A stretch of DNA of 64,000 bases from Cyanidioschyzon merolae. Its lineage: Eukaryota. Positions 1 through 64,000 of this stretch are shown one piece after another (positions within the stretch are counted from its first letter, which is position 1; every line of letters begins with the position of its first letter). The stretch lies in assembly GCA_000091205.1 (NCBI GenBank), contig AP006498.2. One strand, written 5' to 3'. Below the pieces are notes generated by a model. It searched no databases. It was given only the letters and a program-made list of their open reading frames with translations, and had not been told where the DNA came from. Made by a program: the position numbers and the translations under genes.

Positions 1-284
1 GTGCAAAATGCATCGGATGAATCCTATTCTAGTCTTTCAACGGAGTTTTGTTTGACCACCGCTGCGGTGTTGAGCTGGAGATCGAAATCACTATCCAATG
101 TACTGTATGGATCGTTGATGAATTTCATGTAGGATATATGCTTTACTCAAGAGTACGGGGAGGATTGCATTTCAGTCTGGGTTCAGTTATAAAATAGTAC
201 GCAGACTGTTGAGGAACACTGAAGGAAACAAGTATACGTGCTCCGCGCCAAAAACACGTTATCCTTAAACACGGATTGTGGTCA

Positions 285-2090
285 ATGGTAGAGAACCGGT
301 CCGTTGAACGCCCTAAGCAAAGCGTTTCCGACGATGGTAGTCGCCATGGACGTCTCTATTTCTCAACGGCACGTTCGTGTGATCGGAAAAAAACTGTGAT
401 ACAGTCGTAAAAAAGTCCTAGTGCATGAACTAATATCTTGCACCGAAATCGCAGCGACAGAATTCCTCGCATCTTGCGATAGCTAAGAAGCACAGGGACG
501 TCGATTTGTTTCTTCATTCGATGAGACTTGCTTCGGATGAAACCGTTGGAGCGTATATGGGTATTCGCGGAGCAGGGCGTCCGTTGTATGCACGGTCGAA
601 CTCGAAGAGAACGATGGTATCATAACCTGTTCTAACTTTGATGGATACATTTGGCGGCCTCAATTTCGCTTGTAATGAAGGTTCGTATAACAGCAACAAC
701 CACTTTTCCGAATCATAGAAGACATTTCCCTGTCGTCGGACGACGTCATTCTACTGGACGAAATAGTAATTCCCTACTCCATTTGCGTTCGAGCTTTTAC
801 CGATTCTATTGGGCTAGAGGTGCTTTTCATTGCGCCGTACTCTCCGTGGGTCATCCCCATCGATCGATTGTTTGATATCGTGAGAAGTTATGATAGCTCC
901 GCTGGGCGACTTGATGAATCATCAGCTCGCCTGATACGGGGGCACATGTCATCTTCTTCTGCAAGTCCTTCGGCTTCAGGGAAGGTCCTCACCTAAAGTC
1001 ATAAAAAATTGCGTTCATTGTCAAAAATAAAAATCCAAGGAATGCGATGGGGAGTGCACTTTAGAAGGTCGAGATAGAGAGCAGGCGGCGGAGCGCTTCG
1101 GCGATAGAAAAGCACAGAGAGCTGATTAAGCAGCAAATGGACAGAGGGCACGAGTTCGAGGACACCTTGCACTGGTAAGTTCCACCAGAGGCAATAAAAG
1201 CATGGAGTTCGTGAACGGAGAATTTAACGCCGCCATTAATGGCAGATGTGCGATGCTGGTGAAGAGACCCGAGGTGATTTTTTTCATATGACAAAACGTT
1301 TAGATTGATCATGGATCCCAGAATTCGGAAGAGATAATGGCTTTCAGGGAAGCGTCCATCATGAAGGACCCACCTTCAAGTTCCATCACTCATACGTCCT
1401 CTCGGATATACAGGTCGTTTCGTATGTTCTATCATGCGCCGAGTGCCTGGCGTGAACGCTCACCGTAGCGCCTATATACCGCTGAAGTAGATGCTGCACG
1501 GAGACAGAACGGGTTTGCCGTACCACTGAGGGCGTCGGCTCGAGGCGTGCTATATCCGACACGGAGCCGGACTACAAAATCATTCTGGGAGCCTGCAAAC
1601 TGTGCTGACAGACCTACTGCCTGCGGCAGCGCGATGCAATATACTAGGAGTCCACTGCGACCAGGGCGACGCCCAGATGCAGCTTTGCTGCGTCTACTCC
1701 CAGAATGAATTGCGTTCCAGACGAGCAGCTCAGGTTTCTTTAAAGAACCCACCACTGGAGGCAGCATGAAGCGCTAGCTAGCCCCGCAGACTCGTCCGGC
1801 TCGCGGGACCTTCCGCCTAGAGGGTAAATTTTCGAAGATACGGAAACTTTTCGCCATTTCAACGCTAACTATCAAGGTCGATAGAAACTGTTATCGATTT
1901 GCTAGTTAGCGGTTAGTTTCTGTTCTGTCACCCGAGGTGATGACGCAATACAGCTTTGTGAGACAGCCTCTCAGGCTCGAAGTATATTGGGATAAACTGA
2001 AACCGATAGCAGGCGACCGGTCAAAAAACCTGGGAGGGCCTGTGAGGGGGTATATATATGCACTCTTTGGTGGCGAAACGTTTTCGCTCC
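285..2090 (+). mobile_element. Composite repeat E1 (family C+B): non-autonomous TnpB/Fanzor-derived element, interrupted by a ~650-bp insertion at ~1312-1967
   Basis: 285-1000 is nucleotide-homologous to 31052-31500. 1030-1310 ('aaaaataaaaatccaagga...GNKSMEFVNGEFNAAING') and 1968-2090 ('gtgagacagcctctcaggctcg...') match 23650-24150 and 31540-32000. The RuvC-III motif is degenerate (RD->GE). Confidence 0.45.
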
Positions 2091-2218
2091 ACTGATCATC
2101 CACAGGTTGCTCTGCTCATGCGATTGCACGTGAGGATGCATCGTGGTTCCGCGTGATGCCCCACGCTACAGAGTCATCCGGGCGGGATGTGGGAGCTCGA
2201 AAGCACGTGATCGCTCCT

Positions 2219-2465
2219 GATTGGAAAGCATCTCATATATGCAGGGTACCAGTACGACCGGAAGTTTTCTTGTGCGTTCATAGCACTTCCAATTGGGAAG
2301 CATCTCATATATGCACGGTACCAGCAAGACAGGAAGTTTTCTTGTGCGTTCATAGCACTTCTGATTGCGAAGCATCTCATGTTTGCAGTGTACCAGTAAG
2401 ACAGGAAGTTTTCTTATGCTTCCATAGCACTCCTCATTGGGACGCATCTCACGTATGCACATGGT
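2219..2465. repeat. 72-bp tandem repeat (minisatellite), ~3.5 units
   Basis: The unit 'attgggaagcatctcatatatgcacggtaccagcaagacaggaagttttcttgtgcgttcatagcacttc..' recurs head-to-tail with a few substitutions per unit. The 135-aa ORF over it shows the matching periodic peptide repeat. Confidence 0.8.
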
Positions 2466-2650
2466 GCTCGAGCTGGCGGTTCCGAGCGATGCACCTCTTC
2501 GATAAGAGGCAGCGTAGGCTTGCTCAGACTCTGTTTGCGCCTTACCCTCAAGGAGCGTAGACTGGATTCGCTTGCCAGTGGTGCTTCCGAACTCTATGTA
2601 AATCGGAATTCAGAGTGCGGTGTCGGCCTAATTACCGCCTAAATGCATGA

Positions 2651-3905
2651 GTGATTGGAATGGAACATGGAACTGGTCGCCATGTTCCTAAATTTCGGAT
2701 TTTTCCGAACTTTGTTTCGTGGCACTGCCACCGCATTCGGAGTGCAGCAATAAGGACTTTTGGATTCATGCATAGTTTTCAGGTTTTCGGTCATTTTTTG
2801 GAATGGTTCCTTTGACGCTGTGCTGCTGAATTTCGTTAAGATACGGTCCTCAGGTGGATTCGCGACGTCCTCGAACAACGGTTCGAAGAATGGCCGGTTT
2901 TATCATCCCATTCAGGCGTGCAAGAATGCACGCTTCTCTTGTCCTCAGGCACAGCATGCGCAAAATACATATTCTTCTTTTTTTGATCCATCCGTTTGAC
3001 GGTTTCGCGTAGGCGCCGCACTTCGCACTGGTAGGTGCTCAAGGCAAAATCTTGACGTCTTCGCTTGAGGACTGGTTCGCGAGCTCATACCGAAAGTTCA
3101 CTGAACTTGGTACGTCAAGTAACGGATTTTGCTGGAAATGCAAATCCTCCTTTCTTGAAGGCAATCGGCGGAACGGGACGCAACAGCAGTTAGGTGTCGC
3201 CCTCGGGATATGCTCGCTGAACGCTCCCCTTCCTCTTTTGTTCGTGTGGCAAAGGGTTATGTGCTCGGATATGAGCCCTGACAAAGAACGCTTTCAGTGG
3301 AGCGCGCGTCACAGCTTTACATGAACGAGGCGTAGACGGATCGAAGCTTCTCGAATTGTCCTCCGACTTTGGGTTTTGTATTCAATACTTGTTTCATCAT
3401 GAGCAACGTCGCGTTCCACAGATCCTTTTTCGGATAGAACGGCGTACCGAGGAGTGTGCAGTGGACAACCTACTCACCGAGGGACTTACCCTGAAGAGGC
3501 TCGTAATCGTCCTGTACGGTATTGGGCACGGAAACGAAGGAAGGCATCAAAGGGCGCGCATTGAACCCGTCAAGGGTATATAACGGGCAATGAAGAGAGC
3601 GCTCTCGCGCTCAAGGGCAGCGCCCGAAGGACGAGTAGGATTAGCAAGAGGTGTACTGGTCCCATTGGAACACCTAACAGCAGTCAACTGCCACCGCTAC
3701 GAAGCCGGCTTTCAGGCTTTATGCACAGATGATGAAAATGGCAAGTCAAGCGTAGCTCGCAATTTCCACCTGCACATGAAATGCATAGACAAGTTCCCGA
3801 AGCGGTAAAACCGGGACATGCACACTGCCATCAGCATCCTTCGACTGATAATAACAGAGCTGGGAGACAAGAGAGATCGGTGTATTTAGGGCCGGAGACA
3901 CAATA
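2651..3905 (+). mobile_element. Family-A compact TnpB/Fanzor-like element, copy A1 (degenerate)
   Basis: It begins with the shared terminal motif 'ATTGGAATGGAACATGGAACTG'. 3300-3900 is homologous to 11680-12245 and 54500-55035 at the nucleotide level. The C-terminal coding remnant is '...LHMKCIDKFPKR' followed by 'RDMHTAISILRLIITEL', a CxxC-like motif plus RuvC-III 'D..AI.IL', broken by stops and frameshifts. Confidence 0.5.
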
Positions 3906-4266
3906 GAGGTCCAGGGAGCACTCATGGATGAGGCCTCCAAAGGCCGCTTTTGACGGCACTGAGTGCTATCTAAATATTAGTGTGCACGGTCGAGTTAGAC
4001 GATCCGTTCCATTTTATTCTTGCATGGGTATAAATAGATGAGCATGTGAGTCGAACCACCGCTAACAGGAACTCGAAATGCTCTGGCGGCGGTCCGGGTG
4101 CACTGGTCAACAAGTGACGCCATGGCTTACGCCACGAAAGGTAAAACCCGTATTGGGATGATCTGTACGGTCGCTTTCGGGCTCGGGTACCCTAGAAGCT
4201 TTGCGTTCCGTTCGTGCGCTTCGTTGCCTGGTTGTGAGTTTTCTATAGGTACGAGAAGCTCAGCGA

Positions 4267-5865
4267 ATGACAGACAACGATGCGCTGCGAGCGAAGAGCC
4301 TGCGAGCCCCCCGAAGTGTTGCCCCTGCCGGTGTGCGTTACAGCAACTGGCAAGTCAAGGTAGAGAGCCCGCGAGTGCGCTATACTGATGAGTTCATCTA
4401 CGCAGACTTCGAGTGTGATGAGGTGAAAGCATGTCCTAACGACGAGAAGAAGGAAACAATTGTGAGGACGCTGAGAAGAAAGCTTCAGTTCAGGACGGCG
4501 ATTCGCCCTCCGCGCCTGGGGCTGCTTCTCGTGGGCTGGGCTGGAAATAACGGTTCCACACTGACGGCAGCTCTGATCGCTAACCGTGAAAACATTTGCT
4601 GGCAAAGCCGGTGTGGAGTTTGCAAACCGAACTTTTATGGTTCACTGACGCAGTGCGCAAGTATGCACATCGGTTATGATGGTGGCGCTGATGTTTTCGT
4701 GCCGCTCCATGCCGTTGTACCGCTCGTGCATCCGAAAGATATCGTCGTTGGGGGCTGGGACATTTCCTCCGTAAACTTGGCCGACGCTCTTGAGCGAGCG
4801 CAGGTGCTCGAAGCAGATCTTCGCCAGCGCCTTCGACCGTTTCTGGAGCATCAGAAGCCCTGGGCGGGGGCGATGGACCCTACGTTTATCGCCCAAAACC
4901 AGCTCGGTCGCGCGGACAACGTCATATCAGGTAGCAAGTTCGAACAACTGGAAAAGCTACGAGAGGACATCCGAAGCTTCAAGGCAAAACACGGTCTTGA
5001 GACAGCGGTTGTGGTATGGAGTGCGAATAGTGAGCGGTACTCCGAGCTTTCGCCAGGGGCCGCCCACGATCCGGAACTTCTGCTTGAGGCCATCCGGAGG
5101 AATGAAGCCGAAGTATCACCGTCGATTCTATATGCTGTCGCTGCAATTCTCGAGCGCTGTCCATATGTGAATGGGTCTCCCCAAAATACACTCATCCCTA
5201 GTGTAGTGGAATTAGCTCGACGACACGCGATCCCTGTCAGTGGAGACGACTTCAAATCCGGCCAGACGAGGCTCAAGTCAGTACTCGTCGACTTTTTTGT
5301 CGGTTGTGGCCTGAAACCGCGAGCTATCGTGACCTACAATCATCTCGGAAATAATGACATGTACCAACTCACTGACGGCACCATGTGGAAGCCGAAAGCC
5401 GTCGCAAAATCTGGCGTTCTCACGGATATTGTGCAGAGTAATGGAGCACTGTACCCGAACGGCGAGGAGCCCGACCACGTCGTTGTTGTCAAATATGTTC
5501 CGTTTCTTGGGGACTCCAAACGAGATGTCAGCGAATACACCAGCGAGGCATTCATGGGCGGTCTCTACACGAACATCATCCACAACGAGGCGTTGGACTC
5601 TGTGCTCTGTGCTCCCTTGATTCTTGACACTGCAGTGCTGTGCGAACTCTTGACACGTGTCTCGTGGAGAGATTCCCCGAGTGAGGCGTATCAGCCGATG
5701 GATTCGGTGGCCGTTGCTCTAAGCTTCTTCATGAAAAACCCGGTGATGCCACACGGACTGCCGGCCGTGAATGCGCTCTGGCGGCAACGTCAATGTTTAG
5801 AGGACTTGCTGCGCGCCCTGGTTGGCCTCGGACCGCATCACGAGCTGCAGTATATGCTCGCTTGA
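4267..5865 (+). CDS. INO1: myo-inositol-1-phosphate synthase (eukaryotic type)
   Basis: Uninterrupted 532-aa ORF with the MIPS hallmarks GWGGNNGST(L)TA, NGSPQNT and SYNHLGNNDG-like region, and full-length collinearity with eukaryotic INO1/ISYNA1. Confidence 0.93.
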   Translation: MTDNDALRAKSLRAPRSVAPAGVRYSNWQVKVESPRVRYTDEFIYADFECDEVKACPNDEKKETIVRTLRRKLQFRTAIRPPRLGLLLVGWAGNNGSTLTAALIANRENICWQSRCGVCKPNFYGSLTQCASMHIGYDGGADVFVPLHAVVPLVHPKDIVVGGWDISSVNLADALERAQVLEADLRQRLRPFLEHQKPWAGAMDPTFIAQNQLGRADNVISGSKFEQLEKLREDIRSFKAKHGLETAVVVWSANSERYSELSPGAAHDPELLLEAIRRNEAEVSPSILYAVAAILERCPYVNGSPQNTLIPSVVELARRHAIPVSGDDFKSGQTRLKSVLVDFFVGCGLKPRAIVTYNHLGNNDMYQLTDGTMWKPKAVAKSGVLTDIVQSNGALYPNGEEPDHVVVVKYVPFLGDSKRDVSEYTSEAFMGGLYTNIIHNEALDSVLCAPLILDTAVLCELLTRVSWRDSPSEAYQPMDSVAVALSFFMKNPVMPHGLPAVNALWRQRQCLEDLLRALVGLGPHHELQYMLA

Positions 5866-6526
5866 AAGACCGCTGAATGCCTGGCGAGCTGCGTGTTGGA
5901 TGCGATGCACAGCGACAGGCTGCCGAGGCGAAGCGTCGCCTCTGAGATGTGATACATCGCATACGAGTGATACAAGAACATATAGAACCGCTCCTGGTCA
6001 TCGCGCATAAAAATGCTTGGGCTGTCGTTCAGTTTCGAAGAATTTGCTGTTTGCCCCGTTCAAATAAACCACTGCGGCGCTGGATCTTCGTGGATCGTTT
6101 AGTGTGCTTCTAGTACAGAGCACGAACCCGTTTACTTGCTAGTGGCGAAGATCATCCAAGAGCGCCCTCAATGGCCGATAGCGCAGGTTGCAGCGGACAC
6201 CGCAGCTATAAAAGCAAGGCTTACGCGATCGCTTGCCGGACACCAGGCTTGCAGCTTGATCCACGCTCCCGAATTGGTGTACTCTATTATGATCAACGCC
6301 GCGTCAAGGTTATTCCCCCGGAATTCTGCGATTGGCTGCTCGACCCCAAAACTGGAGACTAGTCCACGCTTCCACACACACACACACAAAAGTACGCTAC
6401 TCTGGTCGACGCCTTGAATTGGCGCAAATCTGCATCGCCACTCAACTCTTGGGAACCTTCGAATTCAGTTACATTCCGATGCATCCTCGATTATTCATGG
6501 GCCTGCACCTCCTGCTGTATGCGCAC

Positions 6527-7147
6527 TTACTCGATGATGCCAAGAATACGAAGCAAGAGTTCAATCTGCTGTGGCATCGTTTGTCCAGTCCAGTACTCTG
6601 TCAGCATGCCAGTCACGAAAAAGAACATCGCCGTCCGTCCGTTGATAACCTCTGCGTTTCTACAGAAACCGAAAACTCGCCGAGACTCCGCCTCCTTTGC
6701 AAGACGGGCGGCTTTATAACGCTCTGCGACGGCACGCAGCGCCCGACGCTGCTCGGCAAGCTCTATGGCGCTCAGTTTGTATCGCCCCGGAACGCGCTCT
6801 GTCGCACTGCTTTGGGAACTTCCGCCGGTGGGAACAGCTCCCGCTGCTTCACTGCGCCCAGATGACGAGTCTGTAGTCTGCGAGACGGGGCCTCGGTCTG
6901 CCTGGCCGGGTCGACTCGCAGCGTCGCCTTCTGCCAGAGCGGAGAGCCTTGTACGCAACGACTGACTGGAGCAGCTTCTCCAGGATCCTACTCGTTCTCG
7001 GCCAGTCTCGCTGAACTCGTGTCGAACTCTTGAACCATAGTTTCTCTTATTTGCCCCTTTCAGGCAAACAGTGGCGCTGGGACTTCGCCTGTGCCTTCCA
7101 GCAAGCCAGTGTGAACAGAACCCGCACGAGTTCGCCTCAAAAGCCAT
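6527..7147 (-). CDS. One-helix protein / high-light-inducible (OHP/HLIP, LHC-superfamily) -like protein with S/T/R-rich N-terminal presequence
   Basis: The C-terminal segment 'NAEVINGRTAMFFFVTGMLTEYWTGQ' fits the LHC/HLIP helix motif AExxNGRxAMxGF....E..TG. The N-terminal 150 aa are low-complexity and S/R/A-rich, like a transit peptide. The ORF overlaps a +strand ORF, so the exact start is uncertain. Confidence 0.4.
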   Translation of the reverse strand: MAFEANSCGFCSHWLAGRHRRSPSATVCLKGANKRNYGSRVRHEFSETGRERVGSWRSCSSQSLRTRLSALAEGDAASRPGQADRGPVSQTTDSSSGRSEAAGAVPTGGSSQSSATERVPGRYKLSAIELAEQRRALRAVAERYKAARLAKEAESRRVFGFCRNAEVINGRTAMFFFVTGMLTEYWTGQTMPQQIELLLRILGIIE

Positions 7148-7304
7148 TGTTCCACGTGGTGCTACCCTCGCTTTTTCGACTCGCCGCTCAGCGCACAGAC
7201 ACAGTTACTATTAAAGAAAGCGCTTGGGTGACAAGCTCTGAGCCAAGCGGAAAGCTAACGTTGACCAGAAAAGCAGCAGCAGCAGCAGCGGGGTACTAAA
7301 GATC

Positions 7305-8846
7305 GTGTACCTCTCTAGTATTTCCGCTGCAATGCATACGGGAATCGTGTTCACAAGCGGCGCACTTGCCCTGCACGATGGCGAGGTCGCGTTTGACTAC
7401 TGCGAGAATGCCAGGCGTGGACGAGGCTCTTTCCGGGACCAGCCTGAGAGTGCATTTTTGCTTTACAAGTCTAGAGCAGGCGTAAAAGCACAATACGCTG
7501 TGGAAGAGAGCGACAGGGGCTGGAGTTGCTCCCTGTGGGTAAAGCTGCGCGTCGGTCGCTCAGCTCGAAGCACTGCAGCTTTGGTACCGGAGCCTGACCC
7601 GCGGTACCTCGGGAAAAGTATGCTTGTCTGTGACCAGGTTTTCGCTATTGGTTTGAGTTGCGTTGATCTCGCGCTACACCAGGTAGACAGGCTGCCGCTG
7701 CACGCTGATGATCTCGTGCAGTTTTGTGGCGTTGATTTTGTACCTGGAGGCGGCGTCTACCACACGCTCGAGTCGCTCGCCAGTTTGCTGCGGTGTGCTG
7801 CAGACGAGGGCAATTCTACCGTTCCTCGGTTGCAAGCGGTCACGCTCGTCGGAGACGATATCTTTGGGAGGTTTTATGCACGCCGCGTTTCCGAAGATGT
7901 TTCACCAGAGGCTTCGCGGACCGTGGCTTTCACGAACGAGGCAAACACTGCACTCGCTGTGGTACCCATCTATCGCGACGGAAGTCGAGGCTGTTTCGTA
8001 GACCTTGGTGCGAATCGAGTGCTTTCCGGTGAGCGCATTGTGCAGAGTGTCGCGGAGCTTCTCGCTGGGGCGAAGTTGGCGCATAGCGCGGACACCAAGC
8101 CTACTGTGCTCGTACATCTCGCGTATCCGCATTTGCTGCCAATGCTACGAGGCGAACGACTCGAGGAGCTTTTCCGCGAGCTTACCATACAGGCTGGATT
8201 GGTAAATGCCGCTGCAGTTTTTAGCGTAGACGTGAATGGCGCCACCAGGGATTCTGGATCATCGACGGACATTAAAAAGGGTGCGCTCGAGTCTATTCTC
8301 CATCACGTGGATATTTTTCATGCGAACTACGAGGAAGCCTGTGCACTTCTGGACGAGCAAATGATCGTGACACGTGAGACCTCTGGAGCGGATCTGGAGG
8401 CAGCCACATCCTCTGCAGCGTTGGTGCACTGTGTTCGCGAGCACGGACGAAGGCTGCTTCAGCGCTTAAAGGACCGCTTCTTCAACCCTGCGTCTCCGGA
8501 GAAGAGCGGCGATCGCCTGCTCGTTGTTGGGGTCACGATAGGACGGGAAGGCGCATGGCTCGTGGCGGGCTCGCGAGACGACCTGCAGACTTTTACGTGC
8601 ACACAAGAGCAGTATATACCGCCACCGAGCATCCCAGACCAGCAGCGAATCAACGCAAACGGTGCAGGAGACGCGTTTGTGGCGGGACTGTGTTTTGCCT
8701 ACCTGCGGGCCAGTCGTGGGCGCGAATCAGGTACGCAGCGCCCGCAACGCTCCCCAGCAGCTTGGACACAGTTCTTTGCTGATAACGCTCTGAGAGCAGT
8801 CACTCGCAAACTCTCCATCAAACGAGGAAACCATGCGATCTGGTGA
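7305..8846 (+). CDS. PfkB-family carbohydrate/ribokinase-like kinase
   Basis: The C-terminal PfkB signature-2 'NANGAGDAFVAGL' is preceded by a ribokinase-fold block (VDIFHANYEEACAL). The N-terminal ~230 aa are unassigned and the true start may lie downstream. Confidence 0.55.
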   Translation: MYLSSISAAMHTGIVFTSGALALHDGEVAFDYCENARRGRGSFRDQPESAFLLYKSRAGVKAQYAVEESDRGWSCSLWVKLRVGRSARSTAALVPEPDPRYLGKSMLVCDQVFAIGLSCVDLALHQVDRLPLHADDLVQFCGVDFVPGGGVYHTLESLASLLRCAADEGNSTVPRLQAVTLVGDDIFGRFYARRVSEDVSPEASRTVAFTNEANTALAVVPIYRDGSRGCFVDLGANRVLSGERIVQSVAELLAGAKLAHSADTKPTVLVHLAYPHLLPMLRGERLEELFRELTIQAGLVNAAAVFSVDVNGATRDSGSSTDIKKGALESILHHVDIFHANYEEACALLDEQMIVTRETSGADLEAATSSAALVHCVREHGRRLLQRLKDRFFNPASPEKSGDRLLVVGVTIGREGAWLVAGSRDDLQTFTCTQEQYIPPPSIPDQQRINANGAGDAFVAGLCFAYLRASRGRESGTQRPQRSPAAWTQFFADNALRAVTRKLSIKRGNHAIW

Positions 8847-8847
8847 T

Positions 8848-10149
8848 TTATTTTCTCTTGCCGGATCCTACAGCTTTCATGCTCGCTTGTGTGTCATTGC
8901 TGGCGGAATCAGCAACCGGAATCGATGCAGACTGCTTGGGCTGTTGGCTGCGAGCAAGGGGATTCGACATGCTTATGATCCGCTCGTAGTCTCTTGGCAA
9001 TAAATGTCTGACCGCGTCCCGCTCTTCAATAAGTTCTTTTCGTGTGCGCTCCATCATGCTGGCACTGAACTCGTCGACCGGGAGCTCCAAGATACGACGA
9101 AAATGTGCACCAGGGCAGAGGCAGGGCACGGAATACCAGAGACATGCATCGATTCCATACGAGCCATCACTTGGCACCGACATAGACAGCCACTTATTAC
9201 CAGCGCCGAGCCACAGATCCCGCATATGATCGATTGCTCCATTAGCCGCAGATGCGGCTGAACTGGCACCACGAGCCTCAATCACCTCCGCACCGCGTTT
9301 CTGAATCCGAGGGATGAACTCGTTTCTGTACCAGTCTTCATCGATGCGTGGACGGATCCATTCGCCGCGTACCAGGGCATGTGACAGATCTGGGTACTGC
9401 GTCGTCGAGTGATTACCCCAGATGATGACACGCTCCACCTCGGCGACATCACAGTGCATCTTCAGCGCAAGCTGCGTGATAGCGCGATTCTGATCGAGGC
9501 GGCTCATCGCGGTAATCTGCTCTGCCCAAATATCCGGAGCGTTTGCTGCCGCCACCAGCGCGTTGGTGTTCGCGGGGTTCCCGACGACGAGGACTCGGAC
9601 CTCACGCGACGCTACCTTGTTCAGTGCCCGACCTTGTTCAGCAAATATCTGCGCGTTAGAGGCCAGCAGATCGCGGCGCTCCATGCCAGGCCCTCGAGGC
9701 TTTGCACCGACCAGAATCGCAAAGTCTGCATCCGCAAAGCCCTTATCCACCTGGTCTGTCGCACTGACGCTCTTTAGCAGCGGAAACGCACAATCCTCCA
9801 GTTCCATAACGACGCCACGAAGCGCCTTCATGCCTTGTGGCGTCTCAATGCAGCTGAGATGTATCGGCTGATTCTTTCCCAACATTTCTCCCGAAGCGAT
9901 GCGGGTTACAAGTTGGTAGCCGATTTGTCCGGCAGCACCGGTGACGGCCACCCGCAAAGGCGGCAGCAGATCCGACAACTTTCCAACAGCACCACTACCA
10001 GAAGCAGCACCAGCAGCACTCTTAGGTGACGCGGTTGCCTCCGTTGCCAGCCATCTGCAACCCAGGCGTTGGACCAGCCTCGCTCCAAAGCGTCGTGCTA
10101 CGTTCATCAGCGAGTCAACAAGGGAGTTCAAGGCACCGTGCAGCAGCAA
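8848..10149 (-). CDS. MDH: Malate dehydrogenase, cytosolic/LDH-like type, with ~70-aa N-terminal and ~60-aa C-terminal extensions
   Basis: Contains '[14 protein letters not shown]', '[18 protein letters not shown]', '[13 protein letters not shown]' and '[12 protein letters not shown]', the canonical NAD-MDH (MDH1-type) motifs in order. Confidence 0.9.
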
Positions 10150-10997
10150 GTCAACCGTTTCAAGCGACGCGATGCGACTCGTGGTATCGATGATTCCTTC
10201 ATCGACGTCGTCGAGCGCTGGCGCTATATTCGTGGTGGCGGCGGCAGTGGCGGCGGCGGCTATTCGTCAACTGCCGTACGGCGTTACCGCCTCACAGGCG
10301 TGCCTCTCGAAGCTTGGACACAGAGGTAGCGGTGGTGTAGCGTGTGCGTCCGGGGAAACGGAAACGCTGACGCTTTGTGAACGCTGCTGCGGGATCGCAG
10401 TGACTGGGAGGGAGCACACGCCTCCGAGTCAGAGCACGTGCACGGGGTTGGCTAGCATAGTGCTGTGGAAGGCTGCTCGAGGCTGACAGCAGTCACCTGG
10501 GTACGAGCTCGCTGAAGAGAGTCTGAGGCAAGGCGCTTGCGGGAGTGGTGCGCTCTTGGCACAGCGATTTCACAACTGGGAAGCGAGTGCGGTAACGTCG
10601 GTGCGCGTGTTGCTAGGGCGGGGTGATGGCTGATGAGGAGGTACGTGGACCTGCGTGCCTGTGCTCCTGCTGTTTGGCATTGTGAGTGGGCGTGAACGTC
10701 GTATTTCGAGTTGACGGCACCCGGAGGTTCGCTGGATCGAGTCAGTATTCGTTAGCGAAGCAGTGCTGCGGGGTGTTGGCGTGCGATCGTGTGCGTTGTA
10801 GCAATAGCGCCGTTGTGCTAGTGACTTGCCGCGTGCATGAACCAAGCGTCCCTTCCTTGGCGGAGTACTCGCATGGTGGCCTTGGAGCTCGGAAGCGTCC
10901 CCAGAAGCAATGAAGTCCATGCTCTAAAGACTGGCAGTGTGCGCGTCTCTGGTGGCTTTTGGACAGAAGCACCGAACCTGGTCTACGCGCGAGAGAA

Positions 10998-12250
10998 ATT
11001 AGAATGGAATACTGAACTGCATGCTCGATTCCTGCCTTGCGGATTCATTCCCGAACTTTTGTCATGTATACAGCTTCGATATCTGTAGTCCATGAAAGAG
11101 CTCTTTCGGATGCGAATGCGTCTTCGGACTCGCAATCGTCCATTTCGGAGTGACTCCATCGGCGCTGTGCTGCTCGAACTCAAAAAGTCACCGAAATCAA
11201 GACGATTCTCGACGCAGCAGAACGACGGTTCGTAAAATAACTGGTATCGTTATCCGACGCGCACGAACAAGCCTCCACTCTTGTCTGTTCCCTAGGTGTA
11301 GCATGCTCAGATCACGCAAGCTCCTAGTTTGCCGATCTTTCTGTTTTCAGGCAAATCGTAGAGACGGCAGTTGGCGCCGCAGGGATGGCGATCAGGAAAC
11401 TCAACGTTGTCACTTGACGGCTTGTTCACAAGATGGTGCCGAAAGCTCACTACACTTTTCATGTCTAATAATTGATTCCGTTCGAGCGACACATCCCGCT
11501 CTCTTCATGCCTATCGACGAGACTGAACTCGACAGCAGCCGCAGCAGCCGCAGCATGCTTCTGACGAGGTATGATCCCAGAGGCGTTCGTGTCTTCTGCT
11601 TCCATGGAAAAGCTTCTTGGACTCGGACGTCGATCATCGCAGCGACCGCTTCCATTTGCGAGCGGATCACCGGTTTGCACGAAGGGAGCGTAGACGGATC
11701 GAAATAGCTCGACTTGTCCCCGAGCCCGTATTTTCCTTCCGGTACTTGTTTCACCTTGGACAACACCGCGTTCCCCAAATCGTCTAAAGAATGGAGCAGC
11801 ATGCGCTTGTGCGTGCAAGGGACGGAGCACTCGCCGGCGTATTGTCCAGAACGGGCCCGTGATCGTTGGGTACGGCACCGGGTACGGAAACGGAGTAGCG
11901 CATGCTGGGCGATGCTTCTCCACTCGGAAAGGGCTTGTGCCAAGCGAGGCATTGTTCATTTATGCGCCAGGGGGCAGCGATCAGAGGAGGCATTGCGGGC
12001 GTATTGGAACACCTGGCCACAGCCAAGCGTCACCGCTGCGAATGGCGCACCCATTCTGTCTACGAAGACGGTGGAACTGGCAAGCGAAGCGCAGGTCGCA
12101 GCTTGAACCTGTTCGTCAAGTGCGCCAACAAGTACCGGAAGCGGGTGCATTGGGACGTCAAATCTGCCATCAACATCCTTCGGCAGCTGATAACGGAGCT
12201 GGAGCGACACGAGAGACCGGCATATTTCAAGCCGGATGCGCCATAGAGGA
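10998..12250 (+). mobile_element. Family-A TnpB/Fanzor-like element, copy A2 (degenerate), forming the outer end of the left palindrome arm
   Basis: It starts with the terminal motif 'ATTAGAATGGAATACTGAACTG'. The C-terminal peptide '...GKRSAGRSLNLFVKCANKYRKRVHWDVKSAINILRQLITELE' matches the TnpB zinc-finger plus RuvC-III pattern (FxCxxC..H.D.NAAINI). The reading frame is broken upstream, switching between frames 0, 1 and 2. Confidence 0.55.
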
Positions 12251-12637
12251 ACAAAGAGCAGTCGTAGATACCGCGGGCAAAGGCTGGTGTCGTAGGTGAG
12301 AACTGGATGAGACCCAGTATAATGATTACATATGCCCGAGTTTGTTAAGTGGAACGTTTCAATTTATTCTGAAATGGACGTAGGGCATCGATGTCCTTCA
12401 TCAAGCACCTTGTGCAGCACAGAAAATGAACCAGAATTGTTCGCTTGTGTGTCGAGGCGGCAAACTCCTCCGCACAATATCCCCGGCCGAAATGCTCTCA
12501 CACGGGCTCAGAGACATCTCTCTGGCATTGACATCCGATGCTCCAGGCTAGCTCGTACTAGGTGGCGCACTCTTCTAATACGAGACAGCAGACATGCACG
12601 TGTGTTGCACCGAGCGACAACGCGCCGGCGACGTCCT

Positions 12638-14014
12638 TCAGTAGCCCAGGTACCTCACTGGGGGTTTCTTCTTCCGACGTGTGCCGTCTGCGAAGCCGTC
12701 CCGACGATCATCGGTTTCATCGCTATCACCGCGTAGGTCGTGCACAAACCCCCGGAGGCTGGCCATCACTTTGTGGGCTTGGCGTCGCAGTTCAGCAGCG
12801 CGAAGCTGCTCGAATGCATCGTAGGTTCGCGAGCCGCTCGTTCCGACATCCCGCGGTCTACGCCGCAAGTGCTGAAACTTTTGCCATCCAGGAACCGCCT
12901 CATACCGGTGATCGCGCATAATTGGAAAGCAGTTGAAACCCTCCTCGCCGGGAAGTGGCTCCTCCGCAATAGACTCAATGGTGGGCAGTTTGATGCAGTG
13001 GTCATCCACCATCGTGGCAAAATCTACGCGTTGACTCGACAAATAATCGTCAAAGTCCAGGCTGTCAGGCGCAATGCGAAATACATTGGCAAGCTCGTCT
13101 GCGACATGCAGCCAGCCAATGTAGATGAGAAAAACAGAAAGCACGTAAATAATGTCCAGCCAGCGATAGTTTCCAATATCGATGCTGCTGGACGTTGCGC
13201 TCAATAAATTCAGATTTCCCGCGAGCAGTATGACACAAATCACGTAGATGCGCACTGTTGCGTTCACGAGCTGGCGGTACATCAGCGGAACTGGAACCCA
13301 CATGGGCACATATAAATAACCGAAATATCCGCGCACGAGCGCAAGCTGCTGCACAAGCTGAAGATGAACGAATTCCGTGATGCCGTAGCGGTGGTTCTGA
13401 TCACGCAGGCGAGAAAGCAAGTGCCCAGCCCACATGACTGGCATCGTCCACTGGGCTCTGTCTACATCATTCTCCAGCCGGTATCGCTCCTCAGGTGTGA
13501 TCAAGCCAATACGTTCCATGGCCTCAGTGGTGCGGTACGCATGATCACCGCCAAGAAAAACATCGCGAAGCACCATAGCGAACGGAATGCAGATCCACCG
13601 GACAATGAGTTGCTTCAACCGTGCAGCGCCGATAGGGTCGTTATCATCATACACGAAGGACGTCATCTCGAGAGCAATATTGTAGGCAGCGATTTGGCCA
13701 GTGCCACACATGACAACACGAACACTCCACCAACGGGAATAGATTGTGCTAGTATAAAACCCCAGCATAAAGGTAAGAATTGGCGAAAGGACACTGACAA
13801 GTGCTGCGAGAGTATTCAGGAAGGGTATCGGCCATTCTGCAACGTAGAGCTTGAGCGCTATCACGAGCACTGCGGCACCGATCCAGGAAAGAAGTTCAAA
13901 GAGCAACCGCTGGACCAATGAGCCGTACCAATGAAAGAAGACTCTAGTCCATGAAAGGGGAAATACATAGTCTTTCCCGAACGTGGCTATGGGATCCTTG
14001 TAGTAGATTGTCAT
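12638..14014 (-). CDS. Bestrophin-family (RFP-TM) anion channel, copy 1 (identical to copy 2)
   Basis: 'ILTFMLGFYTSTIYSRWW', 'PVPLMYRQLV' and 'YIGWLHVADELANVFRIAPDSLDFD' align with the bestrophin TM2 (VLGFYV..RWW) and C-terminal ([23 protein letters not shown]) signatures. It is predicted to have several TM helices. Confidence 0.85.
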   Translation of the reverse strand: MTIYYKDPIATFGKDYVFPLSWTRVFFHWYGSLVQRLLFELLSWIGAAVLVIALKLYVAEWPIPFLNTLAALVSVLSPILTFMLGFYTSTIYSRWWSVRVVMCGTGQIAAYNIALEMTSFVYDDNDPIGAARLKQLIVRWICIPFAMVLRDVFLGGDHAYRTTEAMERIGLITPEERYRLENDVDRAQWTMPVMWAGHLLSRLRDQNHRYGITEFVHLQLVQQLALVRGYFGYLYVPMWVPVPLMYRQLVNATVRIYVICVILLAGNLNLLSATSSSIDIGNYRWLDIIYVLSVFLIYIGWLHVADELANVFRIAPDSLDFDDYLSSQRVDFATMVDDHCIKLPTIESIAEEPLPGEEGFNCFPIMRDHRYEAVPGWQKFQHLRRRPRDVGTSGSRTYDAFEQLRAAELRRQAHKVMASLRGFVHDLRGDSDETDDRRDGFADGTRRKKKPPVRYLGY

Positions 14015-14476
14015 CTCTGGGAAACAAACGTGCCGCGTACCAGGTAAAGGCGTCGCTGGCCTGTGGAAACCTCTTCGGGCTCTTCAAATACGCACAAACA
14101 CCGCTTGGGTGCTTGCGCAACTCTGATTTGTGCTTTGGTCGTCGAACGGGGACTCGCTCGCTCTTGAACAGCAGCCGCACTCGAGCCGTGTGCACGTTTC
14201 CAACCTACGAAAACGCGAACTCCCGCTTCCAGCAGGTATCCTGATCTTGTTGCCTCTACGGTCAGGACGCGCAGTAAGCCTGGTTCACGTACGTACCGAC
14301 TATTTACCGGTGATAGTCGTCCGATCGCAGTGAGACCTACGGCGTCCCGTGTGTTTCGCAATCTGTCTGCAATAGCCGTTAGACAACCTGTTTATGGTTG
14401 CTTTGTGGCTCTGTGGCAAACACACACGCCGACACCGAACACTTTCCAAAAGTCGAACGACGCCAGCGCTGTACAG

Positions 14477-15033
14477 TACTGGCGAGAAGCCCGCCCTAGA
14501 CAAGAAGTCTCCAGCTGACGTACGGACGCCTCCCAGTCTTCATGGACCGGGCACCTACTACTGCTTCCAATTGTTTCTCATATAGTTCCACTTTGGGAGG
14601 TTGCCCCCACAAAATTCTCTCTTGTCAGCGCTGGAGGTCTGCTTTCCAGCACCGCACATCTCCTGATATTGATGGCGGCATTAAAGTCTCGGTTCACAAA
14701 CTCCATACGTTTCTTGCCATCACTGGTTGTACTCACTAGTGCGAGTAGCCCTCGAACTTTCGCCCTTGTTTCCATTTGCTCCTCCGTCAGCGGTCCGTAC
14801 TTTTCTATGTCTTCAGGGCTCCGCTGGCACTTTTCCATCCCGACCCTCTTAAGTACGCACCCCAGTTCATGGTGTGTATAGGACGTTCGGAACCCATCTA
14901 TCGGTATCGTAACAAAACGCTGTGCGCACTCCCTGTATGTTCTTGTCGACGGAGCTGGTACACATTCTTTTTGGGTCTTCCATCGCCCTGCTCCGTATGC
15001 CACTACGAGCCTCTGACGCTCGTCCTCCTTCAT
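14477..15033 (-). pseudogene. Partial inverted copy of the 3' half of the central TnpB/Fanzor-like gene, including its conserved 3' tail
   Basis: The 181-aa ORF 14578..15123(-) shares '...KEDERQRLVVAYGAGRWK...EFVNRDFNAAINIRRCAVLESRP...SQSGTI' exactly with the 233-aa ORF at 15272..15973(+). The copy stops at the arm boundary. Confidence 0.7.
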
Positions 15034-15099
15034 AATCCATTTCCGTCTTCGATATTGTACGTGACGAAGCATGAAGATGAGAAGGAGGCGGGTCCTGCG

Positions 15100-16080
15100 A
15101 CGCAGAAAGTGCATGAGAACCACTTTGTCGTTGGCGCGGGCCCTGGGAACACGAATATCATGACCATCACAACACGCCGTTGTGGGGATGATGGCGTCGA
15201 CGGCAACTTACGTCAAAAAACACACGCGTGTTTTAAAGCGCTAAAGAACGAGATATTACCGAGAGTTCGGTGTGATGAATGCAAAGAAGAAAAGTGGAAC
15301 GTGGAGTGCTGGAGTGAAAAAGCACCTGGAAGCGATCAGCCAGGTGACGAGCCGAGAAGCGGACTTTAAAGCTTTTCGGAAATTCATGGAAGTTCGTGTT
15401 GCTCACTGGGATGCGCTGTGGGAGGGGCATACAAAGCCCCGGTGGGCTCGTCTGCGAATGAATCTATACTGTGGCAAGCAGCGCGCATTCGCGAACTTTT
15501 TCAACCAGCTGAGCGCCGTGAAGGAGGACGAGCGTCAGAGGCTCGTAGTGGCATACGGAGCAGGGCGATGGAAGACCCAAAAAGAATGTGTACCAGCTCC
15601 GTCGACAAGAACATACAGGGAGTGCGCACAGCGTTTTGTTACGATACCGATAGATGGGTTCCGAACGTCCTATACACACCATGAACTGGGGTGCGTACTT
15701 AAGAGGGTCGGGATGGAAAAGTGCCAGCGGAGCCCTGAAGACATAGAAAAGTACGGACCGCTGACGGAGGAGCAAATGGAAACAAGGGCGAAAGTTCGAG
15801 GGCTACTCGCACTAGTGAGTACAACCAGTGATGGCAAGAAACGTATGGAGTTTGTGAACCGAGACTTTAATGCCGCCATCAATATCAGGAGATGTGCGGT
15901 GCTGGAAAGCAGACCTCCAGCGCTGACAAGAGAGAATTTTGTGGGGGCAACCTCCCAAAGTGGAACTATATGAGAAACAATTGGAAGCAGTAGTAGGTGC
16001 CCGGTCCATGAAGACTGGGAGGCGTCCGTACGTCAGCTGGAGACTTCTTGTCTAGGGCGGGCTTCTCGCCAGTACTGTAC
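15100..16080 (+). pseudogene. TnpB/Fanzor-like RuvC nuclease pseudogene (family B, long copy) at the palindrome centre: RuvC-I-like block, bridge, RuvC-II-like, degenerate zinc finger, RuvC-III, plus a conserved 3' non-coding tail
   Basis: In the frame of ORF 14776..15369 the sequence 'HFVVGAGPGNTNIMTIT' corresponds to TnpB RuvC-I 'aGvDvGikdfaivT' with Asp replaced by Gly. After a frameshift, the 15272 frame reads 'KKKSG..SREADFKAFRKF' (compare TnpB 'RRKKGS...NKRQDFLHKL'). 'VAHWDALWEGH' sits at the RuvC-II position with E replaced by D. 'IPIDGFRTSYTHHELGC' is a degenerate 'TSxxCxxCG' motif. 'EFVNRDFNAAINIRR' is an intact RuvC-III. Confidence 0.6.
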
Positions 16081-16536
16081 AGCGCTGGCGTCGTTCGACT
16101 TTTGGAAAGTGTTCGGTGTCGGCGTGTGTGTTTGCCACAGAGCCACAAAGCAACCATAAACAGGTTGTCTAACGGCTATTGCAGACAGATTGCGAAACAC
16201 ACGGGACGCCGTAGGTCTCACTGCGATCGGACGACTATCACCGGTAAATAGTCGGTACGTACGTGAACCAGGCTTACTGCGCGTCCTGACCGTAGAGGCA
16301 ACAAGATCAGGATACCTGCTGGAAGCGGGAGTTCGCGTTTTCGTAGGTTGGAAACGTGCACACGGCTCGAGTGCGGCTGCTGTTCAAGAGCGAGCGAGTC
16401 CCCGTTCGACGACCAAAGCACAAATCAGAGTTGCGCAAGCACCCAAGCGGTGTTTGTGCGTATTTGAAGAGCCCGAAGAGGTTTCCACAGGCCAGCGACG
16501 CCTTTACCTGGTACGCGGCACGTTTGTTTCCCAGAG

Positions 16537-17913
16537 ATGACAATCTACTACAAGGATCCCATAGCCACGTTCGGGAAAGACTATGTATTTCCCCTTTCAT
16601 GGACTAGAGTCTTCTTTCATTGGTACGGCTCATTGGTCCAGCGGTTGCTCTTTGAACTTCTTTCCTGGATCGGTGCCGCAGTGCTCGTGATAGCGCTCAA
16701 GCTCTACGTTGCAGAATGGCCGATACCCTTCCTGAATACTCTCGCAGCACTTGTCAGTGTCCTTTCGCCAATTCTTACCTTTATGCTGGGGTTTTATACT
16801 AGCACAATCTATTCCCGTTGGTGGAGTGTTCGTGTTGTCATGTGTGGCACTGGCCAAATCGCTGCCTACAATATTGCTCTCGAGATGACGTCCTTCGTGT
16901 ATGATGATAACGACCCTATCGGCGCTGCACGGTTGAAGCAACTCATTGTCCGGTGGATCTGCATTCCGTTCGCTATGGTGCTTCGCGATGTTTTTCTTGG
17001 CGGTGATCATGCGTACCGCACCACTGAGGCCATGGAACGTATTGGCTTGATCACACCTGAGGAGCGATACCGGCTGGAGAATGATGTAGACAGAGCCCAG
17101 TGGACGATGCCAGTCATGTGGGCTGGGCACTTGCTTTCTCGCCTGCGTGATCAGAACCACCGCTACGGCATCACGGAATTCGTTCATCTTCAGCTTGTGC
17201 AGCAGCTTGCGCTCGTGCGCGGATATTTCGGTTATTTATATGTGCCCATGTGGGTTCCAGTTCCGCTGATGTACCGCCAGCTCGTGAACGCAACAGTGCG
17301 CATCTACGTGATTTGTGTCATACTGCTCGCGGGAAATCTGAATTTATTGAGCGCAACGTCCAGCAGCATCGATATTGGAAACTATCGCTGGCTGGACATT
17401 ATTTACGTGCTTTCTGTTTTTCTCATCTACATTGGCTGGCTGCATGTCGCAGACGAGCTTGCCAATGTATTTCGCATTGCGCCTGACAGCCTGGACTTTG
17501 ACGATTATTTGTCGAGTCAACGCGTAGATTTTGCCACGATGGTGGATGACCACTGCATCAAACTGCCCACCATTGAGTCTATTGCGGAGGAGCCACTTCC
17601 CGGCGAGGAGGGTTTCAACTGCTTTCCAATTATGCGCGATCACCGGTATGAGGCGGTTCCTGGATGGCAAAAGTTTCAGCACTTGCGGCGTAGACCGCGG
17701 GATGTCGGAACGAGCGGCTCGCGAACCTACGATGCATTCGAGCAGCTTCGCGCTGCTGAACTGCGACGCCAAGCCCACAAAGTGATGGCCAGCCTCCGGG
17801 GGTTTGTGCACGACCTACGCGGTGATAGCGATGAAACCGATGATCGTCGGGACGGCTTCGCAGACGGCACACGTCGGAAGAAGAAACCCCCAGTGAGGTA
17901 CCTGGGCTACTGA
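16537..17913 (+). CDS. Bestrophin-family anion channel, copy 2 (identical to copy 1)
   Basis: 458 aa, 100% identical to 12638..14014(-), with the same bestrophin motifs. Confidence 0.85.
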   Translation: MTIYYKDPIATFGKDYVFPLSWTRVFFHWYGSLVQRLLFELLSWIGAAVLVIALKLYVAEWPIPFLNTLAALVSVLSPILTFMLGFYTSTIYSRWWSVRVVMCGTGQIAAYNIALEMTSFVYDDNDPIGAARLKQLIVRWICIPFAMVLRDVFLGGDHAYRTTEAMERIGLITPEERYRLENDVDRAQWTMPVMWAGHLLSRLRDQNHRYGITEFVHLQLVQQLALVRGYFGYLYVPMWVPVPLMYRQLVNATVRIYVICVILLAGNLNLLSATSSSIDIGNYRWLDIIYVLSVFLIYIGWLHVADELANVFRIAPDSLDFDDYLSSQRVDFATMVDDHCIKLPTIESIAEEPLPGEEGFNCFPIMRDHRYEAVPGWQKFQHLRRRPRDVGTSGSRTYDAFEQLRAAELRRQAHKVMASLRGFVHDLRGDSDETDDRRDGFADGTRRKKKPPVRYLGY

Positions 17914-18306
17914 AGGACGTCGCCGGCGCGTTGTCGCTCGGTGCAACACACGTGCATGTCTGCTGTCTCGTATTAGAAGAGTGCGCCACCTAGTACGAGC
18001 TAGCCTGGAGCATCGGATGTCAATGCCAGAGAGATGTCTCTGAGCCCGTGTGAGAGCATTTCGGCCGGGGATATTGTGCGGAGGAGTTTGCCGCCTCGAC
18101 ACACAAGCGAACAATTCTGGTTCATTTTCTGTGCTGCACAAGGTGCTTGATGAAGGACATCGATGCCCTACGTCCATTTCAGAATAAATTGAAACGTTCC
18201 ACTTAACAAACTCGGGCATATGTAATCATTATACTGGGTCTCATCCAGTTCTCACCTACGACACCAGCCTTTGCCCGCGGTATCTACGACTGCTCTTTGT
18301 TCCTCT

Positions 18307-19559
18307 ATGGCGCATCCGGCTTGAAATATGCCGGTCTCTCGTGTCGCTCCAGCTCCGTTATCAGCTGCCGAAGGATGTTGATGGCAGATTTGACGTCCCA
18401 ATGCACCCGCTTCCGGTACTTGTTGGCGCACTTGACGAACAGGTTCAAGCTGCGACCTGCGCTTCGCTTGCCAGTTCCACCGTCTTCGTAGACAGAATGG
18501 GTGCGCCATTCGCAGCGGTGACGCTTGGCTGTGGCCAGGTGTTCCAATACGCCCGCAATGCCTCCTCTGATCGCTGCCCCCTGGCGCATAAATGAACAAT
18601 GCCTCGCTTGGCACAAGCCCTTTCCGAGTGGAGAAGCATCGCCCAGCATGCGCTACTCCGTTTCCGTACCCGGTGCCGTACCCAACGATCACGGGCCCGT
18701 TCTGGACAATACGCCGGCGAGTGCTCCGTCCCTTGCACGCACAAGCGCATGCTGCTCCATTCTTTAGACGATTTGGGGAACGCGGTGTTGTCCAAGGTGA
18801 AACAAGTACCGGAAGGAAAATACGGGCTCGGGGACAAGTCGAGCTATTTCGATCCGTCTACGCTCCCTTCGTGCAAACCGGTGATCCGCTCGCAAATGGA
18901 AGCGGTCGCTGCGATGATCGACGTCCGAGTCCAAGAAGCTTTTCCATGGAAGCAGAAGACACGAACGCCTCTGGGATCATACCTCGTCAGAAGCATGCTG
19001 CTGCTGCGGCTGCTGCGGCTGCTGTCGAGTTCAGTCTCGTCGATAGGCATGAAGAGAGCGGGATGTGTCGCTCGAACGGAATCAATTATTAGACATGAAA
19101 AGTGTAGTGAGCTTTCGGCACCATCTTGTGAACAAGCCGTCAAGTGACAACGTTGAGTTTCCTGATCGCCATCCCTGCGGCGCCAACTGCCGTCTCTACG
19201 ATTTGCCTGAAAACAGAAAGATCGGCAAACTAGGAGCTTGCGTGATCTGAGCATGCTACACCTAGGGAACAGACAAGAGTGGAGGCTTGTTCGTGCGCGT
19301 CGGATAACGATACCAGTTATTTTACGAACCGTCGTTCTGCTGCGTCGAGAATCGTCTTGATTTCGGTGACTTTTTGAGTTCGAGCAGCACAGCGCCGATG
19401 GAGTCACTCCGAAATGGACGATTGCGAGTCCGAAGACGCATTCGCATCCGAAAGAGCTCTTTCATGGACTACAGATATCGAAGCTGTATACATGACAAAA
19501 GTTCGGGAATGAATCCGCAAGGCAGGAATCGAGCATGCAGTTCAGTATTCCATTCTAAT
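18307..19559 (-). mobile_element. Family-A TnpB/Fanzor-like element, copy A2' (mirror of A2) at the outer end of the right arm
   Basis: Reverse-complement duplicate of 10998-12250. ORF 18305..18649(-) encodes the same '...FVKCANKYRKRVHWDVKSAINILRQL' peptide. Confidence 0.55.
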
Positions 19560-20372
19560 CTGATAGCCCCGTCGGCGACGAGGATCTCAGAGTCGGATTG
19601 CACCTGCACTGATTCCGGGGATCTTGGTGTGCATGATGGAAATCTTTGGAAAATGTTCTGCGAATGATGGAACACGGGAAGTGTTGGACGCTTCCACCGT
19701 GCGCCCAGCTCTTTCTGATGCCTCCGAAAATGGAATTTTCGGAGCGCTCTCGGACACTAGTCTTGTGTGCGGTGCTTTGCACTCGATGGACGCAAAGAGT
19801 ACCGAAGCGAATCCTCACGAAGTTACGGATTCGCGCTCATTCAAGCAATCCCGGAGACATACCATAGAGTTGACATCGACGTTGCGCTGCCTCGGACCTT
19901 ACCAGGGATTGGTCACAGCACAAACGTCGGCGTCGCTCATGCTGCAGCGCCGGCGCTCTAGGCTCACTGTGGGCCCCCCTATCAAGCACTTGGCCCCGGA
20001 GGATTGCACGAAGCGACGGTTATCTCCAAAGAAAAGCGCGCGTGGTTGTTGTTGGGGCTTGAAGATCTGTTGCCGCGGAATGGACGCTCTCTCTGATGCC
20101 GTCAACCCTCGCGCAGTCAAGGATTCCTTCGAGTGTGTAAACGAATCTACACACCCCTGTGGGAAATCGCTCGTGCGAGAGAAGATGTACTTTTAGGGAC
20201 AATAATGTATGTCTTGTACGTCCGTGCGCGTGGCCTCGACAGCAGCGCAGCACCTGCACCTTGCAGTCGTTTCGAGCGCGCAGCCAGTGCTTGTTGTAAA
20301 CGACCTAGTCTAGGGTTGCTGGGGCGGTCCTCGCGTCAGGCTGTCCGCCCGACACACCTTGCAATAGGCACC

Positions 20373-21815
20373 ATGCCGATTATGTACATGGATCCCGTGG
20401 CGAACCTGGGGAAGGACTACGTTCTTCCCCTTTCCTGGGTGCGCATATTTCTCTACTGGCACGGAAGCCTCTTGCAGCGCTTGCTGTTCGAAGTGTGCAT
20501 CCTGTTCGGTCTCGCTGCTTTTATTATTGCCATGAAGCTTTACGTTGCAGAGTGGCCACGCTTCCTTCTAGAAGTCTTTGCAAATATTGTCAACATTCTT
20601 TCAGGCGTGTTGACGCTCCTGCTGGGGTTCTATGCCAGCACCATCTACAGCCGCTGGTGGTACACGCGCACGAACATGTTCGGGACCGCGCAAGGTGGAG
20701 TGTACAACTGCGGTTTCATGTTGAACGCGCTCGTCTACGACGATGAGAATCCGGAACTTTGCGCCCGCTTTAAGCAGCGGTTTCTCCGTTGGATGAACCT
20801 CGCTTTCGGAATCATGCTCATGGACGTCACCTCTGGTGGATCGCATCTCTTCGAGTCCTTTGATAGCATGGAACGCATCGGTTTGGTGACCCCCGAGGAG
20901 CGCTATCGCCTGGAGCATGACGTGGAGCGTGTGCGCTTCACGCTGCCCATTATGTGGGCGGGTCATATGCTTACGCGCCTCCGGGATAATAATCACCAGT
21001 TTCACATTACGGATCGGGTACACATGCAGCTGTCGATCGAGTTGGCTTACTTGCGGCAGGGTCTCGGTGGATGCTATCTCATGAAGAACACACCGGTGCC
21101 GCTTCTCTATGTGCAGTTCGTGGAGGTTGCTGTCCGAATGTACGTTATTAGCATGATTCTGCTTGTAGGTGATTTGAACTTGCTGTCTGGAACCTTTCAA
21201 GAACGCGGCAACGATAGATGGGTCGATCTCGTCTACATCGCAGCGCTGTTTTTCATCTACGTCGGCTGGCTTCATGTAGCGGAGGAACTTGCAAACCCCT
21301 TCCGAATAGCCCCGGATGGACTCGATTTGGATGACCTTCTCTCCGGACAACGATGCGATGTGATGACCATGTCCGACTCGACGCGTCAACGTTTACCGAA
21401 ACCCGAGGTGATTCAGGAAGCGCCGCTTCCAGGAGAGCAGGGCTGGTATTTGCCGATTATAACCCGAGATCACAGCTACGAGCCTGTTCCCTACTGGTAC
21501 AGTTTTTGGTACAATCTCATCCGTCGCCGAAAGTGCAGCACCGCGCCTTCACCTCATTCCATTATTTGGGGATTCTATCCCGAGAAACAGCCGCTGCTTA
21601 CCGAGCCAGAAAAGAAACATGCAGCATCAAATCCATCGGCGTGGTCCAACGTAGTGCATGTACACCCGGGAGCTTCACAACATTGGAACGTGAGTCACCG
21701 CAACGACGGGCCAGCGCCCATGGCCTCACATTGCCCAAGCGGGCTGGTCAGTTCGGGTTTCGGCGGACTTGGTGTGGATAGCAGCAGTGCTGACGGCGGC
21801 GGCAGTGTATTATGA
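20373..21815 (+). CDS. Bestrophin-family anion channel, divergent paralog 3
   Basis: 'MPIMYMDPVANLGKDYVLPLSW', 'LLGFYASTIYSRWW' and 'YVGWLHVAEELANPFRIAPDGLDLDD' match the bestrophin motifs. The six-frame ORF starts at 20133, but homology to copies 1, 2 and 4 begins at the Met at 20373. It has a long Pro/Ser/Gly-rich C-terminal tail. Confidence 0.8.
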   Translation: MPIMYMDPVANLGKDYVLPLSWVRIFLYWHGSLLQRLLFEVCILFGLAAFIIAMKLYVAEWPRFLLEVFANIVNILSGVLTLLLGFYASTIYSRWWYTRTNMFGTAQGGVYNCGFMLNALVYDDENPELCARFKQRFLRWMNLAFGIMLMDVTSGGSHLFESFDSMERIGLVTPEERYRLEHDVERVRFTLPIMWAGHMLTRLRDNNHQFHITDRVHMQLSIELAYLRQGLGGCYLMKNTPVPLLYVQFVEVAVRMYVISMILLVGDLNLLSGTFQERGNDRWVDLVYIAALFFIYVGWLHVAEELANPFRIAPDGLDLDDLLSGQRCDVMTMSDSTRQRLPKPEVIQEAPLPGEQGWYLPIITRDHSYEPVPYWYSFWYNLIRRRKCSTAPSPHSIIWGFYPEKQPLLTEPEKKHAASNPSAWSNVVHVHPGASQHWNVSHRNDGPAPMASHCPSGLVSSGFGGLGVDSSSADGGGSVL

Positions 21816-22503
21816 ACATTGTCCGGAGCTTTGGCATGCTTCTAAAGATGGAAAGCAGCTGGACCGCGCAGGCGGGATGCATCTTCCTCGTGTTGAGCGC
21901 TTCGCGTGGAGGATTCCCAAAAGGAGAATTTTAGTGCTGCGCGAATAATATTCTGATGAAACGAGTTTGTGGATGCTGAGCGGCAAACATGTGCGCCATG
22001 CGCACCGACGATGACAATGACCAACGCTTTCAGAACGCCAAGTACGTGCCGAGTGACGTCATCTACCTAGCGAATGCCTGGCTTCTCAGAGCAGACAGCT
22101 GGCACACAGTAGCGAGGCGCCGAGGCTTCGCCGCATGCATCCGCCATGCCGCTGACGCTCCAAAGCCACCGATCTGACCCTGCCAGTGAAGATGCTGGTA
22201 CGATTTTATTGATTCATTTTGCCAGTCAATCTGTATGACATACGATCGTTTTCTTTCCGCAAAACGCGTAAAAGTTGTATACGCTTTTGACGTTACGTGG
22301 AACGAATCGGTGGGTGCATCTCGTGGCGATTCTGCTCAGTTGTCTTTGACTTTGTGACCTACGCTCGGCGCGATTCCAGCACTCTGGACAGGTACACCAC
22401 AAGCCTCGGTGAGATGCGGGCATCATTGCCATTAGAGGCGAATCTCTGTCGTCTGCGCTGGTTCGCCGAGGCTACGCTAGCAAGCCCTATCATTTGGTGC
22501 ATG

Positions 22504-23154
22504 TTATGAAGACTCCTTGGGTTCAAACTTCAAGGAGTAAGAGTTCATGCAGTAGCGAAGCCCGGTCGGCTTGGGACCATCAGGAAAAACGTGCCCCAGG
22601 TGCGCGTCGCAGACCGCACAAAGCACCTCCGTACGTATCATACCATGCGATAGATCCCGTCTCTCTTTGACAGCCTCTTTGCTCAGGGGAGCATAAAACG
22701 AGGGCCAGCCCGTGCCACTGTCGAACTTTGTTTCGCTGGAAAATAACGGCGTTCCACAGCAGACACACCGATATATCCCCGTGCGTTTTTCGTTCCAGTA
22801 CTCGCCGGTAAAAGGCCGCTCGGTGCCAGCTCGTCGCGCTACCTCGAACTGCATCGGCGTGAGACGTGCTTTCCAGTCTTCTTCAGTGAGAGCTCGCCAG
22901 TCTTTTACGTCCGCTGGGTTGCTCTGACTCATTTTCAGACGCGAGCTACCTTTCACAAGCTGGGTCAGCTGTCCACGCTGCAGAGACGCTCTCCAGAAAG
23001 CAACACCGAGGACGGTACGCTGCTGCTGCTGCTGCTGCTGCACGGTGTTGCCAGAGTACAGAACACGGCAACACTGCTTGCACTGGTACTGTAAACGTGC
23101 TTGCTGAACAAGTGGTGAAGTGAAAATACTAACGAACATCAAAACAGGTATCAC
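22504..23154 (-). CDS. msrB: Peptide methionine-(R)-sulfoxide reductase MsrB (SelR domain)
   Basis: 'RYCxNSxSLxF' C-terminal region, 'GTGWPSF' and '[10 protein letters not shown]' with two CxxC pairs (CVCCG, CAVCDAH). The N-terminal 74 aa carry a (CAG)n-encoded poly-Q run. An alternative start at Met75 (22932) would give a canonical ~143-aa MsrB. Confidence 0.85.
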
Positions 23155-23649
23155 TGCAACCGTCTAGCGAATCGTCTCCGAGAAACCAGAAATTAACAGT
23201 GATTTAAGAATCGGAGATGCAACGAAGAAAAGTTACGCAACAATATTCACTGTACACAGTTGTCCAGGATCGTCTACAGTGCATGTGCATGCACGCGGTT
23301 CCGAGATGACGCCTCGGCACGCAGCAATGCATGGCGTTTCGGGTTGCCTGAGTGGCGGCGCAATCAGCATCGCGGCAAGCGCCCGCGATAGGCGCAGTAT
23401 GCCGAGAACTCTTTGCCCGCAGACAAACAACTAATCTCTATGTCGAACGGAGGGACTGTTCTTGAGCTAGTGGAACGTTGAAGCGTCTGAAGTAATACGC
23501 AACTATGATGGAATTGAGCAGCATTGTGAAGTGCATTGGAGGTGTTCGTTCAAGTTTTCTTGTCATAGTTTTTCACCTAAATTGTGTTCCACTCCTCCGG
23601 TGCGTGTCATCAAATGCGTGTTCGCGGTTTATAGCGGATTCGTTCGAAG

Positions 23650-24150
23650 TAGGTTCATTTCCAAAAATAAAAATCTAAGGATCAGGTATCGACATGCAAG
23701 GCGGGGATCCAGGAGGACCCTCATCACTGGCTGCCTGAGTAAAAAACGAAACAAATCCTCTTCTCGCCGATCATCGAGCGAAGAAGAGCAAGTGACCAGG
23801 AAGAAAAAGGCGAAGAAGATGACGATGAGAGATCGGCGAGAAAATGTATTTGGTCAACGGAACGATGACGTCCCTTTGGTGGCAAAGAGGGCTCGCGTTC
23901 TGACAACTATTTTAAAGGTGAGCTCAACCAGAGGCAATAAACGCATAGAGTTCGTGAACCGAGACTTCAACGCCGCCATCAATATCATGAGATGCACGGT
24001 GCTGGAGACGAGACCCGAGGAGCTGAGGCGATCCAAGTTTGTGAGGCAGCCTCTCAGGCTCGTTCTGTGCATGAATAAACCTAAATCGATAGCAGGGTCG
24101 CGGTCGAACAGGGCAGGGACGCGTCTACGGGTGGGTATTCACGCACCCTG
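23650..24150 (+). mobile_element. Family-B short non-autonomous TnpB/Fanzor-derived repeat, copy B2
   Basis: It begins 'ccaaaaataaaaatctaaggat' like 1030. 23740-24140 aligns with 31610-31990 ('...tcatcgagcgaagaagagcaag...', '...cagcctctcaggctcg...'). It encodes 'KRIEFVNRDFNAAINIMRCTVLETRPEE' (RuvC-III) with no upstream RuvC-I or RuvC-II. Confidence 0.55.
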
Positions 24151-26272
24151 CTTGCTCGTGGGACTTTGTTTCTTTCATTGACGATAACAGTGACGATAAT
24201 CACGGACAGAATATCCACCTGTGTGCACTTTGTAAAGCTCCTGAAACCTAGGCCACAGTCGAGTAACGAAGCTCATTGTCTACCGTTCAGGGTAGATCAA
24301 GAGACAGACTTCGGGGTCGGCGTGGACCCGGGAGCTGCAGGATGTCACGCCCGATTTTTAACCTCTGAATGAGGAGGCCGGCGCCAAAGACCTACTCGGA
24401 AGGAAGCTGACCCTGTTCAAGCTTTCCAGGGCAGGGGATTATCGAGATTCGGGCATAACGTTCGCCAGCAGGGATACCAGCAAGTGGAACGACGGCGTCC
24501 GGGCCCGACTCTCGACGCTCTGGACACCGTATCGAGCAGACGGGGGCATGCTTTGCACGCTTGATTCATAGATCATATGAGCCTCAAAACGTCTCCTGCG
24601 GGCGGTCTTTGGCAGCAGTACACACGGGCGCGCGGGGTCGGAAACCGATTCGGTTGAACGGAGGCAGCCATCGTGTATGCGCCAACTTGTCAGATGTGTT
24701 CGAACGAGAAATGATCGACACGTCGCGCTGTTTCGCGGAAGCCTAAGGCGCTGGACGTGGTTTAACGCGCATGAATGCGCTCCTACTCTTCGACCAGAGC
24801 GTGCAACGAGTGCAGGAACCGATCCTCAACGATACCCCAGCCCTGAGTTCGGGACGGCGTGCACGCATCCCGAGCACAGGTGCATGCTGAAACTGGTAGC
24901 AAAGAAGAGACGGAAATAAAGTTGGATGCTCGAGCTGGTGTACGGTAAGCTGACTGTGTGTCAGATGGCGAGCGAGTCGCAAGTGCGACGCGTGCTACAA
25001 TCTGAGTCCACCGCCATCCATGAGAGAAAGCAACTTCTGCACCGATATCTCAAAGCCTTGAAAAGCGTACGGAAATGTCTCGTGCCTCCGAAGAGTTCGG
25101 TGGCTTTGTGTGGCGCGAGCTTTCGGGAATTATTTCGTATCCTATCCATGCATTGTGCTGAAACACAGAAGAGTATTTATAAAAAATCAGGGCCAGGAGC
25201 GAGGGGGCGGCCTTCGTTTCTCGCCCGGAGCAAGGCTCTGGTATGGTACGATTCAGCTACCGAACGACATTGGTGCACCGTACACATACATCGTCAATGA
25301 TTTTCCTCGGCAACTGATACACCATTATTTGAGACGACGAATATAGAACAGAGTCAAATTGATGGATCAAAGCAGGTGAGCGGGGGCATAGACCTTGCGT
25401 TTCCGCAGACGGATTCCGGATGATGCCGCTTGTGTGATTTTTTCGTTGACAAGTCGCCCGCAGGGGACACGAACCTCCAAGTTCCCACAGAGAGGACACT
25501 TTGAGGCCAGTGCTGGACCGCACGGCCTGCAAGACCTGTGTTCGCTCCATACCCCTGTAGTATCTCCTATGGACGTGCTTTCCACGACTTATTCTGTCCA
25601 AACGAGCGTTTGCCCACAAAGATCTGGTCCATCAAAGTTGAGTTCAAGGCACAAGCGCAAGTAAAGCCAATTTTGGGCCCTGTACAATATGCAGGTGGCC
25701 TTCACAGCATACGCTTCGTTCCTCGTTTACGACGCGGCGAACGAGTGCTTCCGCGGAGGCGACCACGCACACAACCCCTGAAACTGAGCAGCTACAAACT
25801 GCATTAGTGGACCTGGAAGACCTGTTTCTCCTGCTTTGTATTCGTCTCGTCATCGAGCCCAGCGTATTCAGTAAACTTCCGTGCAAGTCACGGTTTACGT
25901 GCAGGTTTTCTTCGTAGACTCCGCCTTGTCCTGGAGAGTTTACGCTCGATTACGAGCAGCCTCGTAGGTAAACTTCGAAACAATTCGCCATTTACGTGCA
26001 GATGCCTATCCAGATGCTGCGACGTCCTGCTGAAATCACTCTCGTAGACGTGCAGTTTCGTGCAGGCCGCCCCTAGTTCTGTTCGAACTCGCGCGTCCAG
26101 CAGCGAGCCTCGTTGCTGAGCGCTGCGCTCGGCACCGAATGCCTCTGCGGCTTGCACATGCTCGCTCAGAAGCGTTCGTGTTGCACTGGGGGGTTCATCG
26201 CAGCGTACGCCAAGTCACTGTGACCAGATCATAACGTTTCGGCTTCCGCTACGCGGCTTATACGGTGAGTTC

Positions 26273-28156
26273 GTGCGCCGGATGCAAGACTATGAAGCTC
26301 TGCGCGAGTTGCGCTGGTGCGGAGCGGAGCTACACCGCGTCGCCGGTGCCCAGCTGGTGTCTCAGAGCACTGCTCTCGAGCGCACCAGTACTCTTGTAAG
26401 AAGCCTGCTTGAAAAGAAGGACTTTATGGAGGAGAACTGGAAAGAGGTGCTGCATCTGCAATCACAGTGGTTCTGCTGTTTGCAGACCCTGGTGCAGCGC
26501 TCAGTACAAGCGGAAAAGCCAACGTCAAAGCCCAGCTGTGCGGTAGTCGGAGCGCTCGAAGCGTCACTGCAACGGATAGCGCCAGTGGTTGTTCGATTGG
26601 GCACGGAGCAGGATATGGCGCTCGTTTTCAGCATCGCAGGCGGTCTCTGTGCTTTAGAACTGCTGAGCTGGTCCCAGTGCTGGCACGTCCTCGTGCGTCA
26701 ACTTTTGGACAGCAGCATCGATGACGCAGCACGTTGGCAAACCGTCCTGGTGCAGGGGTGTGCCGCAGCGTTTTGCGACCTGCGTTTGCATACGCTCCAC
26801 GCAGTAGCGCACCTGCTACGTGAATCGAGTTCGGTATACTCGACGCCTGCACCCGGGGCTGCGCTTGACTTGGCGGCGCGTGCGGAGAATGCATGGCGGT
26901 TCGTTTTGAAGCCCATTGGGCGACTACTCACCAAGGATGTGGCAAAGCAGCACCAGCAGCTGCTCAGTGAGGTCTTGCGGCGAGTCACGACGCCATCGCA
27001 ACGCGGAGACCGGCAGCAGCGACTACTGAAAGCATCCCGAAAGGCATTCACGGATGCGATGCTGGCGCTGCTGTCGACCGGTGAACACGGAATCGATTTG
27101 TCTGCACCCGTCCTCCTCGATGTTTTCGGAGAGCTTGTAGACAACCTCCTGCCGAACCATTGTATCGCAGAGCCGCTCCGACTGGGTGACTTTCTCGCGG
27201 AGACTTTTCGCGAGGCGATTGCCGGTCGTTCTGTGTATGGGATCGCAGCACTGGAGCCGCTGCTGTTTCTCATGCGCCACGATGGCCTCGAGTACGAACA
27301 CATATATGAGCAAGTGTATTCCAAGCTGGACGTACACACGCTCCTGCGACTGAACGCATGTGAGTCGGCCACAAGGGGGCGAGTGCTGCGCGCTGTCACG
27401 CAGCTATTGACGTCTAGCCACCTTCCGCATGCACTCATCAGCGCCTATACGAAGCGCCTTGCCCGGATAGCGCTGCAGAGCTGGGATGCAACACTGACGC
27501 TGTGGGCGCTTCGCTTGACGCTCGAACTCGTGCATCGCCATACGAGTGCGCGTCTGCTGCTCGAGTCGTGGTTCAAGCGACAGCAACCCGACAGGGAGCC
27601 TGTCATCGAAAGCAGCTGCTCGGACTCGACACCACGTCGTCGGGATCAGAGCGAGGCCTCGTTTGAGGCATCAGGGACCGGTGTGGTGCGTTCGACTCCC
27701 ACGAAACGCCTTGCATATGGATTCGTGTTTTGGGAGCGATCCAGCGGTCAACGAGCCGGAGATGAGTGCGCTAGTTCGACGCCCGGGCTGACGAACGACC
27801 CGTTTTTGGCCGATGAGCCAGATCCGCGTCGCTCCAACGCCTCTGCGAGTTTCCTCTGGGAAGTGGGTATGCTCTCTGAGCACTTTGTTTCCAGTGTTCG
27901 ACAACTCGCCGCTTTGTTCGAGGACCCGGAAAAGGCGATCAGTCGGGCGGGTCCGCTGGACGCCTGGTGTGATGCCTCACTTCGGGACCTTATCGAGTTG
28001 GAGTTACGCCGCTCCCAACATTTGGTGCGGAACAAGCCGATCGCGTTTGAGGCACCCAGGGACGACGACATCGTCGGAGACTCTGGATCAAAGGTAGAAG
28101 CTCAATTTACAGCGCATGCTGCGAATGCAAAAGTCATATTTGGTGAATATTCATAG
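26273..28156 (+). CDS. Hypothetical protein (627 aa), leucine-rich alpha-helical; no family recognised by eye
   Basis: Long uninterrupted ORF with coding-like composition and GC3 bias, lying between bestrophin paralogs 3 and 4. Confidence 0.4.
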   Translation: MRRMQDYEALRELRWCGAELHRVAGAQLVSQSTALERTSTLVRSLLEKKDFMEENWKEVLHLQSQWFCCLQTLVQRSVQAEKPTSKPSCAVVGALEASLQRIAPVVVRLGTEQDMALVFSIAGGLCALELLSWSQCWHVLVRQLLDSSIDDAARWQTVLVQGCAAAFCDLRLHTLHAVAHLLRESSSVYSTPAPGAALDLAARAENAWRFVLKPIGRLLTKDVAKQHQQLLSEVLRRVTTPSQRGDRQQRLLKASRKAFTDAMLALLSTGEHGIDLSAPVLLDVFGELVDNLLPNHCIAEPLRLGDFLAETFREAIAGRSVYGIAALEPLLFLMRHDGLEYEHIYEQVYSKLDVHTLLRLNACESATRGRVLRAVTQLLTSSHLPHALISAYTKRLARIALQSWDATLTLWALRLTLELVHRHTSARLLLESWFKRQQPDREPVIESSCSDSTPRRRDQSEASFEASGTGVVRSTPTKRLAYGFVFWERSSGQRAGDECASSTPGLTNDPFLADEPDPRRSNASASFLWEVGMLSEHFVSSVRQLAALFEDPEKAISRAGPLDAWCDASLRDLIELELRRSQHLVRNKPIAFEAPRDDDIVGDSGSKVEAQFTAHAANAKVIFGEYS

Positions 28157-28892
28157 AGTGCGTCCTGGTGTCTTGTGTGGCGTCACACTTGCGGAAACGC
28201 AGCGTCACTGGCGTGCAGGCAGCAGCTGCGATGCTCTCGCGTTGACGAGATTTCCGTCGTTATGGTGAACGCTTTCGAGCGACATTCCTGGTACATTCCT
28301 GCTGCGTTCTGCTAGATGATTCGGCAGGAGCGCCATCAGGTCGTTCCAGACCAGTGCGCGAGGTAACAGCAGCTGCAGCAGGTCCAACGCCTGCGACGCG
28401 AAGACAACGCTGCGCTGGATGTCTCGATGGTATCATAGCACCGATCGCAGCGACACCGCTGAGATGGACTTGAAGCAGTGGCGTCCAAGCGAGCTCCTCG
28501 ATTCTACGCTTCTGTGGATCGTGCAGCTCGAGCGGGACGGGAACGTGACTGGAGCAAGACGTGGTTCAGTGCGCACTGCTTGAAGCCGACGTACACGCTC
28601 GTCGAGCTAGTGTCACCGCTCCGTCATCGTGAAACGAAAACGCCTGTTCGGATTCGGGATCAGCGCCACACACGCTCCGTTCTGACTTGTCGGTAATGCG
28701 TCCTGCGTTAGCACGCAGGGCGTATCTGTGCTCCGTATCGACATGTGCGGAGGCACGGGGGCGCTTCTTCGGTGCGGGATACCTGCGGAGCACCCACCGC
28801 ACGCAGGCGAGGAACGTTATCGAAGCCAGACCGTGCTGGTTGCGCTTGTTTGCGCGGATATTGTGCTTGGCCAGGCGATGCGCTTGACGAGT

Positions 28893-30275
28893 TCAGAATC
28901 CGTAGTACCGGATCCTTTCGGGAGGTCCGGTCCAACATCGGGTGGTGCCACGTAGTGACGTGTTGCCCTGCAGTCCGATGCTTTGGGCCCAGTCCGTCTG
29001 CGTCGGAGCTGTGGTATCGTCGGTTGCGAACGTCTCCTCATCCGAGAGCAGGCGTTGGCGCACCCGCTGGAAAAAGTCGTATGTCTTTGCATGGCCGTCT
29101 TGTCGACTTGCTTTGACGGTCCGAATATACTCCTTGTACTTGTTCCAGCCTGGGACCGCCTCGTAAGCGTGATCACGCCACACGAACGGACAATTCCAGT
29201 TCGGATCGCCCGGTAGGGGCTCGTCGTTGATGGAATCCACTGTGGGCAAGCGGATACTGTTGTCGTCGACCATAGTGGCGTGGTCCGCTCGCTGACTCGA
29301 GAGATAATCGTCAAAATCGAGGCCATCTGGGGCTATTCGGTACGGATTTGCGAGCTCGTCTGCAACGTGCAACCAACCAATATAAATGAAGAAGACGCTC
29401 ACAATGTAGACCATATCGGTCCAACTGTAGTTGGCGGAATCCGTCCCCGAGCTGGTGGCACCCAAAAGCTGCAGGTTCCCAGCAAGCAGGACGACAACGA
29501 GAATATAGATTCGTACAGCGGCACTCACAAGCTGCCGGTACATAAGAGGCACTGGCACTGTCACAAAAACGTACATGCTTCCGAGGCCTTGACGAAGGCT
29601 TGCCAACTGCTGTGAGAGCTGCAAGTGGACCCAATGCGTCACTCCGTAGTTCGGCTCGTGGTCTCGCAGGCGCGTAAACGTGTGTCCCGCCCACATCAGA
29701 GGCAGCGTGAAACGAACTCGGTCCACGTCGTGCTCAATGCGTTGGCGCTCCTCTGCCGTCATCATGCCGAGCTGCTCCAGGGAATCAAAGGAGTTGTACA
29801 GGTGCGTTCCATCGGTTATAATCTCACGCAACACGAGCGCAAACGCGAGGTTGCACCAACGCACAATTCGCTGTTTGAGACGTGCAGCTGTTATCGGGTC
29901 CTTGTCGCTGTAAATAAACTGAGTCATCTCCATGGCGATGTTGTAGGCGGCCATCTGCGCGGTGCCACACATGGAGACGCGCGCGTCCCACCAGCGCGAG
30001 TATATCGTGCTCGTGTAAAAACCCAGCATAAACGTGAGAATTGGAGATAGCACGTTCGCCAAAATCGCCAAAACAAGGAGAAACGCATGAGTCCACGTCG
30101 CAACGTACAGCTTGAGCGCGATCACGAGCGCCGCCAGCGCTAGCCATAAGATTATTTCGAACAGCAGCCGCTGCATCAGAGAACCGTGCCAGTAAAAAAA
30201 GAGCCGCAACCATGACAGGGGCAGAACATAGTCTTTCCCGAAAGTGGCAACGGGGTCTTTGTACAGGATGGTCAT
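28893..30275 (-). CDS. Bestrophin-family anion channel, paralog 4
   Basis: 'MTILYKDPVATFGKDYVLPLSW', 'ILTFMLGFYTSTIYSRWW' and 'YIGWLHVADELANPYRIAPDGLDFDD'. It is ~70% identical to copies 1 and 2. The ORF extends to 30302, but the homologous start is the Met at 30275. Confidence 0.85.
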   Translation of the reverse strand: MTILYKDPVATFGKDYVLPLSWLRLFFYWHGSLMQRLLFEIILWLALAALVIALKLYVATWTHAFLLVLAILANVLSPILTFMLGFYTSTIYSRWWDARVSMCGTAQMAAYNIAMEMTQFIYSDKDPITAARLKQRIVRWCNLAFALVLREIITDGTHLYNSFDSLEQLGMMTAEERQRIEHDVDRVRFTLPLMWAGHTFTRLRDHEPNYGVTHWVHLQLSQQLASLRQGLGSMYVFVTVPVPLMYRQLVSAAVRIYILVVVLLAGNLQLLGATSSGTDSANYSWTDMVYIVSVFFIYIGWLHVADELANPYRIAPDGLDFDDYLSSQRADHATMVDDNSIRLPTVDSINDEPLPGDPNWNCPFVWRDHAYEAVPGWNKYKEYIRTVKASRQDGHAKTYDFFQRVRQRLLSDEETFATDDTTAPTQTDWAQSIGLQGNTSLRGTTRCWTGPPERIRYYGF

Positions 30276-31051
30276 GGACGCAGTTTGTGGTCCGGCGCAC
30301 AAGGCAAGCCGCCACGCGTCCGCGCAGGCAACAACGTGCTCACGGGGAATACTGGCGTGTCGGTGCCGAGCCTGCGCGCGGCACTAGCGCCCCAGTCCAA
30401 TATGTCCATAAGATCTACTTGATTCACTAGATGTCAAGTTAAGGACAGGTATGAGACTGCTCCCAGGGGCACCCATCCGGATGCTACCGCTGATTAAGCG
30501 ACGCGTTCCGGTGTTCACGGGTGCATGGCTCGTCGAGCGGAACCCCTTTTCCCAAGGTCAGCGAATGCACTGCACAGCGCTTGGCACTTGCGCCTCGAGA
30601 CAGTTAGGCAGTTATCGGAGCGCTTGAGGCAACTTGGGGATCGCCAGCGGGGGCCAGCGTGCCACGACTGAACTTGGTGCGGCCGGCTGACTCGCCTATC
30701 GCCTCCGCCCACTGCCGGGTTCGGCATGGAGCCGAGGATGCTCGACCTTTCGCACTGCGCGGGTTCGAGATTTGTTTTATTCGGGTATTTGAACTGAAAT
30801 TTATTCCAGACCAGCTGATTCCACTCGAATGCTTTTCTGCAGTGTATGGCAGGAGATCCAAATCACGATGCAACGTACCGTATAGATCGTAGACGAATTG
30901 CATGCAGGATACATGTATGACTGAACAGCGCAGAGAAGAATGCGTTCGTACTTCATGTCAGTCATACGATGGTACCGTGATGGTTGAGGAACGCTGAAAG
31001 ATCTAAGTAGACGCGCTTCGCGCCAAAATCCGATATTTTTACAGACTGTTT

Positions 31052-32000
31052 GCGATCTGTGGTAGAAAACGACACGTTGATCACTTTACAGAAAGCAAAA
31101 GCGATGATAATAGGCGTCACAGGCATCTCTGTTTCGCAACAGCATGTTCGTTTGGTCTTGAAAACAGTCGGATACTGTCGCAATAAAGTCCTAGTTCACA
31201 CACGGTATCCTGCACCGAAATCCCAGCTACTACAGCGTCCCTAGAACGTCGTGATCGGTATGAAGCAAAGGAACGTCGGTCTGTTTTTCCCGACTCTATC
31301 GGGGAGTAGAGCTGCTTTTGATTCCTCCATACTTTCCATGGTTCCTCCCCATCGATGGATACTTTTCTATTGTGAAACGTGGTGATCGCTATACTGGGCG
31401 AGGCGCTGAGGTGTTAAGCATACCGTTACACACCGGGCCACATGACATCGTTCTTCCGCAAGACCTTCTTCTTCCCCAGGGAGATGGGTGCTCACCTAGC
31501 CGCATAAACAAGAGTATTCATTTTCAAGAAAAAACTATCGAAAGGAAAGTTTTGGGAACGAAAATCGGGGATACCACAAGGCCGTCATCGCGGAGTTCGA
31601 CAGCGAAACGAAAAAATTCTCCTCTCGTCGATCATCGAGCGAGGAAGAGCAAGCGACGAAGGTGTCAATGATACGCGAGAAAAGGTGTTTCCCCGACGGG
31701 ACGACGACGATACTGTATTGGAACTGAGGCGCAACTTCGAGGACATGCTCGATTGCTGAGTTCCATCAGCGTCAATACACGGACGGAGTTCGTGAACCGA
31801 GCCCTTAACAGTGCCATCAATACCAGACGACATGCGGTGCTCCAGAAGAAACCTGAGGAGATGAAGGGATACAAGTTTGTCGCACAGCCTCACAGGCTCG
31901 AAATATGTAGGAATAAACAGATACCGACAGCAGGTGTCCGGTCAAAAGGGGCTGGGAGGCGTCTGCGCGTTGGGATTCATTTACCCGAGCGAGCATCGAC
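31052..32000 (+). mobile_element. Composite repeat E3 (family C+B), same family as 285-2090
   Basis: 31052-31500 is homologous to 285-1000 (for example 'ggtagaaaacgacacgttgatcac' vs 'ggtagagaaccggtccgttgaacgc', and the 'tcctccccatcgatgg' block). 31540-32000 is homologous to 23650-24150 and encodes the degenerate 'TEFVNRALNSAINTRRHAVL'. Confidence 0.5.
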
Positions 32001-33384
32001 GGAGCGCGTTGCGCACCAGAAAACCATCCGCCACACCCAACTTGCAAAGGTTCCAGTTGGCCTCGGAGTCTCTGGATAGAGCCGGCGCGCTTCAGATACG
32101 AACGCACCCTTATGTGACTGCCACCCTAGCATATCACTGCGCGCCGCAAACCAGGAAACCCATCCACCGCCCCCGTCTAGCATCCATCAACGTTGCAAGT
32201 GCCAGCGGGCAAGCGCGCCGCACCCATAATCAATTAAGCGGGTGCGCCGCCTGCGCCTGCTGCCCCAGGAAACCCATCGCGCAAATATGCCACCCCGCAG
32301 GTCCCGCAAACGCGCACCCGAACGCGCCACCCCGCACGCCTTCCACGAAAGCACCCTCACCTTTCCTTCACCCTGAACTGAGACGGCGCGTCCCACACGC
32401 GCACTCTCGCGTCGACATACACGCGCGCTGCCCCCGCAGGGTGTCCATCCGTACATGCGCACACCCGCAGAGACATCCGCGTCGCACCGCACACGTCCCG
32501 TGCTGCGCACAGACGCTGCCGTCTCTGGCATGCATGGTGGCGTAGCAGCGCATCCACAGCGCGTGCGGTTATCGGCTGATCCGGCATCGGTGATCGAAGT
32601 GTCCATTTATGTCCATCGAGGAACTACTTCATCATTTTCGAACGATATCCAGCGGCCTTGATACCTGGCTGCCAGACACGTGTCCATCGGCAGCCGCGAT
32701 CGGCTCGCAGCCTTGTCGCTTGTGGGATGCGTGCATGCCGCCAGGCTCCGTAACGAGCACAAACGCTCCCAGTATGTGGAGCATGCGCATCTGCAATTCG
32801 TCGTATGCTTCCTTGTCTGTCTGAATGATCACGGACAAGTGTTCCCGAACAAATCAGTGCCTGGTTGATCTACCATCGATCGGGATGGAGAACCCGCCCG
32901 AGAGCCACGGCTGGTGCGCGTCATGCGTACTCGCTCTGCGCTGAGGCGCGTCCAGACACCCCAGTGGCATTGGGACGCGGCGCAGCGATCGTGGCGCGAA
33001 GGCTTGCGTTGTTGTAGCGAGCGCCTTCAGTGTGTCCAGCATCCCGAGATTCATTGGATAGAACTTACCCTCATTGTTCATAAACTGGTCTGGTGTTCGT
33101 CGGACGCCTTCGCGTATGGAGAAGGACGACTGTATCTTCTGCGTCTGCAGAGCGCATTGTCACATTCGAGGGACACTCGTAGCATGCATCCTTCTGAGAT
33201 GAAAAAATTGCATCCTGTCTGCAGCCATACGGATAAAGGTTCGCTTTGGATCACGCTCGTAGGTGTTGTCCTTATCACCATACGGATACAAGTTCGCTGT
33301 ATCATGCGCTCATGAGCGTCTATCTTGTCACTGCATTGATACAGGCTCGCCCTGGTACCTGTTTGCGAGGTGTGGTATTCGGCG

Positions 33385-33422
33385 TACGTCGACCTGCGCC
33401 TGCGCCTGCGCCTGCGCCTGCC
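33385..33422. repeat. (CTGCGC)n hexanucleotide microsatellite, ~5 units
   Basis: 'gacctgcgcctgcgcctgcgcctgcgcctgcc' read directly from the sequence. Confidence 0.8.
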
Positions 33423-33706
33423 GTGCCGCCCCGCCGATGACGCCGCCGTCGCTCGAGCGCCGCCCGACGTACGCCGAATCCCACGCTTTTCCGAGCGATC
33501 TCATTTTCTACCTGCACTGCGGTTTCTACTGGAAACTGTGGTAAGTCTGGGATCACAACTGGTTTCGGTCACCAGGGAAAGTGGTAGCGAACGGTCAGTG
33601 TCTCAGGGGTATCCTCCTTTTTGATATTCGGACGACGAGCCACAAGCTTCAAGACTGCAGGTGAGCTGGGGGCAACGCCGCTTCCATTCTGCACCAGGCA
33701 GTCTCG

Positions 33707-36700
33707 TTGGTACTAAGCAGTGTCGGGCGGCTCTTTCTAGAGCTAGGAAACCAGAGTGTCTGGATGGACCGCCGCTGTCTCAGCTTTACAGCTGGTCAAA
33801 ACTTCTTTCCCTGGAGCTCGTTACGCGCCGCCTCCGTCGCGCGTTTCTGGTTGCGGCGGCTTGGTGAAGTACCAGCCGAAGGCGGATCGTTTCCCTATCG
33901 CAGAAGTTTCTTGTGCCCGTTTACCCCTGGATCGAATTTATATAGAGGCTGCGCAAAGTCGCGAGAGAGGCTCGGGCCCTGGCTTTGGCCGACGAACGAA
34001 GCACTCCCGGGGAAACAGCACGCAGGGTTCTGGCGATGGCAGGCTTCGGCAGCGTCTGGAAGCGGTACAGACGGATCAGGTACTTTCGCGGACCCTACAG
34101 TCACCCAGGTACGGAACAAGGATAGTATTTTGGCTCCGGGGACCACGGAAACCGCCCATAGAGAGCCAGAATCCATCGTACCTTCACCACGAGCTGATGG
34201 TGCTTACGACTTTCTCGCTGTGGAACGTCGCTGGCAAGAGTTCTGGGAACGCGAGCAAATATTCCGCACACCAGATGAAGTCGATTGGAACCGGCCTAAG
34301 TACTACATTCTAGACATGTTTCCGTATCCTAGCGGTGCCGGGCTTCACGTCGGGCACCCCGAGGGCTACACCGCGACCGACATTCTCGCACGGTACAAGC
34401 GGATGCGAGGGTATAATGTGCTTCATCCCATGGGTTGGGACGCTTTTGGTCTGCCCGCCGAACAATTTGCTCTCGATACGGGAATTCATCCAGCAGTGGC
34501 GACCGAGCGCAACATCACGCGTTTCCGTAAGCAGCTCAAGTCACTAGGATTCTCCTACGACTGGAAACGCGAGATTAATACGACCAGTCCCGAATATTAT
34601 CGGTGGACACAGTGGATATTCCTTCAGCTGTATAAGAGGGGCCTCGCCTATCAGGCTGAGATACCGGTAAACTGGTGCCCGGCACTCGGCACTGTACTCG
34701 CCAACGAGGAGGTCATCGATGGGCGAAGCGAACGCGGGGGCCATCCCGTCATCCGCAAACCCATGCGTCAATGGGTACTGCGTATCACTGCCTATGCTGA
34801 GAGACTGCTCAAAGATCTCGATCTACTTGACTGGCCCGAAAACGTGAAGGAGATGCAGCGAAACTGGATCGGCCGAAGTGAAGGAGTCGAAGTTACGTTC
34901 CCCACGGTGTCCGATGCTTCGTCGGCATCCGCCAAGGGCGCGCTCGCAGAGCCCCCAGGCATCACCGTTTTCACAACGCGGCCGGAAACCATATCCGGGG
35001 CCACGTACCTGGTCGTTGCTCCCGAATACCCGATTCTAGAGGAGTTGGTAACGGATGCGCAACGAGAGCAAGTCCAGCGCTACGTGGAGCAGGCGCTGCG
35101 ACGCAGCGACCGCGAGCGCACCGGCACTGAGGTCAAGCTGAAGAGCGGCGTCTTCACGGGGCGGTACGCCCAGAACCCTGTTACCGGGGAACACATACCT
35201 ATCTGGGTAGCGGATTACGTTCTCGGCAGCTACGGCACTGGAGCGATCATGGCGGTGCCCGGACACGATGCACGGGATCGAGCGTTTGCGGAAACATTTG
35301 CCTTGCCCATCCGGATTGTCATCGACGAAACGACGAATCAAATGACCGACTGGAACCCAGACTGGCTTGGCGGCCTGGAAGTTGCAGGCACGAACGTGGA
35401 GGCTGCCCGGGTGCGGATCACGGAAGCACTGGAGCGACTTCATATCGGGGAGCGAAAAGTGAACTACAAACTCAGGGATTGGCTGTTTAGTCGCCAGCGG
35501 TACTGGGGCGAGCCCTTCCCGATTGTGTTCGACGCAGAGACCGGCGAGCCGCTGCCCGTAGATGAGCAAGCACTCCCGGTCGAGTTACCTACCACGGAGT
35601 CGATTCGTCCGAGTGGCGATGGACGCTCTCCGCTGGCCAAAATTGTGGACTGGGTGGAAGTTCGTGATCCTCAGACCGGTCAACTGCGTTACCTACGCGA
35701 GACGAATACGATGCCCCAGTGGGCTGGCAGCTGTTGGTACTACTTACGCTTCATCGACAACAGCAACGCGGAGCGGTTGGTTGATCCAGTCAAAGAACGC
35801 TACTGGATGCCGGTTGACCTGTACGTCGGCGGCGTGGAACACGCAGTGCTCCATCTTCTCTATGCGCGCTTTTGGCACAAGGTTCTCTACGATTTGGGGG
35901 TCGTGAGCACTCCCGAGCCCTTCCTACGCCTGGTGAACCAGGGCATGATTCTCGGTGAGGTTGAGTACACGTGTCGTCGTGAACGAACCGCGGCAGAGGG
36001 CCGGCAGCTTGTTGCAAACGGCCACGCTGCCGAGGCACCGCTCCTCGAGGAAGTGCGCGTACCCGCCGATCAAGTCGAGAAAATAGGCAATGATCGCTAC
36101 GTTTTGAAGGCGGATCCTCGTGTAGTGGTAACTGCACGCGCCCATAAGATGTCCAAGTCACGGGGCAACGTGGTCAATCCCGATGATATTGTGGAACAGT
36201 ACGGCGCAGATGCGTTGCGATGCTACCTCATGTTCATGGGACCGCTGGATCAGGTTAAACCCTGGTCGACTCAGGGCGTCAACGGGATGCGGCGCTTCCT
36301 CGATCGCGCTTGGCGTCTGCTCTTCGACAAAAACGAGGTCTGCAACGGAGACTCTCGAACGGAGCATCAGGTGCAGCCGACACGTGCACAGCTGCGTCAG
36401 CTGCACAGCCTCATCAAACGAGTCACCGAGGATACAGAGGCACTTCGTTTTAACACCGCCATCGCAGCGATGATTGAATTTGTGAACGATGCCTACAAAT
36501 GGGAGGTGCCCTGGCCAAAAGATATCTTATTGGGTCCTTTTGTTTTGCTCTTGTCGCCGTATGCGCCTCACGTAGCCGAGGAGATGTGGCAGGAAATTCG
36601 TCGGCGGCAACAGCTTCGCCATGGAACCGAACGAGACTCAGATGCTGCTGATGCCCAGGTGCCGCGTTCATTGGCCTACGAGCCTTGGCCTGACTACGAT

Positions 36701-36910
36701 CCCCAATACTTGGTGCAGGAGACGGTCGTCTATGCTGTACAAGTGAACGGCAAGTTGCGCGGCACACTCGAGATTCCCAGTGACGCCGATCGAGATGCCG
36801 TCCTGGCAGCCGCTCGACAAGTAAGTAGTGTCGCGAGTCATCTTGATGGAAAACAGGTTGTTCGTGAAATCTTCGTTCCCGGCAAAATCGCAAACTTTGT
36901 CGTGAGATAA
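33707..36910 (+). CDS. Leucyl-tRNA synthetase, bacterial/organellar type, with ~160-aa N-terminal extension
   Basis: '[15 protein letters not shown]', '[52 protein letters not shown]' (HIGH region), '[14 protein letters not shown]' (KMSKS) and the editing/CP1 domain are collinear with bacterial LeuS. The 1067-aa ORF is uninterrupted. Confidence 0.92.
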
Positions 36911-37054
36911 ACGAGACTGAAATCCCTGTCGCCTTTCCTCGAGTTGCCTTGTTCTCGCATTGCTCTGTGCAGAGGCAGAGGAGAGCGAGAAAGCGCCCTG
37001 TAACCTCGAGATATGCCCAAATGCTCGTGAGTTGGTGCTCCATTCCGAGGCGTG

Positions 37055-37085
<31 letters not shown>

Positions 37086-37868
37086 CAACAACAGGAGCGG
37101 CGGAAGCACTCGAACCCAGAGTCATTGCATTCATCTCTGGACAATGGAGGAACGCTACGTTCTTTAACCGTAAGCAAGCAGCGAGCGACGTATCTCGACT
37201 CAAATGGTGAAGCACGGTGTTCATGTATTCCTCGTAGAGCGCAGGTGCTCGTCGAGATGATGAATGGACGAAGCAGTGGTGTTCGCGTTGAATCTCGATA
37301 CCAGCGTGTGTGGTCGATTCGCTGGGCATGGATCGTTGTACGCATCCATGAACTCCATACCAAGATTCGTCGTTGCTTCTCGCTCGGAAGCAAGCTAGGC
37401 AACCGGCTGGATGCGGATACCAAACTCGCACGTCGAACTCGACCACGGCTCACTGGCTGCATCTGTGCGGTACTGAGGCTGTTTCCCTGATGACCGGCAG
37501 TAGGCGTGCAATCGTCGGAATCTGTTGGTTTGATGCTGTTCAAAAAACCGAACTTGACAGGCACCGTTGCGCGAGCTCGTAAACTCTACGAGAGAGCAGC
37601 GCCGCACTGTTTGCCAGCCGAACAGATGACTCGTGTCGGTGTGCGGCATTAGTCGACGTACTTTTGTCTAGCGGACGCTCGGCTTGGCGCCCGTAACGCA
37701 TTGTGAGCTTCATCGAAGTGGCGTTTGTGTCAACCGGAGAGCGCCCTATACCTTGCCTGGTGGTGAACGGGATCCTCAAGCACAAACACAGAGCCGCCCA
37801 GTAGATAGTGCGCACGAAAGCAAGAATCCATGAACCACCATCCGGTAACGTACCGTATTCCCTGGAGC

Positions 37869-38483
37869 TTACGCGTCAGCGTCAGGCAGGCCCAGTGTCG
37901 CAACCGATGGCCCTCGAAGTACAACTCTGCCGAGTTTTCGCTGCCAGTGCGTACTCATCGGCGACTTGGTCGGCAGTAGTGCACGTACATGCAGCGTCTG
38001 CTCCGTACTAGACTTTGATGCCTGCCACGCTTCCGCGGCACACGTGTAGATCGCGGATACCTCTCGAGGCTGAACCCCGATTCCCAGCGCACTACTTGAC
38101 CCGATTGGCGCGGCGACAAGCTCGGAGGAGGCTTCGCGGGCGTCCTGGAAATACTCGACGGCGTCCTCGAGCACGAGGTTCGCCAGCGTGTCCCACCCTA
38201 CCAGCTTTCCGATGACGCAACGCCCACCAACGAGCAGCACCTGGACGGTTTGTCCCGACCACGGGCTTACTTCCAGGGCCGAGACCGGTCCAGCAGGCGA
38301 CGCTCTCACTGGACGCTTTTCGCGAGCTTGAGGCCGGGCTCCGCTTGAGCGTCCGCGTTCAGACTGCCAGCCGCGGTTCCGCGTCCCAGAACCTCCTGTC
38401 GCAGGCCTTGCACTGGTAGCTTTGGTCCCTGCTTGACGTCTTCTGTTTTGTCCGGACCGATCTCTGGGATGTTTCGGGTCCAT
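37869..38483 (-). CDS. Sm-like (LSm) domain protein with RG-rich N-terminal region
   Basis: 'GQTVQVLLVGGRCVIGKLVGWDTLANLVLEDAVEY' matches the Sm1/Sm2 fold pattern (V.V.L..GR...G.L.gfD...NLVL.da.E). It is flanked by an RG/RS-rich low-complexity region. Start and extent are uncertain. Confidence 0.4.
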   Translation of the reverse strand: MDPKHPRDRSGQNRRRQAGTKATSARPATGGSGTRNRGWQSERGRSSGARPQAREKRPVRASPAGPVSALEVSPWSGQTVQVLLVGGRCVIGKLVGWDTLANLVLEDAVEYFQDAREASSELVAAPIGSSSALGIGVQPREVSAIYTCAAEAWQASKSSTEQTLHVRALLPTKSPMSTHWQRKLGRVVLRGPSVATLGLPDADA

Positions 38484-40028
38484 CTATGCCCAAACGTCAA
38501 GGTGTGCAAGGAACGGTACACCGCCTCGTGGGCCTACGCGAGCCGCCGATACCGCCCCAAGGGCGTCGTCGTTCTGCATTCCAAAGACCTGCCTGCCTGC
38601 AAAGCACTGCGGACGCGTAAGCGACGCCCTCATGAGCACTACCGACTCGTCTGATGAACTGTTTAGGAACGTTCATGAGCAACTAAAAGCCAACGAAACT
38701 GCATTGAAGCAGAAGTATGCGCGTTTACGGTCGCAAGTGGAGCAGCAGCGCACTGAGCTAGCGCAGTGGCGCACCCAGTTCGAAGCGGATGTGACGACAC
38801 TGCTTGAGACTCTTGAACGAGTTGAACGGAACTCCAAGTCACGTCTGGAGCGCTGTCTGCAGGTGATTGAGGAAACCAAGCGAACCGAGAATGAGGGTGG
38901 CCAAGATCAGGAAGGAGAGACGCCAGAGGGTCCTGGCGAGGCTCCAGGCTCGTCGTGAGGCCAACGAGTGGCTGCGGTGTCCGCGCCCGTGCGCTGTGCG
39001 TACATGGACACGTGGGATGTCGATGGGGATTGATCACGAAAACGCGTGTTTTTAGCGTGTCATGGACGCAGTGGTACGCGTCTAATCGTCTACTGCGTCT
39101 GCGGGACAACTTGGTGTCGCGGGGATGAACGCAACAGCGGCTTCCGTAGGCAGCTGCGGCTTTTGCAGCGCTTATTCGTCATAGAATGGACAGCGGGGTC
39201 GACTTATGCAGCACGCTAGTGGCAGAGCGGGCGTATACAGAACTTGTGCGTTGCCGATCGCCGTAGTGAACGCGAAGGATTTCCAGCGAGCGTCAGATCC
39301 GGAGTCACCCTAGCTGCGAGGAGAACTCCAGAAGCTAGCAAGCAAGCACGGTACTTGTTCCAGGGATCCCGCTTAACAAGTCAGAGCCTGGATCGTTTCA
39401 AGTCCTTTGCGAAGCACTATGCTCTTCTACGCGCTACCTGCACGGGGCGATGTCGAGCATCATGCAGGTGCTCAATGTGCTGTCTCCGGTGAACTGTTCG
39501 AGCCTTGCTGCTCGATTGTTTTATCTGGAATGGTCACGAGTTCGCACGAGCTGTTCGAGTCGTCTCCGTATCTGATTATTGTTGCTTAGAGACGCAGGAG
39601 ATCATCACCTGCAGCCGAAGCGGTGCGAGCAACGAGACGAGGCCGAGTTTTTTTCGAGTTGCACGCGGGTCGCGCACTCTTCAGTGTTCTGGAGGCGGTT
39701 TTGAGGACGCTCAGTCCGTGCTGGTTGAGCTCCATGAGCGGCAATATTCGGAATGCATCGCTGTTACCAAGAATGCTCCAGCTGCAGCATCGCTCTAGTT
39801 CCTGGTGCCCAGCTGCAGCCTAGCAGGCTCTCTGGCATGTTTCAGCAGCGGTGGCTCCGTTCGCAGGCTGGCTCGTCCACCGCAGTGGCGACGCAGACGC
39901 CCGCAGCATGAGGCTCCGCTCGGCCCCGACGCCGATCCACGCTTGAAACATACCAATCATGGACGCTGCGGCTGTCGCTTGGTGGACGGCATCGCCTCGA
40001 GAGCCATCCGCGCACAGCTATGTACATT

Positions 40029-42059
40029 CTAGTCGAAATAGTCAGCAAGGTCGAGCGATCCGTCCACCAGCGCCGATCCCAGGAAGCCCACGTCCAGCTG
40101 ATTCAGTAGCAGATGTTCGTAAACTTCCTCGAGATCCGTCTCACCGAGCAGTACGGCACCCATGAGACGATTCTTGCAGAGTATAACCCGAATGTATTGC
40201 AACGAGGTGGGATTTCCATCCTCACCGGGACGCAATGACTCGAGAACCTGCACCTCCGGGTTATTGCTCTGCGCACATTCGAGCCGATACCGACCCATTA
40301 AAACCACCTTGATTCCACAGAACTCAGTAACATGGCAGAAGAGTTCCATGTCGAGGGGCTCGGCCGCCTCCATCTGCGCGACCTCATCCCGCGATAGTGA
40401 TGCTGGTGGTGCAGGTTGTGGCGGTGCGAGGACGGCCGCTTCGGGGTGCCCGGCCTCGCTTGGACCTTGCTCTTTGAGAGCGCGCGCCCAGGTTCGTGGC
40501 CGGCTCACCAGTAGGTCACGAACAATGGATCGAGCTGCGCGAGCGCCCATCATCCTCGCTTGGCTCCATAGACGCATTTGGAACCAGAGGCGTGGCGTCT
40601 CGTCACCAGCCAACGACGAAGCGCCCTGCACAACACAGCAGTCTCCAGCAGCGAAAATGTACCTGGCATGCGTCCGCAGGTGCTCATCGACAGCGATGCC
40701 GGTATCCTCGGCGTCCTCGGTGTCCGCAGCGACGACGGTACCAGAAGCGCCTGGAGATCCACCATGCTCTCCAGGGTCCGATGCGCTGTTGGCGTCGTCG
40801 ACTCCATCACAACGACGACGACAATGCGTACCAAAAGGCAATGGCGGATCTAGATGCACCCAACGAAGCAGTCTCTGGCCCTCTGCATCAAAATACGAGG
40901 GCACCGCTGCTCCACGAACACCAGTGGCGCAAAGCAGAACATCGGTGAAGACAACTCCACCATCCGAGAGCGTGACTCGCAGACAAGCGTCTGTAAGCGA
41001 CGCTTGACTGCTTGCATCAACGGCGGCGTCATCGCTTGTGGTACTCCCCGGAGCGTCCCACGCAATGGAGGTCACCGTACAACACTGATGCAGGCAGAGT
41101 CGCTTTGTGGAACCCTGTTCCGCATCTGAGTTTGTATTCGGCAGGTCAGCGTCAGGTACAGATGAGGTTTGGTCCCAGTGCTGATGCCCGTGTACGACTC
41201 GTATCTGCGCAGGCTCCAGCACGGTTTGCTTCTGGTCTCGTCTACCGCCTTGCATCCAGTCGGGACCGAGTCCAGCACCCAAAACGCGGCGCGGTGATGA
41301 CTCCACTGCTAACGAGCGTGTCGGTGCCAGGAGCCATGCAGTTGCTTGCCTGCGACGCGGACGTCGCGCAGTCGGCAAACTCCACAGCACGTTGGACAGC
41401 GCAGCGTCAAAGAATGTATGACCAATGTGCGCGTCTCGAATGACCCAGTCCACGTGTGCGACCTCTGGAAGCACGTAGGCAAGCTCCATGGCGATACCGC
41501 CGTTGCCGAGGATCATAACGCGAGGCTCTGAGGGGCGCCCCCGCCGCCGCTGTCGACGCGCTACCAGGTCTTGCAGGAGTTTGCGGAACCGATCGGCAGA
41601 GTCGGTGTCGCGGAGCGTAAGGATGCGCTCGTTCAGCACACGAGAGGAAGCACAAGCTTGATGCACGACTTTTGGAATGCGCGGCACTGCGCCCATACAG
41701 ATACAGAGATAATCAAAGCGCAGCTGGAGAACATCGCCCGCCGAGTGCCTGCCTTGCGGTGCTCCGTCGCCGACCCGCACGTAGACGCAGCGTTCAGCGA
41801 CTCGAACCTGCTCGACAACACCGATGAGAACGTCTACCCATGGAAGCGCCTCCCAGGGGTCGCTGCAGGTCTCTTCGAGTCTGTAGGCGGCAATGTGTCG
41901 ACCGCGTTGACCATAGGGCACCGCCCGCCGCAACGCCGACGTCGCGGACACTAGAGTAATGTGTGTATCTGTGGTGAAGTCGTTCGCGTACGCAACCAGC
42001 GTCTCAAGACAGGTCACACCAGCAATGCCACCTCCGAGAATGAGTACCTGCATACGCAA
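40029..42059 (-). CDS. PYROXD1: Pyridine nucleotide-disulfide oxidoreductase domain protein, PYROXD1 ortholog, with internal low-complexity insertion
   Basis: 'VLILGGGIAGVTC', 'LRDTDSADRFRKL', 'VMILGNGGIAMELAYVL', 'LGPDWMQG', 'FAAGDCCVV', 'QMRLWSQARMMG', 'FCHVTEFCGIKVVLMGRY', 'MGAVLLGETDLEEVYEHLLLNQLD' and a C-terminal 'DYFD' track human PYROXD1 block by block. Confidence 0.8.
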   Translation of the reverse strand: MRMQVLILGGGIAGVTCLETLVAYANDFTTDTHITLVSATSALRRAVPYGQRGRHIAAYRLEETCSDPWEALPWVDVLIGVVEQVRVAERCVYVRVGDGAPQGRHSAGDVLQLRFDYLCICMGAVPRIPKVVHQACASSRVLNERILTLRDTDSADRFRKLLQDLVARRQRRRGRPSEPRVMILGNGGIAMELAYVLPEVAHVDWVIRDAHIGHTFFDAALSNVLWSLPTARRPRRRQATAWLLAPTRSLAVESSPRRVLGAGLGPDWMQGGRRDQKQTVLEPAQIRVVHGHQHWDQTSSVPDADLPNTNSDAEQGSTKRLCLHQCCTVTSIAWDAPGSTTSDDAAVDASSQASLTDACLRVTLSDGGVVFTDVLLCATGVRGAAVPSYFDAEGQRLLRWVHLDPPLPFGTHCRRRCDGVDDANSASDPGEHGGSPGASGTVVAADTEDAEDTGIAVDEHLRTHARYIFAAGDCCVVQGASSLAGDETPRLWFQMRLWSQARMMGARAARSIVRDLLVSRPRTWARALKEQGPSEAGHPEAAVLAPPQPAPPASLSRDEVAQMEAAEPLDMELFCHVTEFCGIKVVLMGRYRLECAQSNNPEVQVLESLRPGEDGNPTSLQYIRVILCKNRLMGAVLLGETDLEEVYEHLLLNQLDVGFLGSALVDGSLDLADYFD

Positions 42060-42639
42060 CAGCGTCGTTGCCGAGGTTTATGTGTTCAGGTGCGTATGCC
42101 GCTAGCTTGAGCGCGTCAACCGAATGAGCAGCGGCTCGTGCACGAGTACCGGATCAATGAATGCACCGCTTTCTCGGTGCCTGGGGGCGACGCGAACAAC
42201 CGCTGCTGCTACCAAGGTATCGTGTTGAGGTGTGTCGCGAGCAATACGAGTCGGTAACAGTGGTATGGAGGTCTCACTGCTTCTGTCATGTGCTTACCAA
42301 GATCTACAACGCACGACATTCCGAAGTGGTTGGTGCTTGCTTTAGAGTCGGGCTTGAGGCCTAGCTCGTTTGCAGCGACGGGTGTTCTTGTCGGGGTGCG
42401 TTCGTTGCCTTTCCAAGCGTCGACGGTGACAACGTATGCCCAGCACGTACCAGAAGCACGTCGTCGTGTGTGTCTCTCGATGGACCACGACTTTTGGGTT
42501 GGCTTGGTGAACGTCCGTCGTTGTCGTTCTCGTTGTCTGCAGCGCAGCGCTCCCTTCGCGTTGACTTTGGCTTCGTGGTGCCTATCCATGGAAGCAGCGG
42601 TTCTCCAGAGCTGGTGTGTATGCGGCTTTGGAAGCATAT

Positions 42640-44330
42640 CTCGTTACGCTCAGAGTAGTGAATTCTGGGCTGCATGCACCAGCACGCGCAATTGTTGCTG
42701 TCTGCGTTATCGCAGGTAGCCTAGAGAAGGAAAGCATGCTGTCGAGTGGAGAAATGATCACGGAATGACATGATGCTTTCATTGCTAGCCTGAGGAAAAC
42801 CGCCGCATTTCTCCAAGTCAGTCATGCTGCGGTCAGCGGGCGGATGAGGCGCCCTTCTCCCAGTGCATGTCGTGAACGGTACGCACCCAGAACGGTACTT
42901 TTTCGGTTCTAGCTGCACGAAGCGCTCCTCGTCGAGCAACTCCGCTCCGTGTGTTCTCGAAAACATCGTACAAAATGAGCCACAGGATGTGCAGTCTCGG
43001 CACCGTCGACACGAACGGTGATGGAGAGACACGGATACTCGAGGCGAAAAACACGCTTCCCTGGGGCAGCATACTGCGTCGAAGGATACACTGTCGATTT
43101 CGTACGGAAACGGGAACGCGTATTCCACGAGATATACGGACGATCGTCTCTGTCGATGAGACTTCATTTGGGTGCGCTGCTGCATCTGTACGTATTTGGG
43201 CGGAGAGGCGCAAACCGCAGGTCGTCAAAGAGCGACGAGTGAGCAGTCGGATACGTCCAGCCCCAGCGGCGCCTCGAGCCGGTTGTCTACTGCACATCAC
43301 CGAACGGGCGGGATCGTTCAACACCTCATGCTTCGTCGTCAGACGCTGTGTGGCTTTTTCGTTCCAGATGCATTTGTGCCGCTTTCGGGAATCGCCGCTT
43401 TCCATCCCTCAAGGCGGTCATGGGGCACGCGGCTGATTCTGGCGTCGAGCTGCTCTTGGTGCGCGTCTATGCTCCGTAGGTCGGTGGTGTCGAAGGCGTG
43501 GGCGTTGCCGGTAGACGCCATCTCTACGCTCATGGATACATAGATGAGTCTTTCGCATCCGGTACACCGAACGATTCGGGATGTCACTCGGAATGCGCCC
43601 AGCTGCTTACGCTGGGAAGACTCGCCTAGCTCGCCGCGCCTTGATGCACCTCGCCAAGCAAGTATTCGCAGAACTTTCGGACGCTAGGCTACCAGCTGTC
43701 CAGAGACCTCTCGAATTTTTCGATCAAACTTCCCAGCGACAATGCAAGTTATGTTCGGGTGAGAGGCTGCACTGCGAACGCATTTTCTCCCAGGCTCGCT
43801 GCAGTCGGGCGTTGGACATGATGGACGGCAGGGGGCATACCGACACACATGGAATGACGGCATCAGGACCTGTTTCAAAGCTCTGAGCATCGTACTGAGC
43901 AAACGGGGATGCTTTGAACGCTCTGTATAGTCAGCACATTTGCGTGCAACTGGCACATGCGTACAATCTATGGTAAAAGTATATGAGAAAGCGATCGGAT
44001 CGCCGATTGTATCAGTTGCATGGACGCAAGAAACATGCATTCACCAACTTGTCCAATGAGTTGGGAAATGAAATGAACAATGATTAGCATCGACCGGTTT
44101 TAGTGTATGGAGCTGGACTTGCCGTAGCGCGCAGAGTACGCCCCGCTGGTGCCCCTCCGACAGCCCACATCGAGTACGGGTAGCAATTCTGAACAACTCC
44201 CATCGATGCATTCATGACGACAGAAACGCATCTCGAGCAAGATTGCATGAGGAAACAGGTAGAGGATAAGAGCGTGAATAGAGCCGGATGCATGAGATGG
44301 TGTACTGCAAGGTGAACGAAAGTCAAATGG
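42640..44330. repeat. Direct segmental duplication, copy 1 (core 42640-43590 nearly identical to 50221-51146; 43590-44330 divergent)
   Basis: ORF twins such as the 154-aa pair 42721..43185(-) and 50300..50764(-) are almost identical. Downstream, only protein-level similarity remains: '...LPAVQRPLEFFDQTSQRQ' vs '...LPASRISLKFFDQTFLRKH', and 'NASMGVVQN' vs 'NTSMGIVQN'. Confidence 0.85.
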
Positions 44331-45212
44331 CGAGGTAATCGACGGTGAGCGACTTGCTATGTTCTGATTCGTCATGCAACCATGCCCGCAAACACTCTCT
44401 GCACTGCTACTTGCATGACGCGATCGATATGCAGCGAAATGTGTTGTGCTTGCCAGGCTTCCGGCAGCTTTGCGTTGAACGAACTTTCTAGGATATCGTT
44501 TAGTGCTCAGTATGAGCATAGCGCTGACAAGTCGCAGACTTTCGATGGCAAAAATCAGTGGCACTGCATCGAACGACTGGCTTCTATCCTGGTGCAAGCC
44601 AGTTGTGTGGTACGCTTCAGCAGTTCCTCAATGCTACAGCGCCGTGTGTATCCACCGGAAGCAGTTTTCCTGGCCAATTAGAAAGCGATCATAGTGTTCC
44701 ACGATGCGATACAACTGATTCCATTTCCTCATCGCCAGGTCGCGACAGCTCCCGGCTCCGGCGGCGGCCTCTGTAAACTGCACCGGTCTTGGCCCGACTC
44801 GAGCAGTGCAGCGCACTCTGCGGAATATTTTTCATTCGGATGGATTGTACAGCGAACCGTCTCCAACCCGGTAACCCGTGGCCGTCTCGTATCGCAACGG
44901 TGATCAAATACGCGAAAACCGCTACCCCGAACAGCGCTGATCGTTCCCGGGGCTCGCGAATATTCGCGTACGCGCTAGAGCTCATCGTCCTATCCTCCAT
45001 CGCTCTAATCGAGTACAAGATATCAGCTGTGGCGAACGATCCTCGCCAGTCTCGCAAAAAACGCGGAAGCCTCCGCGATCCTCAGCTGCGCATCCGGTGA
45101 GGCTGCACCAAACGCCCAAACGCCTCAGCACCGCACTCGAGGCAACCCCAGCTCGATGACGATTAGATCGCATGTGCTCATGACGCATACCGCCGAAGCT
45201 GCAAACCAACGA

Positions 45213-46673
45213 TCACTTGTGCTTATCATCGTTCGAGTCAGCGAAGAAAAAGCGCCTCAAGCGCTCCCAGACAGTCCCCGGTTCCTTCTCCGGGGTCGAT
45301 GTCTTTTGCGGTTGAGGCCGCTCGCCTTGAGCTGCCGTTGTCGGGGTACCCCAAAACTGACGCCCGAACCAGCTATCCCAGCCGCTGTCCGCTCGTCGAC
45401 TCTGTTCATCGGCACGCTCAGCGGTTCGCCGCTGTGTCGGATCCCGACGACGCTGCAACCACTCCAGAACAGCGTCGAGGCGACTGAGGAGACTACCACC
45501 ACCGGAGGCAGGACCCTCGGTCGTGCGGCTACCGAGTCCCCAGCGTCGAGCTCTGCGGCGCAACGCCAACTCCTCTCGCAGATGTTCTTCTATGTACACG
45601 AAATAGAGATAACCAAAGATCGCTCCGCCCAAATGCGCAGCAAAGTCGATGTAGCCGAAGCGCCCGACGACACCGATGACGTCGAAGAGCACCCACAGCA
45701 GACAGGCTTCCTGTGCAGTCATCTTGATGCCCATGACGTAAAGGGATGAACGCGGAAAAAGCATCGCAAACATGACCAAAACCGCCATGACGCTACCGCT
45801 CGCACCGATGGAGACCGCACCCGACAACCGCAACCTTTTGTAAAGTAGACTCATCGCCGAGGAGAGAAAGGCACCTCCGGCGTATAAGGTGAGAAAGCGC
45901 GATGGACCGAGCACTTTGCACACATCTAGACCGAAATTGGCGAGAAGAAACATGTTCCCCAGAAGATGCAAGAAACCCATATGTGATATGGAGCTGGTGA
46001 GGAGCGTGTGCGTCCGCCCTGCGTAGAGCGACTCGAGCGAGCAGGCAAAATGACGCCACATGAACGGCGGTCCGCCTGGTCTGCTCTTCCATGCCAAGTA
46101 CACCAAACCATTCAGCAAAATCAGGGAAAGAATCGTACGACCTTCTCGTGACGCCCATGAGCGTCGGACCCGGTCGCCCATGCTGCGTACCCAGTCCAAT
46201 AGTGCGTCTAGGTTTTGCTCAAGGTCACCTGGACGAAAGCAGAGCGCTTGCGGACCTCCGTGTTGTTCCTTGCTACCCGACGGGAGCTTGTCTCTCGTTT
46301 GCGAAACACCGGACAAGTTGAAAGTGTCTGATTCGTTGTGCGAGACGCAGTGCCCCAGCACCGCAAGTCCGCCGAGACCGCTCCAGACTGCTGGGGCAGC
46401 GCTAGCACGGGCACCGCTCCAGCGGTAAAAGCGCGCCATTCGCCACACTGGGGTCTGGAGTTGCACGCGCAGCTTCTCTGCAAGAAGCGAGCTGCTCATT
46501 AGAGACATTCCAGCCTCGTGGCAGGTGCTTCGTTGCTCGACGAAGCCCGGACGGCATCCGGGGCTGTCGACCTGCAGCGGCCGAGCGACATACCGTAACC
46601 AGCGTCGACCAACAGAGCCAAGGCCCTGTCGAATCGGTCCAAGCATAGTCCCTGGTAACCGAAAGATGGTCAC
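45213..46673 (-). CDS. Rhomboid-family intramembrane serine protease (PARL-like)
   Basis: Catalytic 'GASGSVMAV' (GxSG) and a downstream 'AAHLGGAIFGYLY' His-containing helix, plus several TM segments and an N-terminal extension. Confidence 0.8.
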   Translation of the reverse strand: MTIFRLPGTMLGPIRQGLGSVGRRWLRYVARPLQVDSPGCRPGFVEQRSTCHEAGMSLMSSSLLAEKLRVQLQTPVWRMARFYRWSGARASAAPAVWSGLGGLAVLGHCVSHNESDTFNLSGVSQTRDKLPSGSKEQHGGPQALCFRPGDLEQNLDALLDWVRSMGDRVRRSWASREGRTILSLILLNGLVYLAWKSRPGGPPFMWRHFACSLESLYAGRTHTLLTSSISHMGFLHLLGNMFLLANFGLDVCKVLGPSRFLTLYAGGAFLSSAMSLLYKRLRLSGAVSIGASGSVMAVLVMFAMLFPRSSLYVMGIKMTAQEACLLWVLFDVIGVVGRFGYIDFAAHLGGAIFGYLYFVYIEEHLREELALRRRARRWGLGSRTTEGPASGGGSLLSRLDAVLEWLQRRRDPTQRRTAERADEQSRRADSGWDSWFGRQFWGTPTTAAQGERPQPQKTSTPEKEPGTVWERLRRFFFADSNDDKHK

Positions 46674-47275
46674 GTTTGATCAGGACTGCGCTCGTCAGCG
46701 GTTGCGTCTGCAGCAGGTGTTCCCGTTCGAACGAACGAGCGAGCCCAGAAACCGCCACGTCACTGGACAGCGGCGAGGAGAAAGCAGGTGCCGCTGCTGC
46801 TGCAGAGCATTGTCGCGGATGCTGGTGCCGCGTTGTGCCGGGGGCGTTTCTGGGAGACCTCATCCATGGTCCTATCGTGACGACATGGCACTCTGGCGTC
46901 AAGTTGTGCAGGTATGTAAAGAGTCACGGGGTTTTGGCGAACAGTGTCGAGTCCGCGCTTCAAGCTCTGTGGAAAGGGCGCGTGTTTAGCAAGCGCTCTG
47001 GGGCACTGCGGACATCGAGAGAAACGCGCTGCTAGCGCATAGGAACAGGCTCGATTCCCCCAGTATCGATGATTATTAGCTTGAGCACTGATGAAGACTG
47101 CAGAGCGGCAGCAGAGCTTGCTGATTGCTGGGCGACAAGCACGAGACGCGAAGGCCACAGAGGAAACGCGGAGCTCCCCAAGGGACGACGCTCGCGCAGG
47201 TCGTCGAGCTTCAACGTGCCTGGACACCAGCTCGGAGGCCGTGTTGTCGACCGTTTGGATATCGTAGACAAAAGT

Positions 47276-49021
47276 CTACAGACCACTTGGGAAATGCGTT
47301 TGCCGCTCGAGGTTTTGAGCTGCTGTGGACTCACCAGCCCGCAGCATTCTTCGCATCCGCTTCGACGGCATTTCGGACGCTTGCGACGGCTCCAGGAGTG
47401 CCTGGCAATCCGAGTTCGCTTCGGAGCGTGCCGCCTCTTCGTTTTCAGGGACCTGGGGCTCTGTGTCACATGTTAAAGATTTGCCAGAGTGAATCGTTTC
47501 GGGTGCGACGCCATGCGTATTTTCCTTGTCTGCATCCGTCACGTTTTCGTTCAGTGCCGACGAATTCGACTCCGCGTTCATTGGCATAGCTCGCTGCGGA
47601 TGATCGACGGCCAGTTCATGATTGGAGCGTTGTCCATACAGGTTAAACTCGGCTTCTTGGTCTAAATTGCGAGCCGAGAGCGCTATTCGCCGAAGATGCT
47701 GCGCGTGGTCGCTCACGAGCCTATTTGCTTGCTGCGGTGCTGCATGAGAAGGATGCACTTGGAGCCGTGCGTCGCGACGCGGGCAATACGGCACGAGTGG
47801 CTTGCTTGGACGCAAACGTCGAAGCTCACCTCTTTTCCACCGCATGTACTGTTGAGCAGCGCCTTGTACTGCGAAAAACATCGCCCGCTCGGATGACTCA
47901 AAGCGGTGAAGCTGCTCGAGCGGGTCGCCGTCAAACGGGCTCTGGGCGCGATCAGCGATTTCAAGGCAGCGGGCCTGGTGAGCATCCAGCAGTACTGACC
48001 CGAGCTCCGCAAGCACTGCGTTACCGCCGCGCAAGCCATTCCTACTAGCAACGTTCCGAATGCGAAAATACTGCCGAAATCGTTGCACAACTGCATAAAA
48101 ATATGGGCATTTTTCGTTCAAGTTTGCGATACACGGGTCAGCGCGCAGTTCTCGAAGTGTTCTGGATCTCAGACTCGGCGGCAATTCGATGCGCACGAAC
48201 ATTCGTGCAGCCAACATTTCCGCCAACCAGAGTGGAAGATCACACGCCATATCGGGGAGCATGTCAAGTCCACCCGCGACCTCCTGCCGTTGCAAAAGTT
48301 GCTCCGATGAAGGGTTCGCCCCCGATGCCGACGCCCTCGTGACACCATATCCACTTGCTTGGAGCGCTGCCTGATGGGTCAAGGCAGCAGCAGCTGCTGC
48401 TGCTGCGGTCATGATGTCAGATCGATCTTTCGATAGTGCGTCGCGCGATAAGCGTCTCTCGAAATCCTGGACAGGTTCAGCTCTGTCTGATACACTGCTG
48501 CGCTCATTCTCCTGGGAGATGCCCTCTCCTGATGTCTCGGTGTGCGCGTGTACGAGGCTCGCAGCATTGACTTCGGCTTGCGCTGCGAATGATGCACCGC
48601 CGCTGGTGTCCAAACAGGCCATGCCTCGAACTCGTTCGAGGAAAACGCAGCGGAAACGGGTCTCCGCTGCGAGAATTTCATCTAGTGAATAGTAGTCTCT
48701 ATCGAGAAGCACGGGACCTGCATACGAGTTTGATCTTCGCTGGTGTTGACCGAAAGACGCTGTGCTGTGCGCGTGGCTCCAGGATTGCAGAGCGGGGTTC
48801 GTCCCCCGCTGGTTCATGGAAAGCGACACTGGGAGAGTCTCCGAATTATACCTGCCGACGAGCGTCTCTGCGCCGCGGGAGCCCATGCTTCCTTCTTTTC
48901 CGGACACAGGGAAGCGGTGATAGTGCCGCTGATTAAGCCGGCTTGGCGTAAACGACACCAGAGACGTTACTAGAGCGTGCTCGTGGCCTTGCCGATCCAC
49001 AAGCACCCAAGAAGCAACCAC
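47276..49021 (-). CDS. PSF3: GINS complex subunit Psf3-like protein with long low-complexity insertions
   Basis: 'YYSLDEILAAETRFRCVF' resembles Psf3 'FLSLDDILMSHEKLPV'. 'DLPLWLAEMLAARMFVRIELPPSLRSRTLRELRADPCIANLNEKCPYFY' aligns with human PSF3 'ELPLWLAKGLFDNKRRILSVELPKIYQEGWRTVFSADPNVVDLHKMGPHFY'. An Ala/Gln-rich insert lies between the two blocks. The true start is uncertain. Confidence 0.55.
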   Translation of the reverse strand: MVASWVLVDRQGHEHALVTSLVSFTPSRLNQRHYHRFPVSGKEGSMGSRGAETLVGRYNSETLPVSLSMNQRGTNPALQSWSHAHSTASFGQHQRRSNSYAGPVLLDRDYYSLDEILAAETRFRCVFLERVRGMACLDTSGGASFAAQAEVNAASLVHAHTETSGEGISQENERSSVSDRAEPVQDFERRLSRDALSKDRSDIMTAAAAAAAALTHQAALQASGYGVTRASASGANPSSEQLLQRQEVAGGLDMLPDMACDLPLWLAEMLAARMFVRIELPPSLRSRTLRELRADPCIANLNEKCPYFYAVVQRFRQYFRIRNVASRNGLRGGNAVLAELGSVLLDAHQARCLEIADRAQSPFDGDPLEQLHRFESSERAMFFAVQGAAQQYMRWKRGELRRLRPSKPLVPYCPRRDARLQVHPSHAAPQQANRLVSDHAQHLRRIALSARNLDQEAEFNLYGQRSNHELAVDHPQRAMPMNAESNSSALNENVTDADKENTHGVAPETIHSGKSLTCDTEPQVPENEEAARSEANSDCQALLEPSQASEMPSKRMRRMLRAGESTAAQNLERQTHFPSGL

Positions 49022-50220
49022 TCGTCTCTCTTGAGTAGGGAGCGCTGCCCCAGCGGATCTGGCGGTTTGAATTGAGGAGCGCGGGGTACGGGCGCGCCTC
49101 CTGCGCTGCGCTGCTGCGCGCCTTCCGATTGATGGGGTAGCAGATCAAAGGCTGATTGATGAATGCATGGTGGAGCACTTTGTATTTGAACGGGTCGTAG
49201 ATGAATGAATGAATGGTTTTTTGCAGAGCACTCTGTACTTCTTTCAGTAATAGGTAATTCGTTGATTTATCTGTAGAGATCTTTTTAGATGGAACGTCCT
49301 ACGATCCGGACACGTGCGCTAGCTACGTGCGCCTTGCACCCCTGCAGTGACGTGTACCGAGCTGACGTCTGCACAGCTCGAGGGCAATGCATGCTCCACG
49401 TGACTTCAAAGATAGGGGTCTATACCCAGGCCTCGATCTGGTCGCCGCACTCCTCGAATGTATCGGTCCGCGTTGGCAGTCTCGCGTGCGCAGAATTCCA
49501 GCGCGAAGCCTGACGACGAGTTCCGGCCTCACGCCGGGCGAACGGTGCCTCGCACCGACGTCCGCAGGTATACACTGTAAGGCTGTTCCGTCTCTAGATG
49601 GCGACCGCAGCAGCGCTTCCCCGCTGTAGCAAGCGTGCCGAATGCGCTTGGCACCAGGACGATCGCTCGATTGAACTGGCTTAGATTCTTCGGAGAAATC
49701 CTGCGTTGGAGATTATGGTGCATAGAGGCGGATGCGGAAGGACAGAGACTCTTTTGTTGCTCTCCGGTAGCGTTTGCGTATCTGGAGAAATCGCGGGTAG
49801 ACTCATTGATCTTGTACGGTGAAGAATTGTGCAATACCCGGTGGGATTCAGCTTTAGGATAATGCACCGTGACGGGTGCCCGGTGCAACGCCATGCATAT
49901 CGGTCCCATGCGCGATGATGCTTTTGGATGACTACGAGTCGCCGCTGCCGTCATTTTTGACCGAGTCGAGGTTGCGCAAGGATCAGCAGTTCGCCGTTTG
50001 GAATAGAGCGCTCCATGAATACAATCCGATGGATGCGATATCGACAGAAACACTCTATCAAGTATAACCGTTGTCATTACATTTGCTTCATTCGCGGAAC
50101 CTATTGAAATAGACTTGCAATCGGTTGTGGCGCATCACTGCCGTGAATGGCAACAAAAAAAGCAGCCGGCTCGGTTACAGCCGAGCGGCTGTGTTGCATG
50201 GTGTAATCAGCACACCGGGG

Positions 50221-52320
50221 CGTTACGCTCAGAGTAGTGAATTCTGGGATGCATGCACCAGCACGCGCAATTGTTGCTGTCTGCGTTATCGCAGGTATCC
50301 TAGAGAAGGAAAGCATGCTGTCGAGTGGAGAAATGATCGCGGAATGACATGATGCTTTCATTGCTAGCCTGAGGAAAACCGCCGCATTTCTCCAAGTCAG
50401 TCATGCTGCGGTCAGCGGGCGGATGAGGCGCCCTTCTCCCAGTGCATGTCGTGAACGGTACGCACCCAGAACGGTACTTTTTCGGTTCTAGCTGCACGAA
50501 GCGCTCCTCGTCGAGCAACTCCGCTCCGTGTGTTCTCGAAAACATCGTACAAAACGAGCCACAGGATGTGCAGTCTCGGCACCGTCGACACGAACGGTGA
50601 TGGAGAGACACGGATACTCGAGGCGAAAAACACGCTTCCCTGGGGCAGCATACAGCGTCGAAGGATACACTGTCGATTTCGTACGGAAACGGGAACGCGT
50701 ATTCCACGAGATATATGGACGATCGTCTCTGTCGATGAGACTTCGTTTGGGTGCGCTGCTGCATCTGTACGTATTTGGGCGGAGAGGCGCAAACCGCAGG
50801 TCGTCAAAGAGCGACGAGTGAGCAGTCGGATACGTCCAGCCCCGGCGGCGCCTCGAGCCGGTTGTCTACTGCACATCACCGAACGGGCGGGATCGTTCAA
50901 CACCTCATGCTTCGTCGTCAGACGCTGTGTGGCTTTTTCGTTCCAGATGCATTTGTGCCGCTTTCGGGAATCGCCGCTTTCCATCCCTCAAGGCGGTCAA
51001 GGGGCACGCGGCTGATTCTGGCGTCGAGCTGCTCTAGGTGCGCGTCTATGCTCCGTAGGTCGGTGGTGTCGAAGGCGTGGGCGTTGCCGGTAGACGCCAT
51101 CTCTACGCTCATGGATACATTGATGAGTCTTTCGCATCCGGTGCACCGCTTTTCGACAAGTCGCCCTCAGTATTCACCAGCCATGAACTGCTCTGTTGCG
51201 GCTCTGCTCAATCGAGGTAGGGAGCGGAAAGGTGCGCCTTTATCAGTAAGCATGCTCGCGACGGAGAAGGTGACGAAAACGTACTTGAGGAATATTCCAT
51301 AGATGTATGCAAAAGGCGAGTTTCCCACACATCGTCGACCTAGTGAGTCTCATTCTCCAGGTAAAGCGGATTCGTCATACATCGCCCACATGTATGTTAT
51401 GCCGCATGTTCAACAGAAGAAAATGAAGAAACCACCGGGCAGAGAGCAGAAGGAACAGAAAGCAGGAACAGTCACAGTAGAAAAATTGGTCCTAAACTAT
51501 TACCGAGCCCTGTCATCCCGGACACACCAACAGGGAGAATCTATCAAAAAGCGAGATGCAGGGCGTCATGGAGGATCGCGTAGCTTCCTACTCGAGGGGG
51601 GCTCTTCCGGCTTCTCCCGCCTTGACGAACCTCGCAAATCGACTGTTTGTGAGCATCCGGGATGCAGGGCTGCCAGCTTCCCGAATTTCTCTGAAATTTT
51701 TCGATCAAACCTTCTTGCGAAAGCACAACGAATGCCCGGGACGGAAGATGCAAGACGACCTGGCTATGGGGTCAGAGCATTGTGCACACGCTTCCCAGAA
51801 TACATGGAGACGTCGCAGCGCAACGCTCGAGATCGAAATGAACCAAAGCCCAGGTGCCAAAAAGGCATCAAGACTATCTCAAAACCCTAAACGATACACG
51901 GGTCAATGTGGAGCGCCGCAGGAACGGCACCCTGTGAGCGCGGTTCCCGCGTCTCACTGACCGCGGAATGTACGGACTGATAGAAAGGATTCTATACTTC
52001 AGAGATTAGATGAGCATCCAGAATGACTCATGCCAGCGCCCTTCGGACGGAGTGCATAAAACCGTGCTGGGGTCGCCACTGGATTCAATGGCACGGAGGC
52101 AGGAAGCGCATGTTCGCCAGCTTGTTCAACGAACTGGAAAAGGGACTAACGGGTACGCCGCGTCGTTTCATTACAGACTCTGGCGCTGGACGTACCGTAG
52201 CGCACGCGGACGCTGCACGCATCGACCTTCGACGAAAGCGTACACAGCGCGAGAATCGATTCTGTACGATTCCCATCGATGTGTTCAGGACGACGTGCAC
52301 ATAGCATGAGCACGACTGCA
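50221..52320. repeat. Direct segmental duplication, copy 2 (core 50221-51146; ~400-bp insertion 51146-51556; divergent tail to ~52320)
   Basis: See copy 1. The two cores are ~97% identical by eye over ~930 bp, offset by ~7.58 kb. Confidence 0.85.
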
Positions 52321-52860
52321 CGCCAAGTCAAGTATAAAGGAATGGAACATGGAGCCCGATGCACGACATGGGGTATAGAGAGATGCCCGAACGCCAGATG
52401 GCGCTGCAATCGAAAGGCGAGAAGCTTGCTATGGTAGGATGGCACCAGCACGAATGCCTGCATGCACCCTCTGCACCGAGACTTGAACGCCGTGATCACC
52501 ATCAGGAAATGCGTTGTGCTTCCGGCGCGTCCAGTGTGTTCGTGTGAAGCGAATTCCAAAGGAAATCGTTTATAACTCACTTTGGGCACTGAGGTCCAAC
52601 GCTGCAGACTTGCCATCAAAATAGCACTCAGTGGCTACCAGAGAGAGGGAGAGAGAGAGAGAGCTTCGGATTCCCACCGCCTGAAGCACGACACTGGCAT
52701 GGAGCAATCAGCAATCCATGTAGGCTGCAGCGCCATATCCATAGATCGGACACGTTTTTCCTGGGCATTTCGTCGACGATAATGGTGTCCTATTATTCAG
52801 TATAACTGGGCATACCAGAGGAATCCGCAAAATCGAATCTTCCTCATTCGCTTCGCTCCT

Positions 52861-53850
52861 TTAAAACCCGGGATGCACTCGCAAGTCACGTCCGCGGCGT
52901 ATTTCAGCATCGAGGTCCTCGGCCGCACGTCGCGGATCTTCAGCACCCAGGATAGCTGATATGCACGCTATACCTGCGGCCTTACCCTGGGAAATACATT
53001 GTCTAGCGTTAGAGATTCCAATACCTCCGACAGCAAGCACCGGGAGTGGTGCAACCGCTTCCACGATGTGTGCCAGTCCACGGATACCAATCGGTGCACC
53101 CGCATCGAGTTTTGTCTGTGTGCCAAATACCGGGCCACAGCCGATATAGTCCAACCGTATGGGGCGTTCCGCGGTACTCGCTTGTTTCAAAGCTGTGACT
53201 TCAGACAACGAGCCAGCAGATGCGCCTATGATCCAGTCAGCAGGCACGAGCTTCTGTACATATTCCAAGGGCATATCTTCTTGGCCAACGTGCAAGCCAT
53301 CCGCGTCCACCGCAAGCGCCAGGTCTAGCCGATCGTTCATGAGAAAAGGAACACCCGCTGCAGCACAAACCGCACGCAGTCGTTTGGCGAGTTCCAGCGT
53401 CTTGCGCAGTGAGCTCCTCTTATCTCGCAGCTGGACCGCTCGCACGCACCCAGAGGCCAACGCACGCTCCGTAAGCTCTTCTAGTGACTGCCTCGACCCT
53501 AGTTGTGAAACATAGGCTACGTCTGCAATGAGATACAAAGAGAGATCGGTGCGCGTGCTTCTGAACGGTGTCAGGCGGTCACCTGCTGCATGAAGTGGTA
53601 CAGCGTAACGTTCCCCGCGTCTTCGACATCGCCGCTGTTCACCGTGCAGGTCGAGCGAAGCAGCTCGGTGCCTTGCGAACCAGCTGCCGCTGCCTACTGC
53701 TCTTCGTTGGATGAAACTTAAACCTGTTGCCGTGAACGCAGGCGTGGTGCCGCAGCAGTGCCCCAGCAGGCACGACTGCGTTCCCATGGAAACGGGCGAG
53801 CGCTTACCGCGAGGTCGTTCCGAACGTGTTGCCAGATTACAATGGAACAC
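52861..53850 (-). CDS. thiE: Thiamine-phosphate synthase (ThiE / TMP-PPase) with ~100-aa N-terminal extension
   Basis: 'LYLIADVA', 'VQLRDK', 'FLMNDRLDLALAVDADGLHVGQEDMP', 'IGASAGS', 'DYIGCGPVFGTQTK' and 'PVLAVGGI' are the ThiE motifs in order. Confidence 0.85.
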   Translation of the reverse strand: MFHCNLATRSERPRGKRSPVSMGTQSCLLGHCCGTTPAFTATGLSFIQRRAVGSGSWFARHRAASLDLHGEQRRCRRRGERYAVPLHAAGDRLTPFRSTRTDLSLYLIADVAYVSQLGSRQSLEELTERALASGCVRAVQLRDKRSSLRKTLELAKRLRAVCAAAGVPFLMNDRLDLALAVDADGLHVGQEDMPLEYVQKLVPADWIIGASAGSLSEVTALKQASTAERPIRLDYIGCGPVFGTQTKLDAGAPIGIRGLAHIVEAVAPLPVLAVGGIGISNARQCISQGKAAGIACISAILGAEDPRRAAEDLDAEIRRGRDLRVHPGF

Positions 53851-55035
53851 TGAACTGGACAGGTTGTACCTGCTGTGCGATTCTTTTCGGAACTAATTTT
53901 TTTCGCTGTACTTCCTTGACATTGGAGGTGCAGCGACAAGGGCTTGCGAATTCATGTGTATTTTGCGGATTCACGGTCGTGTATTCGGAGAGGCTCCTTC
54001 GAGACGCGGCTGTTGAAATCGGGTCCGTCATCGGAATCGAGATGATTTGCGACGCACTCGAACGATGCCTCGTAAAGTGACGGACATCATGATTCAATGC
54101 ATGTGTAGCATTCGCCGTGCTTCACATATGCCAGCGTGTAGCATGCTCGCATCATGCACGCTTCAAGCTTTCGATTTTTTCATTTGAAGGCAACTGGTTC
54201 GCGGAGCAATCTGTGGCGCCCGATTCACGACTAATCAGATAGAACCTTGTCCGTCGACGATTTGTTCGCAAGTTCATGCAGAGATTTCCTGAAACTCCTC
54301 ATGCCAAATCGTCGATTCGCCTCGAAATACAAATCCTCTCCTGTTTGTTGACATCCGCGAATCGCGATTCGACGGCAGCGGAATCATTCACGTACGGGAA
54401 CAGCTCCATGAGACTTCCGTCCCTCTTCTTCCCATGGAATCGAGTCTCGGTCTCGGACTTGCATTATCAAATGGATCGCATGTACTGAAGCCTGCGTCAT
54501 CGCTGTGTACGAAGCGGTCGTCGACGGATCGAGATTTCTCGACTTGGTCTCCAGCCTAGATTGTCCCACCGGTACATGTTTCATCATACACAGCATCGCG
54601 TTCCACCCATGCATTCTATCGAGTGGAACAGCGTAAGCTTGCACGCACAGCGGACACAGTACGCGCCCAGTGTATCACCCAGAAGCAGCCTGTGATCGTC
54701 GTCCACGACAACAGGCGCGGAAACAAATGAGAATAGCTGGGAGAGCCCACTGTACCCGTCATGCGCATGCAGCAAACGGCGAGGCAAGCGCTCACGCGGC
54801 ACAGGGCTACTCTCGAAGGAGCCGATGTGCTGGACACAGACGGGAACCCAGCGCAGTGTCCCCGCTGGGAAGCGCACCCCGAGACTCGATGCAAAACGAC
54901 ACGAGTATGGCACGCCAAGCATTGACAGCAACTGCTGCTTCTGCATGGAAAGCGCTGACAACACCTGGACTCGTCGATATCGGGACGTTACAACTGCTGT
55001 CAACATCCTTCAACTGCTGACAGCGAAGGTTTAGA
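53840..55035 (+). mobile_element. Family-A TnpB/Fanzor-like element, copy A3 (degenerate)
   Basis: It starts with 'ATTACAATGGAACACTGAACTG'. 54500-54600 is homologous to 11680-11780 and 3320-3420. The C-terminal peptide is '...SIDSNCCFCMESADNTWTRRYRDVTTAVNILQLL' (CxxC plus RuvC-III). The frame is broken upstream. Confidence 0.5.
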
Positions 55036-55468
55036 TATAGGACAAACCTGCATCTTCCAAGCTGGATCAGAGGGAGTGAGCAGCAGGAAGAAGAAGCAGT
55101 CACAGAAAAAGCGCGCAAACGCTGGTGCGAATGACAGCGGTTACTAGCCCAAGTTTCTTTGCACATATACCAACGTTTTCTGATATGGACTTTATAAGAG
55201 TGATGAGCCCGCTCTGGACTGCCGCATGACAAGCGCCTGGGAACGTTTGAAATCGTATCCGCCGTTGAAGCATACAACGCATAGGCAGTGCTGCTACCGA
55301 GACCGGCAGCTGCGGCGATACGACCTGGAGACAGATACACCCCAGCGTTTACACTGTCCATTAAATCCATTTATGATCCATTTCATCCAACAAAATCGCA
55401 CCCGCATGCACGACCAGTAGACGCGCGTGCGCGTTCCGTACTCGCGATCTCCGCCAGCCTGAGGATTC

Positions 55469-58400
55469 TCATGTTCTTTCGTGTTTCGAACTGCGCAACG
55501 CTGGGCTGTGGACCGTCGAAGACAACCTGCACCACCGAGCCGGGCGATAGAGTTCCAGAAGAATACTCGATACGGTCACACAGACTGAACTCGCTGCCAT
55601 GGCGATCGCAGCAATATATGGTGGAACCTGTTGCTGCCATGCCGGGTAGAATAGCCCCGCAGCAAGTGGCAACGCTGCAAGGTTATAGCCAAGTGCCCAG
55701 ACATAGTTCAGCGAGATGCGGCGGAATGCAGCACGAGAGAGGTCGATTGCGACCAATAGATCATACAACTGGTCCCGCATCAAGACAACTTGTCCGGCTT
55801 CGGCTGCAACCTGGGTCCCAGCGGCCATCGCGACGCCAACGTCTGCCGTTGCAAGTGCAGGCGCATCATTGAGACCGTCTCCGACGAAAGCCACGCGATA
55901 CCGATGACGCCATGCTTTCTTCTTCGATGAATTATCCTGCGTTGGCGACTCCGCCTGGAGCGCCTCGATCATCCATGGCACGGGCGGTGCTGGCTCCGAT
56001 CCCACAGCCGCTTTCGGCAACTTTCCGCGCTCGGCTGCTTCCACACATGCGCGAACCGCCTGCGCTTTTTGCCATGGTAAGGCCCCAGCAATCACGCGTG
56101 TCGTAGGGATACCGACTCGTTCCGCTACACGCTGAGCAGCGGCTGCCTGATCCCCAGTTACCATCCAGCACGATATGTGCAGGCGTTTGCTCAGAGTCGT
56201 TATCACTGCAGCCGATTCTGGTCGGATGGGGTCCTCAATGGCGAAGGCAACCTGCGGCACCCAGTTCCGTGCCGCAACCACCACCGTTGCTCCACCAGCT
56301 TCGATTGCACGGAGTTTCTGCTCGATATGTTCCAGGGGTACCGCCTGCGTATCCGCGAAATCCGTGGGTGTCTCTCGACAAACTTGCAAGATCCACGTCG
56401 GAGAGCCAATATGAACCGTGTGATCTGCGACGATGCCCTGAATGCCGAGGCCCGGTTCCACATGCAGCGCGCGAGCAAGCGGCAGTACCGCATCTGGAAT
56501 CCGTTGGCGAATATAGTCGAGCAATGTGCGAGCAAGCAGATGTTCGGAGTGCTCCTCAATTGCTGCGATACTCAGAAGCAATGCCTCCTCCCGCTCACTC
56601 GAAGACGGGCCATGCTCGATGGACGGCTCCAGCTCTTGCAGAAGAAGATGCCGTGTCACAGCAGGTCTGCCCATGGTTAGCGTCCCCGTCTTGTCGAACA
56701 GAATGCAGCGGACACTGCGCAGCGCCTCCAACGCGATGCCGCTCTTGAAAAGGACTCCCAAATGTGCTCCCAGCGACGTCGCCACCATAATGACGGTGGG
56801 CGTGGCGAGTCCCAGCGCACAGGGACAGGCAATGATCAGGGTGGATATCGCGAACAGAAGCGCAAATGGCACTGGTCCGCCCTTGCCGCTGTACCAACTC
56901 GATGGAATCACCCTACTTTGGGCGAGCGCCATCCACACCAAAAAGTCGACCAGGGCGATCACGAGAACCCCAGGAACAAAAACAGCGGCGATGCCGTCTG
57001 CAATGGCCTCTACGGGTGCTCGCTGGGCCTGTGCCTCCTCAACCAGACGAATGATCTGCGAAAGCGTCGCGTCAGCGCCCACGGCTGTCGCCTGCACAAT
57101 GAGCGGATGGCTCCCGTTGACGGTGCCGCTGTAGACGATAGCCCCGGGGCCTTTGGGGACGCGCATCGACTCGCCAGTCAACATGGACTCGTCGGCGGTG
57201 CTGCTTCCTTCGAGTACAATCGCGTCTGCGGGAAATCGTTCACCAGGTTTGATTCCGATAATATCGCCAACGTCGAGCAGTTTTGCGTCGATATCTCCGA
57301 TGCCGCGATACTGCTCATCGCTGGCAACCGGGAGGCTACCACTTTTCCCAGTTGATACAGGCAAAGCATCCGAGGTTCGCACGGCAGGCTCGCTGGTGCT
57401 CTCCATTGCTTGGGCAGTATGTATGCCGGCAGTAAGCGGCTCGGGCGGATGTCCAGGAATGGTGTCGCGCTCCGCCGCGGGCTTCCGCTCGCAAGGTTCC
57501 TGGGGTACCTCATTCAAACCCTCGTTGGTGCAGGAAGCATCATCTGACCGTTGTGTTATACGGGCCATTAAAAAGGCTCGCTGCGGCTGCAACGCGTACA
57601 AGGACTCAATACCCGATGCGGCACGGCGTTTTGCCACAGTCTCCATCCACTTACCAAGAATGATAATGGTAATGAGGAGGGCACTCGTGTCAAATGCGGG
57701 ACCGCTTCCAAACCGCACATTGGCGCCATTCAGAATCACGAGAATCAGCGAGTAGAAATAGGCAATGGATGTGCTTAACGCAACGAGCACGTCCATGTTC
57801 GCTCGACGCCTCTTCAACAGCGCGTAGTAGCTGCCCCTGTAGAAAGGATAGCCCGCAATGAACTGAACAGGAGTTGTGAGCACCAGGGCAACCAAATTGC
57901 CGACCTGGAGCGCAGAGCCGCCAACCTGAGCCCTCAAGGAAGGCGGTGGCATTGGTAAATTCATTAGAACAGTACTGATAACCAGTACAGGAATCGTAAA
58001 CACCAGCGCGAAGGCAAAACGTCCCAACCATTCCAACGCCTCTCGGTGTAGACGCGCTGCCAATGTCTCAGCGGGGTCCTGCGACTTAGCGGCATTGGGT
58101 GCATCTTTGATGTCGAAGCTGCCACCGAGGCCAGCACTCTGCAAAACAGCGACGATTCTAGCGTATGGATTCAGTTGAGATGCCTCTGGCGAAACCTCCA
58201 TGTTTTTGCTGATATTCGTGATAGATTGCTCATCTCTCGGCCATATATGGAGCGCGTAGCGCGGTGCAGGCCGCTTGCGCATGCACAGCCACTGACGATA
58301 AAGCGCTTGCCACCAAGGAAGCGCCGCGTTAGCGTCCATTTCTCCTGTGGATTTTTGCTCGACTAGGTTGAATGTCTTCGCCACAGCAGTCCTTTGGAGC

Positions 58401-59746
58401 GCAGCTACTGCCTCGTCCGCTTTGAGTCGGTCTGTAAAACATAGCACTAATGGCATTCGGTCGGAGCCCGCCACGGTACCGCTTCGATTCGGATGCGATG
58501 CCGACCCATCCGTGAGTGTCTCATTGGATTGCAGTTCGGCGCCGTAGCCGATGGACGCAATATATGCCTGGATCCGGCCGGCGTCTACGATATTGCCATC
58601 ATACGTTACTGTTGCCTTCTGACTGAGCAACGTCACAGAAGCGCTCTGGACACCAGCTAGACGACGAAGTGCGGTCTCTATGGCACCAACGCAGGTAGCG
58701 CACGACATACCACGAACACTGAAAGTTGTACGGACAAGATTTGTTTTGTCTTGGAGCGCTTCCTTTTTCAAGGTCTTCTCAGTCGTAGCGCTCTCGTCTA
58801 CGGCCATTGTTTTCAGAGATTTCGATGAGCAACACGCACGAGTCGAGGCTCGCTTTCCACAACCGCAAGCAGCTTGCGAAAGATCCAGGATGCCCACTGG
58901 ATTCACCAGGCATCCCATGGTGTCCAGCTCTTCGCGGTTCACGCGAACGCCCGCATCACCTCGAAGCCGCGGCTCGAGTGCGCCGACGCAGCTCGGTTCT
59001 CCGCAACCACAGTTATAACGGAGCGCTTCGGAGGTATCATCCGCGTCACTGATACAACTCATTTCCACGTCTTTTGATATGAGTGTGACCTGCTTACCAA
59101 CGGCGTTCGTCGCCTGGATCAGCGCCGACACAGGCACCTGGCGATCCAAAGCAACGCGTGCCCGCTTGAGACCCAACAGGACATGTGCCCGAACAACTCC
59201 CGGCACGTTTTCCAACGCTGCAGTGACCTTGCGAGCACATCCATCGCAACGAAGGCCTTCGACTTGAAGGTGCACTATCTGGAAGATGCGCGTGCGCAGC
59301 GTCATCTGTACCGCGGGCAGCTCTCCCTGTAAAAACTCTATAATTTTGGAGTACAGCGCTGTTGGCGACGTACGCACGCGCAACTTTACCTCTGCTCCAG
59401 TGCACTCCGGAAAGACAGCTTCAACTTCGGGAAGACTTTTCAACCGCTCCACAACTGCTGCAACATCCTTCGAACCCGGCCACTTGGCCACAACGACCTC
59501 AAACATCACACAATCCTTCCCGTCTGCTTGTTCTTTATCGTTCATATGCCACGTGTACAAACGTAGTCGCGAGGTAACGACACCAGGGCCATGCAAACTG
59601 CCGCTTCGACAACGTCCGTACAAGCTGGACCTCCGGTGCCTATGGCGTATCGTGTGACACGAGTGTGACGCGCAGGCAGTCGCGATCGATCGCGCGATGC
59701 GCGCCCTCGGGTATGCAGCAGGGGAGGCCAGACGCGCGCCGCCCAT
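55469..59746 (-). CDS. Copper-transporting P1B-type ATPase (heavy-metal ATPase) with N-terminal HMA domains
   Basis: HMA-type metal-binding domains ('LQVEGLRCDGCARKV', 'FSVRGMSCATCVGAIE'), a 'TGES' actuator, 'ACPCALGLATPT' (CPC), 'DKTGTLT', 'VTGDQ' and 'GDGLNDAPALA'. The 1425-aa ORF probably starts at a downstream Met (~aa 68, 'MNDKEQ'). Confidence 0.9.
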   Translation of the reverse strand: MGGARLASPAAYPRARIARSIATACASHSCHTIRHRHRRSSLYGRCRSGSLHGPGVVTSRLRLYTWHMNDKEQADGKDCVMFEVVVAKWPGSKDVAAVVERLKSLPEVEAVFPECTGAEVKLRVRTSPTALYSKIIEFLQGELPAVQMTLRTRIFQIVHLQVEGLRCDGCARKVTAALENVPGVVRAHVLLGLKRARVALDRQVPVSALIQATNAVGKQVTLISKDVEMSCISDADDTSEALRYNCGCGEPSCVGALEPRLRGDAGVRVNREELDTMGCLVNPVGILDLSQAACGCGKRASTRACCSSKSLKTMAVDESATTEKTLKKEALQDKTNLVRTTFSVRGMSCATCVGAIETALRRLAGVQSASVTLLSQKATVTYDGNIVDAGRIQAYIASIGYGAELQSNETLTDGSASHPNRSGTVAGSDRMPLVLCFTDRLKADEAVAALQRTAVAKTFNLVEQKSTGEMDANAALPWWQALYRQWLCMRKRPAPRYALHIWPRDEQSITNISKNMEVSPEASQLNPYARIVAVLQSAGLGGSFDIKDAPNAAKSQDPAETLAARLHREALEWLGRFAFALVFTIPVLVISTVLMNLPMPPPSLRAQVGGSALQVGNLVALVLTTPVQFIAGYPFYRGSYYALLKRRRANMDVLVALSTSIAYFYSLILVILNGANVRFGSGPAFDTSALLITIIILGKWMETVAKRRAASGIESLYALQPQRAFLMARITQRSDDASCTNEGLNEVPQEPCERKPAAERDTIPGHPPEPLTAGIHTAQAMESTSEPAVRTSDALPVSTGKSGSLPVASDEQYRGIGDIDAKLLDVGDIIGIKPGERFPADAIVLEGSSTADESMLTGESMRVPKGPGAIVYSGTVNGSHPLIVQATAVGADATLSQIIRLVEEAQAQRAPVEAIADGIAAVFVPGVLVIALVDFLVWMALAQSRVIPSSWYSGKGGPVPFALLFAISTLIIACPCALGLATPTVIMVATSLGAHLGVLFKSGIALEALRSVRCILFDKTGTLTMGRPAVTRHLLLQELEPSIEHGPSSSEREEALLLSIAAIEEHSEHLLARTLLDYIRQRIPDAVLPLARALHVEPGLGIQGIVADHTVHIGSPTWILQVCRETPTDFADTQAVPLEHIEQKLRAIEAGGATVVVAARNWVPQVAFAIEDPIRPESAAVITTLSKRLHISCWMVTGDQAAAAQRVAERVGIPTTRVIAGALPWQKAQAVRACVEAAERGKLPKAAVGSEPAPPVPWMIEALQAESPTQDNSSKKKAWRHRYRVAFVGDGLNDAPALATADVGVAMAAGTQVAAEAGQVVLMRDQLYDLLVAIDLSRAAFRRISLNYVWALGYNLAALPLAAGLFYPAWQQQVPPYIAAIAMAASSVCVTVSSILLELYRPARWCRLSSTVHSPALRSSKHERT

Positions 59747-59984
59747 CGCCGCCTGCCCAAAAAAGTAAGAAAAGAAAAATGCGCATAATCGGAGAACGCT
59801 GGCCTAAGCAAACGTTTTGTACATGAAAAAAATCGCCGCCTGCCGCTTCCGTTCCGCGACGGCGTTGAGGCGCGCTCCAGACACGTGTCTTCGGATGCCG
59901 CTGAGGCGCGCGCGATCCACGTGCGTGTCCACAGAAGGGAGCCTCATCCGCGCATCCGGGCAGACGTGTCTCTCTCTTTCCCTC

Positions 59985-60010
59985 TGTGTGTGTGTGTGTG
60001 TGCGCGCGCA
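59985..60010. repeat. (TG)9(CG)4 dinucleotide microsatellite
   Basis: 'tgtgtgtgtgtgtgtgtgtgcgcgcgca' read directly from the sequence. Confidence 0.8.
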
Positions 60011-61245
60011 TGACTCGCTGGGCGCCCCTAACGCCAGTCATCCAGACAAAGTGTCGATATCGTAAGCATCTAGATGCTTGCGCGAACGGATTTTGCGGCG
60101 AGTGATCGCAAGCGTTCTCGCGTTGCATTCGCTGGCGAGGCGTCGAGAAAGGAGGCGCATTTGGATGCCTGTCCTGTCCGTGTCCGAATGGTATCTTTCA
60201 TGGCATTCCAAAGGGGCAATCCGTGGGCGGATGTGTAGGAACGCTTTTCGCGGTGCTCTGTGTTGCCGCACCGGTACCCGCGCTCTCGGCGAGGACAGCG
60301 CAGCGCTGCAAGCGCTCAGCAATCCACGCCGTTTTCGATTCGCCGGCGAGGGTGCTTTGCCAGTGTGGACGGTCTCTTTCGATATCGTTGAGAGAAGGCT
60401 GCTGTGACGCCTGCATTCAGCTGGATTTATTCGTAACTGGGCGAGGTCGTCGACGCACCGACTCGCGAAATGCTAACACGCTCAGCAGAACGCCGCTGCC
60501 TACGCATGTGATCGCTTCCTCTTAGACAGAGCGGGACTGTTTGATGAATGCGTGGTCGTACGCTTCTGAAACACGCTCTTTCGTGGAACATACACGATCG
60601 ACATATAGATTGTGCATCCACTCGATCAGCGCAGATGCGATTATGGCAAGTAGTTCGTGATCATGTTCGCGAAATGCCCCGGGTATTCTTGCAATCTTAC
60701 TCATTGCCGCTCAAGATACATGGTATGGAATGCGTGAATCGCTTATAGAGCAAGTTTGTGGAAGCGATTCCCGCGTAGATGATCCGCAGGGAAGTAGCAC
60801 AAACGACCCCTTCCCGCCAAGTCTCAATGACGTTGGTGTGCGTGCATGCGTGCATGCGTGCACGCGGGAAACGCCGTCGACGGAGCGCCCGCGGGTGTTG
60901 CCACCGCGAATGCGTCGCGCGCTCCAGGTTCACTGCTTCGCCTCAAGTGCGTGCAGCGAATCAGGTTGAGAAGCGTGGGGCCGGGGGCTTGCAAACCTCA
61001 ACATCCAGCGCATATTGCTGCTGAAACTCGGGGTTGGCGGGCTTTGGCTTCTGATTGCGCCTTAGACTGTATTCTTGGGCACCTTGGTGACCGCTGCGTG
61101 ACGAGGACACTGCAGTGCTGCGGCTGCAGGTGCGTGCACTGCCAGCGGAGTCAGCAGGCCACGCTGCAACTCTCTGGAGCGTGGTTTGCGCTCTTCATCT
61201 TTGCAGGGTTTGTGTGCACGGATCTGATATAGCTTTACGCAGTTT

Positions 61246-63159
61246 GTGGTTAGTAACGTGATTGCTTGTGACACGAGGATGAGTGGCGGCGGTTGCTCAA
61301 GTTGCAGCTGCAACGGAACCGAGCGCTATGGTTCCATCGACCCGAAACTCAAGTTTGTCATTGTTGCCGGCGGGGTAATCAGCGGCATCGGAAAAGGGCT
61401 CACCTCGTCTTCGATAGGTGTCCTGCTGAAAGCGTGCGGTTGGCGTGTATCTGCGATCAAAATCGATCCGTATATTAACGTGGACGCGGGCACCATGTCG
61501 CCGTTCGAACACGGAGAGACCTTTGTGCTTGATGACGGCAGTGAGACTGACTTGGATCTTGGAAACTACGAGCGTTTCTTGTCTGTGAACCTCACTCGGC
61601 GGCATAACATTACCACAGGAAAAGTGTACTCCGAAGTTATTCAGCGCGAACGACGAGGCGATTACCTCGGACGCACTGTTCAAGTGGTTCCCCATTTAAC
61701 AGACTTGATACAGGATCAGATAATGGCGGCAGCGATGGAGAGAGTTGACGATTCGGGGCTTCCACCCGAAGTCGTGATTATTGAACTCGGGGGAACAGTC
61801 GGCGATATCGAAAGCGCCCCCTTCGTGGAAGCGTTGCGACAGCTTCGCTATAGACACGGCCAAGAGAATGTATGTATTGCTTTTGTCTCACTAGTGCCGT
61901 GTCTTGGCGTTGTTGGCGAGCAAAAGACGAAACCCACGCAGGCAGGGTGCTCGACGATTGCGTCCCTGGGGTTACCTCCGCAGCTCATCTTTTGTCGCAG
62001 CGATCGACCATTGCTCCCGGAGACGCGTGCGAAGATTGCACTTTTTGCACAGGTTCCTGTAGAAGCCGTTGTCTCCCTGCATGACGTTAGCAATACCTTT
62101 CGAATACCGCTGATGATGCAGGAGCAGGGTGTCACGAATGCGCTGATCTCGGCGCTGCGTCTCAGCTGGCGGCTGCCGGTCCTCTTAGAGCGCTGGGGAC
62201 GTATGGCGGCTGCTTTCGATAGCTATCAGGGCGAGTGCAGGATCGCCATTGTGGGCAAATACACGGGTCTCGCGGACACTTATCTGAGCGTTATCAAAGC
62301 GCTTGAACATGCAGGCATGGCTCTCCATCGCAAGGTTCACATTCACTGGATCGCAGCTGAGAGCCTGGAGAACTTTGTGGATGCATCGGGTGATTCGAGA
62401 CTGCTGCCAAACGGCTCGCCGACGCAGCGCCATATGGCGTATCAGAATGCATGGCGCGAACTGAGCGCCGCTGATGGAATCTTGGTTCCGGGCGGTTTCG
62501 GTTGTCGTGGCATTGAAGGCATGCTGGCAGCGATTCGGTATGCGCGGGAGCATCGAGTCCCGTACCTTGGCATTTGCCTTGGCATGCAGCTGGCTGCGGT
62601 GGAGTTGGCGCGATCGCGCCTCGCTGATGGCGCGAAGGCTAACAGCACCGAATTTGATGAGCATGCCGATCCTGCCATCGTCGTATTCATGCCCGAAGTA
62701 GACAAGACTAGAATGGGCGGTACAATGCGACTCGGTGCCCGTAAGACAATCTTTCAACCCGATGGAACCAACTCCATTGCATCGTTACTCTACGGCCGAA
62801 AACCGTTCATCATGGAACGGCACCGCCATCGATACGAGGTGAACCCCAAATACGTGGATCGCCTGGAGAAAGAATGTGGACTTCGATTCGTTGCTCGCGA
62901 TGAAACAGGACAGCGAATGGAGATCGCAGAGCTGAATCGCGCGGAGCATCCCTTCTTTTTGGGATCGCAGTTCCATCCGGAGCTTAAATCCCGACCGGGA
63001 GCACCATCACCGCCGTTTGTGGGATTTGTTGCGGCTGCTGCGGGTCTTCCGCTTGACGAACTCGCGATCGAGGAGATGATGCTACGTGTACAGAGTCAGG
63101 ATCCCTGGCAGCCGCATTCCGAGGAGTCTCGTGGTTTGGACTCTAGTTTCTGTCTTTGA
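61246..63159 (+). CDS. CTP synthase (N-terminal synthetase domain plus C-terminal glutamine amidotransferase)
   Basis: 'KFVIVAGGVISGIGKG', 'DPYINVDAGTMSP', 'GEVFVLDDG' and the GATase triad region 'GICLGMQ' ... 'HRHRYEVN'. The N-terminal ~30 aa (Cys/Ser-rich) precede the conserved start, so an alternative start at Met12 is possible. Confidence 0.92.
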   Translation: MVSNVIACDTRMSGGGCSSCSCNGTERYGSIDPKLKFVIVAGGVISGIGKGLTSSSIGVLLKACGWRVSAIKIDPYINVDAGTMSPFEHGETFVLDDGSETDLDLGNYERFLSVNLTRRHNITTGKVYSEVIQRERRGDYLGRTVQVVPHLTDLIQDQIMAAAMERVDDSGLPPEVVIIELGGTVGDIESAPFVEALRQLRYRHGQENVCIAFVSLVPCLGVVGEQKTKPTQAGCSTIASLGLPPQLIFCRSDRPLLPETRAKIALFAQVPVEAVVSLHDVSNTFRIPLMMQEQGVTNALISALRLSWRLPVLLERWGRMAAAFDSYQGECRIAIVGKYTGLADTYLSVIKALEHAGMALHRKVHIHWIAAESLENFVDASGDSRLLPNGSPTQRHMAYQNAWRELSAADGILVPGGFGCRGIEGMLAAIRYAREHRVPYLGICLGMQLAAVELARSRLADGAKANSTEFDEHADPAIVVFMPEVDKTRMGGTMRLGARKTIFQPDGTNSIASLLYGRKPFIMERHRHRYEVNPKYVDRLEKECGLRFVARDETGQRMEIAELNRAEHPFFLGSQFHPELKSRPGAPSPPFVGFVAAAAGLPLDELAIEEMMLRVQSQDPWQPHSEESRGLDSSFCL

Positions 63160-64000
63160 TTGGCATCCAAAGAGCTAGCAGTCCTGCTGTACCTGGGTTG
63201 TCGCGGATGCGCAGGGCCCCAGATCATCATGACGCTCTCTGGTCGGACGAAGGGCACGCTAGTGCACGGGACGCTGGAGAGGACCACGCTTGCTAACTCT
63301 GTAAGATAATCACAACTGGTGCAGCGCAAGTCCCATGGGATGATGTGGAGCTCACGGCGTTCTTTTCGGTGATGATCGCTAGTTTGCCTCAGGTGAATCA
63401 AGGATTTTATATGAGCAACAAGCTAGCCAAAGATATTCGCATGAAAAATGGTGCATCTGTGGGGCCCGGCTCTTGTCTGCGCCTTTCGAACTATGGAACG
63501 GTGCTCGTCGCCAATGCGCTTGTCATCACACTGCAGAATCATGAAAAGCCGCTTCTCGCAAGTAGCGAGCGATGGATGACGCTACACGCACCCGACCTCC
63601 GGAGACGGCATGCGCATTGCACGACTGACGTTTCGTAACGCTGCCACAAGAGCTAAAGCGGCTACACAACGATACGGGAATCCTTGCGTCTTTTTTTGGT
63701 GTGCTTGAAGGCTGTTTACTGTTACCAGCGGATCTCCGATTGCACGATGGGTCTCGGTCTCCGGCGAAAAGCATCCGCGATTCCACAGCATGCCCTCAAG
63801 TTCTGCGAGCCAGCACCTCACAGACTTTTCCCTGGGGACATTAGCCAGTACGTATGATCCGCTGGATGCCGTACCGACCGAACGTGCCGAGAATATTGGC
63901 TACTGCGCTGCTGGGTACACCTCGCAGAGACAGAACGACATTGTCGTTCACTGTTGCATGCTCGCTTGAGACGTCCATATTCCAGCACGGGGTCAGGTAT

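Follow-up and report, generated by a model that had tools for sequence, protein, structure and literature searches.

Near-identical non-coding repeats beside decayed Fanzor1 relics in Cyanidioschyzon merolae: a case for interlocus gene conversion

The red alga Cyanidioschyzon merolae has one of the most compact eukaryotic genomes and is known for efficient homologous recombination. The closest described system to the DNA considered here is the Fanzor1 (TnpB-like) transposon CMe-1A, which has a 3,169-bp consensus and a 734-aa protein (Bao & Jurka 2013, PMC3627910, Additional file 2). Its 5' 635 bp also occur as a separate element of about 70 copies, TE-N2_CMe, 95% identical to the CMe-1A 5' end, and elements of both kinds are without terminal inverted repeats and target-site duplications (Bao & Jurka 2013, PMC3627910). 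CMe-1A is probably what Nozaki et al. 2007 described as a 3.2-kb interspersed element of 253 copies that carries a WSV486-like ORF.

Within the window, the 64,000-nucleotide stretch of C. merolae nuclear DNA that was analysed (10D-like, probably chromosome 16), two CMe-1 relics lie in the same orientation at sites 7.6 kb apart, each preceded by a copy of a shared core:

42642..43569 (no strand): core copy 1, 928 bp, non-coding, directly 5' of relic T1
43570..44722 (+): T1, an old, internally deleted CMe-1 relic (tblastn, nhmmer, family HMM)
49266..49750 (-): old CMe-1A 5'-module fragment (consensus 66-547), inverted, to the left of core 2 (nhmmer E 3e-21; blastn 60%)
50221..51148 (no strand): core copy 2, on the same evidence as copy 1 (ungapped 98.7% match)
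51149..51554 (+): 406 bases in copy 2 only, their right part CMe-1 N-terminal coding sequence
51555..52812 (+): T2, a second old CMe-1 relic (tblastn, nhmmer; 58-64% identical to T1)
24187..25125 (+): T3, a further relic of this old type, serving as outgroup to T1 and T2, the tails (CMe-1A consensus 2028-2998, nhmmer)

T1 and T2 match the CMe-1A consensus and its 734-aa protein, with recognisable remnants of RuvC-II ('PIDAF/PIDVF') and RuvC-III ('RD..NA'), and like CMe-1A they have neither terminal inverted repeats nor target-site duplications. Unlike typical copies, which are ~80% identical to the consensus, the two relics are ~56-58% identical to it; they carry stop codons and have lost the RuvC-I region to an internal deletion of ~1 kb, and an unrelated 928-bp segment replaces the ~900-bp 5' region of the family, including the TE-N2-like 635 bp. 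Like TE-N2_CMe, the core is a non-coding 5' module far more uniform than the coding part of its Fanzor1 element, but it has no sequence similarity to TE-N2_CMe, is 928 bp long and apparently exists in two copies only. The closest process is ectopic gene conversion of dispersed repeats, with near-identity confined to one block, sharp limits at an indel and at the end of homology, no fixed differences between paralogs, and polymorphisms common to both loci across strains. Unlike usual concerted evolution, the block is non-coding, apparently functionless and seated on dead relics, belonging to neither a gene family nor a palindrome arm, and the adjoining homologous 1.2 kb is wholly unhomogenised. 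The case is one of known processes at work, without a new gene family.

Geometry and neighbours of the repeat

The core is an ungapped direct repeat (42642-43569 against 50221-51148; BLASTN, MAFFT) with 12 mismatches over its 928 bp, or 98.7% identity. The original prediction, made from the letters of the window, described near-identical cores followed by a sharp drop in identity, and both features hold; its end for core 1, at 43590, lies ~21 bp beyond the 43569 found here. The identity profile is far from uniform, running at 98-100% within the core and 55-65% in the 1.2-kb tails, and the switch is abrupt. So is the left edge, beyond which the flanks align at ~40%, the level of noise; the right edge is the start of the 406 bases present in copy 2 alone. 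Independent metagenome contigs from other strains show the same two-copy arrangement—contig L005 covers both cores, and L014 and L007 cover core 1—which rules out misassembly of the window as the source of the repeat. No third copy was found in the window (nhmmer, E<=1), and 14 of 14 core-bearing strain contigs map to these two loci; the figure of two copies is indirect, drawn from the window and the strain contigs. A 4-kb inverted repeat in the window, at 99.85% identity, is also a very recent duplication.

The right part of the 406 bases starts at ~51411-51427 and encodes CMe-1 residues 33 to ~75. CMe-1 residues 33-123 match 51427-51720 (tblastn, E 6e-7) and CMe-1A consensus 987-1502 matches 51411-51961 (nhmmer, E 9e-5), while 51149-51410 matches neither the CMe-1A consensus nor the CMe-1 protein. 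Copy 2 had been credited with a ~400-bp insertion. The extra bases are there, but since they include CMe-1 coding sequence, the difference is most likely a loss from copy 1.

Four genes with Pfam matches frame the two sites:

40029..42053 (-): pyridine nucleotide-disulphide oxidoreductase gene (Pfam PF07992), its start codon 589 bp left of core 1
45213..46646 (-): rhomboid protease gene, between the repeats (Pfam PF01694, E 1e-23)
47276..48886 (-): GINS Psf3 gene, between the repeats (Pfam PSF3_N and Sld5)
52861..53787 (-): thiamine-phosphate synthase gene, right neighbour of T2 (Pfam PF02581, E 1e-51)

Pfam thus agrees with the rhomboid and GINS-Psf3 genes originally placed between the repeats. 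Psf3 is 100% identical in strain contigs L003-L005, the exact oxidoreductase protein is found on contigs L001 and L002, and the thiamine-phosphate synthase stop codon lies ~50 bp from the end of T2. Recombination had been thought capable of excising or inverting the interval between the repeats; as these are direct, excision is allowed and inversion is not. All strain contigs carry the interval intact. In a sister species (LeuRS 78% identical) gene order is the same, the spacers at the two sites measure ~700 bp and ~975 bp, and neither the core nor a Fanzor relic is present at either site.

The tails are Fanzor1 relics

The tails are old, internally deleted and pseudogenised relics of the published CMe-1A transposon. 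T1 holds CMe-1 residues 67-131 (43563-43763) and 464-628 (43785-44285), followed by the 3' end; the two parts match the published protein at E 1e-5 and 3e-11 (tblastn), and T1 aligns with CMe-1A consensus 2309-3010 (nhmmer, E 1e-17). T2 holds residues up to 123, then residues 516-689 (tblastn, E 2e-16) and the 3' end, and aligns with consensus 2469-2979 (nhmmer, E 2e-20). The CMe-1 family HMM finds T1 at E 5e-14 and T2 at E 4e-14, and all three relics have a common 3' terminus. Missing from T1 are residues ~132-463, which hold the RuvC-I motif 'GADPGNT', and the RuvC-II glutamate is lost in the relics ('PIDAF', 'PIDVF'). The deletion, the lost glutamate and the stop codons rule out a working nuclease with an intact ORF and RuvC-I, RuvC-II and RuvC-III motifs. 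Elsewhere in the window, a TE-N2-like module (1288-1928) is nested within an older CMe-1A relic. Metagenomes yield 228 protein clusters for the CMe-1 family. As to a TnpB-like RuvC fold, PDB sequences gave no match to a profile, Pfam gave only a faint one to Cas12f1-like_TNB (E 1.7), and an AlphaFold model from the family alignment has a mean pLDDT of 39.

Similarity between the tails had been thought to survive at the amino-acid level only. It is significant at the DNA level too, with 63.5% identity between 43573-43771 and 51555-51752 (E 3e-15) and 61.4% between 43978-44717 and 52051-52808 (E ~1e-53), and homology reaches ~500 bp beyond the supposed end of the duplication at 52320. The original prediction took these tails for the diverged end of a local segmental duplication encoding an unannotated, conserved small gene family. 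The plus-strand peptide similarity on which this drew is real and lies in the ancestral reading frame, but the frame in question is that of CMe-1, a known Fanzor1 protein (residues ~110-125, 'EEFFDKTFIRH'). In-frame stop codons interrupt the ORFs, similarity is seen in all six frames, and the dN/dS of 0.65-0.87 is that of the off-frames. The minus-strand peptide match, likewise read as coding, is an antisense reading of the conserved RuvC-II motif region. Nor are the tails closer to each other (T1-T2, 59.7%) than to the third relic (T1-T3, 57.9%; T2-T3, 58.8%). The gene-family part of this model is refuted, and the model as a whole is very unlikely. A simple segmental duplication of host DNA was rejected on the same relic identities, on the unrelated left flanks, and on the right-hand homology, which ends at the terminus shared with T3.

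How the cores may stay alike

The core has no Pfam match in any of six frames, no match to the CMe-1A consensus (positions 1-905 included; nhmmer, E<=1, either direction), none to the CMe-1 protein by tblastn or to the family HMM with filters off, and no similarity to the fuller CMe-1 element in contig L008. Its ORFs form one protein cluster among 5.8e9 proteins, with no real relative among 1.84e9 representatives, and the inter-copy differences within the longest of them are all non-synonymous. Between the window and strain L005, divergence is 1.19% and 1.29% for the cores, 0.2-0.6% for coding sequence and 0.6-1.3% for the relics; the 1.29%, for core copy 2 against the same locus, is the rate of neutral DNA. 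RNA folding z-scores against shuffled sequence are +0.24 and -0.27, and Rfam returned nothing for the core at the gathering threshold, its sole match at E<=1 being a weak, sub-threshold miRNA outside the core. The core is under no constraint.

The 19 core haplotypes compared across strains, full or partial, show no difference that is fixed between the two loci. Locus 1 has allele A29 in L014-L017, and locus 2 has it in the window and in L011; allele T112, confined to the L014-L017 and L011 sample group, is found at both loci; positions 29 and 112 lie within read length of unique flank and are reliably phased to it. Further in, both copies have in common the haplotype at positions 614/632/635/856, which reads G,C,G,C in the window and C,T,A,T in L005. 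Within a genome the paralogs differ at 5-12 sites, and between strains the orthologs differ at 6-15; inter-copy differences in the window are enriched in the outer 30 bp of the core (p=0.037), as expected if conversion tracts seldom reach the ends. Metagenome assemblers cannot phase mid-repeat variants, such that locus assignment is reliable for sites near the flanks and for the window; the interior allele sharing and the edge effect in L005 could be partly assembly artefacts. The sampled strains are all within ~1% of each other, and few fixed differences would likewise be expected after a duplication that slightly predates their common ancestor.

Gene conversion, the cause named first in the original prediction, is the best explanation for the sharp identity switch, and the absence of fixed differences and the alleles at positions 29 and 112 point to it as well. 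We give a probability of about 0.55 to ongoing interlocus conversion, bounded by heterology, that keeps the cores alike beside decayed CMe-1 relics. The transposon parts would have decayed neutrally to ~60%, the level typical between any two old family members, while the two cores would exchange sequence by ectopic, non-crossover conversion and for this reason still be 98.7% identical. Tracts would stop on the left where homology ceases altogether and on the right at the 406-bp heterology, which would account for edges as sharp as a razor. Crossing over between the two direct repeats would remove both the rhomboid gene and PSF3; should PSF3 be essential here, conversion products alone would survive. 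Continuous conversion alone does not explain why the once-similar 1.2-kb tails are unhomogenised.

A rival account has the core copied once, through break repair or non-homologous insertion, shortly before the strains split and with no exchange since. Late arrival of the core would simply explain why the tails are ~45x more diverged than the core (Jukes-Cantor 0.58 against 0.013). Inter-copy divergence (1.3%) is close to that between strains (0.7-1.3%), the razor-sharp edges show no gradient, and the window has the recent inverted repeat as well. Such a copy must, however, have landed in the same orientation and immediately 5' of another relic with the same kind of internal deletion, an unlikely coincidence, and with independent mutation it does not predict A29 and T112 at both loci in different strains. 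We regard this account as unlikely, if deserving of real weight.

More doubtful still is a core that is itself a young, low-copy, non-autonomous mobile element, a 5' module in the manner of TE-N2_CMe inserted independently beside two old relics. Both core ends are sharp, TE-N2_CMe exists separately from CMe-1A, and the nested module in the window illustrates such an insertion; a lack of terminal inverted repeats and target-site duplications is also usual for these elements (Bao & Jurka). Yet the core resembles neither CMe-1A consensus 1-905 nor the L008 element, its junctions lack a target-site duplication, an inverted repeat, a poly(A) tail and any target sequence in common, and no third locus appears among the 14 contigs. 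Its ORFs have no diverged relatives, against 228 clusters for the Fanzor ORF, and the relic's own 5' part, which a nested insertion would require, is absent beyond the core. It is highly improbable that the core is instead a host promoter or non-coding RNA gene with copies kept alike by purifying selection. Both cores do lie upstream of minus-strand genes, core 1 at 589 bp from the oxidoreductase start codon, and the repeat-element family is reported to be transcribed (Nozaki et al. 2007), but the inter-strain difference of 1.2-1.3% equals or exceeds that of neutral DNA, 34 sites vary among the haplotypes, there is neither an RNA structure signal nor an Rfam match, and the sister species has nothing similar in its 700-975 bp spacers.

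Meaning for Fanzor1 elements in C. merolae

Relics of a known Fanzor1 transposon account for two unusually long intergenic regions in this genome, and remove a supposed unannotated gene family. If conversion is indeed at work, the locus offers a small, clean natural example of its action between loci on dead transposon relics, with a razor-sharp domain flanking the gene for a GINS subunit. Should homogenisation of 5' modules prove general among C. merolae Fanzor1 elements, for which no transposase is recognised, it would bear on how they are copied, although this is speculative here. As a long shot, intact CMe-1A Fanzor1 proteins encoded elsewhere may act in trans, driving nuclease-triggered, homology-directed copying of the core as a left-end module between old relics. 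Were that so, the uniform 5' modules—the core, and the TE-N2/CMe-1A pair at 95%—would record RNA-guided 'homing' within a eukaryotic genome rather than ordinary mitotic or meiotic conversion.

The duplicated core and its edges

Self-comparison of the window reveals a direct repeat in which 42642-43569 (core 1, at locus 1) and 50221-51148 (core 2, at locus 2) align over 928 bp with 12 mismatches and no gaps, at 98.7% identity. When the two intergenic regions are aligned globally, each 100-bp window of the core stands at 98-100% identity; to the left this falls suddenly to the noise level of about 40%, and to the right 406 bases unique to copy 2 (51149-51554) precede about 1.2 kb at 55-65%. The near-identical cores and sharp identity switch of the original prediction are thus confirmed in a non-uniform profile, as are, by Pfam, the rhomboid and GINS Psf3 genes between the repeats. 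The suggestion that this interval could invert is not borne out, since the repeats are direct and a crossover between them would be a deletion.

Genes flanking and bracketed by the repeats
33707-36910: leucyl-tRNA synthetase (LeuRS) gene; product 1048/1048 identical to BAM81829.1 of C. merolae 10D
40029-42053, minus strand: oxidoreductase gene, outside the repeats (Pfam)
45213-46646, minus strand: rhomboid gene, between the repeats (Pfam)
47276-48886, minus strand: GINS Psf3 gene, between the repeats (Pfam)
52861-53787, minus strand: thiamine-phosphate synthase (TMP synthase) gene, outside the repeats (Pfam)

No further copy of the core, even a diverged one, occurs within the window. The core resembles neither positions 1-905 of CMe-1A (the published C. 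merolae Fanzor1, or TnpB-like, transposon consensus) nor the N-terminal coding part, and it also lacks similarity to a more complete element on another contig, L008. Its junctions bear neither terminal repeats nor a target-site duplication, and there is no poly(A) tail. The search for non-coding RNA was negative in Rfam, both at the gathering threshold and by E-value, as it was by tRNA scan and by folding z-score; and viral and prokaryotic contig collections returned no match. Pfam detects no domain in the six frames of 42060-45212 or in individual ORFs. The longest core ORFs form a single cluster among 5.8e9 proteins and have no genuine relative among 1.84e9 representatives, the one other HMMER match in that set of 1.84e9 being to a brief motif that recurs within a tandem-repeat protein, which we judge to be chance. 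Every difference between copies within these ORFs changes an amino acid. Protein coding in the repeat was rejected given the empty Pfam result and, for the tails described below, tblastx similarity in every frame, the lack of codon periodicity and frame-independent dN/dS. A DDE transposase relic, raised by the peptide 'IVSVDETSFG', found no Pfam support, and HMMER returned only the ORF itself and the chance match. The template motif of the telomerase RNA candidate CMP131T (chromosome 16) is absent from the window. Exact-protein look-ups of the core ORFs, Psf3, rhomboid and TMP synthase yielded no record, probably owing to differently called start codons.

Diverged tails and the Fanzor1 family

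Beyond the cores lie tails T1 (43570-44722, plus strand) and T2 (51555-52812, plus strand). Although their likeness had been thought to survive only as amino acids, it is significant in DNA: 63.5% identity between 43573-43771 and 51555-51752 (E 3e-15), and 61.4% between 43978-44717 and 52051-52808 (E about 1e-53). Homology continues about 500 bp past the end it was first given. The tails show tblastx similarity in all six frames, contain stop codons and have no codon periodicity, and so are not a conserved protein-coding pair.

The tails instead belong to a family already described. Nozaki et al. (2007) reported a 3.2-kb interspersed element of C. merolae, with 253 copies and a truncated ORF resembling WSV486 of WSSV. 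CMe-1A is described as about 150 copies of ~3 kb, each ~80% identical to the consensus and lacking both target-site duplications and terminal inverted repeats; the 635 bp at its 5' end recur as a separate element, TE-N2_CMe, in 70 copies, and WSSV is listed with a Fanzor1 gene (Bao & Jurka 2013, PMC3627910). Using the 3,169-bp consensus and the 734-aa CMe-1 protein (Bao & Jurka 2013, PMC3627910, Additional file 2), T1 maps to CMe-1 residues 67-131 (43563-43763) and 464-628 (43785-44285), and T2 to residues 33-123 (51427-51720) and 516-689 (52020-52533). Both are thus internally deleted relics without the RuvC-I region and, at about 56-58% identity to the consensus, older than typical CMe-1A copies. 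At 15272-15973 (plus strand, 233 aa) the ancestral ORF has a relative that is still intact; it is 83-87% identical to CMe-1, and public metagenomes contain 228 protein clusters homologous to it. It carries 'AFANFFNQL', 'VVAYGAGRW', 'TIPIDGFRTS' and FVNRDFNAAINIRRC, with the C-terminal motifs well kept ('IDGFRTS', NRDFNAAINIRRC); decayed forms of its motifs are still readable in T1 and T2. A structure model for the TnpB fold (pLDDT 39) was too poor as a search query, a PDB profile search for that fold was empty, and viral contig collections scanned for the Fanzor family gave no match.

These assignments replace the unannotated small gene family of the original prediction with CMe-1 relics bearing stop codons, whose dN/dS in the CMe-1 frame (0.65-0.87 for T1 versus T2) equals that in the off-frames. 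The likeness of the plus-strand peptides 'LEFFDQTSQRQ' and LKFFDQTFLRKH is genuine, but it is that of CMe-1 'EEFFDKTFIRH' and not of a new family; the minus-strand peptides are likewise alike, but they come from the stretch around the RuvC-II motif, read in antisense. Nor does the tail homology stem from local duplication. A profile of the two tails recovers a third full copy at ~24.1-25.4 kb of the window (T3, 24187-25125, plus strand) and partial copies near 14.6-15.9 kb, and over their common part the three are equally distant (T1-T2 59.7%, T1-T3 57.9%, T2-T3 58.8%), T1 and T2 being no closer to each other than to T3.

The supposed ~400-bp insertion in copy 2 also reads differently. Positions 51427-51554 code for CMe-1 from residue 33 as far as about residue 75, and T1 begins at residue 67 exactly at the core edge, so the 406 bases are element sequence absent from copy 1; on this alignment they were most likely lost there rather than inserted into copy 2. 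Their first part, 51149-51410, has no detectable match.

An inverted repeat (10998-15032 and 15519-19559; 4,041 bp, 99.85% identity) carries a bestrophin gene in each arm, at 12638-14014 (minus) and 16537-17913 (plus). Its inner ends fall in a CMe-1A copy (15032-16107, 86% identical to consensus 2089-3165, with its mirror image at 14444-15032), of which the 486-bp spacer is the remainder, placing the breakpoint of a very recent palindromic duplication inside a transposon. Further bestrophin paralogues at 20133-21815 (plus) and 28893-30302 (minus) make four within 18 kb, and these alternate with Fanzor relics (19933-20146, 23547-25125 and 31510-31987). A 182-aa ORF between Psf3 and core 2 (49529-50077, minus) has no Pfam match, partly overlaps an inverted CMe-1A 5' module fragment (49266-49750) and probably does not represent a gene. 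A short tandem repeat occupies 2214-2460 (period ~72 bp, units 83-87% identical).

Strain variation and probable exchange between loci

The identical LeuRS marks the window as nuclear DNA of C. merolae, probably from chromosome 16. The C. merolae genome is compact, with introns nearly absent. In a sister species (contigs L012 and L013; LeuRS 78% identical) the order LeuRS, LSM, oxidoreductase, rhomboid, Psf3, TMP synthase is the same, but the two spacers measure ~700 and ~975 bp (L012 8904-9605 and 13276-14251) versus 3.15 and 3.84 kb in C. merolae, and hold no Fanzor relic and nothing core-like. The core-plus-relic blocks are thus either additions in the C. merolae lineage or losses in the sister species, and most of the extra intergenic DNA at these two sites is transposon relics.

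Core sequence occurs on 14 contigs, drawn from JGI metagenomes and from SRA assemblies (among them L001, L003-L007, L009-L011 and L014-L017), all ~99% identical to the window; each of the 14 maps to one of the two loci, and no third site is represented. L005 spans both cores, and L014 and L007 span core 1. L009 lacks 116 bp of T1 (window 44222-44337), a within-species deletion polymorphism. All strains sampled lie within about 1% of each other, and of the 36 LeuRS variants in the species cluster every one is either at least 99.6% identical or partial, with no moderately diverged strain among them.

Across 19 full or partial core haplotypes, none of 34 variable sites is fixed between loci. Paralogous copies differ at 12 sites in the window and 5 in L005, and orthologs differ between strains at 6-15. 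Positions 614/632/635/856 read G-C-G-C in both window copies and C-T-A-T in both L005 copies, an interior sharing to be read knowing that metagenome assemblers cannot phase the repeat interior. The most reliable sites, 29 and 112, lie no more than a read length away from the unique left flank: L014-L017 carry A29 at locus 1, the window and L011 carry it at locus 2, and T112, confined to the L014-L017/L011 sample group, is present at both loci. Differences between the two window copies concentrate in the outermost 30 bp (p=0.037). Together, haplotypes, shared alleles and edges lead us to favour repeated exchange between the loci; the absence of fixed differences and the presence of A29 and T112 at both loci support gene conversion, as first proposed, as the best explanation for the identity switch.

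Origin of the core's uniformity

We put at roughly 55% the probability that two old, internally deleted CMe-1-type copies share a 5' non-coding segment kept uniform by ectopic gene conversion. Conversion tracts would end on the left where homology ends and on the right at the 406-bp heterology, and crossing over at the direct repeats would remove PSF3. C. merolae is known for its efficient homologous recombination. Such conversion would cover the core's uniformity, but not its first arrival 5' of the relics nor the tails' escape from homogenisation.

A one-off recent copying of the 928 bp would need an improbable landing site and gives no reason to expect alleles common to both loci, and we consider it unlikely. 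A precedent exists for the core being a young, low-copy mobile 5' module: a TE-N2_CMe-like module at 1288-1928 (82% to consensus 3-636) is nested in an older CMe-1A 3' relic, split at consensus ~2974 (1042-1270, 1937-2037). The core, however, lacks terminal features, a third locus among the 14 contigs, and relatives, which makes this reading distinctly doubtful. That the core is a functional element under selection seems very improbable, contradicted as it is by strain divergence: core divergence between the window and L005 is 1.19% and 1.29% for the two copies, versus 0.2-0.6% for coding sequence and 0.6-1.3% for relics, so selection is not what keeps the copies alike. The components of the favoured gene-conversion reading would be an already known transposon family and an already known process.
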